The notes beneath the pieces were generated by a model that saw nothing but the letters and a program-made list of their open reading frames with translations, did no database searches and was not told where the DNA came from. From an uncultured Planctomycetales bacterium (GTDB taxonomy: Bacteria > Omnitrophota > Gorgyraeia > Gygaellales > Profunditerraquicolaceae): a stretch of DNA of 64,000 nt. Every line of letters starts with the position of its first letter. Within the stretch, counting starts at the first letter, position 1. Where the stretch lies: the NCBI GenBank assembly GCA_964579435.1, contig CAZOGI010000003.1, forward strand, positions 47,321 to 111,320, read 5' to 3'. Made by a program: the position numbers and the translations under genes. Of the stretch, positions 1-64,000 are shown piece by piece.

Positions 1-313
1 CGCCCTCCAGCAGGAAGTCGCCGTTTTCAGGAACCAGATCAGCAGCGGCTCCAGTCTCTCAGACACCTTCGGTAAGTCAAAGCTTTTCCCGGCGATGGTG
101 ACCAATATTATTTCCATCGGGGAAGAGACCGGCTCGCTCGACAAATCCTTGATGCGTATCGCCGCCGAGTATGAAACGGAGGTTAACCGGACGCTCAAGG
201 AGCTGACGCGTCTGGTAGAGCCGCTGATCATCCTGGTGATGGGCTTGATCGTCGGGTTCATCGTTTTGTCGATGCTGCTGCCGATATTCCAGATCAATCT
301 TATCGCCCGCTAG
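1..313 (+). CDS. gspF: Type II secretion system protein F (GspF/PilC family), C-terminal fragment; 5' end lies outside the window
   Basis: Frame-2 ORF ending at 313; the C-terminal TM segment (LIILVMGLIVGFIVLSMLLPIF) and preceding region are typical of the GspF/PilC C-terminus; immediately upstream of gspG. Confidence 0.7.
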   Translation, partial: ALQQEVAVFRNQISSGSSLSDTFGKSKLFPAMVTNIISIGEETGSLDKSLMRIAAEYETEVNRTLKELTRLVEPLIILVMGLIVGFIVLSMLLPIFQINLIAR

Positions 314-328
314 AAAAGGAGAGTGTCC

Positions 329-709
329 ATGCACAAGAGAGGCTTCACCCTGATCGAGCTGATGCTGGTGGTAATCATTATCGGGGTCCTTGCGGCAATG
401 GTGATGCCGCGTCTCGTCGGCCGTTCCGAAGAGGCGCGTACCGCAGCCGCGCGCGCCGACATCGACGCCAATATCGCGCTGGCCCTGGATATGTTCGAGA
501 TGGACGTCGGTTATTATCCGGATAAGCTCTCCGACCTGAGAGAGAATCCCGGTGTCGGGGATAAGTGGAAAGGGCCGTACCTGAAGAAATCGCCGCGCGA
601 CCCCTGGGGCAGGGAATTCAAGTACGAGAAGAGCGGCAAGGATTATAAGCTCTGTTCCAACGGCCCCGACGAAGGCCGCAATGACGACGACATCTGTAAC
701 AGCGAATAA
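329..709 (+). CDS. gspG: Type II secretion major pseudopilin GspG
   Basis: Prepilin leader MHKRG|FTLIELMLVVIIIGVLAAMV with Glu+5; C-terminal GPDEGRNDDDICN resembles the GspG calcium-binding loop; GGAG RBS upstream. Confidence 0.85.
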   Translation: MHKRGFTLIELMLVVIIIGVLAAMVMPRLVGRSEEARTAAARADIDANIALALDMFEMDVGYYPDKLSDLRENPGVGDKWKGPYLKKSPRDPWGREFKYEKSGKDYKLCSNGPDEGRNDDDICNSE

Positions 710-1151
710 GCGTTCGTTCACGTTCGTGGAGCTGATCCTGGTGATCGCCATTATTTCGGTGATGACGGGATTGGCGATCCCGTTGGTGCGCTCGAGCTAT
801 TCCGCGGGCCAGCTGCAGGGTTTTGCCGGGACGCTGCGCAGCGCCGTCGGTTATGCCCGCGAGCGCGCGATCGTCGAGGCAAGGCCTCTGGCGCTGGTCT
901 TCGCCTCATCCGCCGAAGAGCTCACCCTTCGTTTTTACAACGAAACCGAGGCGATCAAGACATACCGTGTCCCCGAAGGGGTGACGGCGACGCTTCAGGA
1001 ACATTCTCCCGGCTCCTCGGACGGGATGATGGCCTTTTTTCCCGACGGCAGCATCGAGCAGGCGACGATCACGATCCAGCGCGGCAATACGACGATCGGA
1101 CTGACCAGCAAGGGAGTGTGGGGCGGTGTCAAGGTGGTTTCCGGGGAATAA
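681..1151 (+). CDS. Minor pseudopilin (GspH-like, prepilin-type N-terminal domain)
   Basis: N-terminal KRS|FTFVELILVIAIISVMTGLAIPL prepilin-like hydrophobic helix with Glu+5 (Ser, not Gly, at -1); position after gspG. Confidence 0.6.
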   Translation: MTTTSVTANKRSFTFVELILVIAIISVMTGLAIPLVRSSYSAGQLQGFAGTLRSAVGYARERAIVEARPLALVFASSAEELTLRFYNETEAIKTYRVPEGVTATLQEHSPGSSDGMMAFFPDGSIEQATITIQRGNTTIGLTSKGVWGGVKVVSGE

Positions 1152-1497
1152 GGGTTTTTCCCTCCTTGAGGTGGTCATCACGGTGGCGATCCTGGCCACC
1201 GGCATTGTCGTCGTCGTCCAGGCATTTTCGGTCCTGAACCGCTCTGCGGTTTCGGGCGAAAACCTCATCCGCGCCGCATTCCTGGCCGAGGATCTGATGA
1301 GAGGGGCGGAGTTGAAATACCGCTGTTCGCTTTCGGCGGTCCCCTCGATAGAGTCGGGGGAAACGGATTCTTTGGGCTGGGAGATCAGCCTGGCCGAAAC
1401 CGGCGAGGCGCTCTTGTGCCGCAGCGACGTGTCGGTTGCGTGGGAAGAAGGGGGACGCAGCCGGCGGTTTTCGGTCGGCGCGTATCTGCGGCGATGA
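1126..1497 (+). CDS. Minor pseudopilin (GspI-like)
   Basis: Prepilin motif NKG|FSLLEVVITVAILATGIVVV; gene order G-H-I-J-K. Confidence 0.6.
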   Translation: MSRWFPGNKGFSLLEVVITVAILATGIVVVVQAFSVLNRSAVSGENLIRAAFLAEDLMRGAELKYRCSLSAVPSIESGETDSLGWEISLAETGEALLCRSDVSVAWEEGGRSRRFSVGAYLRR

Positions 1498-2096
1498 GGC
1501 GCGTGCGCGGGTTGACGCTGGTTGAACTGCTCGTCGCCGTCGCGGTCTTTGCCCTGGTCATGACGGGGATCTTTGCCGCCTTCCGCTCCGGGATGTTCGG
1601 GTATCGCTCGCTTGAGGATCGGATGCAGTCGGTTTCTTCCGCCGCGCTCATCCTCTCGCAGCTGGAGCGCGATCTGCATAATGCCTTTGCCTACGATGAG
1701 AGCGATTCCGGCTTCTCCGGGACGGCCGATACGCTCGAATTTTTTTCGCGCCAGAAACGTCCTTCCGGGGAGACGCTGTCCTTGGATCTGGCGCGCGTCA
1801 CGTACCGATATGCGGACGAGCGGCTGCTGCGTACGTGCCGTTTAAACGCCGATGCGCTGATCGATGGGGCGGGCGAGGAAGAAGAATTCCCCTCCCCGGT
1901 TGCCGAGTTGAATTTCGCCTATCTCTACTTCGATTCCAAGGAAAAGACGATCAAAGAAAAGAGCTCCTGGGCAGGCGCCGAGGAGCAGGGTGACGGGGGA
2001 TTGCCCGCCGGCGTGAGGGTGACGCTTCTCATTCAAGGCCGGGGACGGTATCCGTTCTCTCGGTCGCTCTATCTTGCCGTTCTCGACACGCAATGA
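1494..2096 (+). CDS. Minor pseudopilin (GspJ-like)
   Basis: Start placed at in-frame MRRVRG|LTLVELLVAVAVFALVMTGIF (prepilin motif); the ORF track start at 1416 is probably too far upstream. Confidence 0.6.
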   Translation: MRRVRGLTLVELLVAVAVFALVMTGIFAAFRSGMFGYRSLEDRMQSVSSAALILSQLERDLHNAFAYDESDSGFSGTADTLEFFSRQKRPSGETLSLDLARVTYRYADERLLRTCRLNADALIDGAGEEEEFPSPVAELNFAYLYFDSKEKTIKEKSSWAGAEEQGDGGLPAGVRVTLLIQGRGRYPFSRSLYLAVLDTQ

Positions 2097-3124
2097 GAAG
2101 CCGTGCGCGCGCCCAGATTACCATCGTTGCGCTCTGGATATTGGCGCTCCTGAGCATGGTGGCGGTGAGCCTGGCGCACCGTGTTTCTCTTTCTCTGCGC
2201 GTAAGCGCGTATTACCGCGACAGCCTCGCTGCCCTGGCTGCGGCTCAGAATGCCCTCGCCGTGGGGTACCATCTGCTTGCCCAGGATGTCAATGCGTATG
2301 AAACGCTCGCCGAGCCATGGGCCGAAAACGAAGAACTGTTGCGGTCGGTTCCCAACGGCGAGGGAGCGGTAGGGTCGGTGTGCTACCGCGCGGTCGATGA
2401 GGGGACAGGGACCGTCAAAACGGTCTTTGGCATGGCGGATCTTGAGCGGCGCGCCTGCGTCAACAGGACCGATACGCTCGGAAAAGCGGTATTCCTGGAG
2501 ATCCTGCTGCAGGCCGATGTCGCCGAGTCGCAGGCGGCCGAGGTAGGCGCTCTCCTCGTGAACTGGATCGATGAAGATTCAAACGAAGAGCCTGATTTCT
2601 TCAAGAATAAACCGCTGGTCGTACCCGAAGAGCTCCTGGCGGTCCTGGAGCAGTATTTTCGGGAGAAGCGCTACGATGATTTTCGCGCCCGCGCCCGCGC
2701 GCTCTATGAGGGGATCGAACCGTATCTGACGGTGTACGGCAGCGGGAAGGTCAACGCCAATACCGTCGGGGAACGGGTCCTGCGGGCCTTCTGCCGGGCA
2801 GTGGCGTCAGCCGAAGAAAAAGCGGTCGCCGAGAGCGTTGCCCTCGCCCTGATCGAAGAGCGTGCCCGGAGGCTCGCGGATGCCCCGGACCAGGCGCCTT
2901 TCCCGAGCGCCGACAGCCTTTCTGTCCCTTCAGGCGATTCTGCCGCACTCTCCTTTCTGGCTAAGCTCAAGGCAGAAGCCGATCAGGTTTTTCTCTTTGA
3001 TGCGTCGGGTTTTTTCTGCATCGAAGCTTCCGGCACTGTCAGTTCCCGGACGCGGCGGGTGCGCGCGGTCTTTGAGCGTACCGGCAGCGGCACCCTTGCC
3101 CTGCGCGGATGGCAGCAGGACTAA
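2093..3124 (+). CDS. Minor pseudopilin GspK-like protein
   Basis: N-terminal hydrophobic helix without Glu+5 (ITIVALWILALLSMVAV), ~340 aa, position after GspJ; typical of GspK. Confidence 0.55.
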   Translation: MRSRARAQITIVALWILALLSMVAVSLAHRVSLSLRVSAYYRDSLAALAAAQNALAVGYHLLAQDVNAYETLAEPWAENEELLRSVPNGEGAVGSVCYRAVDEGTGTVKTVFGMADLERRACVNRTDTLGKAVFLEILLQADVAESQAAEVGALLVNWIDEDSNEEPDFFKNKPLVVPEELLAVLEQYFREKRYDDFRARARALYEGIEPYLTVYGSGKVNANTVGERVLRAFCRAVASAEEKAVAESVALALIEERARRLADAPDQAPFPSADSLSVPSGDSAALSFLAKLKAEADQVFLFDASGFFCIEASGTVSSRTRRVRAVFERTGSGTLALRGWQQD

Positions 3125-3178
3125 AATTGGCTTGCAAAGGAAGGCGCTTCGGCTAGTATAGTAAGAACGGTCAGGCGT

Positions 3179-4612
3179 ATGTTCAAAAAGATCAAGAAAA
3201 ACACCCAATATATCTGTTCGATAACCGAATCGGCGCTCAAGGTGTTGCGCTGCAGCGTCCAGGATTCGGGTAAGAGCGAGTTTTCCCGTGCCGCAGTAGA
3301 GGCGGTGCTTGGTGAAGCGGACGAAAAACAGGTATCCGCGCGTCTGGTCGAAATGGTCAGGCGCATGGGGTATGCGGGAGAGCCGTTGCTTATCTGTCTG
3401 CCGCGCCACAACGCCACCAGCCGCTGCCTCAAGGTTCCCGCGAATTCCCCCCCGGAGATCGAGAAGATCGTTTCCCTGCAGGCCCCGCGCCTCTTTCCCT
3501 ATCCTGCCAATGAGCTCAACAGCGGTTTTCAGATAATCCAGACCGACGCGCAGGGGTATACGGATGTGAACGTGGTCATCGCCCACCGCGCGGTCATCGA
3601 GCGTTACCTCAAGGTTTCCCAGGAGCTCAAAGCGATGCGCTTGAGCGTCACTTTAAGCTCCTTCGGGTTGTGCGCCCTCCATAACTGGTCGGCGCTTCGT
3701 TCTCCCGACCCGGTTCTGGTCATTGACGTCGACGGGCCCCAGGTCGAAGCGGTCATTGTCGCCAACCGGAAGTTCCTTTTCAGCCGCGCCTTCAGGGTGC
3801 CGTTGCCGAAGGATGAGTGGGGACGGGTGTGCCTTGAGGAGCTGCGCAAGACCCTCGATCTGTACCAGCGCGAAGTCAAGGGCGCGGAAGTCACGCGCGC
3901 GGTGGTCGTGCAGTGCGGCCCGGGAGGCAGGGAGCTCATCCCGCAGCTGAAAGAGAAACTGAAGCTTTCCGCTGAAGAGCTCTCCTTTTCCGATCGCCTC
4001 AAGCTTTCTGCCGAGGTGAAGCAGTGCCTGAACAACGCCACGGTCTCTTTTGCCGCTCTCATCGGCCTCGGCCTGGAGCGGATGAGCGAATATGTCAACT
4101 TGTTGCCTACCGAAGTAAAAGCGGTCTCCAAGAGCCAGGAGCGCTCATCCCATTGGCGGCAGTTGGGGGTCGTCTTGTCGCTGGCGTTGTGCCTGGCGCT
4201 GGCGGGACTGCTGCGTCAGGTGGCGAATAAGGAGAGCCATCTGAAAAAATTGAAAGCGGAGCTTGCCGCCATTTCCGAGCAGTCAAAGTCCCTCGAAGAG
4301 ATCGCCCGGCGCCTGGAGCTGCTCGAGAAATACGCCGACAAGGGGATTTCCGCCCTCGATGTCTTCGCCGAGTTGCATAAGGCGGTGCCCGATTCGGTCA
4401 TGCTCTCCAGCTTCGTGTTCGAGGAGAACAGCGGCTTGATCATCCGCGGGCACGCCCCGGAGCTGGATCGGGTTTTTGATTTCGTCTCGCGGCTGCAGAA
4501 GTCCGTTCTCTTCAGGGGGTTCACGGTCAAGGTGCGCTATGCAACCAAGAAGAAGACCAGGGGGCTTGAGTTCATCGATTTCGAAATCCTCTGCGAAAAG
4601 GGAGGGAGTTAA
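3179..4612 (+). CDS. GspL / PilM-PilN-like bitopic inner-membrane T2SS assembly protein
   Basis: 477 aa; cytoplasmic N-terminal domain, one central TM (WRQLGVVLSLALCLALAGLL), periplasmic coiled-coil C-terminus; sits between gspK and gspM. Confidence 0.5.
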   Translation: MFKKIKKNTQYICSITESALKVLRCSVQDSGKSEFSRAAVEAVLGEADEKQVSARLVEMVRRMGYAGEPLLICLPRHNATSRCLKVPANSPPEIEKIVSLQAPRLFPYPANELNSGFQIIQTDAQGYTDVNVVIAHRAVIERYLKVSQELKAMRLSVTLSSFGLCALHNWSALRSPDPVLVIDVDGPQVEAVIVANRKFLFSRAFRVPLPKDEWGRVCLEELRKTLDLYQREVKGAEVTRAVVVQCGPGGRELIPQLKEKLKLSAEELSFSDRLKLSAEVKQCLNNATVSFAALIGLGLERMSEYVNLLPTEVKAVSKSQERSSHWRQLGVVLSLALCLALAGLLRQVANKESHLKKLKAELAAISEQSKSLEEIARRLELLEKYADKGISALDVFAELHKAVPDSVMLSSFVFEENSGLIIRGHAPELDRVFDFVSRLQKSVLFRGFTVKVRYATKKKTRGLEFIDFEILCEKGGS

Positions 4613-4618
4613 GAGCTT

Positions 4619-5158
4619 ATGCAGCGGCTGATCTCTGCACGCGAAAAAGCCCTTCTGGCCTCCACGGGCGCGTTGGCCGTTTTGAGCGTGCTGTTTAGTT
4701 TTGTTATTCATCCGGCATTACGCCGTAACGTCAGCCTCGGCCAGGAGATCGCTGCGGCCCGCCATAAGCTGGTTAAATACAGCCGGCTCCTGGGTCAACG
4801 GGAGGATATCGAAGGCCGTTTCCGCTCGCTCTCCGCGAATTTAGAAGGTTCACTGAAACATCGCGATCCTCTGGTCGCCGCTCTTTCGGAGCTGGAGGCA
4901 TTGGCGAAAAAGGCGAACATAAAAATTATCGATATCCGGCCGGATCTGGCGGCGCGATCCTCGGGGGCGTACCGCGAGCTCTCGATCGAGATACGCGCCG
5001 AAGGGGATACCCAGGGGTATCTGGCATTCATCTACCAGTTGGAGAATTCCCTCTCCCTTTTGCGTATCAAACGCTTCCAGATAAGCGCCAAGCCGAATTC
5101 CGCGACGCTTGAAGGGCTTTTTACGATCACCCAGATTTCCGCGGGCTCAGGCCCTTGA
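4619..5158 (+). CDS. GspM / PilO-like T2SS inner-membrane protein
   Basis: 179 aa; N-terminal TM (LASTGALAVLSVLFSFVI) followed by a coiled-coil periplasmic domain; GGAGGG RBS; last gene of the gsp block. Confidence 0.45.
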   Translation: MQRLISAREKALLASTGALAVLSVLFSFVIHPALRRNVSLGQEIAAARHKLVKYSRLLGQREDIEGRFRSLSANLEGSLKHRDPLVAALSELEALAKKANIKIIDIRPDLAARSSGAYRELSIEIRAEGDTQGYLAFIYQLENSLSLLRIKRFQISAKPNSATLEGLFTITQISAGSGP

Positions 5159-5322
5159 AATCCCGCGTTCGTGTGCTATACTTAAATTGTAAACGCACCA
5201 TTTGACAATTTGACACAAGCACCCTACTGAAAAGGGCAAACCAGGAGCGATCCTGGGGCGCAAAGCTATCGGTCCGCCACGAAGCGACGGCGGACGGCCG
5301 GGCTGCCAAAGAGGGGCACTAT

Positions 5323-5348
5323 CTTGAGAGGCCCTCAAGATTTTTTTT
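5323..5348 (+). terminator. Rho-independent terminator after the gspM block (hairpin CTTGAG-AGGCC-CTCAAG plus T8)
   Basis: Perfect 6-bp stem with a 5-nt loop followed by 8 consecutive T. Confidence 0.5.
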
Positions 5349-5372
5349 GTGCTTGGCGCTCTGGCATTGCCG

Positions 5373-5399
5373 CCCCGCTGGTTTGCAGCGGGGTTTTTT
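5373..5399 (+). terminator. Second intrinsic terminator hairpin (CCCCGCTG-GTTTG-CAGCGGGG plus T6)
   Basis: 8-bp GC-rich stem and T-run, 25 nt downstream of the first terminator. Confidence 0.5.
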
Positions 5400-5444
5400 G
5401 TTTGGGGGGGCGCCTCGCAGGAGGCTGATAAACGGGTCGGTCCT

Positions 5445-5472
5445 GTCCCGCCGCCTTTAACAGCGGCGGGAC
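5445..5472 (+). promoter_or_regulatory. Perfect 10-bp inverted repeat GTCCCGCCGC-(8 nt)-GCGGCGGGAC, 17 nt upstream of the RHH gene start; candidate operator or 5'-UTR structure
   Basis: Read directly from sequence; followed by the RBS GGAGGTGGGG and ATG at 5490. Confidence 0.35.
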
Positions 5473-5489
5473 CAACGGAGGTGGGGCAT

Positions 5490-5735
5490 ATGAAGCAGGA
5501 GAGCGAGATTGCGATGAGGCACCGGGTTATCACCATGCTCAACCGCAACGAGATGGATTTCCTTGACAAGCTCGGCAAGGACGCGCTTTTCTCGACGGGA
5601 CACAAACTTTCCTACAGCGAGATCCTGCGCGCCCTTATCGACTTCGCCATGGAGATCGGCGTGTCCGGGGAACGGGTGGATTCACCCGACACCTTTAAAC
5701 GGGTTGTTGAGCAGCGCTCTAAAACAGCTGGCTAA
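5490..5735 (+). CDS. Small ribbon-helix-helix (CopG/Arc-like) putative DNA-binding protein; paralog of 42287..42559
   Basis: 81 aa from an internal ATG with RBS; predicted beta-strand RVITML then helices; motif FLDKLGKDALFSTG shared with the minus-strand gene at 42287..42559. Confidence 0.5.
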   Translation: MKQESEIAMRHRVITMLNRNEMDFLDKLGKDALFSTGHKLSYSEILRALIDFAMEIGVSGERVDSPDTFKRVVEQRSKTAG

Positions 5736-6022
5736 AAGGAGGGAGGCATGAGGCGCATGACTCATAAGTTCATACGTGGAGCCAAGAAGCACTTGAACCG
5801 CGCGAAGAGAAATCACAAAAAACATCTTTGTTTTCTCGCCGCATTGCGTCTCTTCGCGGGGATGCCGGTAGGAGGGTAGTTCCCTTATTTTGACCATATA
5901 CATTTAGTCCCACGCCACGTAGAGGCAAGAGCCCTGAGGCCATCATCAGGGCTCTTTGCTTTATAGGCCTCCGTTTGACTGGCAGTGCAAAAAGCTGTTG
6001 ACAAAATGAGCTTCTGTGCTAC

Positions 6023-6036
6023 TCTCTATATAGAGA
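6023..6036 (+). promoter_or_regulatory. 14-bp perfect palindrome TCTCTATATAGAGA abutting the MerR-like gene start; candidate autoregulatory operator overlapping a -10-like TATATA
   Basis: Seen in sequence; TTGACA at 5998-6003 lies upstream. Confidence 0.35.
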
Positions 6037-6273
6037 GTGAACATGAAAAATCATCCTAACATTTATCTAATAAAAGATTTAGCTAGGTTAAGCGGGCATT
6101 CTGTACATACGATTAAATTCTACCTTAAAATCGGGCTTATAAAGGAAGTTGACCGGAGTCCCGAGACACGGTTTCGTTATTTTGATGATTCTACCCTGGC
6201 TGAGCTTACCAGGATTCGCTCTTTCAGGAAAGAAGGGCGGTCATTGAAGGATATCAGGGATGAGCTATTATAA
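6037..6273 (+). CDS. MerR-family helix-turn-helix transcriptional regulator (short, 78 aa)
   Basis: IYLIKDLARLSGHSVHTIKFYLKIGLI matches the MerR N-terminal HTH; GTG start; gene lies in a low-GC islet. Confidence 0.6.
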   Translation: MNMKNHPNIYLIKDLARLSGHSVHTIKFYLKIGLIKEVDRSPETRFRYFDDSTLAELTRIRSFRKEGRSLKDIRDELL

Positions 6274-7093
6274 GATCTTCGGCCTGGTCAAAGAGCCCTT
6301 TTCGACCAGCCCTGATCCGCAGTTCTTTTACCACTCCCTCAGCCATAATACCGCGCTGAAGCGATTGGAGATCGCCGTACGCCTGCGCCGGGGGCTTTGT
6401 CTCATACTCGGAGATGTCGGCACCGGCAAGACGACGCTCTCGCGCACGCTCCTGCAGGCTTTCCGCAACGACAGCAGTTTCATCTTCCATATGATCCTTG
6501 ATCCGAGCTTCAAATCGGAATTCCAGTTTCTCCAGTCGCTGGTCAAGATGTTCAATATCAACCCCGAATTTAAATCTACGATCGATTTCAAGGAGGCGCT
6601 GCAGAAGTATCTTTTCCAGAAAGGGGTCGAAGAGAACAAGACGATAATTCTGCTGATCGACGAAGGCCAGAAGATCACCTCCGAGAATTTGGAGGTGCTG
6701 CGCACGCTCCTGAACTTCGAGACGAACGAGTATAAGCTCCTGCAGCTGATTATCATGGCCCAGGTGGAGCTCCTGCCGCGGATCAAACGCATCCGTAATT
6801 TCATCGACCGGGTCGCCCTCAAATACACGATCAACCCGCTGGATGAAGCCGAGACGCAGGAGATGATCAGTTTCCGCCTCCGCCAGGCAGGCTATCGGGG
6901 GGATATGAACCTTTTCAGCGACGAAGCGGTTCACGAAATCTACCAGTACACCCAGGGGTATCCCCGCAAGATCGCGATGGTCTGTCATGATGCCCTCGAG
7001 GTCGCGGTGATGAAGGAGTCGCCGTTTGTCGACGGGCCGACTATCAGGGAGTTGATCGCTTCCCGCGAAGATGAAAGAGAATCCATCGCCTGA
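6260..7093 (+). CDS. exeA: ExeA/GspA-like AAA ATPase (type II secretion accessory)
   Basis: Walker A GDVGTGKT, Walker B ILLIDEGQ; ExeA-family length and order, upstream of the secretin. Confidence 0.75.
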   Translation: MSYYKIFGLVKEPFSTSPDPQFFYHSLSHNTALKRLEIAVRLRRGLCLILGDVGTGKTTLSRTLLQAFRNDSSFIFHMILDPSFKSEFQFLQSLVKMFNINPEFKSTIDFKEALQKYLFQKGVEENKTIILLIDEGQKITSENLEVLRTLLNFETNEYKLLQLIIMAQVELLPRIKRIRNFIDRVALKYTINPLDEAETQEMISFRLRQAGYRGDMNLFSDEAVHEIYQYTQGYPRKIAMVCHDALEVAVMKESPFVDGPTIRELIASREDERESIA

Positions 7094-7679
7094 AGAAAAG
7101 CTGTTGAATCTGATCCGCGGCACGCGGCAGCGGGATGTCCCGGTTTCCGCCAAGGGGGCGCCGGATCCGGCGGCCAAAACCGACCAAAGGCACCCGGCCG
7201 TGCGCCGGAGTGTCCTGAGCGCAGACTTCTTGTTCGAGCGGTTTGTCTGGGCGGCGTTCCTGCTGTCCCTGGGATTCGCGCTCGTCTCTTTCCTCTGGCC
7301 GTTCCTCTTTCCCCCTCCGGTCAAAATGGCGCAGCCGGCCGGCCCCGCAGCAGCCGTAGCGTCGCCGTCGTTAAATTCGCAACGCAAGAACCTGGAGTGG
7401 TACCAGAACAGCGTCGGCTCCCGTCAGATATTCCTTCAGGTCAAAGGGCCGGATGAGCCGGCCCCCGAGGAGTCGTTCAATCCGGAGCTGATCAAAGATC
7501 TGACCCTGGTAGGGATTATTTCAGGCGAAAACGCCCAGGTGATCATCGAAGACCGCAAGGCGCTCAAGACATTTTCCCTGAATAGAGGCCAGGCATTCGG
7601 CGATTTCAAGGTGGAGGAGATCCTCGAGAATAAGGCGGTGCTGAGTTACCGCGGGCAGAAGTTCGAGCTTTCCCTGTAG
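7071..7679 (+). CDS. Bitopic membrane protein with a C-terminal GspC HR / PilP-like beta domain (putative secretin-interacting T2SS component)
   Basis: TM AAFLLSLGFALVSFLWPFLF; C-terminus LTLVGIISGENAQVIIEDRKALKTFSLNRGQAFGDFKVEEILENKAVL resembles HR/PilP domains; sits between exeA and gspD. Confidence 0.35.
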   Translation: MKENPSPEEKLLNLIRGTRQRDVPVSAKGAPDPAAKTDQRHPAVRRSVLSADFLFERFVWAAFLLSLGFALVSFLWPFLFPPPVKMAQPAGPAAAVASPSLNSQRKNLEWYQNSVGSRQIFLQVKGPDEPAPEESFNPELIKDLTLVGIISGENAQVIIEDRKALKTFSLNRGQAFGDFKVEEILENKAVLSYRGQKFELSL

Positions 7680-7714
7680 CCTGCGCAGGCGTTTATTAAA
7701 GCGGAGGATAGGCA

Positions 7715-9775
7715 ATGTCGAAAAAAATTTTGAGTGTTTTTCTGGCATTCATGGTTTGTGCGTCGGCTTTGCCTGCCCAGGAGGAGGCGCCGTATCCTCC
7801 CGCGCCCGAGGAACAGTATCCTTCCGAAGGGGCGATCCAGAATCCATACGAGGAACCGCCGCAGGATCTGCCTGCGCTCGTGCCGGTGCCGGCCGATCCG
7901 TATGCGGTTGCGCCGCCGTTGTCCCGGGGCGGCTCGGGGGCGGTATCGGTATCGCCCTCGGCGACCCCGGTGTCCGCCGTTACGGCGCAGAACAAGATCT
8001 CCCTGGAGATCAAAGGGATGGATGTGGTCGATGTCCTCAAGACCCTGGCTTCGCGAGCGCGCCTGAATATTGTCGTCGGCAAGAACGTGACCGGCAGGGT
8101 GACGCTTTTTTTGAAGGACGTCGAGGTCTGGGACGCCTTTGAGATCGTCCTGCTGGCCAACGATCTTGCGTACGAGCGAAAAGGGGAGATCATTAACGTT
8201 ATGACGCAGCGTGATTACGAGCTTCTCTACGGCGAGCGGTACAAGGACCGCAAGGAGGTGGAGATCGTCCAGCTGCGCCACGCCAAAGCCGCCGACCTCT
8301 CGCGGGCACTCAACCAGATGAAGACGAACGTCGGGCGCGTGGTGGTGGATGAATCCTCCAACACCATCGCGCTCATCGACATGCCGCAGAAGCTCCAGGA
8401 GATGCAGACCTTCATCGCCAGCACCGACCTGCCGATCGCCACGCGCGTCTTTTCGCTCAATTACGCTCAGGCGGAGAAACTCAGCACCAAGCTGCAGGAG
8501 GTCGTGACCAAGGGGGTCGGTTCGGTGCGCATCGACGAACGGACGAATAAGGTCGCCGTCACCGACTATCCTTCCAAGCTGGCGGAGATCGAGAAGATCA
8601 TCTCGGCATTCGACGAAAAGACCCCCCAGATCCTGATCGACGCCCAGATCGTCGAGATCAACCCGAAGGACGAATTCGCCGGCGGGGTCGACTGGGACTA
8701 CTGGCTGCGAAAAAATTTGCGTCTGGTCGGCACCCTCGCCGCGCCCGGCCTGGCCAGCGCCGCGACCATCCCGACGAAGCTCTCTTTCGGCGTCGCGGCC
8801 CGCGACGCGGCCGCATCGGTCGACGATCAGGGACAGTACAAGGCGATCATCGACATGGTGCGGGTGATCGGGGATACCAAGATCCTCTCCAGTCCCCGGA
8901 TCATGGCGCTCAACAACCAGGAGGCCAAGATCCTCGTCGGCACCAAGGACGCCTATATCACCTCGACAACCTCCCAATCGGGGACGGGCAGCACCGTGAC
9001 TTCGCAGTCGGTCAACTTCGTCGACGTCGGGATCAAGCTGTACGTGACGCCGACCGCCAACCACGAAGGGTTTATCTCGATGAAGATACGCCCGGAGATC
9101 AGCTCCGCGATACGCACCGACCTGACGTCCCAGGGCAGCGTCACCCAGGTGCCGATCGTGACGACCTCCGAGATCGAGACGACGATCATGATCAAGGACG
9201 GGGCGACGATAATCATCGCCGGGTTGAAAAAAGACAAGATCGAGGAGGAGACCAAGAAATTCCCCCTCCTCGGCGATATCCCGATCGTCGGGATGGTCTT
9301 CCGCAACGTCAAACGCGAGAAATCCAAAAGCGAGCTGATCATCTTTATAACCCCGCACATCGTCTCAGGGGAAGGGGAAGAGCCGCGGGAATATTCGAGC
9401 CTCACCAACGATCCGATCATAACCGGGATCCAGCGCGCGTCACGCGAGCAAAAGAGCTCCCTGCAAACGAGCCGCCGGGTCTGGGATGCGCGCACGATGA
9501 CGGTGTCGGATTACCAGCAGTTCATCTCCGAGCGCATCCAGCGCGCCTGCCGCGCCGCCCGCGCCGCCGCAGCGGGGAGCGGCTCGCTTGCCGTCGCCTT
9601 TACGCTGGACGCCTACGGGTACCTGAAGGACGAGCCGGTCGTCGTTTCCTCGAGCGACGAGAACCTGAACCTCTTTACCGTCGCCTGCATCAAGAAAGCG
9701 GCGCCGTTCCCGCCGTTTCCCGCTTCCCTGGGAAAGGACGAGGAGGCGTTCAGGATAAACGTTTCCTACGAATGA
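7715..9775 (+). CDS. gspD: Type II secretion system secretin GspD
   Basis: Signal peptide, N0/N1-like domains, secretin core KFPLLGDIPIVGMVFRNVKREKSKSELIIFITPHIV; RBS GGAGGA. Confidence 0.9.
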   Translation: MSKKILSVFLAFMVCASALPAQEEAPYPPAPEEQYPSEGAIQNPYEEPPQDLPALVPVPADPYAVAPPLSRGGSGAVSVSPSATPVSAVTAQNKISLEIKGMDVVDVLKTLASRARLNIVVGKNVTGRVTLFLKDVEVWDAFEIVLLANDLAYERKGEIINVMTQRDYELLYGERYKDRKEVEIVQLRHAKAADLSRALNQMKTNVGRVVVDESSNTIALIDMPQKLQEMQTFIASTDLPIATRVFSLNYAQAEKLSTKLQEVVTKGVGSVRIDERTNKVAVTDYPSKLAEIEKIISAFDEKTPQILIDAQIVEINPKDEFAGGVDWDYWLRKNLRLVGTLAAPGLASAATIPTKLSFGVAARDAAASVDDQGQYKAIIDMVRVIGDTKILSSPRIMALNNQEAKILVGTKDAYITSTTSQSGTGSTVTSQSVNFVDVGIKLYVTPTANHEGFISMKIRPEISSAIRTDLTSQGSVTQVPIVTTSEIETTIMIKDGATIIIAGLKKDKIEEETKKFPLLGDIPIVGMVFRNVKREKSKSELIIFITPHIVSGEGEEPREYSSLTNDPIITGIQRASREQKSSLQTSRRVWDARTMTVSDYQQFISERIQRACRAARAAAAGSGSLAVAFTLDAYGYLKDEPVVVSSSDENLNLFTVACIKKAAPFPPFPASLGKDEEAFRINVSYE

Positions 9776-9796
9776 GAACCGGTACCAACGCCAGTA

Positions 9797-9825
9797 TTGA
9801 CAAGGAGTTGAAATCGGGTTATCCT
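9797..9825 (+). promoter_or_regulatory. Sigma70-like promoter TTGACA-17nt-TATCCT upstream of the receiver gene
   Basis: Consensus -35 and a reasonable -10 at 17-nt spacing. Confidence 0.4.
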
Positions 9826-9847
9826 AGTACACGGAAAGGCAAAACCG

Positions 9848-10219
9848 GTGGCTAAACTCTTGATCGTCGACGACGAAGCTGACGTGCGGGAATTTGCCGC
9901 GAATTTTTTCCGTAAGAGGAAGATAGAAGTTCAGACGGCCGCAAGCGGAGAAGAGGCGCTGGAGAAGATATCCAGCCTCAAACCCCACCTGGTGCTTCTG
10001 GATATCAAGATGCAGGGGATAGACGGGATACAGACCCTGCAACGGATCCGCGAATCCGACGCCGCGCTGAAGGTCGTGATGGTGACCGGCAGGAAGCCGG
10101 ATGAGGATGATTCGTTCGAGCGGTGCCGCCTGCTGGGAGCGGTCGATTACATCCACAAGCCTCTTGAACTTGAAGAACTGGAGCGTGTTGTCCTGCGCGA
10201 GCTGTATCCTGATCAGTAA
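9848..10219 (+). CDS. Standalone CheY-like response-regulator receiver domain protein
   Basis: LIVDDE, phospho-acceptor Asp in LVLLDIKM, conserved T/K positions; 123 aa with no output domain. Confidence 0.8.
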   Translation: MAKLLIVDDEADVREFAANFFRKRKIEVQTAASGEEALEKISSLKPHLVLLDIKMQGIDGIQTLQRIRESDAALKVVMVTGRKPDEDDSFERCRLLGAVDYIHKPLELEELERVVLRELYPDQ

Positions 10220-10252
10220 CGGCTCCTGTCCGGGAAGAGAGGATTGCCTGCG

Positions 10253-10298
10253 GAGATGCGCTGCCCGCAAACGCAAAGGCAGCCGCGTCTCTTTTTTT
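10253..10298 (+). terminator. Intrinsic terminator (GC hairpin GCTGCC...GGCAGC plus T7)
   Basis: Hairpin followed by TTTTTTT, just downstream of the receiver gene stop. Confidence 0.5.
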
Positions 10299-10327
10299 GT
10301 TGATGCTCGCCCCCAATTCGTCCGCGT

Positions 10328-11491
10328 ATGGCCTTAAACTACAAAAAAGAGCTTGAGTCGGCGGCAAAGAACATGATCATGGTGCACGACCCGGATCTGC
10401 TGATCCGCATGATCGTGCGCACCATCGTGCAGAAGGTCCGGGTAACGCATGCGGGCATCCTGCTCCAGGATCCGGCCAGCTCCAGCTATATCGTCCAGGT
10501 TTCGCGGGGAGCGCGGGGGGTCAAGATCCCGGCGGGCTTCGCGCGCATGGGAAGCGCGAATGCGCTCATCCGGTTCCTCTGCGAGCCGAAATACCGCCCC
10601 CTCCTGCCGCACGGCGCCGTACTGACCGATGAGCTGCTGGCCCTCCTGAAGCGCCGCCTTGGCCCCGAGATCAAGGAGCTCCTGCGCGGGGTGCTGCGCC
10701 AGATGGATATTTTCCAGATCGTTGCCTGTATCCCGGCGTATTACCGTGACGATCTGCTGGGGGTTCTGCTGCTCGGCCACAAACGCAACGGCCGCGTCTT
10801 TTACCGGGATGAACTCGATTTTTTCGTCGCTCTGACGTCGGACGTCACGATGGCGATCCGCAACGCCCATCTCTTCGGCGAGTTGCGCAAGGAATTGCAG
10901 CGGCGCCAGCAGCTGTTCACCAGTACGATCTTCGCTCTGGCGGCGGCGATCGACGCCAAAGACCACTATACGCACGGCCACACCGGCCGCGTGCGCGACC
11001 TGAGCCTGCGCATCGCCGCAAAGCTCACCGAAAAGCAGCCGGGACTCATGGGGCAGGGGTTCCGGGAGACTTTGGAGACTGCCAGCCTTCTGCATGATAT
11101 CGGCAAGATCGGCGTGCCCGAGGCGATCCTGAACAAGCAGGGGCCGCTTTCCGATGCCGAGCGCGCCCTGATGCAGGAGCATCCCCGGATCGGTACCCGG
11201 ATCCTCGAGCGCATCGACGAGCTGAGTGAATCGATGAAAGGGGTCCTCTGTCACCACGAATGGTATGACGGCTCAGGGTATCCTCAGGGTCTCAAAGAAG
11301 CGCAGATCCCGCTGGTCGCTGCGATCATTGCCGTTGCCGATTCCTTCGACGCGATGACGACCGACCGGCCGTACCGGCGCGGCTTTTCGACGGAAGAGGC
11401 ACTGCGGGAGATCCGGGCCAAGAGCGGGACGCAATTCAGCCCGGCGGTTGCTGCCGCATGTCTGTCCCTTTTCGAAAAGGAGCAGCGATGA
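10328..11491 (+). CDS. GAF-domain HD-GYP phosphodiesterase (putative c-di-GMP hydrolase)
   Basis: N-terminal GAF-like region; HD motif LHDIGKIGVPEAIL; HHEWYDGSGYPQGL is the HD-GYP signature. Confidence 0.8.
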   Translation: MALNYKKELESAAKNMIMVHDPDLLIRMIVRTIVQKVRVTHAGILLQDPASSSYIVQVSRGARGVKIPAGFARMGSANALIRFLCEPKYRPLLPHGAVLTDELLALLKRRLGPEIKELLRGVLRQMDIFQIVACIPAYYRDDLLGVLLLGHKRNGRVFYRDELDFFVALTSDVTMAIRNAHLFGELRKELQRRQQLFTSTIFALAAAIDAKDHYTHGHTGRVRDLSLRIAAKLTEKQPGLMGQGFRETLETASLLHDIGKIGVPEAILNKQGPLSDAERALMQEHPRIGTRILERIDELSESMKGVLCHHEWYDGSGYPQGLKEAQIPLVAAIIAVADSFDAMTTDRPYRRGFSTEEALREIRAKSGTQFSPAVAAACLSLFEKEQR

Positions 11492-12618
11492 CCCAACGGG
11501 CGCGGCGTATCATCCTGATGTATATTTCGGAAGTCTCCGGTCACCATAGCGCGACCCTGGCGATCGAGAGCGCTCTTCGTTCCCTGGAGCCGGGGGTGGA
11601 GATCCTCAACCTCAATGCGTTCAATTACACCAACCCGGTCAGCGAAAAGATAGTCAATAAGCTCTATATGGGCGTTATCAAGCGCACGCCCAAGGTGTGG
11701 GATTACCTCTACGACAACCAGGCCGTCGTGCGCCGGCTGGAACGCATCAAGAAGTTCGTCCACTCAATGAATTCCCCGAAGCTCAAGAAGCTCTTTGCAC
11801 AGTTCAACCCGGATGTCGTCGCCTGCAGCCAGGCATTTCCGTGCGGTATGGTCGCCGATTACAAACGCGCCTACGGCAGCTCCCTGCCGCTGGTGGCGGT
11901 CCTGACCGATTACGTGCCGCACTCCTACTGGCTCTACGACAACGTCGACTACTACGTCGCGCCGTGCGAGGAGGTAGCCGGGCGTCTGGCGGAGAAGGGG
12001 ATTCCCCCCGGGAAGATAAAGGCGTTCGGCATTCCCTTTGACTACCGGTTCAACGTGCCGATCGACGCCGTGGCCGTCAAGGGGTCTTTGGGTTTCGATG
12101 AGCATGTCCCGGTCGTGCTGGTCATGGGGGGCGGGCAGGGGTTGGGTCCGATAGAGACGATCGTCGATTCCCTTGACCGCGCCGCGGCGCGCCTTCAGGT
12201 TATCATCGTGACCGGGAGCAATAAGTTGCTCTACCGGAAGTTGAAACGCCGCGAGGGCCGCTTCGCGAAGAAAACCGTTCTCTACGGCTACGCCTCCAAT
12301 ATAAACGAACTGATGACCGTCTCCGAGCTCATCATCACTAAGCCCGGGGGTATCACGACCGCCGAGGCGCTCTGTAAAAGGCTGCCGATGGTGATCGTGC
12401 AGCCGATACCGGGGCAGGAGGTCAATAATACGGTGTACCTGACCGAGTGCGGCGCCGCCGTGCGGGTCGATGATCCCCGCCAGGTCGGCGCCGTCGTCGC
12501 GGACCTGGTCCACCGGCGCGAAAAATACCGGTCCATGCGCGCTGCCGCCGAGCGCATCGCCAAACCGACTGCCAGCGTCGATACCGCGCGTTTCCTCCTG
12601 CGCCTTGCGCATGCTTAG
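11488..12618 (+). CDS. MGDG-synthase/GT28-family glycosyltransferase (diacylglycerol glycosyltransferase-like)
   Basis: Start at ATG 11488, overlapping the upstream stop (ATGA); the N-terminal MGDG-synthase-type half and C-terminal GT-B half with VMGGGQGLG resemble UgtP/MGDG synthases. Confidence 0.65.
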   Translation: MTQRARRIILMYISEVSGHHSATLAIESALRSLEPGVEILNLNAFNYTNPVSEKIVNKLYMGVIKRTPKVWDYLYDNQAVVRRLERIKKFVHSMNSPKLKKLFAQFNPDVVACSQAFPCGMVADYKRAYGSSLPLVAVLTDYVPHSYWLYDNVDYYVAPCEEVAGRLAEKGIPPGKIKAFGIPFDYRFNVPIDAVAVKGSLGFDEHVPVVLVMGGGQGLGPIETIVDSLDRAAARLQVIIVTGSNKLLYRKLKRREGRFAKKTVLYGYASNINELMTVSELIITKPGGITTAEALCKRLPMVIVQPIPGQEVNNTVYLTECGAAVRVDDPRQVGAVVADLVHRREKYRSMRAAAERIAKPTASVDTARFLLRLAHA

Positions 12619-13495
12619 TTATTACCTCTACCGCCTCGGACAATGGGTCGCCTGCGCGCTGCCGTTGCGCTTCGCCTACGCGGTCTCTATCTGTATCGCG
12701 GATGTGCGCGCGCTCTTCGCCGCAGAGGACCGGCGGCTGGTCGACGAGAATCTGCGGGCGATCTTTCCCGAAAAGTCGCTGCGGCAGATCCGTCGCGTGC
12801 GCAGGCGGATGTTCCGCAACTTCGCCCGGTATCTCGTCGATTTTTTCCGTTTCGGCCTTATCGATAAGGCGTTTATCGAGCGTTCGGTCCGGATCGAAGG
12901 GCGGCGGCATTTCGATGAGGCGCTGCTGCGCAAAAAAGGCGTCGTGGCCCTCACCGCGCATCTGGGCAACTGGGAGCTGGGGGGGGTGGTCACGGCGCTG
13001 TCGGGCTACCCCCTTTGGGCGGTCGCCTTGGAGCATCGGCACCCAAAGGTCAGCGCTTTTTTTTGGAAACAGCGGGAGGAGAAAGGGGTGCGGGTCATGT
13101 CCCTGGGTAAGGCGGCGCGCCAGTGCCTGCGGGTCCTCAGGGACAATCAGATCCTGGCGCTTGTCGGCGACCGTGATTTTACCGGCCGCGGCGTGACCGT
13201 GCCTTTCTTCGGCCGGCCGGCTCTCTTTCCGCCGGGTCCGGCGGCGCTCTCCCTCTCGACCGGCGCCTCGATCGTGCCCGGTTTCATGCTGCGCAACAAA
13301 GACGGCACGTTCACGCTGCACCTTGAGCCGCCGATCAACTTCGAGGCGACGGGCGATCGGGAGAAAGACATCCCGGCCCTTACCGAAAAGTGCCGCGATG
13401 TCATAGAGCGCTACATCCGTTCCTATCCCGACCAGTGGTTCATGTTCAGGAGGTTCTGGCTCGATGAAACTCTGCGCCCTGATACCGGCGCTTAA
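12611..13495 (+). CDS. LpxL/HtrB-family lysophospholipid/lipid A acyltransferase
   Basis: In-frame ATG 12611; motifs HLGNWELGG and DRDFTG are typical of lauroyl/myristoyl acyltransferases; translationally coupled to neighbours. Confidence 0.6.
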   Translation: MLSYYLYRLGQWVACALPLRFAYAVSICIADVRALFAAEDRRLVDENLRAIFPEKSLRQIRRVRRRMFRNFARYLVDFFRFGLIDKAFIERSVRIEGRRHFDEALLRKKGVVALTAHLGNWELGGVVTALSGYPLWAVALEHRHPKVSAFFWKQREEKGVRVMSLGKAARQCLRVLRDNQILALVGDRDFTGRGVTVPFFGRPALFPPGPAALSLSTGASIVPGFMLRNKDGTFTLHLEPPINFEATGDREKDIPALTEKCRDVIERYIRSYPDQWFMFRRFWLDETLRPDTGA

Positions 13496-14135
13496 CGAAG
13501 AAAAGGCCATCGGGGAAATCGTGCGCCAGATCAAGGCGCAGGGGATCGCGCCTTTTGTCGTCGACGACGGTTCGGGCGACGCGACCGCTTCCGTTGCCGA
13601 GCGCTCCGGCGCCGTCGTCTTGCGCAACAGCCGCAATATCGGCAAGGGGGGGTCCCTGGTCAAAGGGTTCGCCTTTCTCCTGAAACAGCCCTGGGACGCC
13701 GTCTTTATCCTCGACGGAGACGGTCAGCATGATCCCGCGGACATCCCCCGGTTCCTGGAGCGGCTGGGCTCCTCTTCGGTCGATATGATCGTGGGCAACC
13801 GCATGCACGACCCGCGGCACATGCCCCTTGCGCGCTACCTGACCAACGCCTTTCTCTCCTGGTTGATCTCGCTCTTCATTCAGACGCCTATTCCCGATTC
13901 CCAGTGCGGGTTCCGCCTGCTCAAGCGGGGGTTGGTTGAGCATCTGTCCCTGCGGACCCGCAATTACGAGGTCGAAACGGAGATGTTGGTGAAGGCAGCG
14001 CGCCTGGGATACACCATCGAATCGGTCCTGATCAAGACGGTGTATCGGGACGAGAAGAGTCAGGTCAATCCGGTCGCCGATACCCTGCGTTTTATCGCCT
14101 TCTTCGTGCGTGAAGTATGGATCTCGGAATCCTGA
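13464..14135 (+). CDS. Family 2 glycosyltransferase (dolichyl-phosphate mannose synthase-like)
   Basis: ALIPALNEE...VVDDGSGD...DGDGQHD are GT2 motifs. Confidence 0.7.
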   Translation: MKLCALIPALNEEKAIGEIVRQIKAQGIAPFVVDDGSGDATASVAERSGAVVLRNSRNIGKGGSLVKGFAFLLKQPWDAVFILDGDGQHDPADIPRFLERLGSSSVDMIVGNRMHDPRHMPLARYLTNAFLSWLISLFIQTPIPDSQCGFRLLKRGLVEHLSLRTRNYEVETEMLVKAARLGYTIESVLIKTVYRDEKSQVNPVADTLRFIAFFVREVWISES

Positions 14136-14776
14136 GGGAACGGATGGTTGCCGAACAGCTCATTCCGCGCGGGATACAGGATGAGCGGGTGCTGGAGGCG
14201 ATGCGGCGCATCCCGCGGCATCTTTTTGTCCCGGAGTTTTCCCGCGCCCGCGCGTATGCGGATGCGCCCGTCTCCATCGGAGAAGGCCAGACGATCTCTC
14301 AGCCGTACATGGCCGCCGTCATGACCGAAGCCCTGCGCCTCGAAGGGAACGAGAAGGTGTTGGAGATCGGCACCGGGTCAGGGTACCAGACGGCACTGCT
14401 GTGCGAGTTGTGCGCCTCGGTGTATACGCTGGAGCGCCTGGGTCCGCTTGCGGCGCGTGCCGAGGAAATTCTTGGTTCCCTCGGCTACCGTTCTGTTTCG
14501 TTCCGGGTCGCCGACGGGTCGCTGGGATGGGAAGAGGCCGCGCCTTTCGATCGGGTCATCGTTACCGCTGCCGCGTCCCGCGTGCCGTTGCCTCTGGGCG
14601 CGCAGCTGGCAGAAGGCGGGATCCTGGTCGCGCCGGTGGGGGATACGTTCAGCCAGGTGCTGAAGGTTTTTCGTAAGAGGCAAGGGCGTTTGAGCCTCGA
14701 GAGAGACGTGTGCGCCTGCGTATTTGTGCCGCTCCTGGGGCGGTTCGGCTGGGAGGAGAACAGTGGCGGTTTTTGA
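14117..14776 (+). CDS. pcm: Protein-L-isoaspartate O-methyltransferase
   Basis: PRHLFVPE, VLEIGTGSGYQTA (SAM-binding), 219 aa. Confidence 0.85.
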   Translation: MDLGILRERMVAEQLIPRGIQDERVLEAMRRIPRHLFVPEFSRARAYADAPVSIGEGQTISQPYMAAVMTEALRLEGNEKVLEIGTGSGYQTALLCELCASVYTLERLGPLAARAEEILGSLGYRSVSFRVADGSLGWEEAAPFDRVIVTAAASRVPLPLGAQLAEGGILVAPVGDTFSQVLKVFRKRQGRLSLERDVCACVFVPLLGRFGWEENSGGF

Positions 14777-15470
14777 CCGGGCACTCATCGTGCCGATAGC
14801 GGTTTCCGCGTTCGTGCATGGCCTGATGCTATGGCGTTCTCCGGGAATGGTCCTCTTCCCGAAGCAGCGCCTGAGCCGCACCAACGAGATACAGTATGTT
14901 GCGGTTTCTCCCGCAACCGCCAAGGCCTTGCCGAAACCGATACGCCTGCGCGATGACCCTTCTCGGAAGCTTCCTCCCAAGGTGACGATGCAGCCCGTCG
15001 CTCCTCCTCCTTTCGAGGGGGATCCTGCGGTCGCCTCAAGCGGCGAGCGGGCAGGGCGCCTGCGGCGCGTGCTGCCTTTCAGCGAGGCGGAATTCTCGAA
15101 ACCCGCTTTTTCGCGCACCGACATCATCTCGGTCAAGAAGAAGATCACCCTCCCGCCGGTCGATATCGAGAAGATCAAGAATCCCGAGTACATCCAGTAT
15201 TACCAGCTGGTGCGCGAAAAGATCCGGCGCGCCGCCTATCATAATTATTCCCTGACCGACCAGGGTTCGATCTTCATGTCGTTTGTCATCTCCCACAACG
15301 GCTCCATCCAGGACGTGCGTTTTATCCCCGAGCGTTCCACCGGAAACGAATACCTCAAAGGCGTGGCGCTCAAGAGTATCTACGACGCGGCTCCTTTTCC
15401 CGATTTTCCGCGCCGTCTCGATTACCAGCAGCTTTCCTTCAACGTCGTTATCTCTTTCGAAACAGAGTAG
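14764..15470 (+). CDS. TonB-like energy transducer (C-terminal TonB domain)
   Basis: N-terminal TM, Pro-rich spacer (PPKVTMQPVAPPPFEG), C-terminal TonB fold; start uncertain (GTG 14764 or ATG 14724). Confidence 0.55.
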
Positions 15471-15493
15471 TTAAGAAAAAGAAAGCCCTTTCC

Positions 15494-15522
15494 TTGACAC
15501 TGCCGGGGGCATGTGTTATACT
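15494..15522 (+). promoter_or_regulatory. Near-consensus sigma70 promoter TTGACA-17nt-TATACT upstream of cvpA
   Basis: Seen directly in sequence. Confidence 0.45.
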
Positions 15523-15558
15523 TTCGTCAAATTATAATAAAGCGGGGGGAGGTGGAGG

Positions 15559-16137
15559 GTGATCGCAGACATTTTCAGGCAGTTTAACTGGGTGGATCTT
15601 TTCCTGATCGGGGTGTGTGCGCGCGTCTGTTATATCTCCCTGAAAAGGGGATTCGTGGTTGAAGTCTTCAAGGTGTTCGGGACGCTTGCTGCCCTGTATG
15701 TCGGGCTGCACTATTATACCGGGGTATCGGATTTCCTGAAGTCGAAGCTGATGCTTAAAGTCCTGCCCCTTGAATTCAGGGATTTTCTCTGTTTTATCCT
15801 GCTTGCGGGCGCTGCCTATGCGGTATTCCTTATCCTGCGCGAATCCTTCGGCAAGCTGATTCGTACCGAGGCGGTGCAGGAATTGAACCGCTGGGGAGGC
15901 TTGGCCGCGGGCATCATCCGGGCAATCCTGCTCTGCGGTCTGCTGGCGTATTCGTTCGCGATCGCTTCGGTTTCCTATCTGCGCACCAGCCTGGCGCATT
16001 CCTACTTCGGGAAACGCATGTTTGCCGTTGCCCCTGCGGTGTACCGGGGTATGTGGAACGGTATCTTCTCCAGATTCGTGGCCGGCGAAGGATTCAACGC
16101 GACCGTCACCGAGGTACAGGAGACGTTCCTTCCGTGA
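15559..16137 (+). CDS. cvpA: CvpA-family (colicin V production) membrane protein
   Basis: Four-TM topology, N-terminal IADIFRQFNWVDLFLIGV typical of CvpA; GTG start after GGAGG. Confidence 0.7.
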   Translation: MIADIFRQFNWVDLFLIGVCARVCYISLKRGFVVEVFKVFGTLAALYVGLHYYTGVSDFLKSKLMLKVLPLEFRDFLCFILLAGAAYAVFLILRESFGKLIRTEAVQELNRWGGLAAGIIRAILLCGLLAYSFAIASVSYLRTSLAHSYFGKRMFAVAPAVYRGMWNGIFSRFVAGEGFNATVTEVQETFLP

Positions 16138-17006
16138 CCCTGCGTGAGTTTTTCCGCGCTGCCTGCGACGCGGGGAGGGAACACGATCCCCGGGGAAGGC
16201 GCTCGCCGAGGCAGTTCGAGGATTCAGCCGTCATTCAGGGGCCGGAGTCGACGCGCCTGAATCGTGTCGCCGCAGGGATCGATATCGACGTCGCCGAGTT
16301 GCTCCTCATTGATCGGCTGCGTCAGAGGGAATCCGTCGATGCGGTTGTGGCGCATCATCCTCAGGGGAAGGCGTGGGCGCAGTTTTACCGGGTGATGAGC
16401 CTGCAGGAGGATCTGCTGGTGCGCGAACGCATCTCCCGGGCGAGTGCGCGCGGGTTCGTGCGCGCGCGCATGCAGGAGGTCGGCCGCAAGGTCAGCGCGG
16501 GAAACCATATGCGCACCGCCGACGCCGCAGCCCTGTTGAAAATCCCCTTGGTCTGTCTGCATACTCCCGCTGACAATCACGTTTCCGCGTATCTGCAGGC
16601 GTTACTGCGCCGCAGGAGGCCGCAGACGCCGCAGGATATCGTGAATATTCTTCTGGAATTGCCGGAGTACCGTTTCGCCGCCGAAAACGGCACCCCGCCG
16701 CAGATCGTCTGCGGCAGTCCCCGCCGGCGGGCGGGAAAGATCATGATGGAGATGACCGGAGGCACCGAGGGGTCCAAAGAGACCCTCAAGGGCCTGGCAG
16801 CGGGGGGCGTGCGCACGCTCGTTTCCATGCATTTGAGCGAGGAGTATTTCCGCGCGGCGCGCGATGCCGACCTGAATGTCGTCGTTGCCGGGCACATCTC
16901 ATCCGATACCCTCGGGCTGAACCTTTTGTTCGACGAGATAGAACGGCGCTGCCGGGAGCGGCTCGATGTCGTCTGCTGCTCGGGTTTCCGGCGGGTGCGC
17001 CGCTGA
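16134..17006 (+). CDS. Nif3-family dinuclear metal centre protein (YqfO/YbgI-like)
   Basis: Motifs DAVVAHHP, CLHTPADNH and VVAGHISSDTLG correspond to the NIF3 metal-binding blocks; GTG start overlapping the cvpA stop. Confidence 0.6.
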   Translation: MTLREFFRAACDAGREHDPRGRRSPRQFEDSAVIQGPESTRLNRVAAGIDIDVAELLLIDRLRQRESVDAVVAHHPQGKAWAQFYRVMSLQEDLLVRERISRASARGFVRARMQEVGRKVSAGNHMRTADAAALLKIPLVCLHTPADNHVSAYLQALLRRRRPQTPQDIVNILLELPEYRFAAENGTPPQIVCGSPRRRAGKIMMEMTGGTEGSKETLKGLAAGGVRTLVSMHLSEEYFRAARDADLNVVVAGHISSDTLGLNLLFDEIERRCRERLDVVCCSGFRRVRR

Positions 17007-17025
17007 AAATCATAAAGGCTTGTCC

Positions 17026-18789
17026 ATGGCGTTCGAAGGCCGTATCCCTGAGCAGGTCCTGGAGGATATCCTCAGCCGGATAGATATCGTCGAGGTCATC
17101 TCCGCGCATTTTCCTCTTAAACGGGCGGGACGGAATTTCAAGGCGAATTGTCCGTTCCATCAGGAAAAGACCCCGTCCTTCATGGTCTCAGCCGATAAGC
17201 AGATTTACCACTGTTTCGGTTGCGGGGAATCGGGGAATGCCTTTAAGTTCCTCATGCGTTACGAGCGCCTGGAATTCCTGGAGGCGGTGGAAACCCTGGC
17301 GAAAAAAGCCGGAGTGGTCTTGCCGCAACGTTCTTCTTCCGGCCAGGCCCAGGAAGGGATCCGTTCTCAGGTCCTTGCCGCCAACGCCCTGGCGGTCGAG
17401 TATTACGAAAAGATGCTGCGTGACCCCGCCGCGGCAGAGGCGCGCCGTTACCTCCAGAAACGCGGTCTCACCGAAACGGCGGCAAAAAGATGCCGCATGG
17501 GTTTCGCCCCGTCGCGCTGGGACGGGTTGATAGAGGCATTGCGGCAGCAGAAGGTCAGCCTGGATCTGATGGAGCGCGCCGGCCTGGTTCTGCCGAAGGA
17601 GCGCGGCGGCTATTATGACCGGTTCCGCAACAGGATCATTTTCCCGATCTTCGACGTCAAAGACCGGCCGGTCGGTTTCGGGGCGCGCGCCCTGGGAGAG
17701 GAGCAGCCCAAATACCTCAATTCTCCCGAGACGCCGCTCTACACCAAAGGCAACCATCTCTACGGTTTGCATCTTTCCAAGGATGCCATCCGCCAGCAGG
17801 ACACGGCGGTTATCGTCGAGGGATATCTTGATTTTCTGACTCCTTTCTGCGCCGGCGTCGAGAATATCGCCGCGTCGCTGGGCACGGCATTGACGGCCGA
17901 ACAGGCGCGGCTGCTGAAACGCTTTGCCCGCACCGTCGTCGTCCTGTATGATGCCGACGACGCCGGGCAAATGGCTTCGGTACGCTCGCTGGACGTGCTG
18001 ATCGAGGAGGACCTGCAGGTGTCGGTGGTCTCTCTGCCCTCCGGGCATGATCCCGATTCGTTCGTCCGCGGCCATGGTGCCGCCGAGCTGAAGGCGCGTA
18101 TCGCGCGCGCGCTTTCCTTTTTCGATTTCAAACTGGCGTTCCTGCGCAAGAAATTCGACGCCCGCACCGTTGAAGGGCGCTCCGGTATTGCTTCGGAGAT
18201 GATCGGTTCGATCAACAAGTTCAAGAGTCCGATCGTCCGTTCCGAATACCTGCGTAAGCTCGCCGGGGTGTTGGACCTGCGGGAGGATGCCCTGATGCAG
18301 GAAGCGGCGCGGGGCAAGGCGGTCTCCGGCAAGGTTACGGGCCAGACCATCAAGCGTCCCGCATCGAGCCCGATGCATCCGTCCGAGAGGCTGCTGGTCA
18401 AGATGATGATCGAAGAGGCGGAGTTTATCTCCCGCATCCGCGAGGTGCTGGAACCTGCCGATTTCCTGGACGAGCGTCTGGCGCGCATGGTGGCGCTCAT
18501 CTACGAACTTTCGCAACAGGGGCAAGAGGTGCATCCCCGCCGTCTCATGCAGCAGGTGGAGGATGAGGAGACGGTGCGTTTTATCTGCGAATCGGCTTTT
18601 CCCGTCGAGGATAGTTTCGAGAAGAAACAGAAGATCGTTGACGGTTGTATCCAACAGCTGCAGAAACGGCGCCTGCAGGAACGCAGGCTTCGGCTGCACG
18701 AGCAGATCCAGCAGGCGCAGCAGTCCGGAGACGCCGAGCGGCTGCGCAGGCTCGCTGAAGAGTTCAATGCGTTGATAAAGAAAGGCTAG
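17026..18789 (+). CDS. dnaG: DNA primase DnaG
   Basis: Zinc-ribbon CPFHQEKTPSF...YHCFGCGESG, TOPRIM EGYLD...DADDAG; upstream of rpoD (conserved dnaG-rpoD order). Confidence 0.9.
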   Translation: MAFEGRIPEQVLEDILSRIDIVEVISAHFPLKRAGRNFKANCPFHQEKTPSFMVSADKQIYHCFGCGESGNAFKFLMRYERLEFLEAVETLAKKAGVVLPQRSSSGQAQEGIRSQVLAANALAVEYYEKMLRDPAAAEARRYLQKRGLTETAAKRCRMGFAPSRWDGLIEALRQQKVSLDLMERAGLVLPKERGGYYDRFRNRIIFPIFDVKDRPVGFGARALGEEQPKYLNSPETPLYTKGNHLYGLHLSKDAIRQQDTAVIVEGYLDFLTPFCAGVENIAASLGTALTAEQARLLKRFARTVVVLYDADDAGQMASVRSLDVLIEEDLQVSVVSLPSGHDPDSFVRGHGAAELKARIARALSFFDFKLAFLRKKFDARTVEGRSGIASEMIGSINKFKSPIVRSEYLRKLAGVLDLREDALMQEAARGKAVSGKVTGQTIKRPASSPMHPSERLLVKMMIEEAEFISRIREVLEPADFLDERLARMVALIYELSQQGQEVHPRRLMQQVEDEETVRFICESAFPVEDSFEKKQKIVDGCIQQLQKRRLQERRLRLHEQIQQAQQSGDAERLRRLAEEFNALIKKG

Positions 18790-18798
18790 GGGGCGGCG

Positions 18799-20328
18799 AT
18801 GGCACGAAAAGAATTGAACAAGAAAGACGTCGAGAAGATCATAGCGTTGGGCCGGCAGAAAGGCTACGTCACCTATGACGAGGTCAATGATCTCCTGCCG
18901 ATCGACGTCGCTTCATCCGAGGAGATCGACCAGATATTCGACCTCCTGGTTGACGAGGACATCCGGGTGGTAGAGACGGACAAACAGCGCCCCGTCGAAA
19001 AGGCTTCAGCCGAGGAGAAGGAAGATCTCGCCGGCGAACAGGCGAAGGCCGAAGAGCGTTTTCTGCCTCTGGACGATCCGGTGAAGATGTACCTGAAGCA
19101 AATGGGTTCGATCTCCCTGCTTTCGCGCGAGAGCGAGATAGAGCTGGCAAAGAAGATCGAAGAGGCGGAAGAGAAGTTTAAAGGCGTCGTCCTGGCGACG
19201 CGTTTCGCGCGCAACGAGGCGGTGGTTGTTCTCAATGCGATCCTGCAGGACTCGCTGAATCCCGAAGAGGTGTTCAAGGAGGATTTCAAGGCCAAGAAAA
19301 GCGGTTTTACCGGCCGCATGAAGCGCTCGATTGAGCGTTTGCGTTCTTCCCGCAGCGACGCGCGGGCCCTGGATCTGTTGCTGCAGCTGAATTTCACCAC
19401 ATCCGTCGTCGAAGATATCGTGCGCAAGATGGCTCCCCAGGTCAAGGCGCTGGATCTCCTGCAGCGCAGCGCCTCGCGCAGCGCCGTGACGCGTAAACGC
19501 CAGCTCGTGCGCACCCTCGGCGGATCCCTGAACCAGCTCAAGGACCAGTTGAAGCTGATCCGCGGCGCGCACATGAAGTTCAACCGCACGAAGAAGCGGC
19601 TCGTCGAGGCGAATCTGCGTTTGGTGGTGAGCATTGCCAAAAAGTACACCAACCGCGGACTTTCGTTCCTGGACCTCATCCAGGAGGGGAATATCGGCCT
19701 TATGCGCGCCGTCGAGAAATTCGAATACAAACGCGGCTACAAGTTTTCCACCTACGCGACCTGGTGGATCCGGCAGGCGATCACGCGTTCGATCGCAGAC
19801 CAGGCGCGCACGATCCGCATTCCGGTGCACATGACCGAGACCATCAATAAGATCATCCGCTACTCCCGTATTTTCGTGCAGGAGAACGGGCGCGAGCCGG
19901 TGCCCGAGGAGATCGCGCGCAAGATGCGCCTGCCGCAGGACAAGGTCAAATCGATCCTGAAGATCGCCCAGGAGCCGATCTCGCTTCAGATGCCGATCGG
20001 CGACGAAGGCGACACGCACTTCGGCGATTTCATCCAGGACAAGAAGGCGATCTCGCCCGCTAACGCCACCGTTCATTCGATGTTGAAAGAAGAGATGAAT
20101 GCGGCGCTGGAGACCCTGACGGAGCGGGAGCGTAAGATCCTGGTTCTGCGTTTCGGCATAAACGACGGTTGCCCCCGGACCCTCGAAGAGGTCGGCAACG
20201 TATTCCGGGTGACCCGGGAACGCGTCCGTCAGATCGAGGCAAAGGCGCTCAAGAAGCTGCGCCATCCGACCCGCTCGCGCAGGCTGCGCACGTTCCTGGA
20301 TATGTCCATAGTCCATCAGAGAGAGTAG
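18799..20328 (+). CDS. rpoD: RNA polymerase primary sigma factor RpoD (sigma-70)
   Basis: Region 2 [28 protein letters not shown] and region 4 [26 protein letters not shown]. Confidence 0.95.
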
Positions 20329-20330
20329 CC

Positions 20331-21428
20331 GTGCCGCAGGGGCGCTTGAACCGGTGGCGTTGGGTCGCCGCGCAGCTGCTCGTCGCCCTGGCGCTGCTCG
20401 CCGGGCTGGAGTTGGCGGCTCGCCTGGTGATACATCTGCGCCACGGGGTCCCGGGTAAGTCTTACGGCATTTACAACGCCGACCGGGAGCTGGGTGCGGT
20501 CCACCGTCCCAATTCGTACAATACCAATAGCGTCATAAATAATTGGGGTTTCCGCAACCCCAATGACATCTCCGCTGAAAAGCCTGCGGGGGCGCTGCGG
20601 GTATACTGTTCCGGGGGCTCAACGACATTCTGCTATAACCTGCGCACCGAGGAGGCCTGGCCCGTCCTCTTGCAGACGAAACTGCGGGAGTTGAGCGGCC
20701 ATTCGCGGGACGAGGTGCTCAATGCCGGGGAGATCTGTTTTGCGGTCTCGCAGGAATTGGTCCTGGCGCGTCGTTTCATCCTTAAGCTTAAGCCCGACGT
20801 GGTGATCCTGTACGGAACGGGAGTGAATGAAATCCTTTCCGCCGGGTTGCTCTGGCAGGAAGGCCACGATTTCGATGAGCTCCTGGCGAAGGGCAGGTGG
20901 GGCATATGCCCGCGTAACCTCGACCAGGCCCGGTTCCTGAAGCGCAACAGCACCCTGGTACGTCTCTACGATTATTATTTCAAGAAGTGGTTCCTCCAGG
21001 CACGCGCCCGGCATATTCGGGAGCAGCCGCAGGCGCCGTCCGATCCGCATCCGTGGGTAGAGGAAAATTTCCGCCGCATACTGACTGAATATATCCGGTT
21101 CCTGCGGGAGAACGGTTGTCAGGTCATTATGGTGCGGTTCCCTGATAACGGGGAGGACAGCTGGCACATGCGTTATGTGCGCCGACTGAGGGAAGAAGCG
21201 GTGTCGATCGCCCGTGACCAGGGAGCGTCGGTGTGCGACATAGCCGCCGATTTCGAGAACTTCCCCGCAGAGAGGCGCCGCGGGCTTTTCATCGAGACCG
21301 GATTGCACGTGACGCGCGAAGGCGCAAGGATAGTTGCCGAAGCGCTCCGGTCGTTCCTGCAAAAGCAACCGTCTTTTGACCGGGCTCAAACACATACATC
21401 GGGTTCACTTCATGGAGAGGGGATATGA
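20331..21428 (+). CDS. Membrane-anchored SGNH/GDSL-like hydrolase family protein
   Basis: GTG start after the rpoD stop; N-terminal TM; block I YCSGGSTTF, block V-like TGLHVTREGARIVAEAL. Confidence 0.45.
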   Translation: MPQGRLNRWRWVAAQLLVALALLAGLELAARLVIHLRHGVPGKSYGIYNADRELGAVHRPNSYNTNSVINNWGFRNPNDISAEKPAGALRVYCSGGSTTFCYNLRTEEAWPVLLQTKLRELSGHSRDEVLNAGEICFAVSQELVLARRFILKLKPDVVILYGTGVNEILSAGLLWQEGHDFDELLAKGRWGICPRNLDQARFLKRNSTLVRLYDYYFKKWFLQARARHIREQPQAPSDPHPWVEENFRRILTEYIRFLRENGCQVIMVRFPDNGEDSWHMRYVRRLREEAVSIARDQGASVCDIAADFENFPAERRRGLFIETGLHVTREGARIVAEALRSFLQKQPSFDRAQTHTSGSLHGEGI

Positions 21429-21583
21429 TACGCAGACTCGTGCTCTTCGCGCTTCTGGCCCTCGCCGCTGTCTGGTTTTACCGCACCTTTATGGCCGAAA
21501 CAATGGGAGGGTTTTTCGGCCAGCATAGCGGCAAGGTTGATTTTCTGCAGAAGAACGTAGGCGACTACGACATAAAACAGTAA
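21425..21583 (+). CDS. Small (52 aa) membrane protein, hypothetical
   Basis: ATGA overlap with the upstream gene stop; MIRRLVLFALLALAAVWFYR TM helix; not in the ORF track because it is under 60 aa. Confidence 0.3.
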   Translation: MIRRLVLFALLALAAVWFYRTFMAETMGGFFGQHSGKVDFLQKNVGDYDIKQ

Positions 21584-21751
21584 CGTGCGTTTCCGCGGGC
21601 GCCCTGCCGGATACGTTTTAAGCTTTTTAAGGCAAAAAGCTTAAAAACCTCCTTTACAATAGGTTAATAATCTGTTATATTTTAAAATTCAGGTCCCTGT
21701 TTTTTATGGGAAGGGCCCTGTGCAGGCTATTCGGATCGTTATGCAATTTAA

Positions 21752-21825
21752 GGGCCCATAGCTCAGTCGGTCAGAGCAGGTGACTCATAATCACTTGGTC
21801 GGAGGTTCGAATCCCCCTGGGCCCA
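21752..21825 (+). tRNA. tRNA with CAU anticodon (elongator Met or Ile2/lysidine type); 74 nt, no encoded CCA
   Basis: Cloverleaf: acceptor GGGCCCA/TGGGCCC, D arm GCTC..GAGC, anticodon loop CTCATAA, T loop TTCGAAT; G1-C72 paired, so not initiator-type. Confidence 0.8.
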
Positions 21826-21866
21826 TGCTCAAATAAGGGTTCGGATTGGAGAGAGGGTGGGGATTT

Positions 21867-22110
21867 GTTCGCCCCGTTTCGTCGTGATTAAGAGGGAATA
21901 AACACCTCAATGACTCACGGGACCTCACTAAATAGAAGCTGTAGATGTTCGTCCCGTTTCGTCGTGATTAAGAGGGAATAAACACCTCAATGACTCACGG
22001 GACCTCACTAAATAGAAGCTGTAGATGTTCGTCCCGTTTCGTCGTGATTAAGAGGGAATAAACACCTCAATGACTCACGGGACCTCACTAAATAAAAACT
22101 GTAGGTGTTC
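21867..22110 (+). repeat. Three nearly identical 80-bp direct tandem repeats (21867-21946, 21947-22026, 22027-22106) plus a 4-nt GTTC start of a fourth copy, filling the spacer between two tRNA genes
   Basis: Unit GTTCG[C/T]CCCGTTTCGTCGTGATTAAGAGGGAATAAACACCTCAATGACTCACGGGACCTCACTAAATAGAAGCTGTAGAT; copies 1 and 2 differ by 1 nt, copy 3 diverges only in its last ~15 nt. Confidence 0.85.
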
Positions 22111-22187
22111 GGGCATTTAGCTCAGCTGGTTAGAGCGCGTGCCTCACATGCACGAGGTCAGAGGTTCAAGTCCTCTAATGCCCACCA
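22111..22187 (+). tRNA. tRNA-Val (anticodon CAC), 77 nt with encoded CCA
   Basis: Acceptor GGGCATT/AATGCCC, anticodon stem CGTGC/GCACG, loop CTCACAT, T loop TTCAAGT, 3' ACCA followed by a T-run. Confidence 0.85.
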
Positions 22188-22222
22188 TTTTTTGACACTA
22201 CCCTACAAGGGGAGGCCGTTTC

Positions 22223-22954
22223 GTGACTGAACGCAGCCTGAAAGAACAACTGAGGCAACTCTGCGAGCTGCAGAAGATCGATAGCCGGGCATACGCCCTG
22301 CGCAACGAGAAAGACGCTCTTCCCGCCAAGATCAAGGCGATCGAAGCCGCTTTCGAAGAAAAAAAACGGCACCTCGCCGAACTGGAGAAGGCGTCTTTGG
22401 ATGTCCAGAAACAGCGTAAAGACCGGGAGTTGGAACTGGCCGCCAACGAGGAGAGCCGTAAAAAACTGCAGACCCAGCTCTACGCCCTCAAGACGAACAA
22501 GGAATACCAGACGATGCTGCAGCAGATTGCCGACACCAAGGCCGATGCCTCGGTCATCGAGGATAAGATCCTTGTTCTCTTCGATGATGCCGACCGGGTC
22601 CGTAAAGAGCTCGAGCAGGAGAAATCGCGTCTGCAGGGGGAAGAGAAGCTGATGAGCGAGGATACGGGCAAGATCCTCTCCCGCGAAAAAGAGATCTCCG
22701 GCCAGCTCGCCGAACTCGACGCGCAGCGTCAGCGGATGCTCCCGGATATAGACAAAAAACTCTTCTCCCGGTACGAGCGCATCTTGAGCAGCCGCGACGG
22801 GCTGGCGATCGTCGGGGTTCAGAACAATTCCTGCATGGGCTGCAACATGTTCGTCCCGCCCCAGGTGATCAATCTTATACGGGGATACGAGAGTCCCGTT
22901 ACCTGCGAAGTCTGCAACCGCATCCTGTTCATTGATGACGAGCCAGCCGCTTGA
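22223..22954 (+). CDS. Coiled-coil / C4 zinc-ribbon protein (COG1579-like)
   Basis: Long coiled-coil followed by CMGCN...CEVCNRIL zinc ribbon; GTG start with GGGGAGG RBS. Confidence 0.6.
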   Translation: MTERSLKEQLRQLCELQKIDSRAYALRNEKDALPAKIKAIEAAFEEKKRHLAELEKASLDVQKQRKDRELELAANEESRKKLQTQLYALKTNKEYQTMLQQIADTKADASVIEDKILVLFDDADRVRKELEQEKSRLQGEEKLMSEDTGKILSREKEISGQLAELDAQRQRMLPDIDKKLFSRYERILSSRDGLAIVGVQNNSCMGCNMFVPPQVINLIRGYESPVTCEVCNRILFIDDEPAA

Positions 22955-23435
22955 GTTTTTTATCGACGGCGCTTCCAAGGGCAATCCCGGGCACGCGGGT
23001 ATCGGGGTCGTCGTGACGCGCGGCAAGGAGACGATCCGCACCATCTCCGAATATATCGGCGAAGCGACCAATAATACCGCCGAGTACCGCGCGCTGCTGC
23101 GGGCGTTGCGCGAAGCGGTTGGCCTGCGCGCTTCGAGCGTGCGGATCTTTTCCGATAGCGAGCTTTTGTGCCGACAGGTGAACGGACAGTACCGGGTGAA
23201 AGATCCGCATCTGCGGTTGCTCTTTCAGGAAGCGACGCAGCTGCTTTCCCGTTTCGCGCTCATTTCGGTAGAGCATATCAGGCGCGAGGAGAACAGCGGC
23301 GCCGACCGGCTCGCCACGCTGGCGGTGAAAGAGCATTTGAAGACAACTCATCAGTCCGGTTTCGGCAGACAGCGAGTGGCCGCTCCGCTTACCAAAAGCG
23401 GAGAGGAAAGTCCGGGCTCCGGAGGGCAAGCGTAG
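22932..23435 (+). CDS. RNase H (type 1, RVT_3-like) family protein; the 3' ~70 nt of the ORF run into rnpB, so the true stop or functional end may be earlier
   Basis: FIDGASKGNPGHAGIGVVV...TNNTAEYRALLRAL...DSELLCRQ...NSGADRLA are RNase HI catalytic blocks (DEDD). Confidence 0.6.
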   Translation: MMTSQPLEFFIDGASKGNPGHAGIGVVVTRGKETIRTISEYIGEATNNTAEYRALLRALREAVGLRASSVRIFSDSELLCRQVNGQYRVKDPHLRLLFQEATQLLSRFALISVEHIRREENSGADRLATLAVKEHLKTTHQSGFGRQRVAAPLTKSGEESPGSGGQA

Positions 23436-23722
23436 CGGGTAACTCCCGTCCTGCGGTACCTGCCGCAGCGGATAGCTTTTGCCTCATACGCAGAAGCCAC
23501 AAACGCGTGATCGTTTCGTTTGTGAGAGCCACAGAGACGAGTCCCCGCCAACGGCGGGGGGTGAAACGCGGCAATCTCTACGCGGAGCAAGGCCAAATAG
23601 GAGACGAGGGCGCCCTCCCCGTCATTTAGTCTCGGGTTGGCTGCTTGATCCCGGCGGCAACGCCGGGGCTCAGAGGAATGGCCACGTAGGTAAAACAGGA
23701 CCCGGCTTATGCTGTCTGCCGT
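23362..23722 (+). ncRNA. rnpB: RNase P RNA (rnpB), bacterial type A
   Basis: Universal blocks GAGGAAAGTCCGGGCTCC (P4 5' strand), GGTAACTCCCG, AGCAAGGCCAAATAGG, ACAGGACCCGGCTTA (P4 3' strand); P1 pairing GGCAGACAGC / GCTGTCTGCC; T-rich tail. Confidence 0.85.
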
Positions 23723-23767
23723 TTTATTTAGACGATAAAACACCTAAGGACGTAAAGGAGGAGTCAG

Positions 23768-24523
23768 ATGTCGGGACATTCGAAATGGAAGACGAATAAA
23801 TCAAAAAAGATGGCTGCCGACGCCAAAAAGGGCGCAGCCTATACCAAGGTCATCAAGGAGATTACGGTCGCCGCGCGCGAAGGCGGCGGCAATCCGGATA
23901 CCAATCCCCGCCTGCGTACCGCCATCGCGCGGGCCAAGGAAGCGAACATGCCCAACGATAACGTCAAGATGGCCGTCAAACGGGGCACGGGAGAATTGCC
24001 GGGTATCGTGTACGAGACCGTGATGTACGAAGCCTACGGCCCGGGCGGCGTCGCCCTTCTGGTGGAGGCGCTGACGGACAACAAGAACCGTACGACCGCC
24101 GAGGTGCGCAATATCATGTCCAAAAAAGGCGGCAATATGGCCGGGGCGGGGTCGGTGGCGTGGATCTTCAACAAAAAGGGTTATATCCTGGTAGAGAAAA
24201 ATTCGGCGAATGAGGAAGAGCTCATGGGCATAGCCCTGGAGGCGGGGGCGGAGGATTTCAAGTCCGACGAAAAGAATTTCGAGATCACGACCGCTGTCCA
24301 GGAGTTCGAGAAGGTCAAACAGGCGCTTGAGGCAAAAGGGATCAAGATGGCGGATGCGGAGTTGACCATGGTTCCGTCATCGACCGTCAAGGTCACCGGA
24401 TCGGACGCAAAGCAGATCCTCGGTCTCGTCGACGGCCTCGAAGAGCACGACGACGTCCAGCAGGTCTACGCGAATTTCGACATCCCCGACGAGATCCTTG
24501 AGCAGATGGCCGACGCTTCCTGA
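23768..24523 (+). CDS. YebC/PmpR-family DNA-binding transcriptional regulatory protein
   Basis: MSGHSKWKT...N-terminus is diagnostic of the YebC family; 251 aa. Confidence 0.9.
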   Translation: MSGHSKWKTNKSKKMAADAKKGAAYTKVIKEITVAAREGGGNPDTNPRLRTAIARAKEANMPNDNVKMAVKRGTGELPGIVYETVMYEAYGPGGVALLVEALTDNKNRTTAEVRNIMSKKGGNMAGAGSVAWIFNKKGYILVEKNSANEEELMGIALEAGAEDFKSDEKNFEITTAVQEFEKVKQALEAKGIKMADAELTMVPSSTVKVTGSDAKQILGLVDGLEEHDDVQQVYANFDIPDEILEQMADAS

Positions 24524-24529
24524 TGACGC

Positions 24530-25033
24530 ATGCGCATTATCGGCATCGACCCAGCTTTGACGGTTACCGGGTACGGGCTCATCGATTGCGAGGGGTGTGC
24601 CTATCGACTCGTTGAGGCGGGGATCATCAAGACCGACGAGCGCCAAGCGACCCCTGAGCGGCTGCGACGCATTCATGAGGGCGTCGTGGGGATCCTGCGC
24701 GAATTCCGTCCGCAGGTGATGGTCCTGGAAAAGCTCTATGCGCACTATCGCCACCCGGTCACCTCATTCCTCCTCGGTCAGGCGCGCGGGGTCATCTGTC
24801 TGGCCTGTGCAGAGGAAAAGGTTTCTTTTTTCGAATACCCGGCTACCCGGGTGAAGAAGGCGCTGGTCGGCAAGGGGCTGGCCGCGAAGTACCAGGTCCA
24901 GCGCATGGTCGTCGGGCTTCTGGGGTTGCGTATGGTGCCTGCCTATGCGGATGTAACCGATGCGCTCGCGTTGGCGATCGCCCACAGCCATATGGGCGCG
25001 ACGGACGCCAGGGGCGCGGACAGGATAAAATGA
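24530..25033 (+). CDS. ruvC: Holliday junction resolvase RuvC
   Basis: MRIIGIDPALTVTGYGLID catalytic N-terminus; followed by ruvA. Confidence 0.9.
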   Translation: MRIIGIDPALTVTGYGLIDCEGCAYRLVEAGIIKTDERQATPERLRRIHEGVVGILREFRPQVMVLEKLYAHYRHPVTSFLLGQARGVICLACAEEKVSFFEYPATRVKKALVGKGLAAKYQVQRMVVGLLGLRMVPAYADVTDALALAIAHSHMGATDARGADRIK

Positions 25034-25656
25034 TTGCGCGCATTCGCGGGAGGATCCTGGAGCGGTCTTCCCAGCGGCTGGTCATTGATTCCGGGGGGAT
25101 CGCCTATGAGGTCTTCATTCCGGCGACGGTGATGCGCCACTTCCAGGTGCAGGAGCCTGCCGACGGGACGGTAGAGCTCTACACCTACCACTATTACCAT
25201 GTCGAGCCTTCCCGCAGCGTCCCGGTACTGATCGGTTTTTTGAACGAGGTCGAAAAGGATTTTTTCCTGACGTTCATCACCGTTTCCGGGATCGGGCCCC
25301 GCGCGGCCCTGCGCGCGATGGACCAGCCGATTTCCCTCATTGCCCGGGCCATTGACGAAGGGGATGTCGCGTTCCTGAAATCCCTGCCCGGGATCGGCCA
25401 GCAGCGGGCACGCGAGATCGTCGCGAAGCTGCAGAGCAAGATCGGGAAGTTCGGGTTGGTGCAGGACGGCCACCGCCGCGCTCCGGAGCCGGCGCTGAGC
25501 GATGCCGCAGAGGAGGCTTTGGCGGTGCTGCTGCAACTGGAGTATAAAAAGCCGGAAGCGGTCGAGATGATCAAGAAGGCGCTGCAGCGCAGCGGCGGGC
25601 TGCATTCTGCCGAAGAGATCCTCAACGAGGTGTACCGGCAGAAGAAGGGCGATTAG
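25030..25656 (+). CDS. ruvA: Holliday junction branch-migration protein RuvA
   Basis: MIARIRG...VIDSGGIAYEVFIP OB fold, HhH motifs LPGIG; overlaps the ruvC stop. Confidence 0.9.
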   Translation: MIARIRGRILERSSQRLVIDSGGIAYEVFIPATVMRHFQVQEPADGTVELYTYHYYHVEPSRSVPVLIGFLNEVEKDFFLTFITVSGIGPRAALRAMDQPISLIARAIDEGDVAFLKSLPGIGQQRAREIVAKLQSKIGKFGLVQDGHRRAPEPALSDAAEEALAVLLQLEYKKPEAVEMIKKALQRSGGLHSAEEILNEVYRQKKGD

Positions 25657-25676
25657 AAAGGCACGCACGAAAGACT

Positions 25677-26351
25677 ATGGAACAAGAAACCGTTCTGTCA
25701 GTCATCGAAGCGCTGTTGTTCGTCAGTGAAAGGCCTTTGAGCCTGGAACAGATCCGCACGGCACTGCCGGAGCTCTCCACCAGCGATATCCGCGCGCACC
25801 TGGAGCGCATGCGCGCCGATTTCGAAGCGCAGCAAAAAGGGGTGCGGATCATCGAGATCGCCGGGGGCTTTCAGCTCGTCACGGCGCCGCAGATGAGCGC
25901 GTTCCTTAAAAAATTTTTCAAGCAAAAACGCACCGAGCGGCTCTCGCGGCCGGCGTTGGAGACTTTGGCGATCATCGCGTATAAACAGCCGGTTACGCGT
26001 TTGGAGATCGAATCTTTGCGCAATGTCAACGTCGACGGTATCATGCTGACGCTGACCGAAAAGGGGCTCGTGCGCGTCGTCGGAGAGCGCAAGGCCCCGG
26101 GCAGGCCCAAGGTGTACGGTACCACGAAGCAGTTCCTGGAATATTTCGGGCTGAAGTCTCTCGAAGATTTGCCCAAGATCGAAGATTTCGCGCGTTTGCA
26201 GGCGGTCGAGGCGGAGGGGATCGTTCCTCTGTCTGAGGAGCCGCAGCCCGATTCCGGCGCCCCGGCTGAGGCAGCAGGGCAGGAACCGCAGAATGAGACG
26301 GCGCTCGCCGAGCCGTCCGGACAAGAGGTGCCTCATGACCCTCAGGGATAA
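25677..26351 (+). CDS. scpB: Segregation and condensation protein B (ScpB)
   Basis: Winged-helix repeats VIEALLFVS..PLSLEQI and ETLAIIAYKQPVTRLEIE; acidic C-terminal tail. Confidence 0.85.
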   Translation: MEQETVLSVIEALLFVSERPLSLEQIRTALPELSTSDIRAHLERMRADFEAQQKGVRIIEIAGGFQLVTAPQMSAFLKKFFKQKRTERLSRPALETLAIIAYKQPVTRLEIESLRNVNVDGIMLTLTEKGLVRVVGERKAPGRPKVYGTTKQFLEYFGLKSLEDLPKIEDFARLQAVEAEGIVPLSEEPQPDSGAPAEAAGQEPQNETALAEPSGQEVPHDPQG

Positions 26352-27396
26352 ACGCAGCCAGATCGACCGGATCGACGAACGCCTTCTGCTGCTTTTGAGC
26401 GAGCGTGCCCGTGCTTCTGCGCAGATAGCGCGGCTCAAGATCAAGGCGGGCCAGAGCGTGTACGCGCCGGACCGCGAACAGGAGGTCCTGCGGCGCGTCA
26501 TCGGGCGCAACCGGGGGCCGCTCTCGGCCAAAGCAGTGACGGCGATCTACCGGGAGATCATGTCGGCGAGCCTGGCTCTGCAGCAGACTTTAACCGTCGC
26601 CTATATGGGACCGGAGGCCAGCTTTTCCCACCTGGCGGCGCGCAAGCGGTTCGGTTCGCAGGTCAATTTCCTGGTCTGCGGCAGTATCAGCGACGTCTTT
26701 GCCAGCGTCGAGCGCGGAGGCGCCGAGTACGGCGTCGTGCCGATCGAGAATTCTGTCGAAGGGGCGGTGACCCACACCCTGGATATGTTCTTCGATTCCA
26801 GCCTGCAGATCTGCGCGCAGGTGATCCTTGACGTCGCGCACAACCTGCTGGCCAAATGCTCCCGCAGTGCCGTGCGCCGGATCTATTCTAACCCGCAGGT
26901 ATTCGGCCAGTGCCGCCGGTGGCTGCTGGAAAACCTGCCGGACGCCGAGTTGATCGAAGTTTCCAGCACGACCCGCGCCGCCCAGCTCGCCGCGAAGGAG
27001 CGGGGAGCGGCGGCGATCGCCTCGGTCCTGGCCGCTTCGGTCTACGGGTTGCGGATCCTGGAACGCGACATAGAAGATTCGCCCCATAACCAGACGCGGT
27101 TCTTGGTGATCGGCAAGACGATCGTTGCGCCGACGGGCCGGGACAAGACCTCGCTCCTCTTTTCGATCAAGGACAAGGTCGGGGCGCTGCATGAGATGCT
27201 GGTTCCGTTTAAGAAACAGGGGCTTAACCTGACCAAGATCGAGTCGCGCCCGTCGAAGCGGCGGGCGTGGGAATACTACTTTTTCGTCGATATATCCGGG
27301 CACCGTGACGAACCGCGCCTGCGCCGGGCTTTGGCGGCGCTGGAGCCGCGCTGCGGGTTCCTGAAGGTTTTGGGTTCGTATCCGGTCGGGGAGTGA
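26335..27396 (+). CDS. pheA: Bifunctional chorismate mutase / prephenate dehydratase (P-protein)
   Basis: N-terminal CM domain (RSQIDRIDERLLLLLSERA), PDT domain, C-terminal ACT domain; starts at in-frame ATG 26335. Confidence 0.85.
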   Translation: MTLRDKRSQIDRIDERLLLLLSERARASAQIARLKIKAGQSVYAPDREQEVLRRVIGRNRGPLSAKAVTAIYREIMSASLALQQTLTVAYMGPEASFSHLAARKRFGSQVNFLVCGSISDVFASVERGGAEYGVVPIENSVEGAVTHTLDMFFDSSLQICAQVILDVAHNLLAKCSRSAVRRIYSNPQVFGQCRRWLLENLPDAELIEVSSTTRAAQLAAKERGAAAIASVLAASVYGLRILERDIEDSPHNQTRFLVIGKTIVAPTGRDKTSLLFSIKDKVGALHEMLVPFKKQGLNLTKIESRPSKRRAWEYYFFVDISGHRDEPRLRRALAALEPRCGFLKVLGSYPVGE

Positions 27397-28523
27397 AAAA
27401 AGAGATGAAACGGTTGGTCCGCAAGAACGTGTTTTCGGTGAACGCCTACGTCGCCGGAAAGCCGATCGAAGAAACCAAGCGCGAGCTGAAGCTGCGCACG
27501 GTCATCAAGCTTGCTTCCAACGAGAATCCGCTGGGCGCTTCGCCGAAAGCCGTTGCGGCGATGCGCCGGGTCCTTTCCGGGGTCAACCGGTATCCGGACA
27601 GCAACAGCTTTTTCCTGAAGAGAAAGATCGCCCAGGTAAACGGTCTGTCGCCGGCGCAGGTTGTTTTGGGCAACGGTTCCGACGAGCTCATCGACGTCGT
27701 TATCAAGACGTTCGTCGAGGACGACGAGAATATCGTCACGTCGGAAGGGACCTTCCTTGAGTACGGGATCATCGCCCAGATCAACAACCGGCAGGTGAGA
27801 ACGGCGCCGCTCAAATATTTCAAATACGATCTCGAGGCGCTGCGCAGGCGCATCGACCGCAAGACCAAGCTCGTCTTTATCGCCAATCCCAACAATCCGA
27901 CCGGGACCTACGTCACGAAGACAGAGTTGAACGAGTTCCTGGATGATCTGCCGGATTCGGCGCTGGTGGTCCTCGATGAGGCCTACGATGCGTTCATCGA
28001 CGTGGCGGATTTCCCGGATAGCCTGGCGCTCCTGCGCCGCCGGGCGGTCGTTGTCCTGAAGACGTTTTCCAAGGCCTATGGGCTTGCGGGGGCGCGGCTG
28101 GGGTATGCCCTGGCGCATCCGGAGCTGGCCGGTTACCTGGAGCGGGTCAGGCAGCCGTTTAACGTCAACCTCCTGGCCCAGGCGGCGGGGCTGGCAGCGT
28201 TGGATGACCGCACCTTTCTCTCCCGGACGCGCCGCGCCGTCCTGGACGGCAAGCATTTCCTCTACGCGGAGTTTTCGAAACTCGGTCTGGCGTACGTGCC
28301 GTCGGTCGCGAATTTCATTCTCGTCGACGTCGGTCTCGACGGGGTCGCGGTCTTCAGGGAGATGCTGCGCTACGGCGTCATCGTGCGCGATATGAAACAG
28401 TACGCGCTGGGCAATTTCATACGGGTGACGGTCGGCACCAAACAGGAGAACCGCCGTTTGGTCAGGGTATTGCGGACCGTGCTGCGTAAGGTGCCGGTCC
28501 GGATCGAGGAGAATCGGGTATGA
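27393..28523 (+). CDS. hisC: Histidinol-phosphate aminotransferase
   Basis: LASNENPLG, PLP-lysine region KTFSKAYGLAGARLGY; class II aminotransferase. Confidence 0.85.
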   Translation: MKKEMKRLVRKNVFSVNAYVAGKPIEETKRELKLRTVIKLASNENPLGASPKAVAAMRRVLSGVNRYPDSNSFFLKRKIAQVNGLSPAQVVLGNGSDELIDVVIKTFVEDDENIVTSEGTFLEYGIIAQINNRQVRTAPLKYFKYDLEALRRRIDRKTKLVFIANPNNPTGTYVTKTELNEFLDDLPDSALVVLDEAYDAFIDVADFPDSLALLRRRAVVVLKTFSKAYGLAGARLGYALAHPELAGYLERVRQPFNVNLLAQAAGLAALDDRTFLSRTRRAVLDGKHFLYAEFSKLGLAYVPSVANFILVDVGLDGVAVFREMLRYGVIVRDMKQYALGNFIRVTVGTKQENRRLVRVLRTVLRKVPVRIEENRV

Positions 28524-29536
28524 TTATCGTTCTTCGGCCTGAAGCGACACAAGAACAGGTGGATCACATTCTGGAGAAGGTCAAGAAACTCGGCCTGACT
28601 CCCCATATTTCTCAAGGCACCCAGCGCACGATTATCGGTGTCATCGGGCCCGAGGATGTTCTGCGGGTCACGCCCCTGGATGTCTTTCCCGGCGTCGAGA
28701 CGGTCATGCCGGTGCTTGCGCCGTACAAGTTGGTTTCGCGAGAATTCAAGAAAGAGCCGTCGCTCATTACCGTGGGCAAAGGCGTGGTCATCGGCGGCGC
28801 GCAGATCGTGGTGATGGGGGGGCCCTGTGCCGTCGAGAACGAACGGGTCCTGAGGGAGATCGCGCTTGAACTCAAGAAGAGCGGCTGCTCGGTGCTGCGC
28901 GGCGGGGCGTTTAAGCCGCGAACCTCCCCGTACAGCTTCCAGGGTTTGGGCGAGGATGGATTGAAGATGCTGCAGGCGGTCGCCGGAGAACTCGGGATGG
29001 TTACCATAACCGAGGTCATGGATCCGCGCGACGTCGGATTGGTCGAGCGCTACGTCGATATGCTGCAGATCGGCGCGCGCAATATGCAGAATTTCAATCT
29101 GCTTAAGGAAGTGGGCCTGCAGCAGAAGCCGGTCCTGTTGAAGCGCGGCCTCGCCAATACCGTCAAAGAGCTCCTCATGTCCGCGGAGTACATTCTCTCC
29201 GGGGGCAATTTTAATGTTTGCCTCTGCGAACGGGGGATCCGCACCTTCGAGGAGGCGACGCGCAACACCCTGGACATCAGCGCCGTGCCGGTCGTCAAAC
29301 AACTCTCGCATCTGCCGATCGTCGTCGATCCGAGCCACGCCGCCGGCAAGTGGGGACTGGTGGCGCCGCTTTCCAAGGCAGCGGTCGCCTGCGGGGCGGA
29401 TGGTCTGATCATCGAGGTGCACACCCGTCCGGAAGAGGCTCTTTCCGACGGATCGCAGTCGCTCCTGCCCGAGAATTTCGCCTCTCTGATGCGGGACCTG
29501 CAAGCCATCGCCGCCGCGTGCGGGCGCTCCCTGTAA
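28520..29536 (+). CDS. 3-deoxy-7-phosphoheptulonate (DAHP) synthase, type I-beta with N-terminal ferredoxin-like regulatory domain
   Basis: N-terminal FL/ACT-like domain then KDO8P/DAHP-synthase TIM-barrel motifs (GPCAVE, RGGAFKPRTSPYSFQG, KRG). Confidence 0.8.
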   Translation: MIIVLRPEATQEQVDHILEKVKKLGLTPHISQGTQRTIIGVIGPEDVLRVTPLDVFPGVETVMPVLAPYKLVSREFKKEPSLITVGKGVVIGGAQIVVMGGPCAVENERVLREIALELKKSGCSVLRGGAFKPRTSPYSFQGLGEDGLKMLQAVAGELGMVTITEVMDPRDVGLVERYVDMLQIGARNMQNFNLLKEVGLQQKPVLLKRGLANTVKELLMSAEYILSGGNFNVCLCERGIRTFEEATRNTLDISAVPVVKQLSHLPIVVDPSHAAGKWGLVAPLSKAAVACGADGLIIEVHTRPEEALSDGSQSLLPENFASLMRDLQAIAAACGRSL

Positions 29537-29541
29537 GGCCC

Positions 29542-30401
29542 ATGGCCAAGAATACGGTTCTTTTCGACACCCTCGCGATCGTCGGTACCGGGCTTATCGG
29601 CGGCTCGATCGCCCTCGCTGCCCGTCGCCGGGGACTGGTCAGGCGGATAACCGGGATCTGCCGCAGCCAGAAGAGCGTTTCGTTCGCTCTTTCGCGCGGG
29701 ATCATCGATTCCGGTTCGCGCGACCTCTCCGCGGTGCGGCAGGCCGATCTGGTCGTCTTCGCGGCGCCGGTCGGCTCCCTGGCGTCCCTGGCGCGCGCCG
29801 CCCGGCAGTATATCAAGCCCGGCGCTCTGGTCACCGATGTCGGGAGCACGAAAGCGGCAGTGGTCAAGGCGTTCTCACGCCTCTATCCGGGATACGTCGG
29901 TTCTCATCCGCTTGCCGGCTCGGAGAAGAAAGGCTCGGCATTCGCCCGCCCGGATCTTTTTCGGGATTCCCTGTGTATCCTGACGCCGCACCGGGGCTGC
30001 GACCGGCAAGCGCGGGCGCGGATCCGGTCGTTCTGGAGCGGGTTGGGGGCGAGGGTGGTCGCAATGAGTGCGTCCCGCCACGACCGGTTGCTCTCGTTTT
30101 CCTGCCTCATGCCGCGGCGTTCGCGCTCATGAACACGATGCCGCAGCCGGCGCTGCGCTATGCGGCGGGAGGGCTGCGGGATACGACCCGTATCGCCGAT
30201 TCGGACGGGACGTTGTGGACGGATATTTTCCTGAGCAACCGCAGTGAGCTGGCCGCTGCGCTTGGCCGGTTCCAGGGGGAACTGGCGCGCCTGAAAGCGG
30301 CGGTTTGCGCGCAGGACCGGCGGGCTCTCCGGAGCCTGTTGAAGCGGGCGCAAACACAGCGCAGCCGCCTAACGGTGCGCGCGCGGAGCGCTTCACGATG
30401 A
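29542..30401 (+). pseudogene. tyrA: Prephenate dehydrogenase (tyrA) interrupted by a frameshift near 30085-30095 (T4 run); N-terminal part in one frame (stop at 30132), C-terminal part (LPHAAAFAL...WTDIFLSN) in another frame ending at 30401
   Basis: Rossmann GTGLIGGS and HPLAGSEKKG in the first frame; the conserved HLPH...FRD...IA.SDP.LW.DIF block continues only in the -1 frame; possibly a sequencing indel at the homopolymer. Confidence 0.6.
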
Positions 30402-31081
30402 TCATTGCCATTGACGGGCCTGCCGGAGCCGGCAAGAGCACGGTTGCGCGGCTCCTGGCCCAAGAGCTCGGATTCCTCTATATCGATACCGGAGCGATGT
30501 ACCGGGCATTGACCCTGAAGGCGCTGGATACCAACACGCCTCTCGACGATCCCGATGCATTGGTGCGTCTGGCCCGGGGGACGGATGTGCGCTTGCGCGC
30601 GCTCCCCGACGGTTCGCTGCAGGTCTTCCTTGACGGTTCGCAGGTGACTGCCGCGATACGCCAGCCGCGCGTCACCCGCTTTGTTTCCGACGTCGCCAAG
30701 GTGGGGGGCGTACGGGAAGTGTTGGTCCAGCTGCAGCGTTCTCTCGGCCGCAGCACGAATGCGGTTCTCGACGGCCGGGATATCGGGACGGTCGTCTTTC
30801 CCGACGCGGATATAAAATTTTTCATCGACGCCGATTTCAAGGAGCGGGTGCAGCGGCGGTATAAGGAGCTGGTGCAGGCCGGCGTGAGCGTTTCGCGCGC
30901 CGACGTCTCCGCGGACCTGGCTAACCGAGACACGATCGATTCCAGCCGCGCCTGCTCACCGCTGCGCAAGGCCTCCGACGCGATCACCATCGATACCACG
31001 TCCCTTTCGATCCCCGCGGTCGTCGAAGCGATGCGCCGGCACCTTAAGCTTTCCGCCGGCAAGGACGCCCCCGGCCCGTGA
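30398..31081 (+). CDS. cmk: Cytidylate kinase
   Basis: MIIAIDGPAGAGKSTVARLLA P-loop; ATGA overlap with the tyrA stop. Confidence 0.9.
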   Translation: MIIAIDGPAGAGKSTVARLLAQELGFLYIDTGAMYRALTLKALDTNTPLDDPDALVRLARGTDVRLRALPDGSLQVFLDGSQVTAAIRQPRVTRFVSDVAKVGGVREVLVQLQRSLGRSTNAVLDGRDIGTVVFPDADIKFFIDADFKERVQRRYKELVQAGVSVSRADVSADLANRDTIDSSRACSPLRKASDAITIDTTSLSIPAVVEAMRRHLKLSAGKDAPGP

Positions 31082-32886
31082 ACCCGATGGATACCTCCCG
31101 CATCCGCAATTTCAGCATCATCGCCCACATCGACCACGGAAAATCGACGCTCGCCGACCGTATCCTGGAGGTGACCGGCGCGGTCGATCGCAAGCACAAG
31201 GGTGCCCAGCTCCTGGACGACATGGAGCTGGAGAAAGAGCGCGGCATCACCATCAAGGCTTCGATGGTGCGCCTGCTCTTCAAGAGCCCCGCGCGCGCTC
31301 AGGAGTATATCTTCAATCTCATCGACACCCCCGGGCACGTCGATTTCAGCTACGAGGTCTCCAAGTCCTTGGCCGCCTGCGAAGGCGCGGTCCTGGTGGT
31401 GGACGCGGGCCAGGGGATCGAGGCGCAGACGGTGGCCAACTACTACCTTGCCAAGGATCAAGGGCTGGTGGTCATCCCGGTCATCAACAAGATCGACCTG
31501 AGCTCTGCCGATGTGCCGCGGGTCAAGGAGCAGCTCTGCAGCGTCCTGGGTTTCACCGAAGAGGAGATCATCCTGGCCTCAGCCAAGGACGGTACCGGCA
31601 TCGTCGAGATACTCGAGCGCATCATTGAATCGGTCCCGGCGCCTTCCGGGGAGCCGGCCAATGCCCTCAAGGCCCTGGTATTTGACAGCCGCTTCGACGC
31701 CTACAAGGGGGTCGTGACGTATGTGCGGGTGGTCGAGGGGTTGATCACGCCCAAGACCCCGATCAAGATGATGCATTCCGCCGCGGACTATAAGATAGAG
31801 GAGTTAGGGGTGTTCCAGGACCTGAAATATACGCGCGTGGATTCGCTCACCTGCGGGGAGGTCGGTTATTTTACGGCCAACATACGCGACCCGCGCGAGA
31901 TCGTCATCGGCGATACGATGACCGATACGGATAACCCCTGCGCCGAGGCGCTGCCCGGGTACCGGACGCTCAAGCCGCTCGTCTTTTGCGGGGTCTATCC
32001 GGTCAATCCCGGTGATTTCCCGAGCCTGCGCGACGCGATGGACAAACTGAAGCTCTCCGACGCCTCGTTCGTCTTCGAGCCGGAAAATTCACAGTCTTTC
32101 GGCACGGGATTCCGCTGCGGATTCCTGGGTTTGCTGCATATGGAGATCGTCCAGGAGCGCCTGGAGCGCGAATACGACCTGAATCTGGTCCTGACCGTCC
32201 CCAACGTCGTCTATCGCATCCAGACCACGGACGGCCGGATGCAGGAGGTCGATACGCCCGCGCGCTATCCCGCCCCCCAGGATATCGCCGAGGTCCATGA
32301 GCCGTTCGTGAAGCTGCTGATGATCATTCCGGTGGAATCCATCGAGGTCGTCTGTGATTTCACCAAGGCCCGGCGCGGCACCTTCGTTTCCAGCGAGTAC
32401 CTCAGTGAAGACCGCGTGAAGCTCATTTTTACCCTGCCGCTCTCCGAGATCATCGTCGATTTCTATGACCGGATCAAGTCGATGACCCGCGGCTACGGCT
32501 CGATCGATTATGAATTCACCGAATACGTCCCGACCAGGATCGTGCGGCTGGACGTGTTGCTCAACGGCGTGATGTGCGATGCCTTCTCCTGTCTCATCCA
32601 TAAAGAGAAGGCTTCGGCGAAGGCGCATGCGCTGGTCTCCAAGCTCCGCGAGCTCATCCCGCGCCAGCTCTTCGAGATCTCGGTGCAGGCGGCGATCGGA
32701 ACGCAGGTCATCGCCTCGGAGCGCATCCGCTCGGTCGGCAAGGCGGTTACCGCCAAATGCTACGGCGGCGATATTACCCGCAAGCGTAAGCTCTGGGACG
32801 AACAGAAGAAGGGTAAGAAACGGCTCAAACAGTTCGGTCGGGTGGAGATTCCGCAGGAAGCATTCCTGGAGGTCTTGAAGATATGA
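31078..32886 (+). CDS. lepA: Elongation factor 4 (LepA)
   Basis: IRNFSIIAHIDHGKSTLADR G domain and LepA-specific C-terminal domain; 602 aa. Confidence 0.95.
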   Translation: MNPMDTSRIRNFSIIAHIDHGKSTLADRILEVTGAVDRKHKGAQLLDDMELEKERGITIKASMVRLLFKSPARAQEYIFNLIDTPGHVDFSYEVSKSLAACEGAVLVVDAGQGIEAQTVANYYLAKDQGLVVIPVINKIDLSSADVPRVKEQLCSVLGFTEEEIILASAKDGTGIVEILERIIESVPAPSGEPANALKALVFDSRFDAYKGVVTYVRVVEGLITPKTPIKMMHSAADYKIEELGVFQDLKYTRVDSLTCGEVGYFTANIRDPREIVIGDTMTDTDNPCAEALPGYRTLKPLVFCGVYPVNPGDFPSLRDAMDKLKLSDASFVFEPENSQSFGTGFRCGFLGLLHMEIVQERLEREYDLNLVLTVPNVVYRIQTTDGRMQEVDTPARYPAPQDIAEVHEPFVKLLMIIPVESIEVVCDFTKARRGTFVSSEYLSEDRVKLIFTLPLSEIIVDFYDRIKSMTRGYGSIDYEFTEYVPTRIVRLDVLLNGVMCDAFSCLIHKEKASAKAHALVSKLRELIPRQLFEISVQAAIGTQVIASERIRSVGKAVTAKCYGGDITRKRKLWDEQKKGKKRLKQFGRVEIPQEAFLEVLKI

Positions 32887-33761
32887 CAAAGAAAACACTG
32901 CGGCAGCGGGAACAGGATTTTTGGACTCAGGCGCTTTCTTTTGCCGACGCGGTCCAGGAGGTCTATCGCACGGCTGCGCCCGATGCCGTGCCGGTGCGCC
33001 TGCGGCAGCGGGCGGAGGGTTCGATCGCGCTTTTGCATACGATCGAGCGTCGCAAGTTCCTTCCCGCGTATGAAGAGCTGCGCACCATCGTCGACGGGTT
33101 GGTGAAGCTGCGGCGCAAGTCCCCGCAGCTGGCGGAGAGGCTCGATGCGCTCCTGGTCCGCGCCGAGTCGATCCAGCACGACGTGACGCCGCTCGTCTGG
33201 CGCCGGGTGGCGCGCGAATGGTTCGATGCCATCGTGGTGGCGCTGGTCCTGGCCGCCATCGTGCGCCATTTCGGGGTACAGGCATTCAAGATCCCGACCG
33301 GTTCCATGAAAATGACGCTTATCGAGAACGATATAATCCTGGTCAACAAGTTCATCTACGGGGTCACGGTGCCGTTTACCCGCTGGTCGATCCCGGCGCT
33401 GCGCGAGCCGGCGCGGGGGGACGTGATCGTCTTTCGCTCGCCCGTTGACCCGAAGAAAGACTTTATCAAGCGCGTCGTGGGCCTGCCCGGGGAGACGGTT
33501 TCCATCCGCAGCGGCACCATTTATATCGACGGGAAGCCGCTCCTTGATCCGCAGTTCACGCAGCGTTTCTATTACAACAACGGGGACTACGCGGCCGAAG
33601 GCCAGGAGGTTATCGTTCCCGCGGACGGTTTGTTCGTGCTGGGGGACAATTCCCGCTCCTCCCAGGATAGCCGGTTCTGGGGATTCGTTCCGCGCGGCAA
33701 CGTTCTGGGTAAAGCCCTGGTCATCTACTGGCCTCCGCAGCGCTTGAGGATCATCAAGTGA
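32883..33761 (+). CDS. lepB: Signal peptidase I (LepB) with extended N-terminal region
   Basis: Catalytic Ser box IPTGSMKMTL and Lys box GDNSRSSQDSRFWGFVP; directly follows lepA. Confidence 0.8.
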   Translation: MTKKTLRQREQDFWTQALSFADAVQEVYRTAAPDAVPVRLRQRAEGSIALLHTIERRKFLPAYEELRTIVDGLVKLRRKSPQLAERLDALLVRAESIQHDVTPLVWRRVAREWFDAIVVALVLAAIVRHFGVQAFKIPTGSMKMTLIENDIILVNKFIYGVTVPFTRWSIPALREPARGDVIVFRSPVDPKKDFIKRVVGLPGETVSIRSGTIYIDGKPLLDPQFTQRFYYNNGDYAAEGQEVIVPADGLFVLGDNSRSSQDSRFWGFVPRGNVLGKALVIYWPPQRLRIIK

Positions 33762-34321
33762 ATTTCGCCAACAAGATATCGACGTTCCGTATCCTGACCG
33801 TCCCTTTTTTCATCGCCAGCCTCATTTACTATTCCGCGCAACGTCCGCACCTGCGGTGGCTGGCCCTGGGGATCTTTCTCCTGGGGGTCGTCTCCGACGC
33901 AGTCGACGGCTATATCGCGCGCAAGGCCAAACAGCAGTCCAAGGCCGGGTTGGTCCTGGATCCCCTGGGGGACAAGCTGCTCCTCATGGGGGCGTTCATT
34001 TTCCTTTCGCCCCTGAGCAAGCTGGAGCTGACCTTCCCGACGTGGGTGACGCTGACGGTCATCAGCCGCGACGCGATCATCCTGATCGGGGCGATGGTCA
34101 TCTTTATCGTGAAGCAGGATATCAATATCCACCCGACCCGGTGGGGGAAGCTCACGACCATTTTCCAGATGCTCTCGGTGATTGTCCTGCTGCTGCAGTC
34201 GCCGCTGGCGCGCCCGTTGTGGTGCATCGCCGCATTCTTTACCGTTTTTTCCGGTCTTGATTACGTGCGCAGGGGGTTTCAGATACTGTATGCTGCGGAT
34301 CATCCTCGGGATAGCCGGTAG
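33758..34321 (+). CDS. pgsA: CDP-diacylglycerol--glycerol-3-phosphate 3-phosphatidyltransferase (CDP-alcohol phosphatidyltransferase family)
   Basis: DAVDGYIARKAKQQSKAGLVLDPLGDKLL is the CDP-OH phosphotransferase signature; GTG start overlaps the lepB stop. Confidence 0.8.
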   Translation: MNFANKISTFRILTVPFFIASLIYYSAQRPHLRWLALGIFLLGVVSDAVDGYIARKAKQQSKAGLVLDPLGDKLLLMGAFIFLSPLSKLELTFPTWVTLTVISRDAIILIGAMVIFIVKQDINIHPTRWGKLTTIFQMLSVIVLLLQSPLARPLWCIAAFFTVFSGLDYVRRGFQILYAADHPRDSR

Positions 34322-34928
34322 TTACCTGATCGGTTCGATTCCGACGGGATATCTCTTCGCCCGAATCCTCAGGGGCATCGATATCCGTCAATTCGGTTCC
34401 GGCAATGTCGGCGCGACGAACGTGATGCGCTGTGTCGGTCTCGGCCCGGGACTGCTGGTGCTGGCGCTGGATGCGCTCAAGGGGTATGCCTGCGTTTCCG
34501 GGGTGGCCTCCGCGGTGTTCTCCCGGTCGGTCCCTCTTGCCGAAGAGCCGCTGCGTGTCATTCTCGGGGTGGCGGCGATAGCCGGGCACAACTGGACGCT
34601 TTTTCTGGGGTTCAAAGGAGGAAAAGGGGTCGCGACGACCCTGGGGGTTTTGATCGGCCTGGCCGTGGTTGTCCCTGGATTCGCCCGGGTCCTGGGAGCA
34701 ACACTGGGTTTCTGGTGTCTTGTTTTTGTTTCTTCCCGCATTGTTTCGCTCTCTTCCCTGGTTGCCGCAGTCGCGCTCCCCGTTTGTGCGTTTATTTTCA
34801 GGGTCTCTGTATTCCTTCAGGTGACCTGTCTGCTCCTGTGTGTATTCGTCGTTTTGCGTCATTTGCCGAATATCGCACGCCTGCGGCAGGGGACCGAGAA
34901 GCGCATCACCTTCAAGAAAAACCGTTAG
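34290..34928 (+). CDS. plsY: Glycerol-3-phosphate acyltransferase PlsY
   Basis: GSIPTGYLFAR...GSGNVGATNVMR...HNWTLFLGFKGGKGVAT are PlsY motifs; in-frame ATG 34290. Confidence 0.85.
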   Translation: MLRIILGIAGSYLIGSIPTGYLFARILRGIDIRQFGSGNVGATNVMRCVGLGPGLLVLALDALKGYACVSGVASAVFSRSVPLAEEPLRVILGVAAIAGHNWTLFLGFKGGKGVATTLGVLIGLAVVVPGFARVLGATLGFWCLVFVSSRIVSLSSLVAAVALPVCAFIFRVSVFLQVTCLLLCVFVVLRHLPNIARLRQGTEKRITFKKNR

Positions 34929-35138
34929 CCGTTCTTCTTCCCGTCGAGCCTCCGGTGTTTTCCCGCAGTGAAAACGCTTTCCCGTTCGCTCTGTTTGCGT
35001 CTTGAAATGCAAGCAGTTATGAGAAATACTTTAAGCGGAAAATGGAGCTTCACGAGAAAGGCAAATCGTTCGTCCGGGATGGCGAATGAGGCGCAAAGCC
35101 AAGGATCCCCACCAGCCACAGGAGCATCACCGGGGATA

Positions 35139-35187
35139 GCCGGGTTGCCGAAGGAATCATTTAGAAAATGGGCAACCCGGCTTTTTA
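35139..35187 (+). terminator. Intrinsic terminator (11-bp stem GCCGGGTTGCC...GGCAACCCGGC plus TTTTT) downstream of plsY
   Basis: Perfect 11-bp inverted repeat with a 21-nt loop and T-run. Confidence 0.45.
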
Positions 35188-35205
35188 TAAGGTCTCTAGA
35201 CTGAG

Positions 35206-35544
35206 ATGAAAACGCTGCTTTACAGGAAGATTACTTCTGCCGATTTGATGAAACGGCGTATCGCCTGCTGCGAGCTGTCGGACGCTCAGGGAATTCACAG
35301 CGCTATCCGCAGGCACTTCGTCTACATGGTGAAGGAAGTGGCCGAGGCGCCCGCGGAAAACCAGCTCCCGAGAGTTACGATCTTGCGCCAGCGAGATACG
35401 CGGATGCATAGAGAGCGTTTCTTGTGCAGGGTCAAGGGTGTGGTGTACGTTTCGGGAAACGAGAAAAAATTGAAAGTTTCTTTCATTCATTCTTTGGCGA
35501 TCGATCTTTCGCTTTCTGAAAAGAAAGTATTAGATGTCGCTTGA
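35206..35544 (+). CDS. Hypothetical protein (112 aa) in a lower-GC islet
   Basis: ORF with no recognisable motifs; immediately upstream of the fimbrial-like operon promoter. Confidence 0.3.
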   Translation: MKTLLYRKITSADLMKRRIACCELSDAQGIHSAIRRHFVYMVKEVAEAPAENQLPRVTILRQRDTRMHRERFLCRVKGVVYVSGNEKKLKVSFIHSLAIDLSLSEKKVLDVA

Positions 35545-35711
35545 CAAGAGAGAGGAGAAAGAGTAAACTTACTTAAGACTTTGAAAAACGATTAATGCCG
35601 GTCGCCTTGGTGTGGAGGGCATCAAGGCAAGCCACGAATATACTAGCCGGATTGACTTTAAAAGGGTCAGTCCGGCTTTGTCTTTTGAAGGACTCAGATC
35701 TGAGAAATGCT

Positions 35712-35740
35712 TTGACAGTGTTTAAGCGGCGAGATATAGT
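35712..35740 (+). promoter_or_regulatory. Sigma70-like promoter TTGACA-17nt-TATAGT driving the fimbrial-like operon
   Basis: Consensus -35 and good -10, 26 nt upstream of the RBS AAAGGAGGGGGG and ATG 35766. Confidence 0.4.
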
Positions 35741-35765
35741 ACCCCTGACAAAAAGGAGGGGGGAA

Positions 35766-37190
35766 ATGAAGGCAAAAATCAACAGGTTACGCTGCAGTGC
35801 GATTTTGATTTTGGCTTCATTGTTTCTTGCCGGGTCTTTGGTTGACGGGCTGGCTTTGGATGCTTTTACGTTCTCCTATCATCTTACGGACGGCGGTTAT
35901 ACTCTGGAGTTAACGCCGAACTATCCGTTCAAGGGGGTCGAATTCTCGGTCAACTCCGCCTCGACGCAGTTTGAGCTTCTGCAGGATATCGTGGTACCCC
36001 TGCGCAGCAGGGATAATCCTGCGCTTGCCCTTTCCTCGCCGCATTTTGTCGTACGCCGTTTGACCGGAAGCTCGGGGACCGGATCATTCTACGTGCAGTC
36101 CAACGATGTCCCGGTATCCGGCGTCCAGCGCCTCTATACCTCCGCCTCAAACGGCGGGTCGGTTTCCTTTACCCTCGTCTACGGTATCGCTTCCGTTGAA
36201 TCGATCCCCGAAGGGCACTATTACGGCAAGGTCGGCCTGACCATGCGTCCGATCAACGCGGCGCGGGATCAGGTCGTGCAGTACCTGGATATCTATGTTA
36301 CCGTTTCGCGCGAGACCGGCGCCAAGCCGGCGGTCGAGCTTAAGGTCCCGACAGGGGGCAAGACGATCGTGCTTGAGCGCAACCGCCGGGAAGCGCGCAC
36401 GGGAGAAATCGAGGCTGCGGTGAGCGGGCAGTTCGCGCGCAAGACCAGCATCCAGCAGCAGCTGCTGGAGCCGCTGCGCGCCCTTGAGAGCGCCGCGGTC
36501 ATGCCGCCGGAATCAATCATCTGCACGGCATTGGACGTCGAGCGGGGATCTGTGCCGGCTGCGCAGCCTCTGGCGCTTCGCCCCCTTGAGGCGTACGTAT
36601 CGGAGGCTGACGGCCGTGCAGATGATGCGTTCCTCCTGCAGTATGCGTTGGATGAGTCGGCGGTCTTTGCGGCAGGGACGTACCGTTCGCGGATCCAGTA
36701 TTATCTGGACGAGATGGGAAAGCGCACTAACCTGGATATCTTCGACCTGGAGGTGCGCGTCGAACGCGTCTTCGATCTTTTCGTAAAACCCCTGGATCCG
36801 ACCGGCAAGATCATGTTCCGCCAGGACCGCACGAATCCCGATGTTGCTGATGAGTCGCTGCCGCAGAAAGAAGTGCTCCTGGAAGTCAAGTCGAACATAT
36901 TCCGCCAGTATCAGGTTAACCAGAACGTCGAGTCCGATCTGACGATCGCCGGCGAAGTCCTGCCGGTCAAGCATTTGCGTGTTTCGACAGAGCCCGTGCA
37001 CACGAAAGGAGACCTGAAGATCAGCGCGCCTGTCGAGGTGACCAAGGGGACCCAGACCCTTTTCGTTTCGGACGCAAAAGGGTCCGCGGATTCCTTCAAG
37101 GTGGTGTACCAGTTGGATATTCCCCGCACCTTGAACGTCAAGTCAGGGGAATACAGCGCCCGTATTACGTACTCATTGGTCGAGTTATAA
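35766..37190 (+). CDS. Secreted three-domain protein with spore-coat-U (SCPU/Csu-pilin)-like repeats; candidate tip/adhesin subunit
   Basis: Signal peptide MKAKINRLRCSAILILASLFLAGS; three ~150-aa beta-rich segments each ending in a Tyr-alternating motif (EGHYYGKVGLTM, AGTYRSRIQYYL, SGEYSARITYSLVEL) like the SCPU C-terminal AGTYxxTVTVTV motif. Confidence 0.45.
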   Translation: MKAKINRLRCSAILILASLFLAGSLVDGLALDAFTFSYHLTDGGYTLELTPNYPFKGVEFSVNSASTQFELLQDIVVPLRSRDNPALALSSPHFVVRRLTGSSGTGSFYVQSNDVPVSGVQRLYTSASNGGSVSFTLVYGIASVESIPEGHYYGKVGLTMRPINAARDQVVQYLDIYVTVSRETGAKPAVELKVPTGGKTIVLERNRREARTGEIEAAVSGQFARKTSIQQQLLEPLRALESAAVMPPESIICTALDVERGSVPAAQPLALRPLEAYVSEADGRADDAFLLQYALDESAVFAAGTYRSRIQYYLDEMGKRTNLDIFDLEVRVERVFDLFVKPLDPTGKIMFRQDRTNPDVADESLPQKEVLLEVKSNIFRQYQVNQNVESDLTIAGEVLPVKHLRVSTEPVHTKGDLKISAPVEVTKGTQTLFVSDAKGSADSFKVVYQLDIPRTLNVKSGEYSARITYSLVEL

Positions 37191-37262
37191 AACAGAAAGG
37201 AGCAGAACATGAACACAAAGCACGGTTTCAAAAATATTACAAAGAAAGGGGGTGAATCAGCG

Positions 37263-37994
37263 ATGAAAAAGACAATCGTGTTGTTGATGGCAGTGGCGAT
37301 GTTGTTCGGAGTGCAGGCGGTTTCTTGGGCGGCGACCACGCAGAGCATCGGCGTGTCAGTGACGATTCCTGCTCCGGGGGTGAGCATTCCTTCGGGCAAG
37401 ACGATCCTGCGTTGTCCTGGAACGATGCCGACCTCCGGTGACCCGTGGACGTATCCGGGCTGTGTAAAGAATCTGACAACTATGGACTTCGGAACATTGA
37501 CCCACCTTCTCTCCGATGGCAAGGGAGCGGGATGTTTCTTTGGTCCGAATTACTTCATCGTCTACTTGTATCCTGATGTGTGGGGTGGCGTGGGATACGA
37601 GATTACACAGTCGTTCTCCTGGACGACCGCAGGGTTTCCTTCCAGCGCGCTGGTTATGACCGCCGTGTATTCACGCGAAGACCGGTATGACTTGAACGGT
37701 GATGGCGACGTGAACGATCCCGGCGAAACGCCGCAGGGAGATAAACCGGCAGCAGCGGTCCTGGGTAATGCCGGGCTTCCACAGCTTGCAGCGGGCGGGG
37801 TTCGTCAGGTGTATAAGAGCGAAAAACCCGGCTCTGCGCGCATCGTGAGAGCTCAGTACGGCTTGCCTCCGTATCCGGGAACAGATGCGACGCTTCCGGA
37901 GAACAACAGGCCGACAGGCTGGGCCCCGGTTCCTTTGACCCTCGGTCAGGGAACGTATTCGGGCACGGCTACGATTACGATCACGGCGTATTAA
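37263..37994 (+). CDS. Secreted SCPU-domain (Csu/sigma-type fimbrial) subunit-like protein
   Basis: Signal peptide MKKTIVLLMAVAMLFGVQAVSWA; N-terminal SIGVSVTIPAPGVSIPSGKTILRC...MDFGTL and C-terminal GQGTYSGTATITITAY both match SCPU-domain hallmarks. Confidence 0.5.
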   Translation: MKKTIVLLMAVAMLFGVQAVSWAATTQSIGVSVTIPAPGVSIPSGKTILRCPGTMPTSGDPWTYPGCVKNLTTMDFGTLTHLLSDGKGAGCFFGPNYFIVYLYPDVWGGVGYEITQSFSWTTAGFPSSALVMTAVYSREDRYDLNGDGDVNDPGETPQGDKPAAAVLGNAGLPQLAAGGVRQVYKSEKPGSARIVRAQYGLPPYPGTDATLPENNRPTGWAPVPLTLGQGTYSGTATITITAY

Positions 37995-38142
37995 TTGTCC
38001 GTAGCCTTTGAGCATCAAGGTGTTACTGACAATGCCGTGAAAAAAAGTTCTTTACTAATCGCAATTTTAATGCTACGCTAAGGGTAAGAGTGTAGCGAAG
38101 GAGGAGACGGGTTAACAATTCGGAGAGAAGGAGGAGCAACTT

Positions 38143-39027
38143 TTGAGAAAGACTCTTCTCGGTATTATCTTCTTCTTACTCGTGGTTGCCTCCCGTGCGG
38201 AGGGCATAGGTTTCAACCTGGATAGAGCAAAGGTAAGGCATTCTATCCCGCCCGGAGGGTCCGAGGGAGGCCAAATAACGGTTGAAAACGTTTCGACGTC
38301 CACGCTGTCCCTGCGCGTGTATGCCGAGGATTGGGCATACGGGCCGGACCAGGATGGATCGAAGAATTTCTATCCTGCGGGGACCTCCCCGTACAGCGCG
38401 GCCAACTGGATCACGTTTTCTCCTTCCGAATTCGTGCTGACTCCGTTCAGCAAAAAGAAGGTCAATTACCTGGTTAAAGTCCCTCCTGAGGCAAGCGGCG
38501 GCCATTACGCGGTACTCTTCTTCGAGGCCCTTACGGAGAAGACCGATATCCTGCTGGAAGGGGATGAGCAGCGGCAGCGCCGCGCCGGCATCGATGTTGC
38601 GGTTCGTTTGGGATCGTTGTTCTACATAGAGACAAAAGGCAAGTCAAAGCGAAGCGGCTCTCTTTCGGACTTCTCCGTAACCGGGGACGGTCCGGGAGAG
38701 CCGCTTCGTTTTTCTTTGAAAGTCCAGAATACCGGGGATCTGGATATCACCGCCGGAGGGACCTATCACCTTATGGACGGGCGCGGCGTCATCCATGCGC
38801 GGGGTGAGTTTTCCGACGTCTTTACGCTGCCCGGGGATGAGGGATTCTTGAGGTCCGAATGGAAAAAGCCGCTTCCGCCGGGATCGTATGATGTTATCAT
38901 GACCGTCAATCTCGGCAAAGCCCAGGAAGAATGGAGGAATTTCGGGAGAGGACCGGTTATGGCCAGGGAGGCAACGCTGGTCATCGGTCAGGATGGCGCG
39001 GTCAAGAGCGCCAGCCAACTCAGATAA
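38143..39027 (+). CDS. Secreted periplasmic protein with PapD-like (pilus chaperone / Ig-like) N-terminal pattern; candidate fimbrial chaperone
   Basis: Signal peptide; GQITVENVSTSTLSLRVYAED ... FVLTPFSKKKVNYLVKVP ... VAVRLGSLFYIE parallels PapD-family strand motifs (tltVtN..P.lvQ.W, f.vtPP.frL.pg..q.vRi, ik.fyRp); TTG start after GAAGGAGGAG. Confidence 0.4.
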   Translation: MRKTLLGIIFFLLVVASRAEGIGFNLDRAKVRHSIPPGGSEGGQITVENVSTSTLSLRVYAEDWAYGPDQDGSKNFYPAGTSPYSAANWITFSPSEFVLTPFSKKKVNYLVKVPPEASGGHYAVLFFEALTEKTDILLEGDEQRQRRAGIDVAVRLGSLFYIETKGKSKRSGSLSDFSVTGDGPGEPLRFSLKVQNTGDLDITAGGTYHLMDGRGVIHARGEFSDVFTLPGDEGFLRSEWKKPLPPGSYDVIMTVNLGKAQEEWRNFGRGPVMAREATLVIGQDGAVKSASQLR

Positions 39028-39033
39028 TCCCCC

Positions 39034-41898
39034 ATGAGAGCATTTGCGGCACTACATAAGAGCCTGCGTATTCTTTTGATCTTTGCCTTTGTGTCCGCAT
39101 CCATGCCGCTGCGGCACGTTCAGGCTTCCGGGGCAAAGGATTTTCTCTTTGATCTGGGAGTCAAGTTCTATCAGCAGGGACGCTACGATGAGGCGCTGAT
39201 CGAATTCAAGAAGTCCCTGATGGTGGACCCGAATTTCAAACCCGCCCTCCAGTATATTTCCCTCATTCAAAAGAAGAGTGCCGAATCGCAGGATGATTTC
39301 GTCCTGCCCGGCGGCTATCCGGCCCAGCAGGTTTCCCGGCAGTCGGCAGTGAGCGATGCTTTGGATTATCTGGAAGGCAAGCCCGTGTACGCGGCAGAGC
39401 CGCTTCCCGCGTATACGCAGCCTTTCGCCCAGATCATCGGCGCCGCTGAGGTCCCCCGTCAGCCGTCTGCGGCTCCCCAGGCTGCGCAGCCTGCGGCCTC
39501 GCCGAGAAGATCGGGAAAACCGGCGGCCAAAGAGCCGCGGTATCTCGTTCTGGACAGCTCCTACCGGCAATTGATGCAGCCGATCGAGATCGAGCAGAAC
39601 GAGCCGGTCATCATCGTCGGCAACAGCATCAGGAAATATCTCTCCACCGAATCCGAAACCCTCTCGGTCAGACAGCTCGACCAGAATCAGCTGCTCCTGA
39701 CCGGCAAAGAGGTCGGCTACGCCTACGTGCATGTCTGGGATGCGAATGACCGCTGGACGAGCGAATTCCTGATCGTTCCGGCGCGGCTGGAGGGAGTTCC
39801 TACGTACGAGGAGCTCACCGCAGAGGAGCTGGAGAAAGACCGGTATTTCCGGTTCCGGTATAACATGGACTGGTACTCGACTGAGAGCGGGTTGCGTTTC
39901 CGTTCCCTTGATCGCGATACCTATTCCTGGTCCCACGGCCTCACCATGAACGGGCCGACCCCGTACGGGGATTTTGACAGCTCCCTGTCGGTCCGCGTCG
40001 CCCCGACATCCACCGATCTGACGTACGTAACGGTGGGGCTGGAGCAGGGCCGCTGGCTCAATTTCAGGGATTTTTCCCTGCGCGCCTTCGATTTTTCACC
40101 CGGTTTCTCGAACCTGAGCTATCCCGGCGGGATGCTGCGCGGCGTTCGTTTTTCTTCCCCTGTTTTCAGGAAAAAACTCGATTATACGGTCTTCTGGGGG
40201 AGAGAGGGCGGCGGCCGCTACGGCAACCTTTCGCCGAGCCTCTCCAAGACCAAGAACTCTTTCCTGGAAGGAGCCAATGTCAATTTCGCCCCCACCCGCG
40301 GACAGGTCTACCGGTTTTCGGTGGTCCACGGACACGGCCGCGACCGTGACGCGGCCCTGAATAATTACGGTTACGACCTGATCTCGACTTGGAGCGCCGA
40401 TAACCGCGGCCTCTCCTATGAGGTCGCGCATGATTCGCAGAAATTCGCGCACCTGCTTAAGAGCCGCTACACCACCTCAAAGCTGGGGCTGAGCATGGAA
40501 TTACGCGATATAAACCGCGCCTACAACAGCGTCCTGGGCAGGGGATGGGCGCAGGGAGAGCTGGGAGCGCTTTTGGCTGCGCATTACACGCCGAGCGAAA
40601 AACTGAGCATGAACGGAAGCATCAACGTTTACCAGGACCGGTTGTATCCCGCAGAGGACCGGCCGAGCCGTCCGAACGAGGATCTGGATTGGCACGCCAC
40701 GTATCAGCTCGACCCGCTCACCTCTCTGAGCGCCGGGTATTCCTTCAACAACGATCTGGGCAGGATCTCCCAGTCGCGCAGTTCCACCGGCTCCTTGTCG
40801 TTCAATAAGACCATCAAGACCTTCCGCGATATCTATACCTACGGCGGTTATTCGCATGCCGAGAGCAAAAATTACAACGCGCACCTCTCCGATTACATCA
40901 ATGACCGTTTGAATGCGGGCGTGCGCCTAAGCCTTCTCAACGAGTTCTACTGGTTTGCCAACTGGGAGCAGAACTGGGTGAACGAGCGCTGGTACGGCTC
41001 CTGGGCGCAGCCCTGGGCCTGGGAGACCGGTGTTGACTGGTCGAACCAGATCGGATTGTCCGATTTCTACACGAATTTCCGTTTCCTTTACCGTGACGAA
41101 GAAGACACCGATTCGCGGATACGATTCCTTTCGGGTGAGGATTATATAGAGGGATATTCGGAGTTGACCTTCCGGCCCAGCGACGATACCGAGCTCTACG
41201 GCGCCTGCCGCATGCGCAATGTCTGGAAAGAATACCAGGAGGTCGTGCCGCGGCTGGAGATGAATTTCAACGCCGGCATGCGTTACGTCTGGCAGAGCGG
41301 GTTCCGTTGGGACGCGATCGGCTCCATCGAAGGGTATGTCTTCAAGGACCTCAACGCGGACGGTCTGCGGCAGCGAGACGAGGCTCCGATAGAAGGGGCC
41401 AAGGTTTTTATCGGCAAGGACAAGTCGCAGACAACCGATGTCTTCGGGCATTTCGCATTCCCGAACATAAAGGGCGCCAAAACGACGGTGGTGCTCGATA
41501 CCAGTTCTTTGCCTTCGGGTTTCGTCCCCACGGTCCTGCCGCAGCAGGAGGTGAGCATCATGCACGGCAGGGCAGTGCCGGTTTATTTCGGGATCGCTTC
41601 GCGTTCGGAGATCAGCGGGATGGTCTTTGTGGACGGCGACGGCGACGGATTCCCGACACCGGGCGAGCAGGGGGTGGGAGGAGTTTCGCTTTCTCTCGAT
41701 GACGGCGCTGCGGTGACGACCGACTCCAAGGGCCGTTATGTCTTCTCGAATTGCAACACCGGCATGCGCAGCGTCACCTTGAACGTCGAAAGCGTGCCGG
41801 TCGAATATCTGCCGCGCGTTCCCGTCTCCAAAGAGGTCGACCTCTACGAAGGGATCACGTACGTGTACAACATACCGCTGGAGCCCATCGAGCAATAG
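39034..41898 (+). CDS. Large (954 aa) outer-membrane protein: TPR-like N-terminus, secretin-N/BON-like module, predicted beta-barrel core and two C-terminal CnaB/SdrD-B (carboxypeptidase-regulatory)-like domains; candidate non-canonical usher/pore of the fimbrial-like operon
   Basis: Signal peptide; TPR-like FYQQGRYDEALIEFKKSL; PVIIVGNSIRKYLSTESETLSVRQL...LLTGKEVGYAYVHVWD (pil_N-like); aromatic-rich beta strands ending in F/W; C-terminal IEGYVFKDLNADGLRQRDE..GAKVFIG and ISGMVFVDGDGDGFPTPGEQGVGGVSLSL repeats. Confidence 0.4.
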   Translation: MRAFAALHKSLRILLIFAFVSASMPLRHVQASGAKDFLFDLGVKFYQQGRYDEALIEFKKSLMVDPNFKPALQYISLIQKKSAESQDDFVLPGGYPAQQVSRQSAVSDALDYLEGKPVYAAEPLPAYTQPFAQIIGAAEVPRQPSAAPQAAQPAASPRRSGKPAAKEPRYLVLDSSYRQLMQPIEIEQNEPVIIVGNSIRKYLSTESETLSVRQLDQNQLLLTGKEVGYAYVHVWDANDRWTSEFLIVPARLEGVPTYEELTAEELEKDRYFRFRYNMDWYSTESGLRFRSLDRDTYSWSHGLTMNGPTPYGDFDSSLSVRVAPTSTDLTYVTVGLEQGRWLNFRDFSLRAFDFSPGFSNLSYPGGMLRGVRFSSPVFRKKLDYTVFWGREGGGRYGNLSPSLSKTKNSFLEGANVNFAPTRGQVYRFSVVHGHGRDRDAALNNYGYDLISTWSADNRGLSYEVAHDSQKFAHLLKSRYTTSKLGLSMELRDINRAYNSVLGRGWAQGELGALLAAHYTPSEKLSMNGSINVYQDRLYPAEDRPSRPNEDLDWHATYQLDPLTSLSAGYSFNNDLGRISQSRSSTGSLSFNKTIKTFRDIYTYGGYSHAESKNYNAHLSDYINDRLNAGVRLSLLNEFYWFANWEQNWVNERWYGSWAQPWAWETGVDWSNQIGLSDFYTNFRFLYRDEEDTDSRIRFLSGEDYIEGYSELTFRPSDDTELYGACRMRNVWKEYQEVVPRLEMNFNAGMRYVWQSGFRWDAIGSIEGYVFKDLNADGLRQRDEAPIEGAKVFIGKDKSQTTDVFGHFAFPNIKGAKTTVVLDTSSLPSGFVPTVLPQQEVSIMHGRAVPVYFGIASRSEISGMVFVDGDGDGFPTPGEQGVGGVSLSLDDGAAVTTDSKGRYVFSNCNTGMRSVTLNVESVPVEYLPRVPVSKEVDLYEGITYVYNIPLEPIEQ

Positions 41899-41976
41899 CG
41901 GCGGGTGTCGGTTGCGAATAATACAAAAACGCTCAAATCGGTTAGGACGAAGAATGCCGGTTCGAGCGTTTTTCTT

Positions 41977-42276
41977 TTAACGGCTGTACACGGTGCGTAC
42001 GAGTGTTGCGCCTTCGGTTCGCTCCGCCAGAAGCATCGCCGGCGGTTTTTGTTTTGGTGCGCGAACTGTTGGCGCCGTTTCGACCGGTGCGCAGGGTTGC
42101 AGCGACGCCTCTGCCGGCGCGGTATCCTGACCCTGGCCTGTCAGCAGCGGGGCATTGACCCCCGGAATGGCCGGTATGGTACAGGAGGCCTGGATCGACA
42201 TGCTCTCCGCGGCAGCTGCAATCGCGCTGGAGCATATCACCAATGCAATCGTCAGAAGAATCCCTTTCCTGTTCAT
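41977..42276 (-). CDS. Small secreted protein (99 aa), hypothetical
   Basis: Strong RBS GGAGG before the internal Met; signal peptide MNRKGILLTIALVICSSAIAAAAE; 11 nt downstream of the RHH paralog on the minus strand. Confidence 0.35.
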   Translation of the reverse strand: MNRKGILLTIALVICSSAIAAAAESMSIQASCTIPAIPGVNAPLLTGQGQDTAPAEASLQPCAPVETAPTVRAPKQKPPAMLLAERTEGATLVRTVYSR

Positions 42277-42286
42277 AGCAGCCTCC

Positions 42287-42559
42287 TCAATTGTTCCCTT
42301 CCGTGGCTGGGGGGATTTTTTTCTCCGCAAGCTTCCTGAGCACATCCAAAAAACGAGATTCGAAGTCGGTTTCGCTCTTGATTCCCTCTCCGGAGAGCGG
42401 CATCTTTTTGGCCAGATGGATAAGCCAGGCGATGAGCTTGGCGCGGGAGACTTTCAGGCCGGTTGAAAAGAGCGCGTCCTTGCCGATCTTATCGAGAAAA
42501 TCGACTTCTTCCCGGTTCAAGAACGTCACGACTCTCTGGTTGCTGCCATCTCCGTTCAT
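42287..42559 (-). CDS. Small ribbon-helix-helix putative DNA-binding protein; paralog of 5490..5735
   Basis: VVTFLNREEVDFLDKIGKDALFSTGLKVSRAKLIAWL shares the FLDK[LI]GKDALFSTG block with the T2SS-cluster gene; RBS AAGGAG. Confidence 0.5.
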   Translation of the reverse strand: MNGDGSNQRVVTFLNREEVDFLDKIGKDALFSTGLKVSRAKLIAWLIHLAKKMPLSGEGIKSETDFESRFLDVLRKLAEKKIPPATEGNN

Positions 42560-42579
42560 CTCGGCTCTCCTTGAAGCTC

Positions 42580-42611
42580 AAAAAAAAAGCCCCGGCAGCA
42601 GATGCCAGGGC
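42580..42611 (-). promoter_or_regulatory. Terminator-like hairpin (9-bp stem with one G-U) followed by U9 in the leader, ~22 nt upstream of the RHH paralog start; candidate attenuator
   Basis: Minus-strand reading GCCCTGGCA-TCTGC-TGCCGGGGC then TTTTTTTTT then the GGAG RBS and ATG. Confidence 0.35.
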
Positions 42612-42628
42612 GAAGAGCAGAGGAGAGC

Positions 42629-42665
42629 AAAAAAAAAACCCTAAAAGGCTCTTTTAGGGTTTTTT
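42629..42665. terminator. Bidirectional intrinsic terminator: perfect 10-bp palindrome ACCCTAAAAG-GCT-CTTTTAGGGT flanked by A10 and T6
   Basis: Seen in sequence; probably terminates the minus-strand 1070-aa gene (stop at 42935). Confidence 0.5.
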
Positions 42666-42934
42666 CCCCTTTGGCAACCCCGCTATCCGCCATTACCGCA
42701 TTGGCGGACCGGAAGCTTTGCGCCCTAGCATTACTGCTAGTTTGCCTTTTTCAGAAGGACTGTTACCTGATTGTCAATTTAACCCCGTTAGAATTTCCCA
42801 ATCTTGCTTTCAGCCACACCATTTCTCTAACGGGGCTACTATAAATATAGCATACAATTCTAAAATGTCAAGGCTGGCAAATGATTTTTTGCGAAATTGC
42901 ACCGTTGCATTTGCACAAAATGCACCGGGCGCGC

Positions 42935-45900
42935 TTATCCGAGTTCCACGTCAATGGCGTTGATCAGGCCCTGGCGCAGCTGGAGCGCATAGGGTGCCGG
43001 GATCGTATCCGCATCAATGACCACGGGTTTTGCGCCGGCTCCGGATAAGGTGATCGTGCGAACACGCACGCCGTTTTTCCCGAAGGTGTCTTTCATCTTC
43101 GGGTTGTGGTAGGTGATCCGGGTATTCTTTAGGAAATTGAACGAGTAATCCTTTTCTTTCGGCCTGAAAAGCCAGCGTGCCAGCGAAGGTTCCAGGACGA
43201 AGGAGAGCGCGCCGCGCTCGTCGATACGGAACGGCCGCTGTCCGATATTCATGAATAGCCAGATCTGGATGAACTCGGCGGTCGATCCGGAGAGCCGCGC
43301 CGCGTACCCGTTGCCGTGCAGTGACGGGTCGCTGAAGGCGCTGGAGACCAGGAAAGAAGAATTTTCCAGTACGTTACGCCCGTAACGCTCGGGAGGCTGA
43401 AAGCAGACGAGGCAATTCCTGAATTCCTCGTAAAAAGTTTCCGGGAGCCCCTGTTTGAGCAGCTCCAGAAGGTATTTGTACTCCATATGGAGCCAGATGG
43501 ATTCGTTTTCGAGCCAGCCCGGCGGGAAGGCCCGACAGCGGCCGATGTCCAGGGGCATGGGCTCCAGCGGCGCGGTTACTTTGTACATCTTGAGCGTGCG
43601 GTCAAAGAGCGGGCTTTTTCTCGTCGCCCGGTGGATCCTGAGGGCTTCGTCGCGGGAGCTGCAGGTGCGCAGCGCGTGAACCTGGGCTTCCAGGAAGAGC
43701 GGTAGGGGGATTGATTTGAATGCGAGCGCGCGCACGAACGGCGCTTTCGTTGTCTGGTAGCGTGTTACCTCGTTCATGAAGTACGAATGGTAGAGGCTGG
43801 TGCCTTTGCACCTGGCGCGTGCGATGCCGCGTTCGAGTTTCAGGAGCGCAGAAGAGATGATGTCCAGCAGCTCGTTTTTCGAGAGGAGCATGGTCTCTCC
43901 GCTGACCCCGAGGCGCGTCTTGTGCCGGTAATCCTCTTTCAGGGTGGCCGATGCGTCCCAGTACTGATAGAGGGACTCCGTCGAATCCGGGGCCGAGGAG
44001 CTCTGGCGCAGGAGCGGATCGAGGCCTTTCAGGAATTCCCCGACCTCACGGGTGAGGGGATGCGTATCGAAAGAGGAGTTCGCGAGCGCTTCCCTCAGGA
44101 AAACGGCGAGGCGTTTCAGCTCGAAGGTTTCGTTGAGAGAAGAACCGAAAAGGCCCGGGAGGCCGTTGAGCGCGTCGTACCAGTTCGGCTTTTCCGCTTC
44201 CATCTCGATGCCGATGCCGGAAGGATCGAGGCTGGCGATCTTGTTCGCGAGAAGGCAGCAGAGCTTGTCGAAGAGGCTCGTGCGGTAGATGTTCCCGTGG
44301 CCGTACTGCGTGCGCACTGCGTGAGGCAGCTCGGCGCGCTTACGGATCAGTTCCCGTTTGGTGCCGTCGCAGGCGAGGGAATGCAGCTGTTTGATCGTTC
44401 CCGTCGGCTCGTAAAAGAGGTATTTCTCGCGGCGCGGCTTGACGGTTTCGGTGTTGTCGAAATAAGTGAAGGTTCGATCTTCGAAGAGCAGATGGTGACG
44501 GTCTTCGGGAAAGATCCCCAGGTAGCTTTCGATGATGTCGAGGTTATACGTCCAGTGGTCGGTCCAGAACCCTTCCCCGTGCTCGGCGTCGCTGCAGTTG
44601 CCCGAGTGCTTCAGGATCACATCGAGGATGCGCTCACGGTCTTTTTGGCGCGCCGGCAGGTTTTCTTCGATAAAGTGGACGATCTCCCCGGGGGTAAAGG
44701 GGCGTTTCAGGAAAGCGATGAGGCGGCAAGATCCTTCCGTGCCCAGGAGGGTATCAAGGGCCTGCGCGGTTTTCGATTCATCGCGAAGGCTAAAGAGCGC
44801 GCCTTTGACGACCAGCGGGTTGTAGCCGTCGGTTTGCAGGAGGTTGATCAGCGTTTTGACGGTTGCGTCCTTGATCAGGGGGTTGAACCAGATGTCGCTG
44901 CGGCGGTTCTGGTTGACGTCGCGGTAATTGCCGTTGCCCTGCGAAAAATAAGTCGCCTGAATGCTGAATTTGTTGTAGTCACGCTCCAGGTCGCCGTGCT
45001 TGCGCGAGTAGAGGTAAAAGATATCGCCGGAGGAGAGGACCTGGGGATAGCCGCCGCGCAGGATATTGTCCAGGTAGGTCTGCTGCGCATAGCGGTCGAA
45101 TGCCGCGCTGCTTGAGCGGGTGAAGATATCCTTCTGCAGTCCGTCGATCAGGACGGTGTTGTCGTCTCTTTTCTGACGCAGGTAGCCTTTGGTGCGGATA
45201 CGGCGGACCGCCTTGTCCAGGGCTTCCTGGGTGCGCGCATAGCCGAACACGGCGCAGAAGGTTTTTCCCTCGCCGGGGGCGAGGCTATAGGTATGCAGGC
45301 TGAAGGCGCAGGGCGTCTTGCTGTCGGTGAGCTGGCGGGCCGGTACGCTGAAGGCCTGTTTCCGGGCGAAGCAGTGCGGATACCCGAAGTCGGTCCGCTC
45401 GCCGAAAATGAGCTGCGGGTCGACGATAACCTGCGCGACGCTGCCGGCTGCGGCATCTTCCGCAAACGGGAGATAAAAGTTGCCCTCTTTGATATGGATG
45501 ATCTCCGGCCGGTCCACGGGGTCGACATCGATCTTGTAGAAGGGGACGCGGCGTTTAAGGTTCTTGACGGTCATCCAGGCTTCGACCGTCCTGCCCAGTT
45601 TCTTGAGGAAGAGGTTACTGGTGCCGAAGGGCACGACCTGCGGCAGCCCGTCGAGCATCTGGATGCTGCGGGATGAGCGTTTGAGGTTGGTGACCTTCAC
45701 CATGCGCGCAAGGCCCGCAAACGGTTCATGGGGGATCGTGAAGTAGTCGACCGTGATGCGCAGGCCCAACCGCGGGTTCGTCTCCTCGACCTGCAGCTGC
45801 GCCGGCCGGATGACCATGCGGCTCGTGCATGCGCTGTCCGGCTCGTTGCGGAAAGGTTCGTAGATCTGCCGTTGGCCGCCGATGCGCAGGAACGTGCGGA

Positions 45901-46147
45901 AGCCCAGGCTCGAGGCGAATTGCCAGGCTTTGTTCGCCGGGAAGAATTCCATGAACGAGTGGTCTTTATCGCTGGTGCCGAAGCCGCAGATCCCCTGGCC
46001 GCGGTTCACGTAAAATACCCACATCGGAATGCCGAAGGTTCCGGCTATGCCGGGAAAGAAGTTCGCGAACGGCCGGGAGGAGAGGTAGTTATCGATAACG
46101 AAGGATCCGTCATTTTCAAGGGCGTAGCGCGGTGCGGTTTGCTTCAT
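42935..46147 (-). CDS. Large (~1070 aa) glycoside hydrolase/phosphorylase-like protein; resembles the cellobiose-phosphorylase (GH94) family, catalytic residues not checked
   Basis: Long single ORF; start at the internal Met with RBS GAGGAG (alternative upstream Met at 46210); no signal peptide; blocks such as NGNYRDVNQNRRSD and DHWTYNLDIIESYLG. Confidence 0.55.
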   Translation of the reverse strand: MKQTAPRYALENDGSFVIDNYLSSRPFANFFPGIAGTFGIPMWVFYVNRGQGICGFGTSDKDHSFMEFFPANKAWQFASSLGFRTFLRIGGQRQIYEPFRNEPDSACTSRMVIRPAQLQVEETNPRLGLRITVDYFTIPHEPFAGLARMVKVTNLKRSSRSIQMLDGLPQVVPFGTSNLFLKKLGRTVEAWMTVKNLKRRVPFYKIDVDPVDRPEIIHIKEGNFYLPFAEDAAAGSVAQVIVDPQLIFGERTDFGYPHCFARKQAFSVPARQLTDSKTPCAFSLHTYSLAPGEGKTFCAVFGYARTQEALDKAVRRIRTKGYLRQKRDDNTVLIDGLQKDIFTRSSSAAFDRYAQQTYLDNILRGGYPQVLSSGDIFYLYSRKHGDLERDYNKFSIQATYFSQGNGNYRDVNQNRRSDIWFNPLIKDATVKTLINLLQTDGYNPLVVKGALFSLRDESKTAQALDTLLGTEGSCRLIAFLKRPFTPGEIVHFIEENLPARQKDRERILDVILKHSGNCSDAEHGEGFWTDHWTYNLDIIESYLGIFPEDRHHLLFEDRTFTYFDNTETVKPRREKYLFYEPTGTIKQLHSLACDGTKRELIRKRAELPHAVRTQYGHGNIYRTSLFDKLCCLLANKIASLDPSGIGIEMEAEKPNWYDALNGLPGLFGSSLNETFELKRLAVFLREALANSSFDTHPLTREVGEFLKGLDPLLRQSSSAPDSTESLYQYWDASATLKEDYRHKTRLGVSGETMLLSKNELLDIISSALLKLERGIARARCKGTSLYHSYFMNEVTRYQTTKAPFVRALAFKSIPLPLFLEAQVHALRTCSSRDEALRIHRATRKSPLFDRTLKMYKVTAPLEPMPLDIGRCRAFPPGWLENESIWLHMEYKYLLELLKQGLPETFYEEFRNCLVCFQPPERYGRNVLENSSFLVSSAFSDPSLHGNGYAARLSGSTAEFIQIWLFMNIGQRPFRIDERGALSFVLEPSLARWLFRPKEKDYSFNFLKNTRITYHNPKMKDTFGKNGVRVRTITLSGAGAKPVVIDADTIPAPYALQLRQGLINAIDVELG

Positions 46148-46383
46148 GGAAACTCCTCGCGTAAAGGCATTTTGTCCGTTGCCGGGGAATACGCCCGGCG
46201 GCGTGGTCACTATTGTAGCGTTTCTGGTGGATTTGTAAATAGCTTTCTCATGCGGCGAGACGCCTCGCCGAGCGCTTCAGATTTTGCTTGCGGTCCGCTC
46301 ATTTCTTGGGTACTATGGATGGAAGATTTCTCCCGTCCCGAAGTTGCAGCGGCAGCCGTTTTAGCGCCGCAACCCTGTTCAGG

Positions 46384-46764
46384 ATGCCGATACGGATATT
46401 GATAGTTGACGATGAACCGGATGTCGCCGAATTCCAAAGGGCCTTCCTGCAACGGCGTCATTTCACGGTATTTACCGCCCTTAAAACCGAACCGGCGATG
46501 AGCCTTATCGAAACAGAGCGGCCGGACATCGTTTTTTGCGATGTGCGGGTAGATACGGATACGTCGGGGCTGGATATCCTGCAGCGTGCCAAGCAGATCA
46601 AACCCGATATCGTTGTCTATCTCATAACCGGGCTTCTCGACGCGGATCTGGAAAAGCGCGGGATCGAGCTGGGGGCACGGGAAGTCCTCTCCAAGCCGAT
46701 CGCGATCAGCGATATCCTCAAAAAGATCGAAGAGGCGGGCGTGCCCGAGGGGAGGCAGGGATGA
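46384..46764 (+). CDS. Standalone CheY-like receiver domain protein
   Basis: MPIRILIVDDEPDVAEF...DIVFCDVRV (phospho-acceptor Asp)...T..K; divergent from the large minus-strand gene. Confidence 0.75.
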   Translation: MPIRILIVDDEPDVAEFQRAFLQRRHFTVFTALKTEPAMSLIETERPDIVFCDVRVDTDTSGLDILQRAKQIKPDIVVYLITGLLDADLEKRGIELGAREVLSKPIAISDILKKIEEAGVPEGRQG

Positions 46765-47048
46765 GTTTTTCAAAAGAGACCCTGAACCAGGTCGCCCGTC
46801 TTTCCCGCCTGTCTCTTTCGGCGGCAGAGATGGAGCGGCTCTCCGTCCAGCTGCAGGATATCATTACATTCATCGATTCCCTCGCGAGCGCCGATGTGTC
46901 CGGAGTCGAACCGGCTGACCGGGTCCTGAGCGCGCGATCCGTTCTGCGCGCCGATGAGCCGGGTGTCTGTCTTTCCCCCGATGCTGCCCTCCAGAACGCA
47001 CCGGACCGGCAGGGTGCTTTTTTCGGAGTCCCCAAGGTTATTGAATAA
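46761..47048 (+). CDS. gatC: Asp/Glu-tRNA amidotransferase subunit C
   Basis: 95 aa, MSFSKETLNQVARLSRLSLSAAEMERL, then gatA and gatB. Confidence 0.8.
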   Translation: MSFSKETLNQVARLSRLSLSAAEMERLSVQLQDIITFIDSLASADVSGVEPADRVLSARSVLRADEPGVCLSPDAALQNAPDRQGAFFGVPKVIE

Positions 47049-47069
47049 CACCGATACGGACAGGTTTCC

Positions 47070-48509
47070 ATGGATATCACCCAGGCAACGGCTCATGAGC
47101 TCCTGAAGGAGCTTCGCCAAGGCTCAGTTTCGTGCGATGCGGTATACAAGGCGTTTTCCGAGCGCGCGCAGAAGGCGGATCCGCGTATCAATGCCTTTGT
47201 GCGCCGCAGCGGGCCTCTGGAGACGGCGTCTCCCGGGACAGGCCAGGGGAGTGGGCCGTTGCGGGGTTTGCCCATCGCCCTCAAAGACAACATTTGCACC
47301 CGGGGAGTGCGGACCGAATGCTGCTCGCGGATATTGAAAGGTTTTGTTCCTCCGTACGACGCCACGGTCGTGGAGCGACTCAAAGATGCCGGCGCCACGC
47401 TCGTCTCCACCAAGTTGAACATGGACGAGTTCGCGTTCGGTTCATCGACGGAGCATTCCCTTTTCGGCCCGACGCGCAACCCCTGGGATACGTCCCGCGT
47501 GCCCGGCGGTTCATCCGGCGGCTGCGCGGCTGCGGTCTCGGCGGGTGAAGCGCTTTGGGCGCTGGGTTCCGACACCGGAGGTTCGATCAGGCAGCCGGCT
47601 GCGTTCTGCGGGATCGTGGGGATGAAACCGACCTATGGCCGGGTTTCGCGTTACGGTCTCATCGCCTTTGCTTCAAGTCTCGACCAGATCGGTCCCCTGA
47701 CCAGGGATGTCGAGGATTGCGCGCTCCTCTTGTCGGTCATCTCCGGCTTTGACCCCAAAGACTCGACCTGCGCCGATGTCGCCGTGCCGGATTATTGCTC
47801 GGCACTGGGCAGGAACCTCAAGGGTCTGCGCGTCGGCATCCCGGCCGAATATTTCGTCTCTGGAATAGATGCGCAGGTAAAGCGCCTGGTTGAGGAGGCG
47901 ATCCGTCAGATCGAAAAACTCGGGGCGGAGATCGTCTCCGTGAGCCTGCCCCATACCCGGTATGCGGTGCCGGTCTATTACATCATCGCCACGGCGGAGG
48001 CCAGCTCGAATCTGGCGCGCTACGACGGCGTGCAGTACGGTGCCCGCAGCGCCGGGCCTTCGATCATCGATATGTACACGCGTACCCGCGCCGAAGGGTT
48101 CGGGGAGGAGGCGAAGCGCCGGATCCTCCTGGGTACCTTCGCACTCTCGCACGGCTATTACGACGCCTATTATTTGCGGGCGCTGAAAGTCCGCTCCCTG
48201 ATCCAGAGGGATTTCGAGCGGGCATTCGGCGCGTGTGATTGCCTGGTCACGCCCACCGCGCCGACCGCCGCTTTCGGCATCGGCGAAAAGGCGCAGGAAC
48301 CGCTGCAGATGTACCTGTCGGATATCTTCACGATATCAGGCAATCTTGCCGGCATTCCGGCGCTCTCGGTGCCGTGCGGGTTCACTGCAGAGCGGCTTCC
48401 GGTCGGGTTGCAGGTGATGGGCAAGGCGTTCGACGAAGAAACCCTGCTGCGCGTGGCGCACGCGTACGAGCAGAGCACTCCATGGCACAAGGAGCGGCCG
48501 CCGTGTTAA
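47070..48509 (+). CDS. gatA: Glutamyl-tRNA(Gln) amidotransferase subunit A
   Basis: Amidase signature GGSSGGCAAAVSAG...GSDTGGSIRQPAAFCGIVGMKPTYG. Confidence 0.95.
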   Translation: MDITQATAHELLKELRQGSVSCDAVYKAFSERAQKADPRINAFVRRSGPLETASPGTGQGSGPLRGLPIALKDNICTRGVRTECCSRILKGFVPPYDATVVERLKDAGATLVSTKLNMDEFAFGSSTEHSLFGPTRNPWDTSRVPGGSSGGCAAAVSAGEALWALGSDTGGSIRQPAAFCGIVGMKPTYGRVSRYGLIAFASSLDQIGPLTRDVEDCALLLSVISGFDPKDSTCADVAVPDYCSALGRNLKGLRVGIPAEYFVSGIDAQVKRLVEEAIRQIEKLGAEIVSVSLPHTRYAVPVYYIIATAEASSNLARYDGVQYGARSAGPSIIDMYTRTRAEGFGEEAKRRILLGTFALSHGYYDAYYLRALKVRSLIQRDFERAFGACDCLVTPTAPTAAFGIGEKAQEPLQMYLSDIFTISGNLAGIPALSVPCGFTAERLPVGLQVMGKAFDEETLLRVAHAYEQSTPWHKERPPC

Positions 48510-49954
48510 ACCCCGGTGTCTACGAGACGGTTATCGGTCTTGAGGTGCATGTACATCTCAAAACCAGGACGAAGGCTTTCTGCGGCTGTTCGACCGGGTT
48601 CGGCGCTGAGCCCAATACGCAGGTCTGCCCGGTGTGTCTGGGTTTTCCCGGCGTGTTGCCGGTGCTCAACCGGGAGGCCCTTGCCTTTGCGGCAAAGGTC
48701 GGGTTGGCGCTGCACTGCACGGTCCAGGAGTATACCCGTTTCGACCGCAAGCATTACTATTACCCCGATCTGCCGAAAAATTACCAGATCTCCCAGTTCG
48801 ATCATCCGGTCTCCAAAGACGGCTATCTCGATATCCCGTCCGACGCGGGGACTAAGCGGATCCGTATCAAACGGGCTCACCTGGAGGAGGACGCGGGTAA
48901 GCTGCTGCACCGCGCTGATCAGAGCCTCGTCGATCTCAACCGCGCCGGGATCGCGCTTTTGGAGATCGTGACCGAACCGGATCTGCGTTCTCCCGAGGAG
49001 GCGTACGAGTATCTGACGGGGCTCAAGGCGATCATTGAATATCTTGACGTGTCGGATTGCGATATGGAAAAAGGGTCGCTGCGCTGCGATGCCAATATTT
49101 CGGTGCGGCCCCGGGGGGCGCAGGAGCTGGGGACCAAGACCGAGTTGAAGAACATGAATTCCTTTCGCGGGGTGCGCGATGCCCTCGCCTACGAATCGGC
49201 GCGGCAGATCGAGCTGCTGGAGTCGGGCGGCGTCGTGGTCCAGGAGACGCGCCTTTGGGACGTCGCCGCCGGGCGCACGGCCGCGATGCGTACGAAAGAA
49301 GAGGCAAAGGATTACCGCTATTTTCCCGAGCCTGACCTGCCTCCGTTTCGCCTGAGCGCAGATTTCGTCGAACGCGTGCGCGCGGGGCTGCCTGAGTTGC
49401 CGGAACACAAACGCCTCCGGTTTATGGCCGAGTTCGGCATCCCTCACAAGGAGGCGTCGATCCTCGTTGCCTCCCGGCGCAGCGCCGAATTCGCCGAGTG
49501 CTGTATCCGGGAGTACGCGGCCGCAGATAAAAAGCCGCTGGTCAATTGGCTCCTGGGCCCGGTTCTCGCCGAGGCCAACCAGCGGGGGGTTGATATCGCG
49601 GGCCTGGAGCTTTCTGCGGGGCGGCTCCTTGAGTTGGTCGGTTGCGTCGAGTCCGGGCAGATTTCCCATCTTACCGCCAAGGGTGTCCTCTCCGAAATGC
49701 TGCAAACCGGCCGCGGGGCAGGGGAGATCGTGCGGGAGAAGGATCTTTCCCAGGTGTCGGATGCCGCCGCCCTGCAGGAGAGCGTCGAAGCGGTTATCCG
49801 CGAGCAAGGCAAGAGCGTGCTGGATTACCGCAGCGGCAAGTCCAATGCGCTCATGTTCCTGGTCGGCCAGGTCATGCGCAAATCCTCAGGCAAGGCTAAC
49901 CCTAAGCTTGTCCAGGAGATTTTACGAAAGAGGCTTGATGCAACGGCCTCGTGA
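48482..49954 (+). CDS. gatB: Asp/Glu-tRNA amidotransferase subunit B
   Basis: YETVIGLEVHVHLKT...CGCS N-terminus and GatB/YqeY C-terminal domain; start ATG 48482 or GTG 48503 overlapping the gatA end. Confidence 0.9.
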   Translation: MAQGAAAVLNPGVYETVIGLEVHVHLKTRTKAFCGCSTGFGAEPNTQVCPVCLGFPGVLPVLNREALAFAAKVGLALHCTVQEYTRFDRKHYYYPDLPKNYQISQFDHPVSKDGYLDIPSDAGTKRIRIKRAHLEEDAGKLLHRADQSLVDLNRAGIALLEIVTEPDLRSPEEAYEYLTGLKAIIEYLDVSDCDMEKGSLRCDANISVRPRGAQELGTKTELKNMNSFRGVRDALAYESARQIELLESGGVVVQETRLWDVAAGRTAAMRTKEEAKDYRYFPEPDLPPFRLSADFVERVRAGLPELPEHKRLRFMAEFGIPHKEASILVASRRSAEFAECCIREYAAADKKPLVNWLLGPVLAEANQRGVDIAGLELSAGRLLELVGCVESGQISHLTAKGVLSEMLQTGRGAGEIVREKDLSQVSDAAALQESVEAVIREQGKSVLDYRSGKSNALMFLVGQVMRKSSGKANPKLVQEILRKRLDATAS

Positions 49955-49978
49955 GAAACGGTTTTCCTAAAGAGGAGG

Positions 49979-51286
49979 ATGGCAATGGCTGGATCGAAGG
50001 TGCGCAGGATCATCACGCGTTTGAGCGTGGCGGCGGTCGCTGCCGGAACGCTCGGCGCGGCGACCGTTCTCTGGGCCGCCGATAAGAAAAAAGAAGATCT
50101 CTTCCGGCAGGTCGAGCTATTTTCCGTCGCGCTCTCGACGATCCAGGCCGAATACGTCGAAGATGTCTCGCCGAAGGATCTTATTTACGGGGCGCTCAAG
50201 GGTATGGTCTCCTCTCTGGATCCCCACAGCCAGTTCCTCGACCCCGATACCTATAATGAGTTGAAGGTCGACACCGAAGGCAAGTTCGGGGGGGTCGGTA
50301 TCGAGATCACCGTCAAAGACGGTTTGCTGACGGTCGTGACCCCGATCGAGGATACCCCCGCGTGGAATGCGGGGGTAAAGGCGGGCGACCGTATCGTCAA
50401 GATCAACAATGAGCTGACCCGGGATGTAACCCTCACCGACGCGGTCAAGAAACTCCGGGGGACCCCCGGGGAACCGGTCGTGATCACGGTCCTTCGTGAA
50501 GGGGAGAAGAAACTGATTGATATCAAGCTGGTCCGGGACGTGATCAAGATCAAAGATATCAAAGAGGCGCGCATCCTTGAGGATGGGATCGCCTATGTCC
50601 GGCTTGTCGAGTTCCGCGAGGGTACCGCCGCTGACCTGCGCAAGACCCTGGAGCGTCTCTCCCAGGAGGGGATGAAGTCCCTGGTTTTGGATCTGCGCAA
50701 CAACCCCGGCGGGCTCCTGGATTCGGCGGTCGGGGTTGCCGAGCTTTTTGTCGAGCGCGGCAAACAGATCGTTTCCATCCAGGGGAAGCGTAAAGACCAG
50801 AATCAGGCGTTCGCGGCGCGCGCGAAAAAGACGTACGAGGCGCTTGCGATGGTGGTGCTCGTGAACGAGGGGTCGGCTTCGGGCAGCGAGATCGTCGCCG
50901 GGTGTCTGCAGGATTACCGTCGCGCGATCGTCGTCGGAACCAAGTCGTTCGGAAAGGGATCGGTCCAGACCGTCATTCCCCTCGGGGACGGCTCGGCGTT
51001 GCGTCTGACCACCAGCAAGTATTTTACCCCCTCGGGAAAGGTTATCCACAATAAAGGCGTCATGCCGGATATCATCGCCGAAGAAGGGCGTATCCAGATG
51101 GCAGAGAAAGAGGAGGAGACCGATCCTTCAGCCGAGACGGTTTTCGAAACGATAGATGCTCAGAACGCCAAGCCGAAAGAGCAGGCTGCGCACGACCAGT
51201 TCGACTACCGTTCGGACAACCAGTTGATGCGCGCCATAGACGTGCTGAAGGCGCTTTCTTTTTTTAAGGGCAACGGCGTTTCATAA
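49979..51286 (+). CDS. C-terminal processing peptidase (S41 family, PDZ-containing)
   Basis: Signal/anchor, PDZ domain GIEITVKDGLLTVVTPIEDTPAWNAGVKAGDRIVKIN, S41 catalytic region LVNEGSASGSEIVAG...GTKSFGKGSVQ. Confidence 0.85.
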   Translation: MAMAGSKVRRIITRLSVAAVAAGTLGAATVLWAADKKKEDLFRQVELFSVALSTIQAEYVEDVSPKDLIYGALKGMVSSLDPHSQFLDPDTYNELKVDTEGKFGGVGIEITVKDGLLTVVTPIEDTPAWNAGVKAGDRIVKINNELTRDVTLTDAVKKLRGTPGEPVVITVLREGEKKLIDIKLVRDVIKIKDIKEARILEDGIAYVRLVEFREGTAADLRKTLERLSQEGMKSLVLDLRNNPGGLLDSAVGVAELFVERGKQIVSIQGKRKDQNQAFAARAKKTYEALAMVVLVNEGSASGSEIVAGCLQDYRRAIVVGTKSFGKGSVQTVIPLGDGSALRLTTSKYFTPSGKVIHNKGVMPDIIAEEGRIQMAEKEEETDPSAETVFETIDAQNAKPKEQAAHDQFDYRSDNQLMRAIDVLKALSFFKGNGVS

Positions 51287-51312
51287 CCGTTTGTCCCGTC
51301 AGGCAGGGGAAC

Positions 51313-52131
51313 GTGCGGCGCGACCCGGTTCGACCATATAGAGTCACGGTTATCGTCCTGGCAGGGATCGTGGTCCTGGAGACGTTCGTGTTGCTGGCGA
51401 CGCTGGGCCGCGGCCGTGTAGCCGCTCCCGTGCGTGCGCGACCCGGCGAGCCAGGGGAACCCCTGCGCGGCACGATCGCGCTGGTGTTGGATGATTGGGG
51501 ATACGACAAAGATTCGGTCCTGCAGCTTCGTTCCTGGGCGGGGGCGGTGACGCTGGCGGTTTTGCCGGACCAGCCGTATGCCGCGCAGGTCGCCACCCAG
51601 GCCCACCGGTTTGGCTGCGAGGTGATCGTGCATCTGCCCTGCGAGCCTCACGAAGCACATGCCCTGGAGCCCAACACCGTCAAGGTGTCCATGAAACAGA
51701 GGCAGGTGGAACGGATCCTGAGGGAGGCGCTGCAGCGGGTCCCGTTCGCCGTCGGGATATCCAATCACATGGGTTCGCGGGTAACCGAGAACAGGAAGAC
51801 GATGGGATGGATTTTCGCTTTTCTGAAAGAACGGCGGCTCTTCTTCCTGGACAGTTTCGTCACCCACGCCAGCGTCTGCGAAAGGATCGCGCAGGAACAA
51901 GGCGTGGTTTTTGCCCGCCGCGACATCTTTTTGGATAACAACGAGGACCCTTGCGCGATCAGGGCACAGCTGGAGAAGCTCAAACGAAAAGCCGAAGCCA
52001 AGGGTTTTGCCGTCGGCATCGGCCATAACCGTCCCGCGACCCTGGCGGTGCTGGAGCGGGAAGTGCCTCGCCTGCGCCGGGAGGGTTTTCGTTTCGTGCG
52101 TCTGAGCGAAGGATTGAAGATCGTCCCGTAA
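51313..52131 (+). CDS. Divergent polysaccharide deacetylase family protein (YibQ-like)
   Basis: N-terminal TM, IALVLDDWGYD, HLPCEP, ISNHMGSR blocks typical of the divergent PDA/YibQ family. Confidence 0.7.
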   Translation: MRRDPVRPYRVTVIVLAGIVVLETFVLLATLGRGRVAAPVRARPGEPGEPLRGTIALVLDDWGYDKDSVLQLRSWAGAVTLAVLPDQPYAAQVATQAHRFGCEVIVHLPCEPHEAHALEPNTVKVSMKQRQVERILREALQRVPFAVGISNHMGSRVTENRKTMGWIFAFLKERRLFFLDSFVTHASVCERIAQEQGVVFARRDIFLDNNEDPCAIRAQLEKLKRKAEAKGFAVGIGHNRPATLAVLEREVPRLRREGFRFVRLSEGLKIVP

Positions 52132-52149
52132 GAACGGAGAGCCTGGTCT

Positions 52150-53154
52150 ATGTTGACCTTGGGGATAGAGACGTCTTGCGACGAAACAGCCGCGGCTGTC
52201 GTTGCCAACGGCACGAGGGTCTGTTCGAGTGTCGTTTCCTCGAGCGTCTCTTTTCATGCCAAATACGGGGGCATCGTCCCCGAGATCGCCTTCCGCAGAC
52301 AGGCGGAGACGATCGTTGCGGTCTGCGCAGAGGCGTTGGCCCAGGTCAGGCAATGCCCGGGCCGGCTCGAAGCGGTCTGCGTGACGAGCCATCCGGGCCT
52401 GGCAGGCTCGCTCCTGGTCGGCGGTCTCTTCGCGGAGGCGTTCGCTTTCGCGCGGAAATTGCCGCTGATTGCAGTCGATCACCTGCGCGGGCATATCTAC
52501 GCGCCGTTTTTAAGCGAAAAGGTCCCCTTGCCGGCTGTGGCGTTGGTCGTCTCGGGCGGCCACACGAGTCTCTACCGGGTGCGTACGCTGCTGCAGATCG
52601 AGCCGCTCGGACATACCCGGGACGACGCCTGCGGCGAGGCATTCGACAAGGTCGCCAAGCTCTTGGGTTTGGGGTATCCCGGCGGGCCGGCGATCGAACG
52701 CCAGGCACGCCGAGGTGATCCGGAGGCGTTTCGGTTTTCCTGCTCCGGGACGAGCACGCCGTTCGATTTCAGCTTCAGCGGCATCAAGACCGCGGTTTTG
52801 CATACGGTCCTGCGCCGTCTCGGTCTTGCGGTGCAGGCAGGGTTGCCCGGGCCGAATGACCTGCGGCGGTTGCCCCGGCGGACCGTGAGCGATATCTGCG
52901 CTTCGTTCCAGCATGCGCTGGTGGGCGTGCTTATGCAGAAGGCGTTCGGTGCCTGCGCGGCAAAGCGGACCCCCCGTTTGCTCGTATCCGGGGGAGTGGC
53001 GGTTAACGGGTACCTTCGCCGTTCTTTTCTGCAGGAGGCAAAGAAACAAGGCATCCGGGTTTTTTTCCCCGAACCGCGCTATTGCACCGATAATGCGGCG
53101 ATGATTGCCGGCTACGGTTTTCATCTGGCGCGCACGAAACGCGACCGCCCCTAA
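52150..53154 (+). CDS. tsaD: tRNA N6-adenosine threonylcarbamoyltransferase TsaD
   Basis: MLTLGIETSCDETAAAV...HLRGH metal-binding motif; Kae1/TsaD family. Confidence 0.9.
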   Translation: MLTLGIETSCDETAAAVVANGTRVCSSVVSSSVSFHAKYGGIVPEIAFRRQAETIVAVCAEALAQVRQCPGRLEAVCVTSHPGLAGSLLVGGLFAEAFAFARKLPLIAVDHLRGHIYAPFLSEKVPLPAVALVVSGGHTSLYRVRTLLQIEPLGHTRDDACGEAFDKVAKLLGLGYPGGPAIERQARRGDPEAFRFSCSGTSTPFDFSFSGIKTAVLHTVLRRLGLAVQAGLPGPNDLRRLPRRTVSDICASFQHALVGVLMQKAFGACAAKRTPRLLVSGGVAVNGYLRRSFLQEAKKQGIRVFFPEPRYCTDNAAMIAGYGFHLARTKRDRP

Positions 53155-53168
53155 CAAAAGGAGGGAGT

Positions 53169-53645
53169 GTGCTGACCGATCTTCAGGTGATGGAGCGTCT
53201 GCTGCTGGCGGTGCTGCTCAGCGGTTTGATCGGGGTCGAGCGTGAAGTCCACCGCCGGACCGCGGGGCTACGGACCCATATCCTGGTGTGTCTGGGGTCC
53301 TGCCTTATCATGTTGACATCGCTGTATGTTTTTGATATATATATCAAATTAGTGCCGCTTGATCCTTCCCGCATCGCCTCGGGGGTCATCACCGGGATCG
53401 GTTTTCTCGGGGCCGGATCGATCATTCGCGCCCAAGAGCGGGTTACGGGGTTGACGACCGCTGCCAGCCTGTGGGTGGTTGCGGGCATCGGGTTGGCCCT
53501 CGGGTGCGGTTTCGTGCGGGCAGCGCTTTTTACGACCGCACTGGCGCTGGGGGTGCTGTTTTTTCTGCGCCGGGTCGAAGGTAGGTTGGTTTCTCGCTGG
53601 GTAAAAGGGGGAGGCGCCCATGGCTCTCGTGAAGAGGAAGACTGA
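53169..53645 (+). CDS. MgtC/SapB-family membrane protein
   Basis: ERLLLAVLLSGLIGVEREVHRRTAGLRTHILVCLGS is the MgtC N-terminal signature; GTG start after GGAGGGAG. Confidence 0.7.
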   Translation: MLTDLQVMERLLLAVLLSGLIGVEREVHRRTAGLRTHILVCLGSCLIMLTSLYVFDIYIKLVPLDPSRIASGVITGIGFLGAGSIIRAQERVTGLTTAASLWVVAGIGLALGCGFVRAALFTTALALGVLFFLRRVEGRLVSRWVKGGGAHGSREEED

Positions 53646-54126
53646 AGAGAAGATCCTTGACGTCGATGCGGCGATGCAGGGGACGCTGACGTTCAAGGAT
53701 CCGGTTAATCTGCGCATCAACGGAAAGTTCGAAGGAAACCTCGAGACGAAGGGTAACCTGACGATCGGCCAGACCGCGCAGGTGGCGGGGGATATCTTCG
53801 GGGATAACGTGATCATCGGCGGTCGGGTCAAGGGCAAAGTCACCGCGCGCCAACTGCTGACGCTTTTGCCGACGGCAATCGTCGAAGGCGATATCTTCCC
53901 GGTCAAGCTCAACGTCGCGGACGGGGCTATCCTGGAAGGCCGCTGCAGCATGCTGCACGATTTTCTCAATTCCGAGGAGCTCTCGCGCTACCTGGAGGTA
54001 GACGCGCGTTCCATCCGGGAATGGGCCCATTCCGGGAAGATCCCTGCAGTTGCTGACGGGGACGACTGGAAATTCGAGCGCAAGGCCGTCGATGCCTGGG
54101 TTGCCTCGGGGGAGATCCGCGCTTAA
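53620..54126 (+). CDS. Bactofilin-domain protein fused to a C-terminal excisionase/MerR-type helix-turn-helix (HTH_17-like) domain
   Basis: Bactofilin beta-helix repeats (INGKFEGNLETKGNLTIGQTAQVAGDIFGDNVIIGGRVKGKV..VEGDI..ADGAILEGR) then LNSEELSRYLEVDARSIREWAHSGKIPA..WKFERKAVDAWV. Confidence 0.55.
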   Translation: MALVKRKTEEKILDVDAAMQGTLTFKDPVNLRINGKFEGNLETKGNLTIGQTAQVAGDIFGDNVIIGGRVKGKVTARQLLTLLPTAIVEGDIFPVKLNVADGAILEGRCSMLHDFLNSEELSRYLEVDARSIREWAHSGKIPAVADGDDWKFERKAVDAWVASGEIRA

Positions 54127-54182
54127 AAAGCGCCGCGTTCGTCTGAGGGCGCGTCGCCGCAGAAGCCAGGAGCATACTGTTT

Positions 54183-54491
54183 ATGACCGACGAAAAGCTG
54201 TTGACCATACGGGAAGTTTCCCTTTCGCTGAACATATCCGAACGCCAGGTAATCGAGCTGGCGGAGAGCGGGACCGTTCCCGCCTACAAGATCGGCGGAG
54301 TGTACCTGCGTTTCAAGCGCCAGGAGGTGGAGGAGTACCGCAAGAAACTCGCGCAGCACCCCCATGCGGCTGCGCGCCCCAGCCCCGTTTCCTTCGGAGA
54401 ACGTCTGCGGGACTTTTTTTATTTCAACGATTTCTATATCTTCTCGGGGATCGTCATCGTTTCCATGCTCTACATCATTTTCCGTGGCTAA
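54183..54491 (+). CDS. Excisionase/MerR-type HTH domain protein with C-terminal transmembrane anchor
   Basis: LLTIREVSLSLNISERQVIELAESGTVPAYKIGGVYLRFKRQEVEEY (HTH_17-like) then the hydrophobic tail FYFNDFYIFSGIVIVSMLYIIF. Confidence 0.5.
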   Translation: MTDEKLLTIREVSLSLNISERQVIELAESGTVPAYKIGGVYLRFKRQEVEEYRKKLAQHPHAAARPSPVSFGERLRDFFYFNDFYIFSGIVIVSMLYIIFRG

Positions 54492-55188
54492 GCGCGTCCC
54501 TGGCGACTCCGGGTTTCTCGATCTTGGGTGCGCCCGGATCGATACCGGCCGCCGTGTCCGGCGCGGCTATCCGGAGGCGGTTTTCTGCCCCGGAAAGACG
54601 AGGCAGGCGCTCAGGACGATCACCGCCTCGTTCTTCAAGAGCAGAGAGACGCTGCTGTTGACGAAGCTGGACCCTGCTGCGTACCGTTGGCTGCGCGCCT
54701 CGTTCCCTACCCTGCGCTACCACAAGGAGGCGCGGCTGGGATACCGCGTTTTCTCGCCCAGGAAGCCTCAGGGTCTCGTTGCGGTGGTTACGGGCGGGAC
54801 CGCCGATATAGCGGTGGCCGAGGAAGCGGCGACGACCCTCTCGGTCATGGGAAACCGGGTTAGGCGCCTCTACGACGTCGGGGTTGCCGGGGTGCATCGT
54901 CTCTTCTCGTCCCTGGATGTCCTGCGTCAGGCGCGGGTCATCGTCGTCGTCGCGGGGATGGAAGGAGCTCTGGCCAGCGTCGTCAGCGGGCTGGTCTCCT
55001 GCGCCGTCGTGGCGGTGCCGACCAGCTGCGGATACGGCGCCCACTTCGGGGGGATCGCCCCGCTGCTGACGATGCTCAACAGCTGTTCGCCGGGCGTGGC
55101 AGTGGTCAATATCGACAACGGATTCGGGGCGGGGTATCTGGCTTCGCTCATCAATAATCCGCGGGAACGCGTTGCAGTAAAAGACTAA
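54484..55188 (+). CDS. larB: Nickel-pincer cofactor biosynthesis protein LarB (PurE-like carboxylase/hydrolase)
   Basis: GTG 54484 overlapping the upstream stop; N-terminal LarB region (DLGCARIDTGRRVRRGYPEAVFCPGKT), PurE-like core VAVVTGGTADIAVAEEA...VIVVVAGMEGALASVV. Confidence 0.7.
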   Translation: MAKRVPGDSGFLDLGCARIDTGRRVRRGYPEAVFCPGKTRQALRTITASFFKSRETLLLTKLDPAAYRWLRASFPTLRYHKEARLGYRVFSPRKPQGLVAVVTGGTADIAVAEEAATTLSVMGNRVRRLYDVGVAGVHRLFSSLDVLRQARVIVVVAGMEGALASVVSGLVSCAVVAVPTSCGYGAHFGGIAPLLTMLNSCSPGVAVVNIDNGFGAGYLASLINNPRERVAVKD

Positions 55189-55200
55189 GGAGGGTTCATC

Positions 55201-56523
55201 GTGGCGCTTTCGGGTCTGGATATCTATAAGCTGTTGCCTAAAACGAATTGCCGCGATTGCGGTTTTCCGACCTGCCTGGCGTTCGCTATGGCCCTGGCGA
55301 AGAAGTCCGTTGCACTGCAGAAGTGTCCGCACTTGAGCGCCCAGGCTCAGGAGACGCTGGAGGCATCGAGCCAGCCGCCGATACGGCTGGTCAGCGTGGG
55401 GGACCGGTTCCGGGCGGGTAACGAAACGGTACTTTTCCGTCACGAAGAGAAATTCCATAATCCCTGCGGGATCGGTTTTGTGATCGACGATACCGATCCT
55501 GCCGCGCGCGTGCAGGAGGCGCTGGCGGCCGTATCTTCGTTTGTCTTCGAGCGCGTCGGCCAGACCTTAAGCGCAGACCTCATCGCGCTGCGGCAGCGCT
55601 CAAGCGCGGCTGCGTTCGTGCAACTGGTCGAAGCTGCGGCGAAGAAGTCGGCGCTGGGCCTGGTCTTGATGAGCAGCGACGTCGCTGCGGTGCGCGCGAG
55701 CCTGTCCGCTCTGAAAGGCAGAAAGCCGCTCCTTTTCCCCGGGGAAGACGCGGACCGCGCGGCCTTCTGTGCTCTCGCCAAAGAATTTTCGGTCCCGCTG
55801 GTGGTGTCCGCCGGGGATCTGGCGAAGCTTGAGGAACGCAGCATCGAGGCGGCAAAGGCGGGGGTGGGCGATCTGATGCTTTATCCGGGCCGCAAAGATC
55901 CCGCGCAAACGCTCTGGGACTTGACCCAGATCAGGCGGCAGGCGCTCAAGAAATCGAACCGCGCGCTCGGCTATCCGGTCATCGCCGTGGTTGAGGCGGA
56001 CGATCCTTTCGCGGAGGTCGCCGAGGCCGCCGCTTACATCGCCAAATATGCCGGCATGGTGCTTGTCAGGGGGACGCAGCCCTGGCAGGCGCTCTCGCTG
56101 CTGACGGTACGCCAGAACATCTACACCGATCCGCAGAAACCGCTGCAGATCGAGGCGAAGCTGTATCCGGTCGGCGCGGTTAGCGCGTCTTCGCCGCTTC
56201 TGATCACCACCAATTTTTCGCTCAGTTACTACACGGTGCTGGGTGAAGTCGAAGCAAGCAAGGTCCCTTCCTATATCCTCAGCGTCGATACCGAGGGGAT
56301 GTCGGTCTTGACCGCCTGGGCGGCGGAAAAGTTCAACGCCGAGACCATCACCGCTTCCCTGAAGGCGCAGAATGCCGAGGCTGCCGTCAGCCGCCGGCGG
56401 GTCGTTATCCCCGGCTATGTCGCGGTCATGAGCGGAGACCTGCAGGAGCAGTCCGGTTGGGAAGTCCTCGTCGGCCCGAAAGAGGCAGCCGGCCTGCCGG
56501 CTTTCCTGAAAAACCTTTCCTAA
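55201..56523 (+). CDS. acsC: Corrinoid iron-sulfur protein large subunit (acetyl-CoA decarbonylase/synthase gamma subunit, AcsC/CdhE)
   Basis: N-terminal 4Fe-4S cluster motif LPKTNCRDCGFPTCLAFAMALA, TIM-barrel and C-terminal B12-binding domain; 440 aa. Confidence 0.8.
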   Translation: MALSGLDIYKLLPKTNCRDCGFPTCLAFAMALAKKSVALQKCPHLSAQAQETLEASSQPPIRLVSVGDRFRAGNETVLFRHEEKFHNPCGIGFVIDDTDPAARVQEALAAVSSFVFERVGQTLSADLIALRQRSSAAAFVQLVEAAAKKSALGLVLMSSDVAAVRASLSALKGRKPLLFPGEDADRAAFCALAKEFSVPLVVSAGDLAKLEERSIEAAKAGVGDLMLYPGRKDPAQTLWDLTQIRRQALKKSNRALGYPVIAVVEADDPFAEVAEAAAYIAKYAGMVLVRGTQPWQALSLLTVRQNIYTDPQKPLQIEAKLYPVGAVSASSPLLITTNFSLSYYTVLGEVEASKVPSYILSVDTEGMSVLTAWAAEKFNAETITASLKAQNAEAAVSRRRVVIPGYVAVMSGDLQEQSGWEVLVGPKEAAGLPAFLKNLS

Positions 56524-56551
56524 GAAGAAGGCGGTGGGGCCCTGTGCCCGC

Positions 56552-58486
56552 ATGAGCACCTGTACGGTCCATTTCCTTCCCGATAACAAAAAGATATCTG
56601 TTGAGCGCGAGACGACGCTGTTGTCGGCCGCTCTCTCCGCTGGGCTCTACATTAATTCCAGTTGCGGCGGGGAAGGGGTGTGCGGCCGTTGCAAGGTTAT
56701 CGTGCGCAGCGGGCCGGTATCGGCGCACGCAACCGGCGCGCTCTCCCCGAAAGAACGTTCCGGCGGAATGGTCCTTGCCTGCGCCACGACGGTGCTCGGC
56801 GATTGCCTGATCGAGATCCCCCCCGAGTCGCGTCTTTCCCTGGATGGACTGACTCAGGAAGAGATACGCAAAAGGCTCGGTTCGGTCTTTACCGCTCCGG
56901 AAGACGTTGAGACCGCCGCGTGGCGGCCGGGAGCGCCTTTTGCGCTGGAACCGCTGGTCCAGAAACGATTCGTGCGTTTGCCCGAACCGAACCTGAACGA
57001 CAGGGTGAGCGATCTGGAGCGCCTGGAGAGGGAGCTTGCCCGTGAACTGAGCTCTCCGATCGCTTACGCGCCCCTGGCAACCCTGAAATCCCTGGGAGAG
57101 CTGCTGCGCAAGAGCGATTGGCAGGTTACCGCGGCGGTGGGGCGGGACGGGGCATTCGCGGAGTTGGTGACGGTCGAACCCGCAGACACCTCCCCGCGCA
57201 ATAAAGGAGTCTGTTTCGATATCGGCACGACGACCGTTACCGCGCAGCTGGTCGACCTGACCAAGGGGACGGTTCTGGGGACCAAGGCTACGTACAACAA
57301 ACAGGCCGCGTTCGGCAGCGATGTGATCACCCGTATCATCTATGCCAAAGACGCCGACGGGTTGCAGGTACTGCATCGCGCGGTCGTCGAGGACATGAAC
57401 GAGATGGTGCGAACGTTGGCGCACGAGCAAGGGGTGGACTTGAACGATATCACGGCCGCGGTCTGCGCCGGGAATACGACGATGACGCACCTGCTCCTGC
57501 GGGTCGATCCCACCTACATCAGGCGGGAGCCGTATGTGCCTACTTTTAACGCGGTGTCCTTGCTGCGTTCTTCGGAGATAGAGCTGCGCATCAATCCGCG
57601 CGGATTGGTTGCGTTCATCCCGGGAGTCGCCAGTTATGTCGGCGGCGATATCGTTGCCGGGATACTTTCCAGCCGACTGTACGAGCAGGAAGGGCTCTCG
57701 GCGCTTATCGATATCGGCACCAACGGGGAAATCGCCATCGGCAACCGGGAGTTCATCATCTCTGCCGCTGCTTCGGCGGGGCCGGCGTTCGAGGGCAGCG
57801 GTGTCTCCTGCGGCATGCGCGCGGGAAACGGCGCCATACAGCGTGTGGCCTTTAGCGCAAAAGCCGAACGGCCGCAGGTGGAGTGCATCGGGCAGGGGGC
57901 TCCCAGCGGCATATGCGGCTCCGGGTATATCTCGCTCATCTCGCAGATGCTGCGCAGCGGTTTTCTGGATAAGGACGGAAAGATCTGTCCGCATCCCGGC
58001 GGCAGGGTGCGGGAACGCGACGGGATAAAAGAATTCGTCGTCCTTTTCGAAGGGGAAGAGGGGGCGGTTCGGGATGTCGTGATCACCGAAGCCGACATCG
58101 AGAACCTGAAGCGCGCCAAGGCGGCCATCTATGCCGCGACCGCATCCCTGCTGAAGCATCTGGGGGTTGGCGCCGCTTCGTTGCAGCGGCTTTTCATCGC
58201 CGGGGGATTCGGGACGTTCCTCGATGTCGAAGAGGCGGTCAGGATTGGTCTTTTGCCCGATATCGAGCGCTCGCGCATTGTCTTTATCGGTAACAGCTCT
58301 CTTGCCGGCGCGCGCGAGGTTCTCCTTTCGCAGAAAGCCCTGGGGCTTTCCCGCGAGCTGGCCCGCCGGACGACGTATGTGGAGCTTTCGGTCGAGCGGG
58401 GGTATATGGACGAATACATGGCCGCGCTCTTTTTCCCGCACACGGATTTGGATCTTTTTCCCAGCTTCTACGGGGCGCGCTCATGA
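56552..58486 (+). CDS. Reductive activator of corrinoid Fe-S protein (RACo-like: plant-type 2Fe-2S ferredoxin domain plus ASKHA ATPase domain)
   Basis: N-terminal ferredoxin CGGEGVCGRCKV...LAC; central and C-terminal ASKHA-fold motifs (DIGTTTV, IDIGTNGEIA, ASYVGGDIVAG); start at internal ATG 56552 (ORF opens at 56534). Confidence 0.75.
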   Translation: MSTCTVHFLPDNKKISVERETTLLSAALSAGLYINSSCGGEGVCGRCKVIVRSGPVSAHATGALSPKERSGGMVLACATTVLGDCLIEIPPESRLSLDGLTQEEIRKRLGSVFTAPEDVETAAWRPGAPFALEPLVQKRFVRLPEPNLNDRVSDLERLERELARELSSPIAYAPLATLKSLGELLRKSDWQVTAAVGRDGAFAELVTVEPADTSPRNKGVCFDIGTTTVTAQLVDLTKGTVLGTKATYNKQAAFGSDVITRIIYAKDADGLQVLHRAVVEDMNEMVRTLAHEQGVDLNDITAAVCAGNTTMTHLLLRVDPTYIRREPYVPTFNAVSLLRSSEIELRINPRGLVAFIPGVASYVGGDIVAGILSSRLYEQEGLSALIDIGTNGEIAIGNREFIISAAASAGPAFEGSGVSCGMRAGNGAIQRVAFSAKAERPQVECIGQGAPSGICGSGYISLISQMLRSGFLDKDGKICPHPGGRVRERDGIKEFVVLFEGEEGAVRDVVITEADIENLKRAKAAIYAATASLLKHLGVGAASLQRLFIAGGFGTFLDVEEAVRIGLLPDIERSRIVFIGNSSLAGAREVLLSQKALGLSRELARRTTYVELSVERGYMDEYMAALFFPHTDLDLFPSFYGARS

Positions 58487-59229
58487 GCTTTACGATCGCG
58501 ATCGCAGGAAAGGGAGGGGTCGGCAAGACAACCGTCGCCGCGCTCCTGGTGCGGCTCCTGAGCGAGAAGAAAGCAGGCTCGGTCCTGGCCATTGACGCGG
58601 ACCCCAACAGCAATCTCGCCGAGGTCCTCGGGGTCCCCGCGGCAAAAACAGTGGGGGAGATACTCGATGAGATAAGCGCTCACCCCGAGAGCGTTCCCGC
58701 CGGCATGTCGAAAGACCGCTTTATCGAGTTTCAGGTGCAGACGGCGGTCGCGGAGGCTGGCGGTTTCGATATCCTCTCGATGGGCAGGCCGGAGGGGCCG
58801 GGGTGTTACTGTTTCGTCAACAACGTGCTGCGCAATGCGATCGGCCGCCTGACGCGCGAGTACGATTACGTGGTGATCGACAATGAGGCGGGTCTGGAAC
58901 ACCTCTCGCGTCGAACGACGCGAGCCGCAGAGCTCTTGCTGGTCGTCTCCGATGCGACGGTCGTCGGCCTGAAGGCTGCGTCGCGCATTGACGAGCTGTC
59001 CAGAGAGCTCAAGATCCAGGTCAAGAGAAGGGGGCTCATCCTTAACCGGATCGCCGACGCACAGGAGACCGGGGCGGGAGCCCCGCAGCTGAGCGTCCTG
59101 GCGCGCCTTCCGTCGGATGAGCAGGTGTACCAGCTAAGCGTTACGGGAGCGTCCATTTTTAACCTTGCGCCTTCATCAACGGCGTTGCGCGCTTTGGAAG
59201 CGGGAGGGGATGTGCTATGGCGGAGTTGA
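58483..59229 (+). CDS. cooC: CooC/AcsF-type nickel-insertion ATPase (MinD/ParA family)
   Basis: Deviant Walker A AIAGKGGVGKTT, CxC motif GPGCYCF typical of CooC; 248 aa. Confidence 0.75.
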   Translation: MSFTIAIAGKGGVGKTTVAALLVRLLSEKKAGSVLAIDADPNSNLAEVLGVPAAKTVGEILDEISAHPESVPAGMSKDRFIEFQVQTAVAEAGGFDILSMGRPEGPGCYCFVNNVLRNAIGRLTREYDYVVIDNEAGLEHLSRRTTRAAELLLVVSDATVVGLKAASRIDELSRELKIQVKRRGLILNRIADAQETGAGAPQLSVLARLPSDEQVYQLSVTGASIFNLAPSSTALRALEAGGDVLWRS

Positions 59230-60179
59230 TCCTGGACAAGCAGAGCGGTTCCATCCATTCGGTTACCATCGGAGCGACGCCGGCGCAGGGGGGCACGCGC
59301 AGCGCGACCCTTACCGTCGGCGGGCAGAAGGCGCTTCCCTACTTATTTGCCGACGGGCAGATCCCTCACTCCCCGGTTGTCGCCTTCGAGATCTGGGATT
59401 GCCCTCCCGATGACTGGCCGCAGGAAACCGTCGACGCTTACGGGGCCGCGGTCACCGATCCGGTTGCCTGGGCCCAGCAATGCGTTTCGAAGTTCAACGC
59501 GAACGTCCTTTGTCTTAACCTGCAGGGCGCGCACCCCGACCGCACCAATCATTCCGCATCCGCCTCGGCGGCCCTCGTGGCCAAGATCCTCAAGGCGGTC
59601 CCGGTGCCGCTGATCATCCTGGGTTGCGGGGACGATGCCAAGGATAATCTCGTTCTCCCGGCGGTCTGCGAAGCGGCGAAGGGGGAGCGCTGCCTCATCG
59701 GCTCCTGCGTTCAGAATAACTATAAGACGCTCGTCGCGGCGGCGGTTGCGGACAAGCAGAACGTGATCGCCGAATCGCCGATCGATATCAATATCGCCAA
59801 ACAGCTCAACATCCTTATCTCGGACATGGGTCTGCCTCTGGAGCGTATCGTTATCAATCCGACGATCGGAGCGCTGGGGTACGGTCTGGAATACGCCTAT
59901 TCGATCATGGAGCGCGCCCGGCTTGCCGCCCTGGCAGGGGATAAAACGCTGGCCTCTCCCTTCATCTGTTTCGTCGGCCTGGAGGCAGCGCGGGCAAAAG
60001 AGGTCCGGGCAAGCGCCCAGGAGTTCCCGGCCTGGGGCGATCGCCGGCAGCGTTGTGTCGCCTGGGAGCTGCTGACGGCGACCACCCTCCTGCAGGCAGG
60101 CGCGGATATCCTGGTTATGCGTCATCCCGAAGCGATTCTACGGGCTGAGGCGTTCATTCGTTCCTTGATGCAGCGGTGA
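59217..60179 (+). CDS. acsD: Corrinoid iron-sulfur protein small subunit (acetyl-CoA decarbonylase/synthase delta subunit, AcsD/CdhD)
   Basis: TIM-barrel delta-subunit fold; follows acsC-RACo-cooC and precedes acsE. Confidence 0.8.
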   Translation: MAELILDKQSGSIHSVTIGATPAQGGTRSATLTVGGQKALPYLFADGQIPHSPVVAFEIWDCPPDDWPQETVDAYGAAVTDPVAWAQQCVSKFNANVLCLNLQGAHPDRTNHSASASAALVAKILKAVPVPLIILGCGDDAKDNLVLPAVCEAAKGERCLIGSCVQNNYKTLVAAAVADKQNVIAESPIDINIAKQLNILISDMGLPLERIVINPTIGALGYGLEYAYSIMERARLAALAGDKTLASPFICFVGLEAARAKEVRASAQEFPAWGDRRQRCVAWELLTATTLLQAGADILVMRHPEAILRAEAFIRSLMQR

Positions 60180-60213
60180 GTCTCGGGGGTATCCGAACGC
60201 AAAGGAGACAACG

Positions 60214-61002
60214 GTGTTCATTATCGGAGAACTGATCAACGGGATGTACGCCGCGGTCGGCAATGCGCTGCGTGCGAAAGACCGTTCGGCCATCGAGCGG
60301 TGCGCGCGCGACCAGGTCGCGGCAGGCGCCAGCGCCCTCGATATCAACTGCGGGCCGGCGTCGAAGGATCCGGTTGCGGACATGCGCTGGCTGGTTGAAA
60401 CCGTGCAAGGGGTTACCGATGCGACTCTCTGCATCGACTCCAGCAAGCCGGCGGTTATCGAAGCGGGCTTGCAAGCGGCCAAAAACAGAGCTATTATAAA
60501 CTCGACGACCGCGGATGAAGCGAAGCTGGGGGCGCTCATACCCCTTGCCCTGCGCTACCACGCGCAGCTTATCGGCCTGACCATGAACGCGCGTGGCGTG
60601 CCGCAGACCAAAGACCAGCGGGTGGAGCTGGCCGCGACCATCGTCGCTGCCTGCGCGGATCAGGGGTTGGCGGCAGCGGACCTGTATCTGGATCCCATCG
60701 TGCTGCCCGTCAATGTCGCGCAGGCCCAGATAGGGGAGATCATCGAGGCGATACGGGAGTTCCGGATCATTGCGGAGCCGTCCCCGCGCACGATCGTGGG
60801 GTTAAGCAACATTTCCCAGGGGGCCAGCAACCGGCCGCTGATAAACCGCACCTTCGCGGTTATGGCCGCGTACAGCGGACTGGATGCGGCTATACTCGAT
60901 CCGCTGGACAAGGAACTCATCGACGCGATCATCACGGCCGAGGTCATCGTGAACCGGAATATCTACTGCGATTCCTTTCTGGAGGCCTACCGGAGACGAT
61001 AA
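60214..61002 (+). CDS. acsE: Methyltetrahydrofolate:corrinoid/iron-sulfur protein methyltransferase (AcsE; pterin-binding DHPS-like)
   Basis: MFIIGELINGM...ALDINCGPA...INSTT..GLSNISQG are pterin-binding MeTr blocks; GTG start. Confidence 0.8.
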   Translation: MFIIGELINGMYAAVGNALRAKDRSAIERCARDQVAAGASALDINCGPASKDPVADMRWLVETVQGVTDATLCIDSSKPAVIEAGLQAAKNRAIINSTTADEAKLGALIPLALRYHAQLIGLTMNARGVPQTKDQRVELAATIVAACADQGLAAADLYLDPIVLPVNVAQAQIGEIIEAIREFRIIAEPSPRTIVGLSNISQGASNRPLINRTFAVMAAYSGLDAAILDPLDKELIDAIITAEVIVNRNIYCDSFLEAYRRR

Positions 61003-61389
61003 ATGAAGCGGACGCGGGTGGTTCGGCGTATATTCGGGGTGCAGGGGTTCCGCGAGAGTTTCAAGCTCGCCCTTAAAGGCGTCGCCTATCTGTTCTTCTA
61101 TCACCGGAACATGCGCCTGATATTCATCTGCGGGTTTGCGGCTTTCCTCTTCGGCATTTGGCTGAAGCTCAAGGGCATCGAGCTGGCCGCCCTCTGCATC
61201 ACGATAACGCTGGTCTTCATGGCGGAAATCTTCAATACCGCCATCGAGCTGATGATGGATATGCTGACCGAGGAATACCACGTGAAGATCAAGCTGGTCA
61301 AGGATATCGCCGCAGCGGTGGTGATCCTGACCTGCATGAACGCCGCCGCGGTCGGCTACATTCTGTTTGCCCGCAAGTATATCCGTTAG
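61003..61389 (+). CDS. dgkA: Diacylglycerol kinase (DgkA family, prokaryotic)
   Basis: Three-TM, 128 aa, EIFNTAIELMMD and FYHRNMRL blocks typical of DgkA. Confidence 0.8.
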   Translation: MKRTRVVRRIFGVQGFRESFKLALKGVAYLFFYHRNMRLIFICGFAAFLFGIWLKLKGIELAALCITITLVFMAEIFNTAIELMMDMLTEEYHVKIKLVKDIAAAVVILTCMNAAAVGYILFARKYIR

Positions 61390-62353
61390 GGCAAGGGGAG
61401 GTGTGGTGCGCAAACGGGTTCCCGCCCTGCTCATTTTTGTCGGCGTCTTTCTGGGCACTGTTCTCCTTAAGGACCACCTGGTCAAAGCCGTGGTGGTCTA
61501 TTCGCTGTCACGGACCTTCGGCGCCGACGCATCCGTCGAAGGTTTTTCTTTCGGGGTGCTGCGTCCCGTCATCCGGATCAGGCGGCTGCTGCTTTTCAAC
61601 CCGCGGGGATTTCCGGCTGATGTGCTCCTGGATGTAGCGGGAGCGGAGATTTTTTACGACCGGACGGCGCTGCTTAAGGGAAAGTTGGTCTTTGACCAGG
61701 TGCGCCTGCAGCTGCGCGAAGTCGTTATCGCCAAGGCCGGCCATTCGAACACCAATATCGAGGCGCTTTCAATCTTTAAGGGAGAGAAATCGCTGCAGAA
61801 AATCCGTCTCCCTCTTTCGATCCGCTATCTTTCCCTCGATGTGGACCGTATCGTGTACAAGGATTTTACGAGTCGCCCGGCGGCCGGTGTCCAGGAATAC
61901 GAGCTGGGCATACGCGACAGCGTCTTCCAGAATGTCAGCTCGCCGCGGCAGCTGATGGGGCTGGTGCTGGCCGAATCTCTCGGTACCGCGGCGGCGCGCA
62001 ATTCGGGGGTTACCCGCGTTGCCGCGCTCTTCGGGGTGTCGGCGCGGCCGTCCAGGGTCCCGGTGCTCTATACGGGCAGGGACAGCGCCTTTGCGGTATT
62101 GGATCAGGAGCCCGGACAGGCGTATGATGCGGCGTGTGCGGTGTTGCGCCAGACCGGCAGGATCGACTCCGAGGACCGGCAGGCCGGGGTGGTCAAAGCG
62201 ACGGTCCGGGGGCGCACGGCTGTTTTGACCGTTCAGGCACGCGGCGAGACGCGCGCGCGCATCACGGTATCGGCACGCCTTCTCTTTTTCCCGCAGCCGG
62301 CCCTGGCGGGCAGGCTTTTAAGCGACATAACCGCGCACTCCGCCCTGCAGTAA
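61367..62353 (+). CDS. Hypothetical membrane-anchored protein (AsmA/DUF748-like character uncertain)
   Basis: N-terminal TM ALLIFVGVFLGTVLL; likely start at GTG 61405 after AAGGGGAGG; no diagnostic motifs. Confidence 0.4.
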   Translation: MPASISVRARGGVVRKRVPALLIFVGVFLGTVLLKDHLVKAVVVYSLSRTFGADASVEGFSFGVLRPVIRIRRLLLFNPRGFPADVLLDVAGAEIFYDRTALLKGKLVFDQVRLQLREVVIAKAGHSNTNIEALSIFKGEKSLQKIRLPLSIRYLSLDVDRIVYKDFTSRPAAGVQEYELGIRDSVFQNVSSPRQLMGLVLAESLGTAAARNSGVTRVAALFGVSARPSRVPVLYTGRDSAFAVLDQEPGQAYDAACAVLRQTGRIDSEDRQAGVVKATVRGRTAVLTVQARGETRARITVSARLLFFPQPALAGRLLSDITAHSALQ

Positions 62354-62409
62354 AGTGTTGCGTTTTCCGGCAATTCTGGTAGAATACATTTTCCTTGTCT
62401 TGAAATTGC

Positions 62410-62483
62410 GGCGGCGTAGCTCAGTCTGATAGAGCACTCGGCTCATACCCGATCGGTCAGTGGTTTAAATCCACTCGCCGCCA
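62410..62483 (+). tRNA. tRNA with CAU anticodon (Met or Ile2), 74 nt, no encoded CCA
   Basis: Acceptor GGCGGCG/CGCCGCC, D arm GCTC..GAGC, anticodon loop CTCATAC, T loop TTTAAAT. Confidence 0.8.
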
Positions 62484-62530
62484 TAAATGTTCGCGATGAG
62501 ACGGCACGTTCATTCAACAAAGGAGGGGGT

Positions 62531-62869
62531 ATGAAGCACCACGTAACGCTCGTAACGGTTTTGGTCATCTGCGGCATGCTGGCCGGCTTTGGCTGCGCAC
62601 AGAAAGCGGCGTCCGCGCGCGAGGCAATCGAGTCTTCGAAAACGCTCAAGACCGCGCAGGAGCAGGCTGCGATGCTGGTCAAGCAGGCGGAGCTTTTTTA
62701 CAGCTCGAAGGAATTCCAGCAGGCAATCGATATCGCGCAGTACATCCTCTCCAACCTCGATAAGGATTCTGCGCAGGCCAAGAGCCTGTTGGAGAAGGCC
62801 ACGAGCGATTTGAAGGCTGCCGCGACGAAGGCGGCGGGTGATGTAGCCGGAAAACTGTTCGGAAAGTAA
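62531..62869 (+). CDS. Putative lipoprotein (112 aa), hypothetical
   Basis: Signal peptide with lipobox LAGFGC; helical, Ala/Lys-rich mature part. Confidence 0.5.
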   Translation: MKHHVTLVTVLVICGMLAGFGCAQKAASAREAIESSKTLKTAQEQAAMLVKQAELFYSSKEFQQAIDIAQYILSNLDKDSAQAKSLLEKATSDLKAAATKAAGDVAGKLFGK

Positions 62870-62881
62870 AAGGAGGCCGGA

Positions 62882-63199
62882 ATGAAACGGATCTTCGTCG
62901 TATTGTTCTTGGGGGTGTTCGTCCTGTCGGCTCCTGTGGCGTTCGCAAAGGAAAAAGGAAAGCCCAGCAGCAAGGCGTATGAGCGCGCTTCCGAGAACGC
63001 GGCTTTTAAAGACGCCGAGAAATTGAAGAAAGAGGCGGAGCGCGAAGCGGAAAAGTCGAAGAAGAAAGCCGAGAAAGAAGCCGCGAAAGCACAGAGAGAA
63101 GCGGAAAAGGCAAAGAAGAAGGCCGAGAAAGAAGCTCAAAGAGCGAAGAATAAGGCCGCGCGCGATGCGGCAAAGCTCAAAGAAGGCGCTGCGCAGTAA
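62882..63199 (+). CDS. Secreted low-complexity protein with (A/K)EKEA-type charged repeats
   Basis: Signal peptide MKRIFVVLFLGVFVLSAPVAFA; repeats KKAEKEAAKAQREAEKAKKKAEKEAQRAKNKA. Confidence 0.45.
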   Translation: MKRIFVVLFLGVFVLSAPVAFAKEKGKPSSKAYERASENAAFKDAEKLKKEAEREAEKSKKKAEKEAAKAQREAEKAKKKAEKEAQRAKNKAARDAAKLKEGAAQ

Positions 63200-63277
63200 C
63201 GCGGTTCCCGAAACTACCGGCCTCCGAGCCGTTTTAAGACCGGTGAGTTCTTTAAGCGAGAGAGGGGGTGAAACAGC

Positions 63278-63445
63278 ATGAAGGTCGTCAAAGTGATTCT
63301 TTCGATATTTCTGCCTCCGGTTGCCGCCTTTTTGCAGGTGGGCGCGACGAAACATCTGTGGATTAACATCATCCTGACGCTTTTGATGGGTATTCCGGGT
63401 ATGATCCACGCCCTGTGGCTGGTCCTGACCGATAAGAAGCAATAG
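63278..63445 (+). CDS. Pmp3/YqaE (UPF0057) family small membrane protein, 55 aa
   Basis: MKVVKVILSIFLPPVAAFLQVG...INIILTLLMGIPGMIHALWLV matches the Pmp3 family; under 60 aa so absent from the ORF track; RBS GAGAGGGGG. Confidence 0.6.
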   Translation: MKVVKVILSIFLPPVAAFLQVGATKHLWINIILTLLMGIPGMIHALWLVLTDKKQ

Positions 63446-63466
63446 CGTTAGGGCCCGGTGTGTCAA

Positions 63467-63502
63467 ACGGCTCCGTCCTTTACGGGCGGGGCCGTTTTTT
63501 TT
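63467..63502 (+). terminator. Intrinsic terminator (12-bp stem with two G-U pairs plus T8)
   Basis: ACGGCTCCGTCC-TTTAC-GGGCGGGGCCGT then TTTTTTTT; followed by a TATAAT box at 63526-63531. Confidence 0.5.
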
Positions 63503-63537
63503 CTCCTTCCGGGGCCGGGGGATGCTATAATACACCC

Positions 63538-63852
63538 ATGAAAAAATGCCCCTTTTGCGCAGAGGAAATACTGGATGAGGCAATCAAGTGCAAACACTGC
63601 GGCGAATTCATGCGGCGAAACGCCCCGCCCTGGTACGCGCGCTCGTCGAGTTTCGTGGTCGCCTTTCTCTTCGTCGGGCCGCTTGCCCTGCCGCTTCTGT
63701 GGTTCAATCCGCGACGCAGCCTCAGGTATAAGCTTATCGGGACGTTCATCGTCGTCGCGGTAACCGCGTTACTGAGCGTCCTGATGGCCCGTTCGCTCAA
63801 GGCGATCATTTCCTATTACGGTGCCGTTTTCGGTCCCTGTCCGCTGCAGTAA
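63538..63852 (+). CDS. Zinc-ribbon domain membrane protein, hypothetical
   Basis: MKKCPFCAEEILDEAIKCKHCGEF zinc ribbon then two TM helices; start at the internal ATG after the TATAAT promoter. Confidence 0.45.
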   Translation: MKKCPFCAEEILDEAIKCKHCGEFMRRNAPPWYARSSSFVVAFLFVGPLALPLLWFNPRRSLRYKLIGTFIVVAVTALLSVLMARSLKAIISYYGAVFGPCPLQ

Positions 63853-63884
63853 CCGCTGACCGCGGCGGCCCAAGGCACTACCCT

Positions 63885-64000
63885 ATGAAAACCTCATTTT
63901 CTCTTGGTGATGCAGTCGCGCGCACGGTGCAGAAATACCGCCTGCTCCGCAGGGGGGAGTCGGTCGTCGTGGGCGTCTCCGGGGGCGGTGATTCGGTTGC
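63885..64000 (+). CDS. tilS: tRNA(Ile)-lysidine synthetase TilS, N-terminal fragment (continues beyond the window)
   Basis: PP-loop VVVGVSGGGDSV after YRLLRRGESV. Confidence 0.6.
   Translation, partial: MKTSFSLGDAVARTVQKYRLLRRGESVVVGVSGGGDSV

What the first reader, a model, noticed from the sequence alone, without database searches (positions are those of the whole stretch)
5445..5879. Paralogous ribbon-helix-helix regulators flanking secretion and fimbrial loci, each preceded by a strong GC hairpin; tiny basic ORF downstream
The 81-aa protein at 5490..5735 (inside the T2SS cluster, between gspM and exeA) and the 90-aa protein at 42287..42559 (minus strand, directly downstream of the fimbrial-like operon) share a nearly identical block, FLDK(L/I)GKDALFSTG. 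Both have a predicted beta-alpha-alpha RHH layout, so they form a lineage-specific family of small DNA-binding proteins.

Both genes have their own RBS and are immediately preceded by a stable hairpin. For this gene the hairpin is a perfect 10-bp inverted repeat 5445-5472, 17 nt before the ATG. RHH proteins typically autoregulate through inverted or direct repeats.

Downstream (5748-5879) an excellent RBS (AAAAGGAGGGAGG) precedes a 43-codon ORF encoding an extremely basic peptide (MRRMTHKFIRGAKKHLNRAKRNHKKHLCFLAALRLFAGMPVGG). This could be a genuine micro-protein.

Together this suggests a dedicated regulatory layer for envelope and secretion functions.
Basis: partly seen in the sequence, partly recalled or inferred. 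Interest (0 to 1): 0.55.

Follow-up and report, generated by a model that had tools for sequence, protein, structure and literature searches.

The report
c-di-GMP riboswitch-controlled small regulator operons
The two small paralogous proteins are real and probably are ribbon-helix-helix DNA binders, but each heads its own small operon switched by a cyclic-di-GMP riboswitch, a module conserved across Candidatus Omnitrophota that also carries a conserved 35-43-residue basic micro-protein and that I could not find described.

Summary
The two proteins (81 aa, 5490..5735 +; 90 aa, 42559..42287 -) are paralogs, the 10-bp palindrome exists, and the 43-codon basic ORF is there.

Both genes lie behind c-di-GMP-I riboswitch aptamers (5225-5310 +; 42755-42669 -), each followed by two tandem intrinsic terminators. 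The same aptamer precedes 77 of 80 homologous genes in Omnitrophota genomes.

The hairpin before the second gene is simply the second terminator. The palindrome before the first gene is a clade-specific RNA hairpin whose stem sequence varies, so it is not a conserved operator. A better operator candidate is a set of 8-nt phased TTGACA repeats between the -10 box and the aptamer.

The micro-ORF is conserved in 31 of 80 loci and shows a clear coding signature.

The T2SS-embedded position recurs in five other genomes. Elsewhere the regulator precedes small secreted proteins.

DNA binding, the targets and the sign of the switch are inferred, not shown.

The parts
5155..5182 (+). Sigma-70-type promoter of unit A (TTGAAA, 16 nt, TG-TATACT)
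   Evidence: Consensus scan scores 10/12 with an extended -10. The same -35 / TGnTATACT arrangement is found upstream of the aptamer in 65 of 76 homologous leaders.
5202..5215 (+). Two 8-nt phased direct repeats, TTGACAATTTGACA, between the -10 box and the aptamer. Candidate operator (inferred).
   Evidence: Exact match to the motif. TTGACAAT occurs within 55 nt upstream of the aptamer in 52 of 76 leaders, against 0.004 expected. Between 1 and 5 units are phased at 8 nt. The repeats are absent from the two riboswitches not linked to this operon family.
5221..5316 (+). c-di-GMP-I riboswitch aptamer of unit A
   Evidence: Rfam RF01051 at 5225-5310, 58.9 bits against a gathering score of 35. My own model R1 scores 88.7 bits. 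Covariation across 62 aptamers is strong. The G / CGCAAAG / GCC ligand-contact nucleotides are present.
5321..5349 (+). Intrinsic terminator T1 of the expression platform (8-bp stem plus T8)
5372..5400 (+). Intrinsic terminator T2 (9-bp GC-rich stem plus T-run)
   Evidence: Two tandem terminators are found in 40 of 77 leaders and at least one in 74 of 77.
5445..5472 (+). Perfect 10-bp hairpin with no T-run, abutting the Shine-Dalgarno sequence (GGAGG 5477-5481).
   Evidence: Comparable hairpins with different stem sequences, each followed by CCyGGAGG, occur in L021, L043, L055, L025, L041, L046, L057, L005 and L003.
5490..5735 (+). 81-aa A-type member of a new ribbon-helix-helix-like family
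5748..5879 (+). 43-aa basic micro-protein gene (net charge +12)
   Evidence: Homologs are adjacent to the family gene in 31 of 80 loci. Coding signature: third-position excess, and synonymous:nonsynonymous 2430:1635 in frame against 778:3415 and 624:3602 out of frame. 45 called homologs in the protein database.
5927..5963 (+). Terminator closing the bicistronic unit A (11-bp stem)
42844..42871 (-). Sigma-70-type promoter of unit B (TTGACA, 16 nt, TG-TATATT)
   Evidence: 11/12 match.
42764..42777 (-). TTGACAATCAGGTA, the B-type version of the leader motif
   Evidence: B-type consensus is TTGACAATtaGGAa.
42664..42760 (-). c-di-GMP-I clan riboswitch aptamer of unit B
   Evidence: Rfam RF03167 (clan CL00126) at 42755-42669, 66.9 bits against a gathering score of 59. 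R1 scores 98.2 bits.
42629..42660 (-). Terminator T1 of unit B (ACCCTAAAAG / CTTTTAGGGT plus T-run)
   Evidence: Sequence. RNAfold and my own terminator scan.
42580..42611 (-).
   Evidence: 9 pairs, 7 of them GC, followed by T9.
42287..42559 (-). 90-aa B-type member of the family
   Evidence: B-type genes in L059-L083 share QRVVTFLNREEVDFLDKLGKDALFSTGLKLSRAK.
41977..42276 (-). 99-aa signal-peptide protein (SCTIPAIPGVNAP ... VYSR), the conserved downstream partner of B-type genes
   Evidence: Translation. Same motif and position in about 20 B-type loci. No Pfam or NCBIfam family.

Best explanation
Each of the two genes is the regulator gene of a small, self-contained operon. Neither is part of the neighbouring secretion or 'fimbrial' operons.

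**Transcription and the switch.** Transcription starts at a strong sigma-70-type promoter. It then passes a c-di-GMP-I riboswitch aptamer and is stopped, or let through, at two tandem intrinsic terminators. The cellular c-di-GMP level therefore sets how much of the operon is made.

**The protein.** The 81-aa and 90-aa products belong to a new family that spans Candidatus Omnitrophota and adopts a ribbon-helix-helix fold. They most likely act as dimeric DNA-binding transcription factors that pass the c-di-GMP signal on to other promoters. In some relatives the same domain is fused to a c-di-GMP-binding PilZ domain or to a receiver domain. This marks it as a signal-output domain.

**The operator.** The most likely operator is not the GC hairpin. 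It is the array of 8-nt phased TTGACA repeats between the -10 box and the aptamer, where a bound protein would block its own promoter.

**Co-expressed products.** These are a very basic micro-protein of 34-43 aa (unit A here) or small secreted proteins (unit B here, and TIGR04073-family proteins in most A-type relatives).

**Shown:** the riboswitch, the terminators, conservation of the module, the fold prediction, the domain fusions, the coding signature of the micro-ORF, and enrichment of the repeats.

**Inferred:** DNA binding, the identity of the operator, the target genes, the role of the micro-protein, and whether c-di-GMP turns the operon on or off. A weak alternative pairing suggests it turns the operon off.
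For: **Riboswitch**
- Rfam gathering-level hits lie before both genes and before 4 of 4 homologs in three unrelated metagenome loci.
- A model built from these hits finds an aptamer upstream, on the same strand, in 77 of 80 genome loci. One of the three misses has only 28 nt of upstream sequence.
- In 62 aptamers, 94.7% of cells are paired and 15 pairs change on both sides. The covariation score is 0.48 against 0.167 in shuffles (0 of 500 reach it) and at most 0.114 when partners are slid.
- All 62 aptamers keep G, CGCAAAG and GCC at the ligand-contact positions.
- At least one terminator follows in 74 of 77 leaders and two follow in 40 of 77.

**Fold**
- With a 96-sequence alignment AlphaFold gives pLDDT 84.8: an extended N-terminus, then helices 19-36, 42-56 and 66-80.

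**Signalling context**
- About 35 of the best 150 family representatives are 150-260 aa, and most of those (about 190-260 aa) are candidate fusions. All 8 tested carry a C-terminal PilZ domain above the Pfam threshold. Two others carry an N-terminal receiver domain.
- PilZ-fusion forms also sit behind the riboswitch (L051, L088).

**Repeats**
-. They are absent from the two riboswitches that are not linked to this operon family.

**Independent transcription units**
-.

**Conserved partners**
- A TIGR04073 protein lies directly downstream in 42 loci, often with overlapping stop and start codons.
- B-type genes are followed by the secreted protein with SCTIPAIPGVNAP.
- T2SS synteny is seen in L021, L037, L051, L055 and L056.
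Against: **Fold evidence is moderate only.**
- No sequence model supports ribbon-helix-helix. Pfam, NCBIfam, PHROGs and PDB profile searches give nothing, even at E up to 10 over 96 members.
- Foldseek against the PDB is not significant.
- The shallow-alignment model predicted the N-terminus as a helix.
- The turn between the helices is G-x-x-x-S, not the usual G-x-S/T/N.
- The protein is electrically neutral (net charge 0).

**Operator and targets are untested.**
- No DNA binding was tested, and no target promoter carrying the repeats was found in this 64-kb window other than the two leaders themselves.
- TTGACA is also the -35 consensus, and the repeats are transcribed, so they could act in the RNA.
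- L086 carries the repeats and the riboswitch but no regulator gene in cis.

**Other open points.**
- The direction of the switch could not be derived.
- Four of seven aptamers score best with the variant model RF03167, whose ligand I cannot state.
Confidence: 0.7

Rival explanations
1. First reader's model. The small proteins autoregulate by binding the GC-rich palindromes directly upstream of their genes, and they form a dedicated regulatory layer that is part of the T2SS and fimbrial loci.
For: - The palindrome 5445-5472 is perfect and unique in the window.
- Ribbon-helix-helix proteins often bind inverted repeats (established knowledge).
- The T2SS-embedded position is conserved in 5 other genomes.
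Against: - The hairpin before the second gene is a terminator with a T9 tail.
- A non-terminator hairpin near the start codon is present in only about 15-21 of 77 leaders. Its stem sequence differs between loci while the putative DNA-reading strand (HRVITML) is nearly invariant. This is the pattern of an RNA structure, not of a protein-binding site.
- Most family members are not next to secretion-system genes.
- Each gene has its own promoter, riboswitch and terminators.
Confidence: 0.07
2. The small protein and the basic micro-protein form a toxin-antitoxin-like or obligate two-protein pair. The ribbon-helix-helix protein would neutralise or partner the peptide. The pair would not be a signalling regulator.
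For: - The two genes are adjacent. When the peptide gene lies downstream, the two genes are translationally coupled (gaps of -4 to 0 nt) in L021, L027 and L043.
Against: - 49 of 80 loci have no micro-ORF, and no B-type locus has one.
- Gene order is variable: the micro-ORF is upstream in 28 loci and downstream in 3, and in L055 its ORF as listed overlaps the end of the regulator gene.
- L086 has two micro-ORFs and no regulator gene.
- Synteny is conserved across a phylum and the module is under riboswitch control, unlike mobile toxin-antitoxin modules.
- The peptide matches no toxin family.
- The net charge of the regulator does not differ between loci with and without the peptide.
Confidence: 0.08
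3. The protein has a ribbon-helix-helix-like shape but does not bind DNA. It could be a c-di-GMP receptor or adaptor, or a cytoplasmic helper for the co-transcribed secreted proteins (TIGR04073 family, the SCTIPAIPGVNAP family, T2SS).
For: - It is always co-transcribed with envelope or secreted proteins.
- It is neutral in charge.
- No sequence similarity to DNA-binding families was found.
- The M. xanthus ribbon-helix-helix protein CdbA binds c-di-GMP itself (PMC7156744).
Against: - Receiver-plus-domain and domain-plus-PilZ architectures are typical of output domains such as DNA binders.
- The fold matches are DNA-binding proteins.
- The conserved phased repeats at its own promoter fit an operator.
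- The downstream partners differ between subfamilies, which does not fit a dedicated chaperone.
Confidence: 0.12
4. The TTGACA repeats are not the operator of this protein. They could act in the 5' leader RNA (stability, or binding of the basic peptide or another factor), or they could bind a different protein.
For: - In A-type leaders the repeats begin 10-11 nt, or 19 or 27 nt, after the -10 box, so they are transcribed.
- L086 has them without a regulator gene in cis.
- TTGACA equals the -35 consensus, and most other TTGACAAT sites look like ordinary -35 boxes.
Against: - In B-type leaders the motif starts 4 nt after the -10 box, so it straddles the likely transcription start.
- Copy number varies from 1 to 5 with strict 8-nt phasing, as in the tandem operators of MetJ, omega and ParG (established knowledge recalled from memory).
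- The second unit differs between the A and B subfamilies, in step with differences in the N-terminal strand.
Confidence: 0.35

Closest known systems
c-di-GMP-I (GEMM-I) riboswitches, e.g. Vc2 upstream of the regulator gene tfoY in Vibrio cholerae (10.1101/617340) and Bc1 of the Bacillus cereus group with two tandem terminators (PMC11218506)
   Same: - Same aptamer class by Rfam score, structure and ligand-contact nucleotides.
- Like Vc2, it gates a regulator gene.
- Like Bc1, its expression platform has two rho-independent terminators a few tens of nt apart.
   Different: - It is near-obligately tied to one protein family across a phylum (77 of 80 loci).
- It is preceded by phased TTGACA repeats.
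- The direction of the switch is unknown.
Ribbon-helix-helix (Arc/MetJ/CopG) transcription factors, especially those binding tandem short repeats (MetJ 8-bp metboxes, omega 7-bp heptads, ParG; recalled from memory)
   Same: - Small size.
- The gene sits behind a promoter carrying 8-nt phased repeats.
   Different: - No detectable sequence similarity to any curated ribbon-helix-helix family.
- Helix 1 is longer, the turn is G-x-x-x-S, and there is an extra C-terminal helix.
- Neither the dimer nor DNA binding has been shown.
CdbA/CdbS of Myxococcus xanthus: a ribbon-helix-helix nucleoid protein that binds c-di-GMP, working with a PilZ protein (PMC7156744, PMC10313047)
   Same: - A small ribbon-helix-helix protein wired into c-di-GMP signalling and linked to a PilZ domain.
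   Different: - No sequence relationship: the PDB profile searches miss CdbA.
- Here c-di-GMP is sensed by the mRNA leader, and in some members by a fused PilZ domain.
- There is no evidence that the domain itself binds c-di-GMP.
Small proteins encoded behind c-di-GMP-I riboswitches in Clostridioides difficile (bioRxiv 10.64898/2026.06.10.731418)
   Same: - A family of small-protein genes, present in several copies per genome, each gated by a class I c-di-GMP riboswitch through premature termination.
   Different: - Those proteins are membrane-associated and act on sporulation.
- These are predicted cytoplasmic ribbon-helix-helix proteins plus a basic peptide, in a different phylum.
- No homology between the two families was tested or is claimed.
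TIGR04073 exosortase-system-associated proteins
   Same: - This is the gene directly downstream of most A-type family members (81 and 72 bits, cut-off 50).
   Different: - No such gene is present in this window.
- I found no paper on the family.
- It is a partner of the module, not part of the finding itself.

Membership tests
Ribbon-helix-helix (Arc/MetJ/CopG) superfamily | Strand-helix-helix topology of about 45 residues | tested here: met
   AlphaFold model from 96 sequences: residues 1-18 without helix (pLDDT 84 for residues 11-20), then helices 19-36 and 42-56, plus an extra helix 66-80. The shallow-alignment model disagreed at the N-terminus, with low confidence.
Ribbon-helix-helix (Arc/MetJ/CopG) superfamily | Structural similarity to solved members | tested here: met
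   [not shown]
Ribbon-helix-helix (Arc/MetJ/CopG) superfamily | Sequence match to a curated ribbon-helix-helix family | tested here: not met
   There were no ribbon-helix-helix family hits for the two window proteins or for 96 diverse members at E up to 10 in Pfam. NCBIfam, PHROGs and PDB profile searches were also negative.
Ribbon-helix-helix (Arc/MetJ/CopG) superfamily | G-x-S/T/N turn between the helices, capping helix 2 | tested here: inconclusive
   The family has the invariant G37-H-K39-L-S41 with helix 2 starting at residue 42. This is G-x-x-x-S, two residues longer than the canonical turn.
Ribbon-helix-helix (Arc/MetJ/CopG) superfamily | Dimer with a two-stranded antiparallel ribbon that binds repeated DNA sites | not testable with these tools
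   Only monomer prediction was available. Candidate sites (the TTGACA repeats) were identified, but binding was not tested.
c-di-GMP-I riboswitch (Rfam clan CL00126) | Covariance-model score above the curated gathering score | tested here: met
   - 5225-5310: RF01051, 58.9 bits against 35.
- 42755-42669: RF03167, 66.9 bits against 59.
- 35050-35152: RF01051, 49.6 bits against 35.
c-di-GMP-I riboswitch (Rfam clan CL00126) | Conserved helices supported by compensatory changes | tested here: met
   62 aptamers: 94.7% paired, 15 pairs with changes on both sides, well above the shuffled and slid controls. The alignment was fitted to the model, which favours the structure.
c-di-GMP-I riboswitch (Rfam clan CL00126) | Ligand-contact nucleotides (G20, A47 and C92 of Vc2; numbering recalled from memory) | tested here: met
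   All 62 aptamers have G before CAAAC, CGCAAAG, and GCC at the corresponding columns. None has the G of the RF03167 consensus CGCGAAG.
c-di-GMP-I riboswitch (Rfam clan CL00126) | Expression platform next to the aptamer | tested here: met
   Terminator-like hairpins start 1-14 nt after the aptamer in 74 of 77 leaders. Window T1 and T2 are confirmed.
c-di-GMP-I riboswitch (Rfam clan CL00126) | Binds c-di-GMP and changes gene expression | not testable with these tools
   This needs in-line probing or ITC and transcription assays. The sign of regulation could not be derived from sequence.
Type II toxin-antitoxin module | Recognisable toxin partner, and a sporadic, mobile distribution | tested here: not met
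   The micro-protein matches no toxin family. It is absent from 49 of 80 loci. The module is syntenic across many Omnitrophota genomes.
T2SS operon component | Co-transcribed with gsp genes and homologous to a Gsp protein | tested here: not met
   The unit has its own promoter, riboswitch, two leader terminators and an end terminator. The protein matches no Gsp family. The position next to gspM is conserved in 5 other genomes.

The most novel reading that the evidence does not exclude
Candidatus Omnitrophota may use a dedicated c-di-GMP circuit that has not been described.

- A class I riboswitch gates a new ribbon-helix-helix transcription factor. In some lineages c-di-GMP would be read a second time by a PilZ domain fused to that factor.
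- The factor binds 8-bp TTGACA iterons at its own transcription start.
- Together with a conserved arginine/lysine-rich micro-protein of about 35 aa, it acts as the switch for surface and secretion genes: the T2SS, exosortase-associated proteins and other small secreted proteins.
- In the boldest version, the micro-protein is a nucleic-acid-binding peptide that acts on the leader RNA hairpin or as a co-repressor.
Probability: 0.3. Interest if true: 0.75.

Novelty: new variant of a known kind. Interest (0 to 1): 0.6.

Why it matters
Omnitrophota are abundant, uncultured, very small bacteria whose regulation is almost unknown. This module gives a concrete, testable signalling path: c-di-GMP, then the riboswitch, then a small DNA-binding protein, then envelope and secretion genes.

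It also yields three things that current databases miss:
- a protein family with no Pfam or NCBIfam model;
- a ribbon-helix-helix-PilZ architecture, a possible new type of c-di-GMP-responsive transcription factor;
- a conserved micro-protein that is usually not annotated, including in this genome.

The near-obligate pairing of one riboswitch class with one regulator family is useful for genome annotation and for designing reporter experiments.

Tried and rejected
**Searches that found nothing**
- Sequence searches for a known family gave nothing informative: Pfam, NCBIfam, PHROGs and PDB profiles. The one weak PDB hit aligned to a purification tag.
- The first AlphaFold run, with 37 close homologs, gave pLDDT 70 and an all-helical model. 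Foldseek on it was meaningless.
- Foldseek on the better model was also not significant.
- The AFDB library was not available.
- tblastn for a TIGR04073 or BNR-propeller partner in the window found none.
- A search for the palindrome as a regulon motif found only the one copy.
- A search for the TTGACA repeat motif elsewhere in the window found only the two leaders and one -35 box.
- Literature searches for TIGR04073, for riboswitches in Omnitrophota, and for PilZ fused to ribbon-helix-helix found no description of this module.

**Analyses that failed or were inconclusive**
- My first hairpin finder was too crude and was replaced.
- I tried to derive the sign of the switch from alternative pairings. 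The P1 3' strand (UAGGG or AGAGG) can pair with the first bases of the T1 5' arm (CCCUA or CCUU), which would make c-di-GMP an off signal. The pairing is only 3-5 bp, and I do not regard it as established.
- I tested whether regulators in loci with the micro-protein are more acidic. There is no difference.
- A TTGACAAT site 1.4 kb upstream in L001 turned out to look like an ordinary -35 box.
Full report
**1.

The 81-aa ORF (5490..5735, +) and the 90-aa ORF (42559..42287, -) are 52% identical over 60 residues, E 2e-20, and share FLDK(L/I)GKDALFSTG. No third copy is in the window.

The palindrome GTCCCGCCGC/GCGGCGGGAC at 5445-5472 is perfect, ends 17 nt before the ATG, and is unique in the window. 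The 43-codon ORF 5748..5879 with its strong ribosome-binding site is present.

There are GspK/L/M-like genes upstream and a MerR-family gene, an ExeA-like ATPase, a GspC-like gene and a secretin downstream.

**2.

An Rfam scan at gathering thresholds finds three c-di-GMP-I clan aptamers in the window:
- 5225-5310(+), in front of the 81-aa gene;
- 42755-42669(-), in front of the 90-aa gene;
- 35050-35152(+), in front of the 35206-41898 operon.

Each of the first two units has a near-consensus promoter: 5155-5182, and 42871-42844 on the minus strand. After the aptamer come two tandem intrinsic terminators: 5321-5349 and 5372-5400 for unit A, and 42660-42629 and 42611-42580 for unit B. Unit A ends with a terminator at 5927-5963.

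So the 'stable hairpin' before the 90-aa gene is the second terminator of a riboswitch expression platform. Both genes are independent transcription units and are not members of the flanking operons.

**3. The module is conserved across a phylum**

The 81-aa protein has at least 439 homologs of 76-105 aa, all called hypothetical. The named ones are from Candidatus Omnitrophota MAGs. An exhaustive profile search finds 212 clusters at 50% identity.

In three long metagenome contigs every copy is preceded by a c-di-GMP aptamer by Rfam's own thresholds. I built a covariance model from the seven Rfam-verified aptamers and searched 80 loci from species-representative genomes. An aptamer lies upstream on the same strand in 77 of them, and one of the three misses has only 28 nt of upstream sequence.

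The 62 best aptamers show strong covariation: 94.7% of cells paired, 15 pairs with changes on both sides, and a score of 0.48 against 0.167 in shuffles and at most 0.114 when partners are slid. All keep the G, CGCAAAG and GCC positions. By my recollection of the Vc2 structure these are G20, A47 and C92, the c-di-GMP contacts.

Four of seven aptamers score slightly better with the variant model RF03167. None carries the G that marks that model's consensus.

At least one terminator follows the aptamer in 74 of 77 leaders, and two follow in 40 of 77.

**4. What the protein is**

No curated family matches, even when 96 diverse members are scanned at E up to 10. PDB profile searches are empty.

A first AlphaFold model from close homologs was poor. 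A second, from the 96-sequence alignment, reached pLDDT 84.8. It has an extended N-terminus, helices 19-36 and 42-56, and an extra helix 66-80.

I take the fold as supported at moderate confidence. The dimeric ribbon itself could not be modelled.

Independent support for a signal-output role comes from domain fusions. About 35 of the best 150 representatives are 150-260 aa, and most of those (about 190-260 aa) are candidate fusions. All 8 tested carry a C-terminal PilZ domain above threshold, with RxxxR and D/NxSxxG motifs. Two others have an N-terminal receiver domain. PilZ-fusion forms also sit behind the riboswitch (L051, L088).

**5. Two subfamilies with different cargo**

- **A-type genes** (HRVITML..., like the 81-aa protein) are followed in 42 loci by a signal-peptide protein of the TIGR04073 'exosortase system-associated' family. 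The stop and start codons often overlap. A BNR-like propeller protein comes next.
- **B-type genes** (QRVVTFL..., like the 90-aa protein) are followed by a small secreted protein with SCTIPAIPGVNAP near the N-terminus and ...YSR at the end. The window's 99-aa ORF 42276..41977 is one of these.

A third arrangement is the one in this window. The A-type unit is inserted between gspM and merR-exeA. It recurs in L021, L037, L051, L055 and L056.

At least two other genomes carry one A-type and one B-type copy. It rests on these contexts, not on the hairpins.

**6. The hairpin and a better operator candidate**

A non-terminator hairpin close to the first start codon is present in only about 15-21 of 77 leaders. 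Where it is present it abuts a CCyGGAGG ribosome-binding site: the window, L021, L043, L055, L025, L041, L046, L057, L005 and L003. The stem sequences all differ. Meanwhile the N-terminal strand of the protein is nearly invariant. That pattern fits an RNA structure, for example one affecting translation or stability, and not a protein-binding site.

In contrast, the stretch between the -10 box and the aptamer carries TTGACA units phased at 8 nt:
- A-type consensus: tgtAAatTGACAtTTTGACAATTTGGtattt.
- B-type consensus: TATACTt.a.TTGACAATtaGGAa.
- Copy number: 1-5 units.

TTGACAAT is found in 52 of 76 leaders, against 0.004 expected per 55 nt. In the window the motif occurs only at the two leaders, plus one -35 box. 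The two riboswitches not linked to this operon family lack it.

Short tandem repeats are the usual operator type of MetJ, omega and ParG (from memory). I therefore propose autoregulation through these repeats. This step is an inference. An RNA-level role or a different binding protein is not excluded, particularly because L086 has the repeats without a regulator gene in cis.

**7. The micro-protein is real**

A profile of the basic peptide (consensus M+R..+K..+..HKKHxxFLxAxRLYxGMP) finds it next to the family gene in 31 of 80 loci:
- In 28 loci it lies upstream, between the terminators and the regulator gene.
- In 3 loci (L021, L027, L043) it lies downstream and is translationally coupled (gaps -4 to 0 nt).
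- In L055 it also lies at the downstream end, but its ORF as listed overlaps the end of the regulator gene.
- In the window it is downstream with a 12-nt gap.

Among 30 distinct sequences, third codon positions carry about twice as many differences as first or second positions (5499 against 2889 and 2636). Single-base codon differences are synonymous:nonsynonymous 2430:1635 in frame, against 778:3415 and 624:3602 out of frame.

The large protein database holds 45 called homologs, all hypothetical with no Pfam domain. The window's own copy is not annotated. Net charge is about +11 in about 36 residues. Its function is unknown. A nucleic-acid-binding or co-regulator role is a guess.

**8. Mechanism and its limits**

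*Shown:* promoter, aptamer, tandem terminators, conserved operon content, predicted fold and domain fusions.

*Inferred:* c-di-GMP binding changes termination, the protein binds DNA as a dimer, it autoregulates through the repeats, and it controls envelope and secretion genes.

The sign of the switch is unresolved. The 3' strand of the P1 helix can pair with the first bases of the T1 5' arm, which would make c-di-GMP an off signal, but the pairing is only 3-5 bp.

**9. Comparison with known systems**

The RNA is a member of the c-di-GMP-I class. Its two-terminator platform resembles Bc1 (PMC11218506). Its control of a regulator gene resembles Vc2-tfoY (10.1101/617340).

The protein works like a ribbon-helix-helix factor but fails the sequence-membership test. 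The closest functional analogue is CdbA with its PilZ partner CdbS (PMC7156744, PMC10313047), with no sequence relationship. Riboswitch-gated small-protein families exist in C. difficile (10.64898/2026.06.10.731418).

I found no paper describing this family, a ribbon-helix-helix-PilZ fusion, TIGR04073, or riboswitches in Omnitrophota.

**10. Verdict**

This is a real and well-conserved module built from known kinds of parts in a new combination. It includes a protein family and a micro-protein that are absent from curated databases.

Noticed in passing
window 35050-35152 (+) and 35206-41898 (+): A third c-di-GMP-I aptamer (RF01051, 49.6 bits) precedes a five-gene operon of proteins with no family (112, 531, 261 and 294 aa) plus a 954-aa protein with TPR, pilus-N and SdrD_B-like domains. 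It lacks the TTGACA repeats.
   Followed up: partly
window 7715-9775 (+): The T2SS/T4P-type secretin carries a C-terminal TonB_C domain (PF03544, residues 621-685), which looks to me like an unusual fusion.
   Followed up: no
window 6037-6273 and 6260-7093 (+); L021 2648-3662; L051 6917-7916: A short MerR-family gene overlaps the start of the ExeA-like ATPase gene. The pair is conserved at 67-77% identity in other genomes' T2SS clusters.
   Followed up: partly
L086 2140-2611: A promoter, a TTTGACAATTTGTTAA motif, a c-di-GMP aptamer (59.9 bits) and a terminator are followed by two tandem basic micro-ORFs (35 and 36 aa), with no ribbon-helix-helix gene next to them.
   Followed up: partly
L010 3527-3765, L037 2513-2707, L055 3699-3879: Two aptamer matches in tandem lie upstream of the family gene. 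The second match is weak in each case.
   Followed up: no
L008 4168-4063 (-): Another c-di-GMP aptamer on the opposite strand faces the end of the regulator-TIGR04073 operon. It has its own promoter and no TTGACA repeats.
   Followed up: partly
window 42835-42783 (-); also L061, L080, L041 leaders: An extra hairpin, CCCCGTTAGA...TCTAACGGGG with a 33-nt loop, lies between the promoter and the TTGACA motif of unit B. Similar CCCCGTTAGA / TCTAACGGGG arms abut the aptamer in several other loci. Unexplained.
   Followed up: no
window 5173-5193 and 5202-5222: An imperfect inverted repeat (71% complementary) links the -10 region (ATTGTAAA) with the TTGACAAT repeats, so the candidate operator may include an inverted unit.
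   Followed up: no
window 41977-42276 (-) and about 20 B-type loci: A family of small secreted proteins (85-125 aa) with no match in Pfam or NCBIfam: signal peptide, (S/T)C(T/S)IPAIPGVNAP, a low-complexity middle, and a C-terminal ...T(I/L/F)YSR. It always lies just downstream of B-type regulators.
   Followed up: partly
window 23365-23723, 21752-21825, 22111-22184, 62410-62483: Bacterial RNase P RNA class A (167 bits) and three tRNA genes. Ordinary housekeeping RNAs.
   Followed up: no

Follow-up and report, generated by a model that had tools for sequence, protein, structure and literature searches.

The tyrT-tyrV operon of Escherichia coli is followed by a 178-bp unit repeated 3.1 times with 95% identity. 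This array shares 19 nt with the 3' end of tyrV, and rttR and the tpr ORF are annotated within it. According to PMC3318445, which refers to Bosl and Kersten 1991 on this point, a single tyrT repeat unit encodes rttR, and as described there the operon offers a model for a by-product RNA coming out of spacer repeats. Other points of comparison for tandem repeats in bacteria are the VNTR or minisatellite loci that arise by slipped-strand mispairing and the CRISPR arrays.

Here, we describe an 80-bp tandem repeat located between a tRNA(CAU) gene and a tRNA-Val gene in the window, i.e. the whole 64-kb stretch of DNA that was analysed. As far as layout can tell, the E. coli tyrT operon repeat (rttR) is its closest analogue. 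Both consist of about 3.1 near-identical units within a tRNA transcription unit, both are anchored on the end of a tRNA gene in a manner that fits unequal exchange, and both contain small basic ORFs. However, the E. coli unit comes after the last tRNA of its operon, whereas that of the window lies between two tRNAs and shares just the leader and G1 with tRNA-Val. Judged from its sequence, the array is not a member of the rtT/RttR family: its unit holds no 3' segment of the adjacent tRNA, and it has neither a sequence relationship with that type nor an Rfam match. An RNA product is known for the E. coli system, while the window array is known from sequence alone.

As for VNTR loci, the window array resembles them in its head-to-tail copies of high identity, the microhomology at its borders, edges that are more divergent than the interior and the length polymorphism to be expected from these features. 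Its position is less usual, between co-oriented tRNAs of a conserved cluster and hence in a tRNA operon, and it is represented by one genome. Like a CRISPR array, it is a regularly spaced repeat with a palindrome, but it has no unique spacers. The entire 80 bp repeat, with perfect periodicity over 222 bp, and a CRISPR identity was rejected on these grounds.

The array and its transcription unit

Tandem Repeats Finder reports a single array at positions 21866-22111 (on the + strand, like all features given below unless stated), with a period of 80, 3.1 copies, 97% matches, no indels and a score of 464. A window-wide repeat search showed it to be the sole substantial tandem repeat of the 64 kb. 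The array fills most of the 285-nt spacer between the two tRNA genes, as delimited with ARAGORN and Rfam. The original prediction had described three near-identical 80-bp copies followed by the GTTC start of a fourth, and these programs confirm it. Copy 2 (21947-22026) serves as the reference unit. Copy 1 (21867-21946) differs from it by one substitution, having C at 21872 where copy 2 has T at 21952, and copy 3 (22027-22106) by three substitutions close to its 3' end, at 22095, 22098 and 22105. The alignment of the copies thereby bears out what had been noted before, namely a single difference between the first two copies and a third that diverges at its 3' end. What there is of a fourth unit is GTTCG (22107-22111), the final G of which is base 1 of tRNA-Val.

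All four substitutions thus map to the outer edges of the array: copy 1 is changed at position 6, and copy 3 at positions 69, 72 and 79. Both internal junctions have the same sequence, and the perfectly periodic part extends from 21873 to 22094. A 36-mer of the unit, with up to three mismatches allowed, occurs three times in the window, against 0.00 occurrences expected by chance. The array has TGTTCG at both borders, on the left at 21866-21871 and on the right at 22106-22111, where its last G is again base 1 of tRNA-Val. The four bases GTTC open every unit and double as the 5' leader of tRNA-Val, the leader UGUAGRUGUUC being common to tRNA-Val and to the start of each unit. The unit has a GC content of 45%, below the 59.6% of the window, which fits the expectation for a non-coding spacer. 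The remaining 5' part of the spacer is a unique stretch of 40 nt (21826-21865) without significant similarity to either tRNA.

Upstream of the tRNAs, the repeat search detected an AT-rich perfect inverted repeat with 13-nt arms (21616-21646). It is probably the terminator hairpin of the upstream gene and would set the upstream limit of the tRNA transcription unit. A candidate sigma-70-like promoter, TTTACA-17 nt-TATATT with a TG extension (21653-21681), called purely on its consensus match (10/12), lies about 70 nt upstream of the first tRNA. That tRNA, with anticodon CAU and no encoded CCA (21752-21825; Rfam 70.6 bits), is labelled tRNA-Met by ARAGORN. In alignments, its anticodon arm, variable loop and acceptor stem are much closer to those of E. 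coli ileX than of metT, and by these features it is probably a tRNA-Ile2. The tRNA-Val (anticodon CAC, 22111-22187; ARAGORN, Rfam 72.3 bits) has an encoded CCA, which is followed by a T6 run. The transcription unit likely comprises the promoter, tRNA(CAU), the spacer and tRNA-Val, and a signal scan found no promoter-like or terminator-like site inside the array. Further downstream are a gene for a Zn-ribbon/coiled-coil protein (22223-22954; Pfam CT398_CC and Zn_ribbon_9) and one for the RNase P RNA of bacterial class A (23365-23723; Rfam 167 bits).

The same locus in relatives

Homologues of the Zn-ribbon protein come almost all from Candidatus Omnitrophota MAGs. The nearest is about 67% identical, one entry with 100% identity, presumably from this very genome, having been set aside. 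With the Zn-ribbon gene as the anchor, 80 syntenic loci from GTDB species representatives were collected by alignment of 35 homologues, and two further loci were added by exact-protein match, giving 82 related loci. ARAGORN places tRNA(CAU) and then tRNA-Val directly upstream of the Zn-ribbon gene in 79 of them. The RNase P RNA gene is at the matching downstream position in 17 of the 19 relatives searched. One contig (L001) stops 90 nt upstream of the Zn-ribbon gene and contains no tRNA.

The length of the spacer varies widely. It amounts to 3-57 bp in 56 of the 79 relatives and to 72-426 bp in the other 23, with a median of about 17 bp; in L002, for instance, the two tRNAs are 12 bp apart. 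With 285 bp, the window spacer is the fourth longest among 80. Because the two tRNAs of relatives are nearly adjacent, the window array represents a derived insertion or expansion. The spacer of this tRNA pair is a hot spot in Omnitrophota. Of the 23 long spacers, about 14 include a partial tRNA(CAU) copy, derived from the 3' part of the gene, and three include the 5' part of tRNA-Val. In three genomes, tandem duplications run into one of the two tRNA genes (198 bp x 1.9 in L009, 124 bp x 2.1 in L019 and 106 bp x 2.2 in L079). Their units are 97-99% identical, and we read them as young.

The repeats or partial tRNA copies of L009, L019, L079, L065 and other relatives share with the window array the locus, the kind of event, the high identity of the units and an unusually long spacer or flank. 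The relatives' repeat units carry recognisable pieces of tRNA(CAU) or tRNA-Val, however, and that of the window does not. In addition, the arrays of L009 and L079, which are inside the spacer, are strongly structured (z of -5.6 and -7.9, respectively), unlike the window unit, which has the highest copy number. Five other loci (L015, L048, L058, L065 and L072) have hairpins flanked by the halves of a T arm (GGTTC ... GAAYCC) and followed by a tRNA 3' end. No T-arm-flanked hairpin insert of this type was found in the window with a regular expression and alignments.

Several features of the relatives' spacers are worth recording for themselves. Their hairpins, with TCCCG/CGGGA at the base of the stem, or a 20-nt palindrome sit exactly in the T loop (TTC..GAA) of partial tRNA copies. 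Among the spacers is also a tRNA-Val that appears to be split by an insert bearing a tRNA-Val of its own, and a conserved element of about 150-250 nt with a tRNA-like 3' end recurs. The partial tRNA copies, the T-loop hairpins and the tRNA-tailed element match no Rfam family above threshold, and a literature search retrieved no description of Omnitrophota tRNA spacers.

Searches for homologues of the unit

No further copies of the unit were found in the 64-kb window by pattern search, blastn or covariance model, and an interspersed repeat of the REP/BIME or MITE type was rejected, as there are no dispersed copies in the 64 kb by the same three methods. The unit is also missing from the 82 related loci according to blastn, Smith-Waterman alignments compared with shuffles (p = 0.75) and the covariance model. 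This model was built from the three copies and, when run on the window and the 82 loci, it recovers just those three. The BLASTN comparison with relatives that had been recommended at the outset returned nothing, in the related loci or in the rest of the window. Exact 18-20-mers of the unit, words that miss diverged copies, gave 0 matches in genome_contigs, metagenome_contigs and viral_contigs.

A scan of the whole window with Rfam at gathering thresholds found nothing in the array. When positions 21600-22300 were scanned at E up to 10, the matches inside the array were solely chance ones to snoR35 (E = 3). A known RNA family was rejected as the identity of the unit on the basis of these two scans, which had been proposed as a way to reveal tRNA-like or ribozyme families and gave no family match in the array. 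The tRNA model RF00005 has no match in the units at E up to 10, and ARAGORN detects the two flanking tRNAs at the locus and no cloverleaf in the units. When the unit is aligned locally with tRNA-Val and tRNA(CAU), the scores are at shuffle level (p 0.3-0.86), and a degenerate tRNA copy was rejected. Over both tRNAs and both strands there is no significant similarity (p 0.08-0.86), G1 of tRNA-Val alone being common to them. The view that the array is neither CRISPR-like nor tRNA-like was correct.

Some short resemblances were followed up and discarded. The 11-nt GTGATTAAGAG is complementary to the anticodon arm of tRNA(CAU), but an antisense relationship was rejected (alignment p 0.08-0.63, duplex energy p 0.49). 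The motifs TCGTCGTGATTAAGAGG, AGGTGTTCG and TCCCGTTTC, which the unit has in common with elements of the relatives, are at chance level (p = 0.75). The first of these is also found in L079, again at chance level.

RNA structure

RNAfold predicts an interrupted 16-bp hairpin for the unit, with an energy of -19.1 kcal/mol. In copy 2 (21951-22003), its helices are GUCCCGU/ACGGGAC, GUCGU/AUGAC and GAGG/CCUC. The hairpin begins exactly at the position equivalent to tRNA +1. The complementary hexamers GTCCCG and CGGGAC of the original prediction are indeed in each unit, the first reading GCCCCG in copy 1. In contrast, the nested CGTGA/TCACG pair that it also described was overstated. The 3' side of that pair overlaps CGGGAC by CG (TCACGGGAC), so that the two pairs cannot both form fully, and the second helix of the RNAfold structure is GUCGU/AUGAC instead.

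The stability of the unit gives z of -1.31 and -1.35, and 19-21 of 200 dinucleotide shuffles fold equally well. For the whole array, z is -0.44 and -0.52 relative to dinucleotide shuffles and +0.11 on the reverse strand. For a reconstructed spacer with a single unit, it is +0.45. Folds within a unit and across units have the same energy of -19.1 kcal/mol, and the lone substitution in the stem (U to C at 21872) converts a U-A pair into an uncompensated C.A. With such z values, registers of equal energy and an uncompensated stem change, the expectation of a structured RNA is not supported. As for the relatives, 21 of their 23 long spacers have z of -2.3 or lower, down to -7.9. As most of them are predicted to be strongly structured, the locus can hold functional RNAs. 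It is conceivable that the hairpin of the window unit serves as a processing site or gives a stable by-product RNA.

Discussion

We propose that an 80-bp piece of transcribed spacer, in a conserved tRNA(CAU)-tRNA-Val operon of an Omnitrophota bacterium, underwent a lineage-specific tandem amplification that produced the array, and we give this explanation a probability of roughly 0.65. It was set against relatives no closer than about 67% protein identity in the neighbouring gene and against 64 kb of the organism's own genome. A recent expansion by slippage or recombination was among the possibilities raised originally, and it finds support in the almost adjacent tRNAs of relatives, the TGTTCG borders, the restriction of the substitutions to the edges and the duplications in three other genomes.

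The ancestral spacer would have been about 125 nt long and would have contained a single unit with TGTTCG, a 6-nt direct repeat, on either side. The second TGTTCG would be made up of the tRNA-Val leader and the tRNA's G1. At this microhomology, slippage during replication or unequal crossing-over could have generated the duplication. With one unit between the TGTTCG repeats, either event gives a period of exactly 80. Later unequal exchanges among the copies would have shifted their number and homogenised the interior of the array, leaving its outermost edges divergent. Divergence at the edges only is expected in that case because unequal crossing-over homogenises the interior and never replaces the outermost edges. 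By our own estimate, a single duplication followed by random mutation would place all four changes at the edges with a probability of roughly (26/246)^4. From the edge pattern, we infer that the array is dynamic and that its copy number has changed more than once. Judging from this one genome, the copy number is probably polymorphic.

A promoter upstream of 21752 probably drives one transcript that holds both tRNAs and the array. During maturation, RNase P would then cut off the spacer RNA at the 5' end of tRNA-Val, and 3' trimming and CCA addition would complete its removal at the CCA-less tRNA(CAU). Most likely, the array RNA is spacer that is discarded during tRNA maturation, and the array probably has no sequence-specific function of its own.

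Alternatively, as with RttR/rtT of E. coli, processing of the tRNA precursor might turn the units into stable small RNAs, each about 80 nt long, with RNase P cleaving before each unit and amplification raising the dosage. The leader and G1 that every unit has in common with tRNA-Val would suit such cleavage, but they are the automatic outcome of where the duplication borders lie. The unit is predicted to form helices of 7 and 5 bp, the 7-bp stem starting from +1 and being followed by CUCA. Nevertheless, an internal loop parts the two helices, unlike in an acceptor/T minihelix, the z of -1.3 is not significant and the fold across units is equal in energy. The analogous E. coli tyrT repeat does yield a stable RNA, with rttR annotated inside it, and an RNase P RNA gene lies 1.2 kb downstream of the window array. 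On the other hand, the units are not scored by the tRNA covariance model, they are not conserved among the related loci and the stem substitution of copy 1 is uncompensated. All in all, we regard stable RNAs of this kind as unlikely. In the same vein, the suggestion that a small RNA was amplified in tandem here, or that the array is an element for processing of the operon, has gained no positive evidence, with no internal promoter-like or terminator-like site and no Rfam family. A more far-reaching version, to which we give long odds, would make the tRNA(CAU)-tRNA-Val spacer of Omnitrophota a site dedicated to the landing and amplification of small RNA-like elements. The 80-nt unit would be one lineage's version of them, released by RNase P at every GUUC-G boundary as a stable RNA whose dosage is set by amplification. 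That reading would bring together hairpins placed exactly in T loops, structured RNAs with a tRNA tail and repeats that are anchored on the ends of tRNAs.

It is very unlikely that the unit is a decayed or amplified small mobile hairpin element like those in the T loops of relatives. The succession GTTC-G-TCCCG...CGGGA-C in the unit does resemble the GGTTC-TCCCGN...NCGGGA of L015, L048, L058, L065 and L072, with the 9-mer TCCCGTTTC in common with L048, and insertions make this spacer a hot spot in about 23 of 79 relatives. However, the best local alignment of the unit to the long spacers scores 18, against a mean of 18.9 for shuffles (p = 0.75), the array is devoid of the flanking T-arm halves and tRNA 3' end that are present in every relative's element, and no second locus in the 64 kb has the unit. 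An assembly artefact, be it a real repeat with a wrong copy number or a wholly mis-joined array, also has a low probability in our view. The source is a MAG contig, the 222 bp of perfect periodicity exceed typical de Bruijn k-mers and approach short-read length, and the contig of L001 breaks off, without tRNAs, 90 nt upstream of the Zn-ribbon gene. Yet assemblers usually collapse tandem repeats rather than create them, the outer copies have substitutions of their own and clean junctions with unique sequence on one side and an intact tRNA-Val on the other, and comparable tandem repeats are found at this locus in independent assemblies of other genomes. The exact copy number of three is not guaranteed if the assembly was made from short reads. 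Finally, the array could in principle encode small basic peptides of 23 aa (+ strand) or 26 aa (- strand), one per junction, reminiscent of the tpr ORF annotated within the E. coli repeat. The ORF listing contains such repeated frames, MTHGTSLNRSCRCSSRFVVIKRE (+) and MRSRESLRCLFPLNHDETGRTSTASI (-). They have just 23-26 codons, though, in a unit whose length is no multiple of 3, a distance of 13 nt separates the + strand ATG from the closest GAGG, the last of the three + strand copies has changed and extends into tRNA-Val, and there is no conservation in any relative, which makes coding extremely improbable.

A tandem amplification of transcribed spacer, our preferred explanation, would most likely make the array a new case of an event whose kind is already known, with an ordinary explanation. 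It illustrates cleanly how microhomology can mediate tandem amplification in a tRNA operon, and it matters little by itself. For this uncultured lineage, it could probably provide a length-polymorphic marker, and it calls for caution when such loci are assembled and annotated. More value lies in the comparison set, which shows, for a phylum known only from metagenomes, one conserved tRNA pair with spacers of anything between 3 and 426 bp. The variable spacer of other Omnitrophota is a more interesting lead than the window array. If any of the elements of these relatives are functional RNAs, or a new type of element that targets T loops, the tRNA(CAU)-tRNA-Val locus would be the place to study them.

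The tRNA pair and its surroundings

The first gene of the tRNA pair that lies upstream of the Zn-ribbon gene, called tRNA-Met(CAU) (window positions 21752-21825), is probably a tRNA-Ile2, judging from its sequence. In alignments, Escherichia coli ileX (tRNA-Ile2, lysidine) is a much better match than metT, and the match spans GCAGGYGACTCATAATCRCTTGGTCG together with C4 and C5 of the acceptor stem. The CCA end is encoded in the window tRNA-Val gene and is absent from the tRNA(CAU) gene. Each copy of the 80-bp unit that fills most of the spacer between the two tRNA genes contains GTGATTAAGAG (e.g. 21884-21894), which is complementary at 10 of 11 positions to nucleotides 21784-21794 of tRNA(CAU), corresponding to the anticodon loop and the 3' strand of its stem; the only non-complementary position is the middle base of the anticodon. 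This complementarity tested at chance level, and we rejected it as a candidate interaction.

Young tandem duplications, with 97-99% identity, are found at the same tRNA pair in three of the syntenic loci of related Omnitrophota genomes, hereafter designated by L-numbers (L009 2464-2839, L019 2012-2271 and L079 2556-2793). In each case, the duplication extends into one member of the pair. L079 also harbours a second, near-complete tRNA-Val downstream, whose T loop carries a 31-nt insert. The contig of L001, a homologue that ranks among the nearest two (67% identity), carries no tRNA and has just 90 nt (positions 1-90) on the upstream side of the Zn-ribbon gene; the assembly may have broken at the tRNA locus.

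Elsewhere in the window, a weak, A/G-rich tandem repeat (33 bp x 2.0, 78% matches) is present close to the end, at 63093-63158. Three c-di-GMP riboswitch aptamers, two of the c-di-GMP-I type and one of the c-di-GMP-I-GGC type, are found within the 64 kb (5225-5310, 35050-35152 and 42669-42755 (minus strand)). c-di-GMP-I aptamers also occur near the tRNA pair in related loci such as L048.

A conserved spacer element with a tRNA-like tail

The spacers of L009 (two copies), L013, L014, L022, L027 and L068 contain a conserved element of approximately 150-250 nt, of which L005 has a truncated copy. It comprises a core, CCGACGACCAAAAAGGGGTGCGGGGAAA..TTTTCCCCGCG..GGGGTGACA, a variable middle part and a tail that consists of tRNA(CAU) sequence running from the variable loop through the T arm to the 3' acceptor strand. 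RNAalifold predicted 48 pairs, and compensatory changes occur in 8 of these. The sole match of the element was to Clostridiales-2 RNA, below the threshold (25.7 bits, with 58.6 required).

Apparent insertions in T loops

In several relatives, the T loop of a 3' fragment of tRNA(CAU) holds an insert made up of two hairpins, with the pattern TTC|TCCCGN..NCGGGA|TCCCGN..NCGGGA|GAA (L015 2797, L048 2774, L058 349, L065 1684 and 1792, and L072 2486), with similar inserts in L007 and L028. The stem bases are invariant across loci and the loops bear no relation to one another; the inner stems vary in a compensatory manner, as exemplified by TCCCGCATC/GATGCGGGA vs TCCCGTTTC/GAAACGGGA. We found no Rfam family for this insert.

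In L072, the region at ~2620-3000 holds, in this order, a tRNA-Val-like copy (positions 1-58), ~60 nt, an intact tRNA-Val (2743-2818), a stretch of ~120 nt that closes with a TCCCGCC..GGCGGGA hairpin, and GAATCCTATATCGCCCACCA. This arrangement reads as an insert of ~260-330 nt, with a tRNA-Val of its own, that splits the resident tRNA-Val in its T loop.

Finally, CCTGCCTGCCGGCAGGCAGG, a perfect 20-nt palindrome, occurs at L009 2643, L010 2574 and 2921, and L014 2797, and also at L030 2121, L031 191 and L036 4432; L014 and L036 harbour one variant of it. In partial tRNA(CAU) copies, its position in the T loop is exact, with TYCG on one side and AAYCC on the other, and a partial tRNA-Val copy of L010 carries it at the same position. 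The placement recurs in three different genomes and has the appearance of a site-specific palindromic insertion.

Follow-up and report, generated by a model that had tools for sequence, protein, structure and literature searches.

The window, by which we mean the whole 64,000-nucleotide stretch of contig CAZOGI010000003.1 that was analysed, carries a gene for a bactofilin fused to a winged helix-turn-helix (HTH) domain, followed by a gene for a second winged HTH protein with a predicted C-terminal membrane helix. Both open reading frames lie on the + strand where the original prediction had placed them, at 53620..54126 (168 aa) and 54183..54491 (102 aa). The features of the locus are as follows.

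53169..53645, + strand: gene for an MgtC-family membrane protein of 158 aa (PF02308, E 1.8e-40)
53610..53614, + strand: Shine-Dalgarno-like GGAGG, 5 nt 5' of the ATG of the fusion gene (direct sequence reading)
53620..54126, + strand: bactofilin-winged-helix fusion gene, 168 aa plus stop, ATG start (PF04519 and PF12728, homologues)
53620..53652, + strand: N-terminal tail of the fusion protein, aa 1-11, MALVKRKTEEK, net charge +2 (alignment, AlphaFold2)
53653..53946, + strand: bactofilin (DUF583) beta-helix core, aa 12-109 (PF04519, phmmer, AlphaFold2, Foldseek)
53947..53961, + strand: short linker of the fusion protein, aa 110-114 (alignment)
53962..54108, + strand: C-terminal MerR/excisionase-type winged HTH of the fusion protein, aa 115-163 (PF12728, TIGR01764, model, Foldseek)
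54183..54491, + strand: partner gene, encoding a winged HTH and a predicted C-terminal membrane helix, 102 aa plus stop (PF12728, homologues, adjacency)
54198..54356, + strand: winged HTH of the partner, aa 6-58 (PF12728 E 1.2e-9, model, Foldseek, hhalign)
54357..54392, + strand: variable linker of the partner, predicted disordered, aa 59-70 (pairwise identity 0.18, pLDDT ~58)
54411..54440, + strand: nearly invariant aromatic juxtamembrane motif of the partner, DFFYFNDFYI, aa 77-86 (pairwise identity 0.82)
54429..54485, + strand: predicted membrane helix of the partner, aa 83-101, followed only by R-G (AlphaFold2 pLDDT 83-96)

The 3' end of the MgtC-family gene overlaps the start of the fusion gene by 26 nt. 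A scan of the window with the family HMMs found no HTH_17 or bactofilin reading frames beyond the fusion and partner genes. Between 51000 and 56000, one promoter-like site was found, on the opposite strand and at the rate expected from shuffled sequence, and none dedicated to the pair; terminator-like sites numbered 13, against 6.1 +/- 2.9 in shuffles, and lay mostly within genes. Nothing in this interval marks out a transcription unit or operator of the pair's own. The analysis identified neither a DNA target nor an operator or repeat for the module, and no conserved operator-like repeat occurs near the genes. The listed start of the LarB reading frame (54364) overlaps the partner gene and is probably too far upstream, since LarB homology begins only near aa 45-59.

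The N-terminal part of the fusion protein is, with high confidence, a genuine bactofilin and not a generic hexapeptide beta-helix, a possibility the original prediction had itself raised. The match to PF04519 spans aa 12-109 and profile positions 2-97 of 98 (E 8.9e-25; 87.2 bits against a cut-off of 27.9), and the core also matches Caulobacter crescentus BacA (2n3d) by phmmer (E 3.4e-10). Its AlphaFold2 model, with pLDDT of 88-96, superimposes in Foldseek on 2n3d (TM 0.84, rmsd 2.1 A) and on 6rib (TM 0.78). The repeat peptides by which the domain was first recognised are all present: INGKFEGNL (aa 33-41), IGQTAQ...GKV (aa 49-74), VEGDI (aa 88-92) and ADGAILEGR (aa 100-108). Fusion position 105, aligned with F130 at the end-to-end interface of BacA, a residue that we take to be critical for polymerisation, is hydrophobic in all 81 family members (L 43, F 35, M 3). 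The first nine residues are modelled with pLDDT below 50, suggesting an unstructured N-terminal tail. The family consensus of this tail, MAFKKKxEEK, appears akin in sequence to MFSKKKK, the published global consensus of the bactofilin membrane-targeting peptide (PMC12448750). An alignment shows the linker of aa 110-114 to be longer by 6-15 aa in divergent lineages, and this variation in length suggests a freely tethered winged helix that leaves the polymerisation face open.

With equally high confidence, the C-terminus of the fusion protein is a folded winged helix of the MerR/excisionase type, which replaces the usual disordered bactofilin tail. Both PF12728 (HTH_17; aa 115-163, E 2.1e-10, 41.2 bits against a cut-off of 27) and TIGR01764 'excise' (38.3 bits against 28.8) match above their cut-offs, and the AlphaFold2 model has a beta-alpha-alpha-beta-beta-alpha topology. 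The combination of a bactofilin with an excisionase/MerR-type HTH in one 168-aa protein, as originally proposed, is thus borne out. The start site is not in error: the N-terminus aligns residue by residue with its homologues, and both domains share one reading frame in every homologue seen.

The partner was likewise correctly described as an HTH_17 protein with a probable C-terminal membrane helix. PF12728 matches aa 6-55 (E 1.2e-9; 38.7 bits against 27), TIGR01764 scores 36.5 bits against 28.8, and AlphaFold2 again predicts a beta-alpha-alpha-beta-beta-alpha winged helix, similar to BldC in Foldseek (TM 0.79-0.85). We found 932 homologues of the partner, each of about 100 aa, and a hydrophobic C-terminus in 79 of 79 family members; the arginine and glycine that alone follow the modelled helix suggest that the protein is tail-anchored. 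Pairwise identity falls to 0.18 in the linker and 0.38 in the membrane helix, against 0.82 in the motif DFFYFNDFYI, to which related motifs are present in the divergent loci L081, L083, L087 and L088. The HTH domains of the two proteins did not match each other in BLASTP, but profile-profile comparison with hhalign gave a probability of 98.3%, and on this sequence evidence we consider them paralogues.

The nearest solved structures, BldC, RdfS, RacA, Xis and pSK1 Par, belong to DNA-architectural proteins of which several copies act together. Foldseek matches to the first four had probability 1.0 and TM 0.64-0.85, and in a profile search the best, if weak, PDB sequence match of the bactofilin-borne HTH is the chromosome-anchoring RacA (E 4e-4). 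Also among the structural matches is CbpM (3ucs), whose MerR-like fold binds a protein and not DNA. Assignment to more specific families was rejected. Classical MerR regulators score below cut-off (MerR_1 12.8 bits, MerR_2 14.3 bits) and neither of our models has a coiled coil or effector domain; the BldC family (NF033787) is matched with 18.4 and 15 bits against a cut-off of 77; and membership in RacA is contradicted by the lack of conservation of K15 and R19, by the lack of a coiled coil and by a domain placed C-terminal to a beta-helix. The MADS1 antiphage HTH (NF047737), with 33.3 and 33.6 bits against a cut-off of 80, was rejected on score and on a context of housekeeping gene order.

A database search for the same fusion architecture, which the prediction had suggested, returned more than 2,200 homologues, nearly all labelled Omnitrophota/PVC; both PF04519 and PF12728 were present in all 120 of the 120 best-ranked. 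The module is a phylum-wide Omnitrophota family and not a one-off. Across 80 Omnitrophota species genomes the fusion protein is 67-78% identical. With a median identity of 72%, against 50% for TsaD and 57% for CdhD, it is better conserved than any gene around it. Directly 3' of the fusion gene, at a median distance of about 10 nt, lies the partner gene in 77 of 77 loci; it also adjoins the fusion gene in five of six divergent lineages with 40-50% identity and otherwise unrelated flanking genes. These counts uphold the view that the two genes form a conserved module, and we have high confidence that this module is specific to Omnitrophota. An MgtC-family gene is a frequent but non-obligatory upstream neighbour, directly preceding the fusion gene in 68 of 72 related loci as well as in L081 and L087, two of the divergent loci. 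The locus sits within a long row of co-directional housekeeping genes whose order is conserved in the 80 species; the neighbours, among them tsaD, larB and cdhD, give no hint of the module's function, and no integrase or other mobile-element gene occurs among those examined.

Whether these winged helices bind DNA is the immediate concern for any functional reading. In BldC, R30 makes a base-specific contact and the R30A substitution abolishes binding (PMC5859096), while R19 of RacA, fully conserved, also makes a base-specific contact (PMC4914108). The corresponding position of the fusion family (E134 in the window) is occupied by E in 73 and D in 8 of 81 sequences, and that of the partner by D in 61, E in 8 and N in 7 of 79. 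The equivalent of BldC K26 is mostly N or S in the fusion protein and K or R in 78 of 79 partners; that of K33 is mostly N in the fusion protein and E in 73 of 79 partners; and that of H46, where H46E abolishes binding by BldC, is mostly D, N or E in the fusion protein. Neither HTH_17 domain here therefore has the full set of basic, base-contacting recognition-helix residues (BldC K26/R30; RacA K15/R19). Positions that contact the DNA backbone or form the wing are conserved: in the fusion protein, S131, W135, K140, K145 and K151 each occur in no fewer than 77 of 81 sequences; in the partner, K21, K36 and K45 are conserved and R43 is present in 79 of 79. Helix 2 of the partner is acidic (E20, E25, E28). 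The HTH carried by the bactofilin has a negative net charge throughout the lineages, with a median of -3 for the main family and values of -2 to -6 for divergent ones. By hand count over the region aligned with the fusion HTH, the winged helix of RacA is itself about net -1 although it binds DNA, so net charge alone is weak evidence and we relied on position-specific residues. One divergent lineage, L088, has a strongly basic partner recognition helix (SHRNFKKMVRQKK, net +9) and a fusion helix, PKTLNQW, close to PKTVTRW of BldC; judged by sequence, its recognition helices look like those of a working DNA binder. Given the acidic residue at the R30/R19 position and the net acidic fusion HTH, DNA binding is not to be assumed, and contact with other proteins has to be taken seriously as a rival role.

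Building on the observed domain identities, folds, conservation, gene linkage and residue patterns, we infer polymerisation, membrane binding, DNA binding and an interplay of the two proteins with moderate to low confidence. The chromosome- or locus-anchoring role put forward in the original prediction is plausible, given that RacA, BldC and Xis are the nearest solved relatives of the HTH. The reading we tentatively prefer, while rating it somewhat short of probable, is that a membrane-bound polymer and a tail-anchored partner tether DNA multivalently. By polymerising along the inner face of the cytoplasmic membrane, the bactofilin would display a regular, multivalent array of winged helices; as bactofilin filaments are non-polar, these would meet in pairs at tail-to-tail junctions. 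The partner would add further winged helices at the same membrane surface, and the two proteins would jointly tether nucleoid DNA to the membrane with low sequence specificity, contacting it mainly via the conserved basic wings and not through base reading by the recognition helix. Such an apparatus may be a functional analogue of RacA-DivIVA in Bacillus subtilis or of BacNOP-PadC-ParB in Myxococcus xanthus, condensed to one polymer and one anchor.

The likeness to known DNA-organising systems is partial. RacA-DivIVA, active in B. subtilis sporulation, also links a MerR-like winged helix to a membrane-associated polymeric scaffold, and RacA is both the best solved-structure sequence match of the fusion HTH and a top fold match of both domains. 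However, RacA reaches DivIVA non-covalently through a coiled coil, whereas here the HTH is part of the scaffold protein itself, a bactofilin; moreover, the base-contacting K15 and R19, both fully conserved in RacA, are replaced by N/S and E/D in the fusion protein. In M. xanthus a bactofilin polymer organises chromosomal DNA-protein complexes, as is proposed for the module, but it contacts DNA indirectly, via the ParB-like adaptor PadC and ParB-parS, while the fusion protein lacks a ParB-like domain and has a putative DNA-binding domain built in. BldC, Xis and RdfS have the same HTH_17-type fold and likewise lack the MerR coiled coil (Foldseek TM 0.74-0.85). They assemble cooperatively, head to tail, along DNA, and an array carried on a polymer could reproduce that geometry. 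They differ in being stand-alone proteins of 50-90 aa whose recognition helices and wings are basic, and the position of their key Arg is acidic in the module. Canonical bactofilins (BacA 2n3d; Thermus thermophilus 6ria/6rib) have in common with the fusion protein the DUF583 core and the hydrophobic F130 position, and the short N-terminal tail, with hydrophobic then basic residues, is similar to their membrane-targeting sequence MFSKKKK. They end in a disordered tail, where the fusion protein has a folded winged HTH on a linker of 5-20 aa and a gene paired with that of a tail-anchored HTH protein.

The same observations may be read without DNA. The winged helices may have lost DNA binding and form a heterotypic docking pair, or docks for other proteins, so that the polymer clusters or positions a tail-anchored 'client', possibly together with the MgtC-like protein; the module would then serve the growth of the envelope, the shape of the cell or its division, as BacA-PbpC or CcmA-Csd5/7 do. 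This is the main rival to DNA tethering, though we regard it as rather unlikely. The acidic residue at the R30/R19 position in 81 of 81 fusion proteins and most partners argues for it, as do the acidic helix 2 of the partner, the invariably net acidic bactofilin-borne HTH, the precedent of CbpM, and the paralogy of two HTH domains whose genes are adjacent in all lineages but one. Bactofilins, furthermore, typically recruit bitopic membrane proteins via cytoplasmic juxtamembrane segments (PMC12448750; PMC13649987), and the partner carries the invariant motif DFFYFNDFYI in such a position. Against this stand the DNA binding of nearly all characterised proteins of this fold family, RacA with its slightly negative winged helix included, the continued conservation of the wing Lys/Arg and of the helix-2 Trp and Ser, and the recognition helices of L088.

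A regulatory switch is less probable still, and we would consider it an outside candidate. One or both winged helices would be transcription factors whose access to DNA is set by polymerisation or membrane sequestration, for example by the state of the envelope. Its model is BacR of B. subtilis, an HTH protein whose gene shares an operon with those of two bactofilins, BacE and BacF; these bind BacR, bring it to the membrane and prevent it from binding DNA (PMC13649987). Here, too, a bactofilin is joined, covalently or by gene linkage, to an HTH of the MerR/excisionase class. BacR (YhbD, DUF4004), physically bound at the membrane, is nevertheless an independent, soluble protein (about 25 kDa) and alternates between the membrane and the nucleoid; in the module one HTH is permanently joined to a polymer subunit and the other permanently membrane-anchored, so no relocation switch is apparent. 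Membrane-anchored one-component regulators of the ToxR/CadC type share with the partner a cytoplasmic DNA-binding-type domain and a single membrane helix. The partner, unlike these, has only 1-3 residues after the helix and hence no periplasmic sensor domain, is of the MerR/excisionase and not the OmpR type, and bears the invariant aromatic juxtamembrane motif. The placement of the genes inside a housekeeping row, with no promoter-like site of their own or conserved operator-like repeat nearby, also argues against regulation, and identity of about 72% across the phylum fits a structural protein better than a regulator. That TIGR01764 ('excisionase family') and, weakly, NF047737 (33 bits) match both proteins might hint at an excisionase, a recombination directionality factor or a MADS1-like defence component. 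We consider this hardly credible, and the same applies to an annotation or assembly artefact joining two genes: the MADS1 and BldC-family scores (33 against 80 bits; 18 against 77) lie far under their cut-offs, the housekeeping gene order is conserved in 80 species with no integrase among the neighbours examined, and thousands of independent assemblies contain both domains in one reading frame. Scores, homologues and gene context effectively refute the excisionase, prophage, defence and artefact readings.

Bactofilins are scaffolds whose variable tails recruit clients; to our knowledge, they touch DNA through adaptor proteins such as PadC/ParB. The supposition that the present module is undescribed appears to hold, as literature searches found no publication on it and no relevant paper on a bactofilin-HTH fusion or on Omnitrophota bactofilins, nor did we find a curated family for the fusion. 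Its conservation across 80 Omnitrophota species genomes and its constant pairing point to an important function in a major, hardly cultured lineage, a phylum that includes ultra-small cells. Extending the preferred reading of DNA tethering, we would venture, as a doubtful possibility, that in Omnitrophota a nucleotide-independent polymer binds DNA directly and pins and organises the nucleoid at the membrane, a minimal 'kinetochore-like' apparatus made of two small proteins and lacking ParB-type adaptors. Should the domains bind DNA, the bactofilin class would for the first time include a cytoskeletal polymer that tethers DNA directly to the membrane; should they not, the module would clearly exemplify the conversion of a MerR/Xis fold into a protein-docking module carried by a polymer.

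The fusion and partner genes have the coordinates and domains that the original prediction had read from the sequence, with Pfam matches to PF04519 and PF12728:

53620..54126 (+), fusion gene (ORF1), 168 aa, ATG start with GGAGG 5 nt upstream
54183..54491 (+), partner gene (ORF2), 102 aa, HTH_17 at aa 6-55 (E 1.2e-9), hydrophobic C-terminus

Residues 12-109 of the fusion constitute a complete bactofilin domain, matching PF04519 at E 8.9e-25 from position 2 to 97 of its 98, while residues 115-163 match HTH_17 (PF12728, E 2.1e-10) and the 'excisionase family' domain of NCBIfam (TIGR01764) scores above its cut-off. Family HMM scans found no further bactofilin or HTH_17 ORFs in the 64-kb window.

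Sequence and model show a bactofilin and not a generic hexapeptide-repeat helix. The beta-helix matches both C. crescentus BacA (2n3d, E 3.4e-10) and T. thermophilus bactofilin (6ria, E 8e-6) in sequence searches, and its AlphaFold2 model (mean pLDDT 84.6, core 88-96) superposes on 2n3d with a TM of 0.84 and an rmsd of 2.1 Å in Foldseek; because of this match to 2n3d and this superposition, we identify the N-terminal domain as a bactofilin. Carbonic-anhydrase-type left-handed helices appeared only as noise in the sequence and fold searches. Every sequence and fold feature examined agrees with a bactofilin, and polymerisation is predicted. The residue aligned to BacA F130, which we take to be critical for BacA polymerisation, is L, F or M in 81 of 81 fusions.

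Main-family fusions begin with MAFKKKxEEK (MALVKRKTEEK in the window), and in divergent fusions a Lys/Arg cluster comes after one to three initial hydrophobic residues. These termini appear membrane-targeting-like, resembling the bactofilin consensus MFSKKKK, in which hydrophobic residues enter the bilayer and lysines bind head groups (PMC12448750). Between the last beta-strand and the winged helix, the main family has a linker of about 5 residues, and alignment places 6-15 extra residues of the divergent lineages exactly there, which argues for a winged helix that is flexibly tethered rather than capping the polymerisation face. The pTM of the fusion model (0.64) is consistent with an undefined orientation between the two domains.

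The C-terminal region of the fusion is indeed an HTH, modelled with a beta-alpha-alpha-beta-beta-alpha topology and lying nearest, in Foldseek, to BldC (6ama), the excisionase RdfS (8dgl), RacA (5i44) and Pukovnik Xis (4j2n). With a profile of this domain built from 21 diverse members, the top hit of solved structure was RacA, a 'chromosome-anchoring protein' (E 4e-4), ahead of BldC and Xis. The partner likewise has the anticipated HTH and C-terminal hydrophobic helix: its AlphaFold2 model has the winged helix at aa 6-58, disorder at 59-70 and two helices at 71-81 and 83-101 (pLDDT 83-96), with BldC, RacA, Xis and the centromere-binding domain of pSK1 Par as fold neighbours. Although BLASTP gave no alignment between the two winged helices, profile-profile comparison identified them as paralogues (98.3% probability). 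Pairwise identity among partners is 0.66 in the winged helix, 0.18 in the linker and 0.38 in the membrane helix, and reaches 0.82 in a nearly invariant motif, DFFYFNDFYI, just before and at the start of that helix. Only 1-3 residues follow it, so the partner has no external sensor domain. Both proteins contain HTH_17-type domains and fall outside the RacA, BldC, MADS1 and classical MerR families.

Function cannot simply be carried over from this fold to either protein. In BldC, K26 and R30 read bases, T27, T29, K33 and W31 contact phosphates, and H46, R47 and R48 dock the wing, with binding abolished by R30A or by H46E (PMC5859096); in RacA, the base-reading K15 and R19 are completely conserved (PMC4914108). 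Tool-made alignments to BldC and RacA placed the corresponding residues.

Residues at BldC positions in the fusion (n = 81) and partner (n = 79)
K26 (RacA K15): fusion N 45, S 22; partner K 72, R 6
T27: fusion S 77; partner E 45, D 31
R30 (RacA R19): fusion E 73, D 8; partner D 61, E 8, N 7
W31: fusion W 80; partner L 77
K33: fusion N 70; partner E 73
K36: fusion K 76, R 5; partner variable (A 20, T 16, V 13)
R40: fusion K 76, R 4; partner K 74, R 5
H46: fusion D 42, N 12, E 9; partner Y 73, F 6
R48: fusion K 61, R 19; partner R 79
R50: fusion E 77, D 4; partner K 75, R 4

Judged from these alignments, basic residues are kept on the wings, but the recognition helices carry acidic residues at the base-reading positions of BldC and RacA. 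Both proteins fall short in the basic base-reading residues, the one functional HTH_17 feature examined. In the fusion, the winged-helix core has a negative net charge in every lineage (median -3 in the main family, -2 to -6 in the divergent ones); in the partner it is approximately neutral (median 0; +9 in one divergent lineage). This pattern does not exclude DNA binding: Pukovnik Xis has Asn at the position aligned to BldC R30 and the aligned region of RacA is about net -1 by hand count. At L088, a locus of a 'PVC group bacterium' lineage (4001..4960, +), the partner has a strongly basic recognition helix (SHRNFKKMVRQKK; net charge of the domain +9) and the fusion helix, PKTLNQW, is close to PKTVTRW of BldC; here the module may be in an ancestral state with more canonical DNA binding.

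That the two genes are paired, as originally proposed, holds well beyond the window. The partner lies at most 250 nt downstream of the fusion in all 77 loci with enough sequence (median gap about 10 nt), within a gene order near-invariant in 80 loci: ctpA, a divergent polysaccharide deacetylase gene, tsaD, mgtC, fusion, partner, larB, cdhD and RACo. This row spans 47049..58486 (+) in the window and recurs in L001-L080, with Polysacc_deac_2 after ctpA and cdhD encoding the CODH/ACS delta subunit; gatA and gatB lie ahead of ctpA in the window. Surroundings differ in six divergent lineages (40-50% identity), yet in 5 of the 6 the gene directly after the fusion encodes an HTH_17 protein (94-119 aa) that ends in a hydrophobic helix, so the module is independent of its neighbourhood:

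L081: BatD, TPR, MgtC, fusion, partner, PDZ, PolA
L083: fusion, partner, GreA, ACPS
L085: SPOR, TPR/PDZ, fusion, partner
L087: tsaD, mgtC, fusion, partner, polA
L088: response regulator/kinase, fusion, partner, chorismate-binding enzyme
L089: fusion, then a 118-aa multi-pass membrane protein without HTH

The protein that takes the place of the tail-anchored partner in L089 (3202..3558, +) is a natural variant that could reveal what the partner contributes. Directly upstream of the fusion, mgtC is a common but dispensable neighbour (68 of 72 main-family loci and two divergent lineages). MgtC-family proteins (window 53169..53645 (+), L081 4535..4972, L087 3526..3975; 145-158 aa) comprise the membrane domain only, their genes often overlap the fusion gene, and they may be a third module component. 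The longest larB frame (54364..55188, +; NF033503, E 1.9e-82; nickel-pincer cofactor biosynthesis) starts inside the partner gene; as similarity to LarB is seen only from about aa 45-59 onward, the true start probably lies near 54500-54540 and the overlap is probably an ORF-calling artefact.

The architecture is recurrent, with at least 2,264 fusion homologues in a large protein database. The top 120 (166-173 aa, 71-80% identical) all carry both Pfam domains and, where named, appear as 'Candidatus Omnitrophota/Omnitrophica' 'polymer-forming cytoskeletal protein' or 'excisionase family DNA binding protein'. With one genome per species, relatives are encoded on 148 contigs, of which the 80 compared are Omnitrophota MAGs or SAGs, a few labelled 'uncultured Planctomycetales' or 'Pacebacteria' with the same gene order. 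An exhaustive search of cluster representatives yielded 21 below E 1e-30, about twenty being full-length fusions (168-192 aa, 40-52% identity); those named are Omnitrophota or 'PVC group'. Taxonomic labels are those of record titles, and the restriction to Omnitrophota/PVC holds only among named sources. The window has 59.6% GC, against values of about 38-42 in several related MAG names, which may denote GC content. Median identity to the window in main-family loci is highest for the fusion (72%), followed by MgtC (70%), CtpA (61%), LarB (59%), CdhD (57%), partner (52%) and TsaD (50%), making the fusion the most conserved gene of its row; the fusion/partner pair is under strong purifying selection. 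NCBIfam holds no dedicated model for the fusion, and source names are generic. Full-text searches found no paper on bactofilin-HTH fusions or Omnitrophota bactofilins; a large bioinformatic survey of bactofilin N-termini mentions transmembrane variants, and a term search of that paper returned nothing on additional or other domains.

Elsewhere, the window contains the following features:

5225..5310 (+), c-di-GMP-I-class riboswitch aptamer, 58.9 bits
7712..9772 (+), 687-aa ORF, unusual in joining secretin domains (Secretin_N and Secretin, E 5.9e-46) to a TonB_C-like domain (E 2e-5) at its C-terminus
21752..21825 (+), tRNA-Met(CAT)
22111..22187 (+), tRNA-Val(CAC)
23365..23723 (+), RNase P RNA class A, 167 bits
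35050..35152 (+), c-di-GMP-I-class aptamer, 49.6 bits
42669..42755 (-), c-di-GMP-I-class aptamer, GGC variant RF03167, 66.9 bits
42938..46276 (-), 1,113-aa open frame adjoining the GGC-variant region, candidate gene only
62410..62483 (+), second tRNA-Met(CAT)

All three aptamers score above gathering, and the ORFs that follow two of these aptamers (35200..35541 +, 35577..37187 +, 41980..42453 -) match no Pfam family. The 1,113-aa frame has no Pfam match at E <= 0.001, and long spurious frames are common in this window of 59.6% GC.

One gene of this tightly linked pair encodes a bactofilin whose N-terminus is membrane-targeting-like and whose C-terminus is a folded winged helix of the MerR/Xis type; the other encodes a tail-anchored protein that carries a paralogous winged helix. 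Mobile-element, defence and artefact readings are excluded by family scores, the recurrent two-domain ORF and conserved gene order. We tentatively prefer a multivalent tether that would hold DNA to the membrane with low sequence specificity, mainly through the wings. The bactofilin would polymerise at the inner membrane surface, displaying many winged helices, and the partner would contribute its own at the same surface. The T. thermophilus filament (PDB 6rib) reportedly has a head-to-head, tail-to-tail arrangement. Bactofilin filaments are described as non-polar (PMC12448750), so C-terminal domains would be paired at every second junction, where the winged helices would meet. Such a tether would function like RacA-DivIVA or BacNOP-PadC-ParB (PMC5703909), with the difference that here the DNA-binding-type domain is built into the polymer.

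A somewhat less probable account is that the winged helices have turned into protein-docking modules, which might pair with each other, for instance, speculatively, through the invariant acidic residue 134 of the fusion and the invariant R43 of the partner, and that the bactofilin merely organises a membrane client, as in BacA-PbpC. A regulatory switch like BacR (PMC13649987) seems improbable, fitting poorly with two permanently tethered domains, a missing sensor and conservation at the level of a structural protein. The fusion is of interest because it extends across the phylum, is highly conserved and compact, and lends itself to direct tests.
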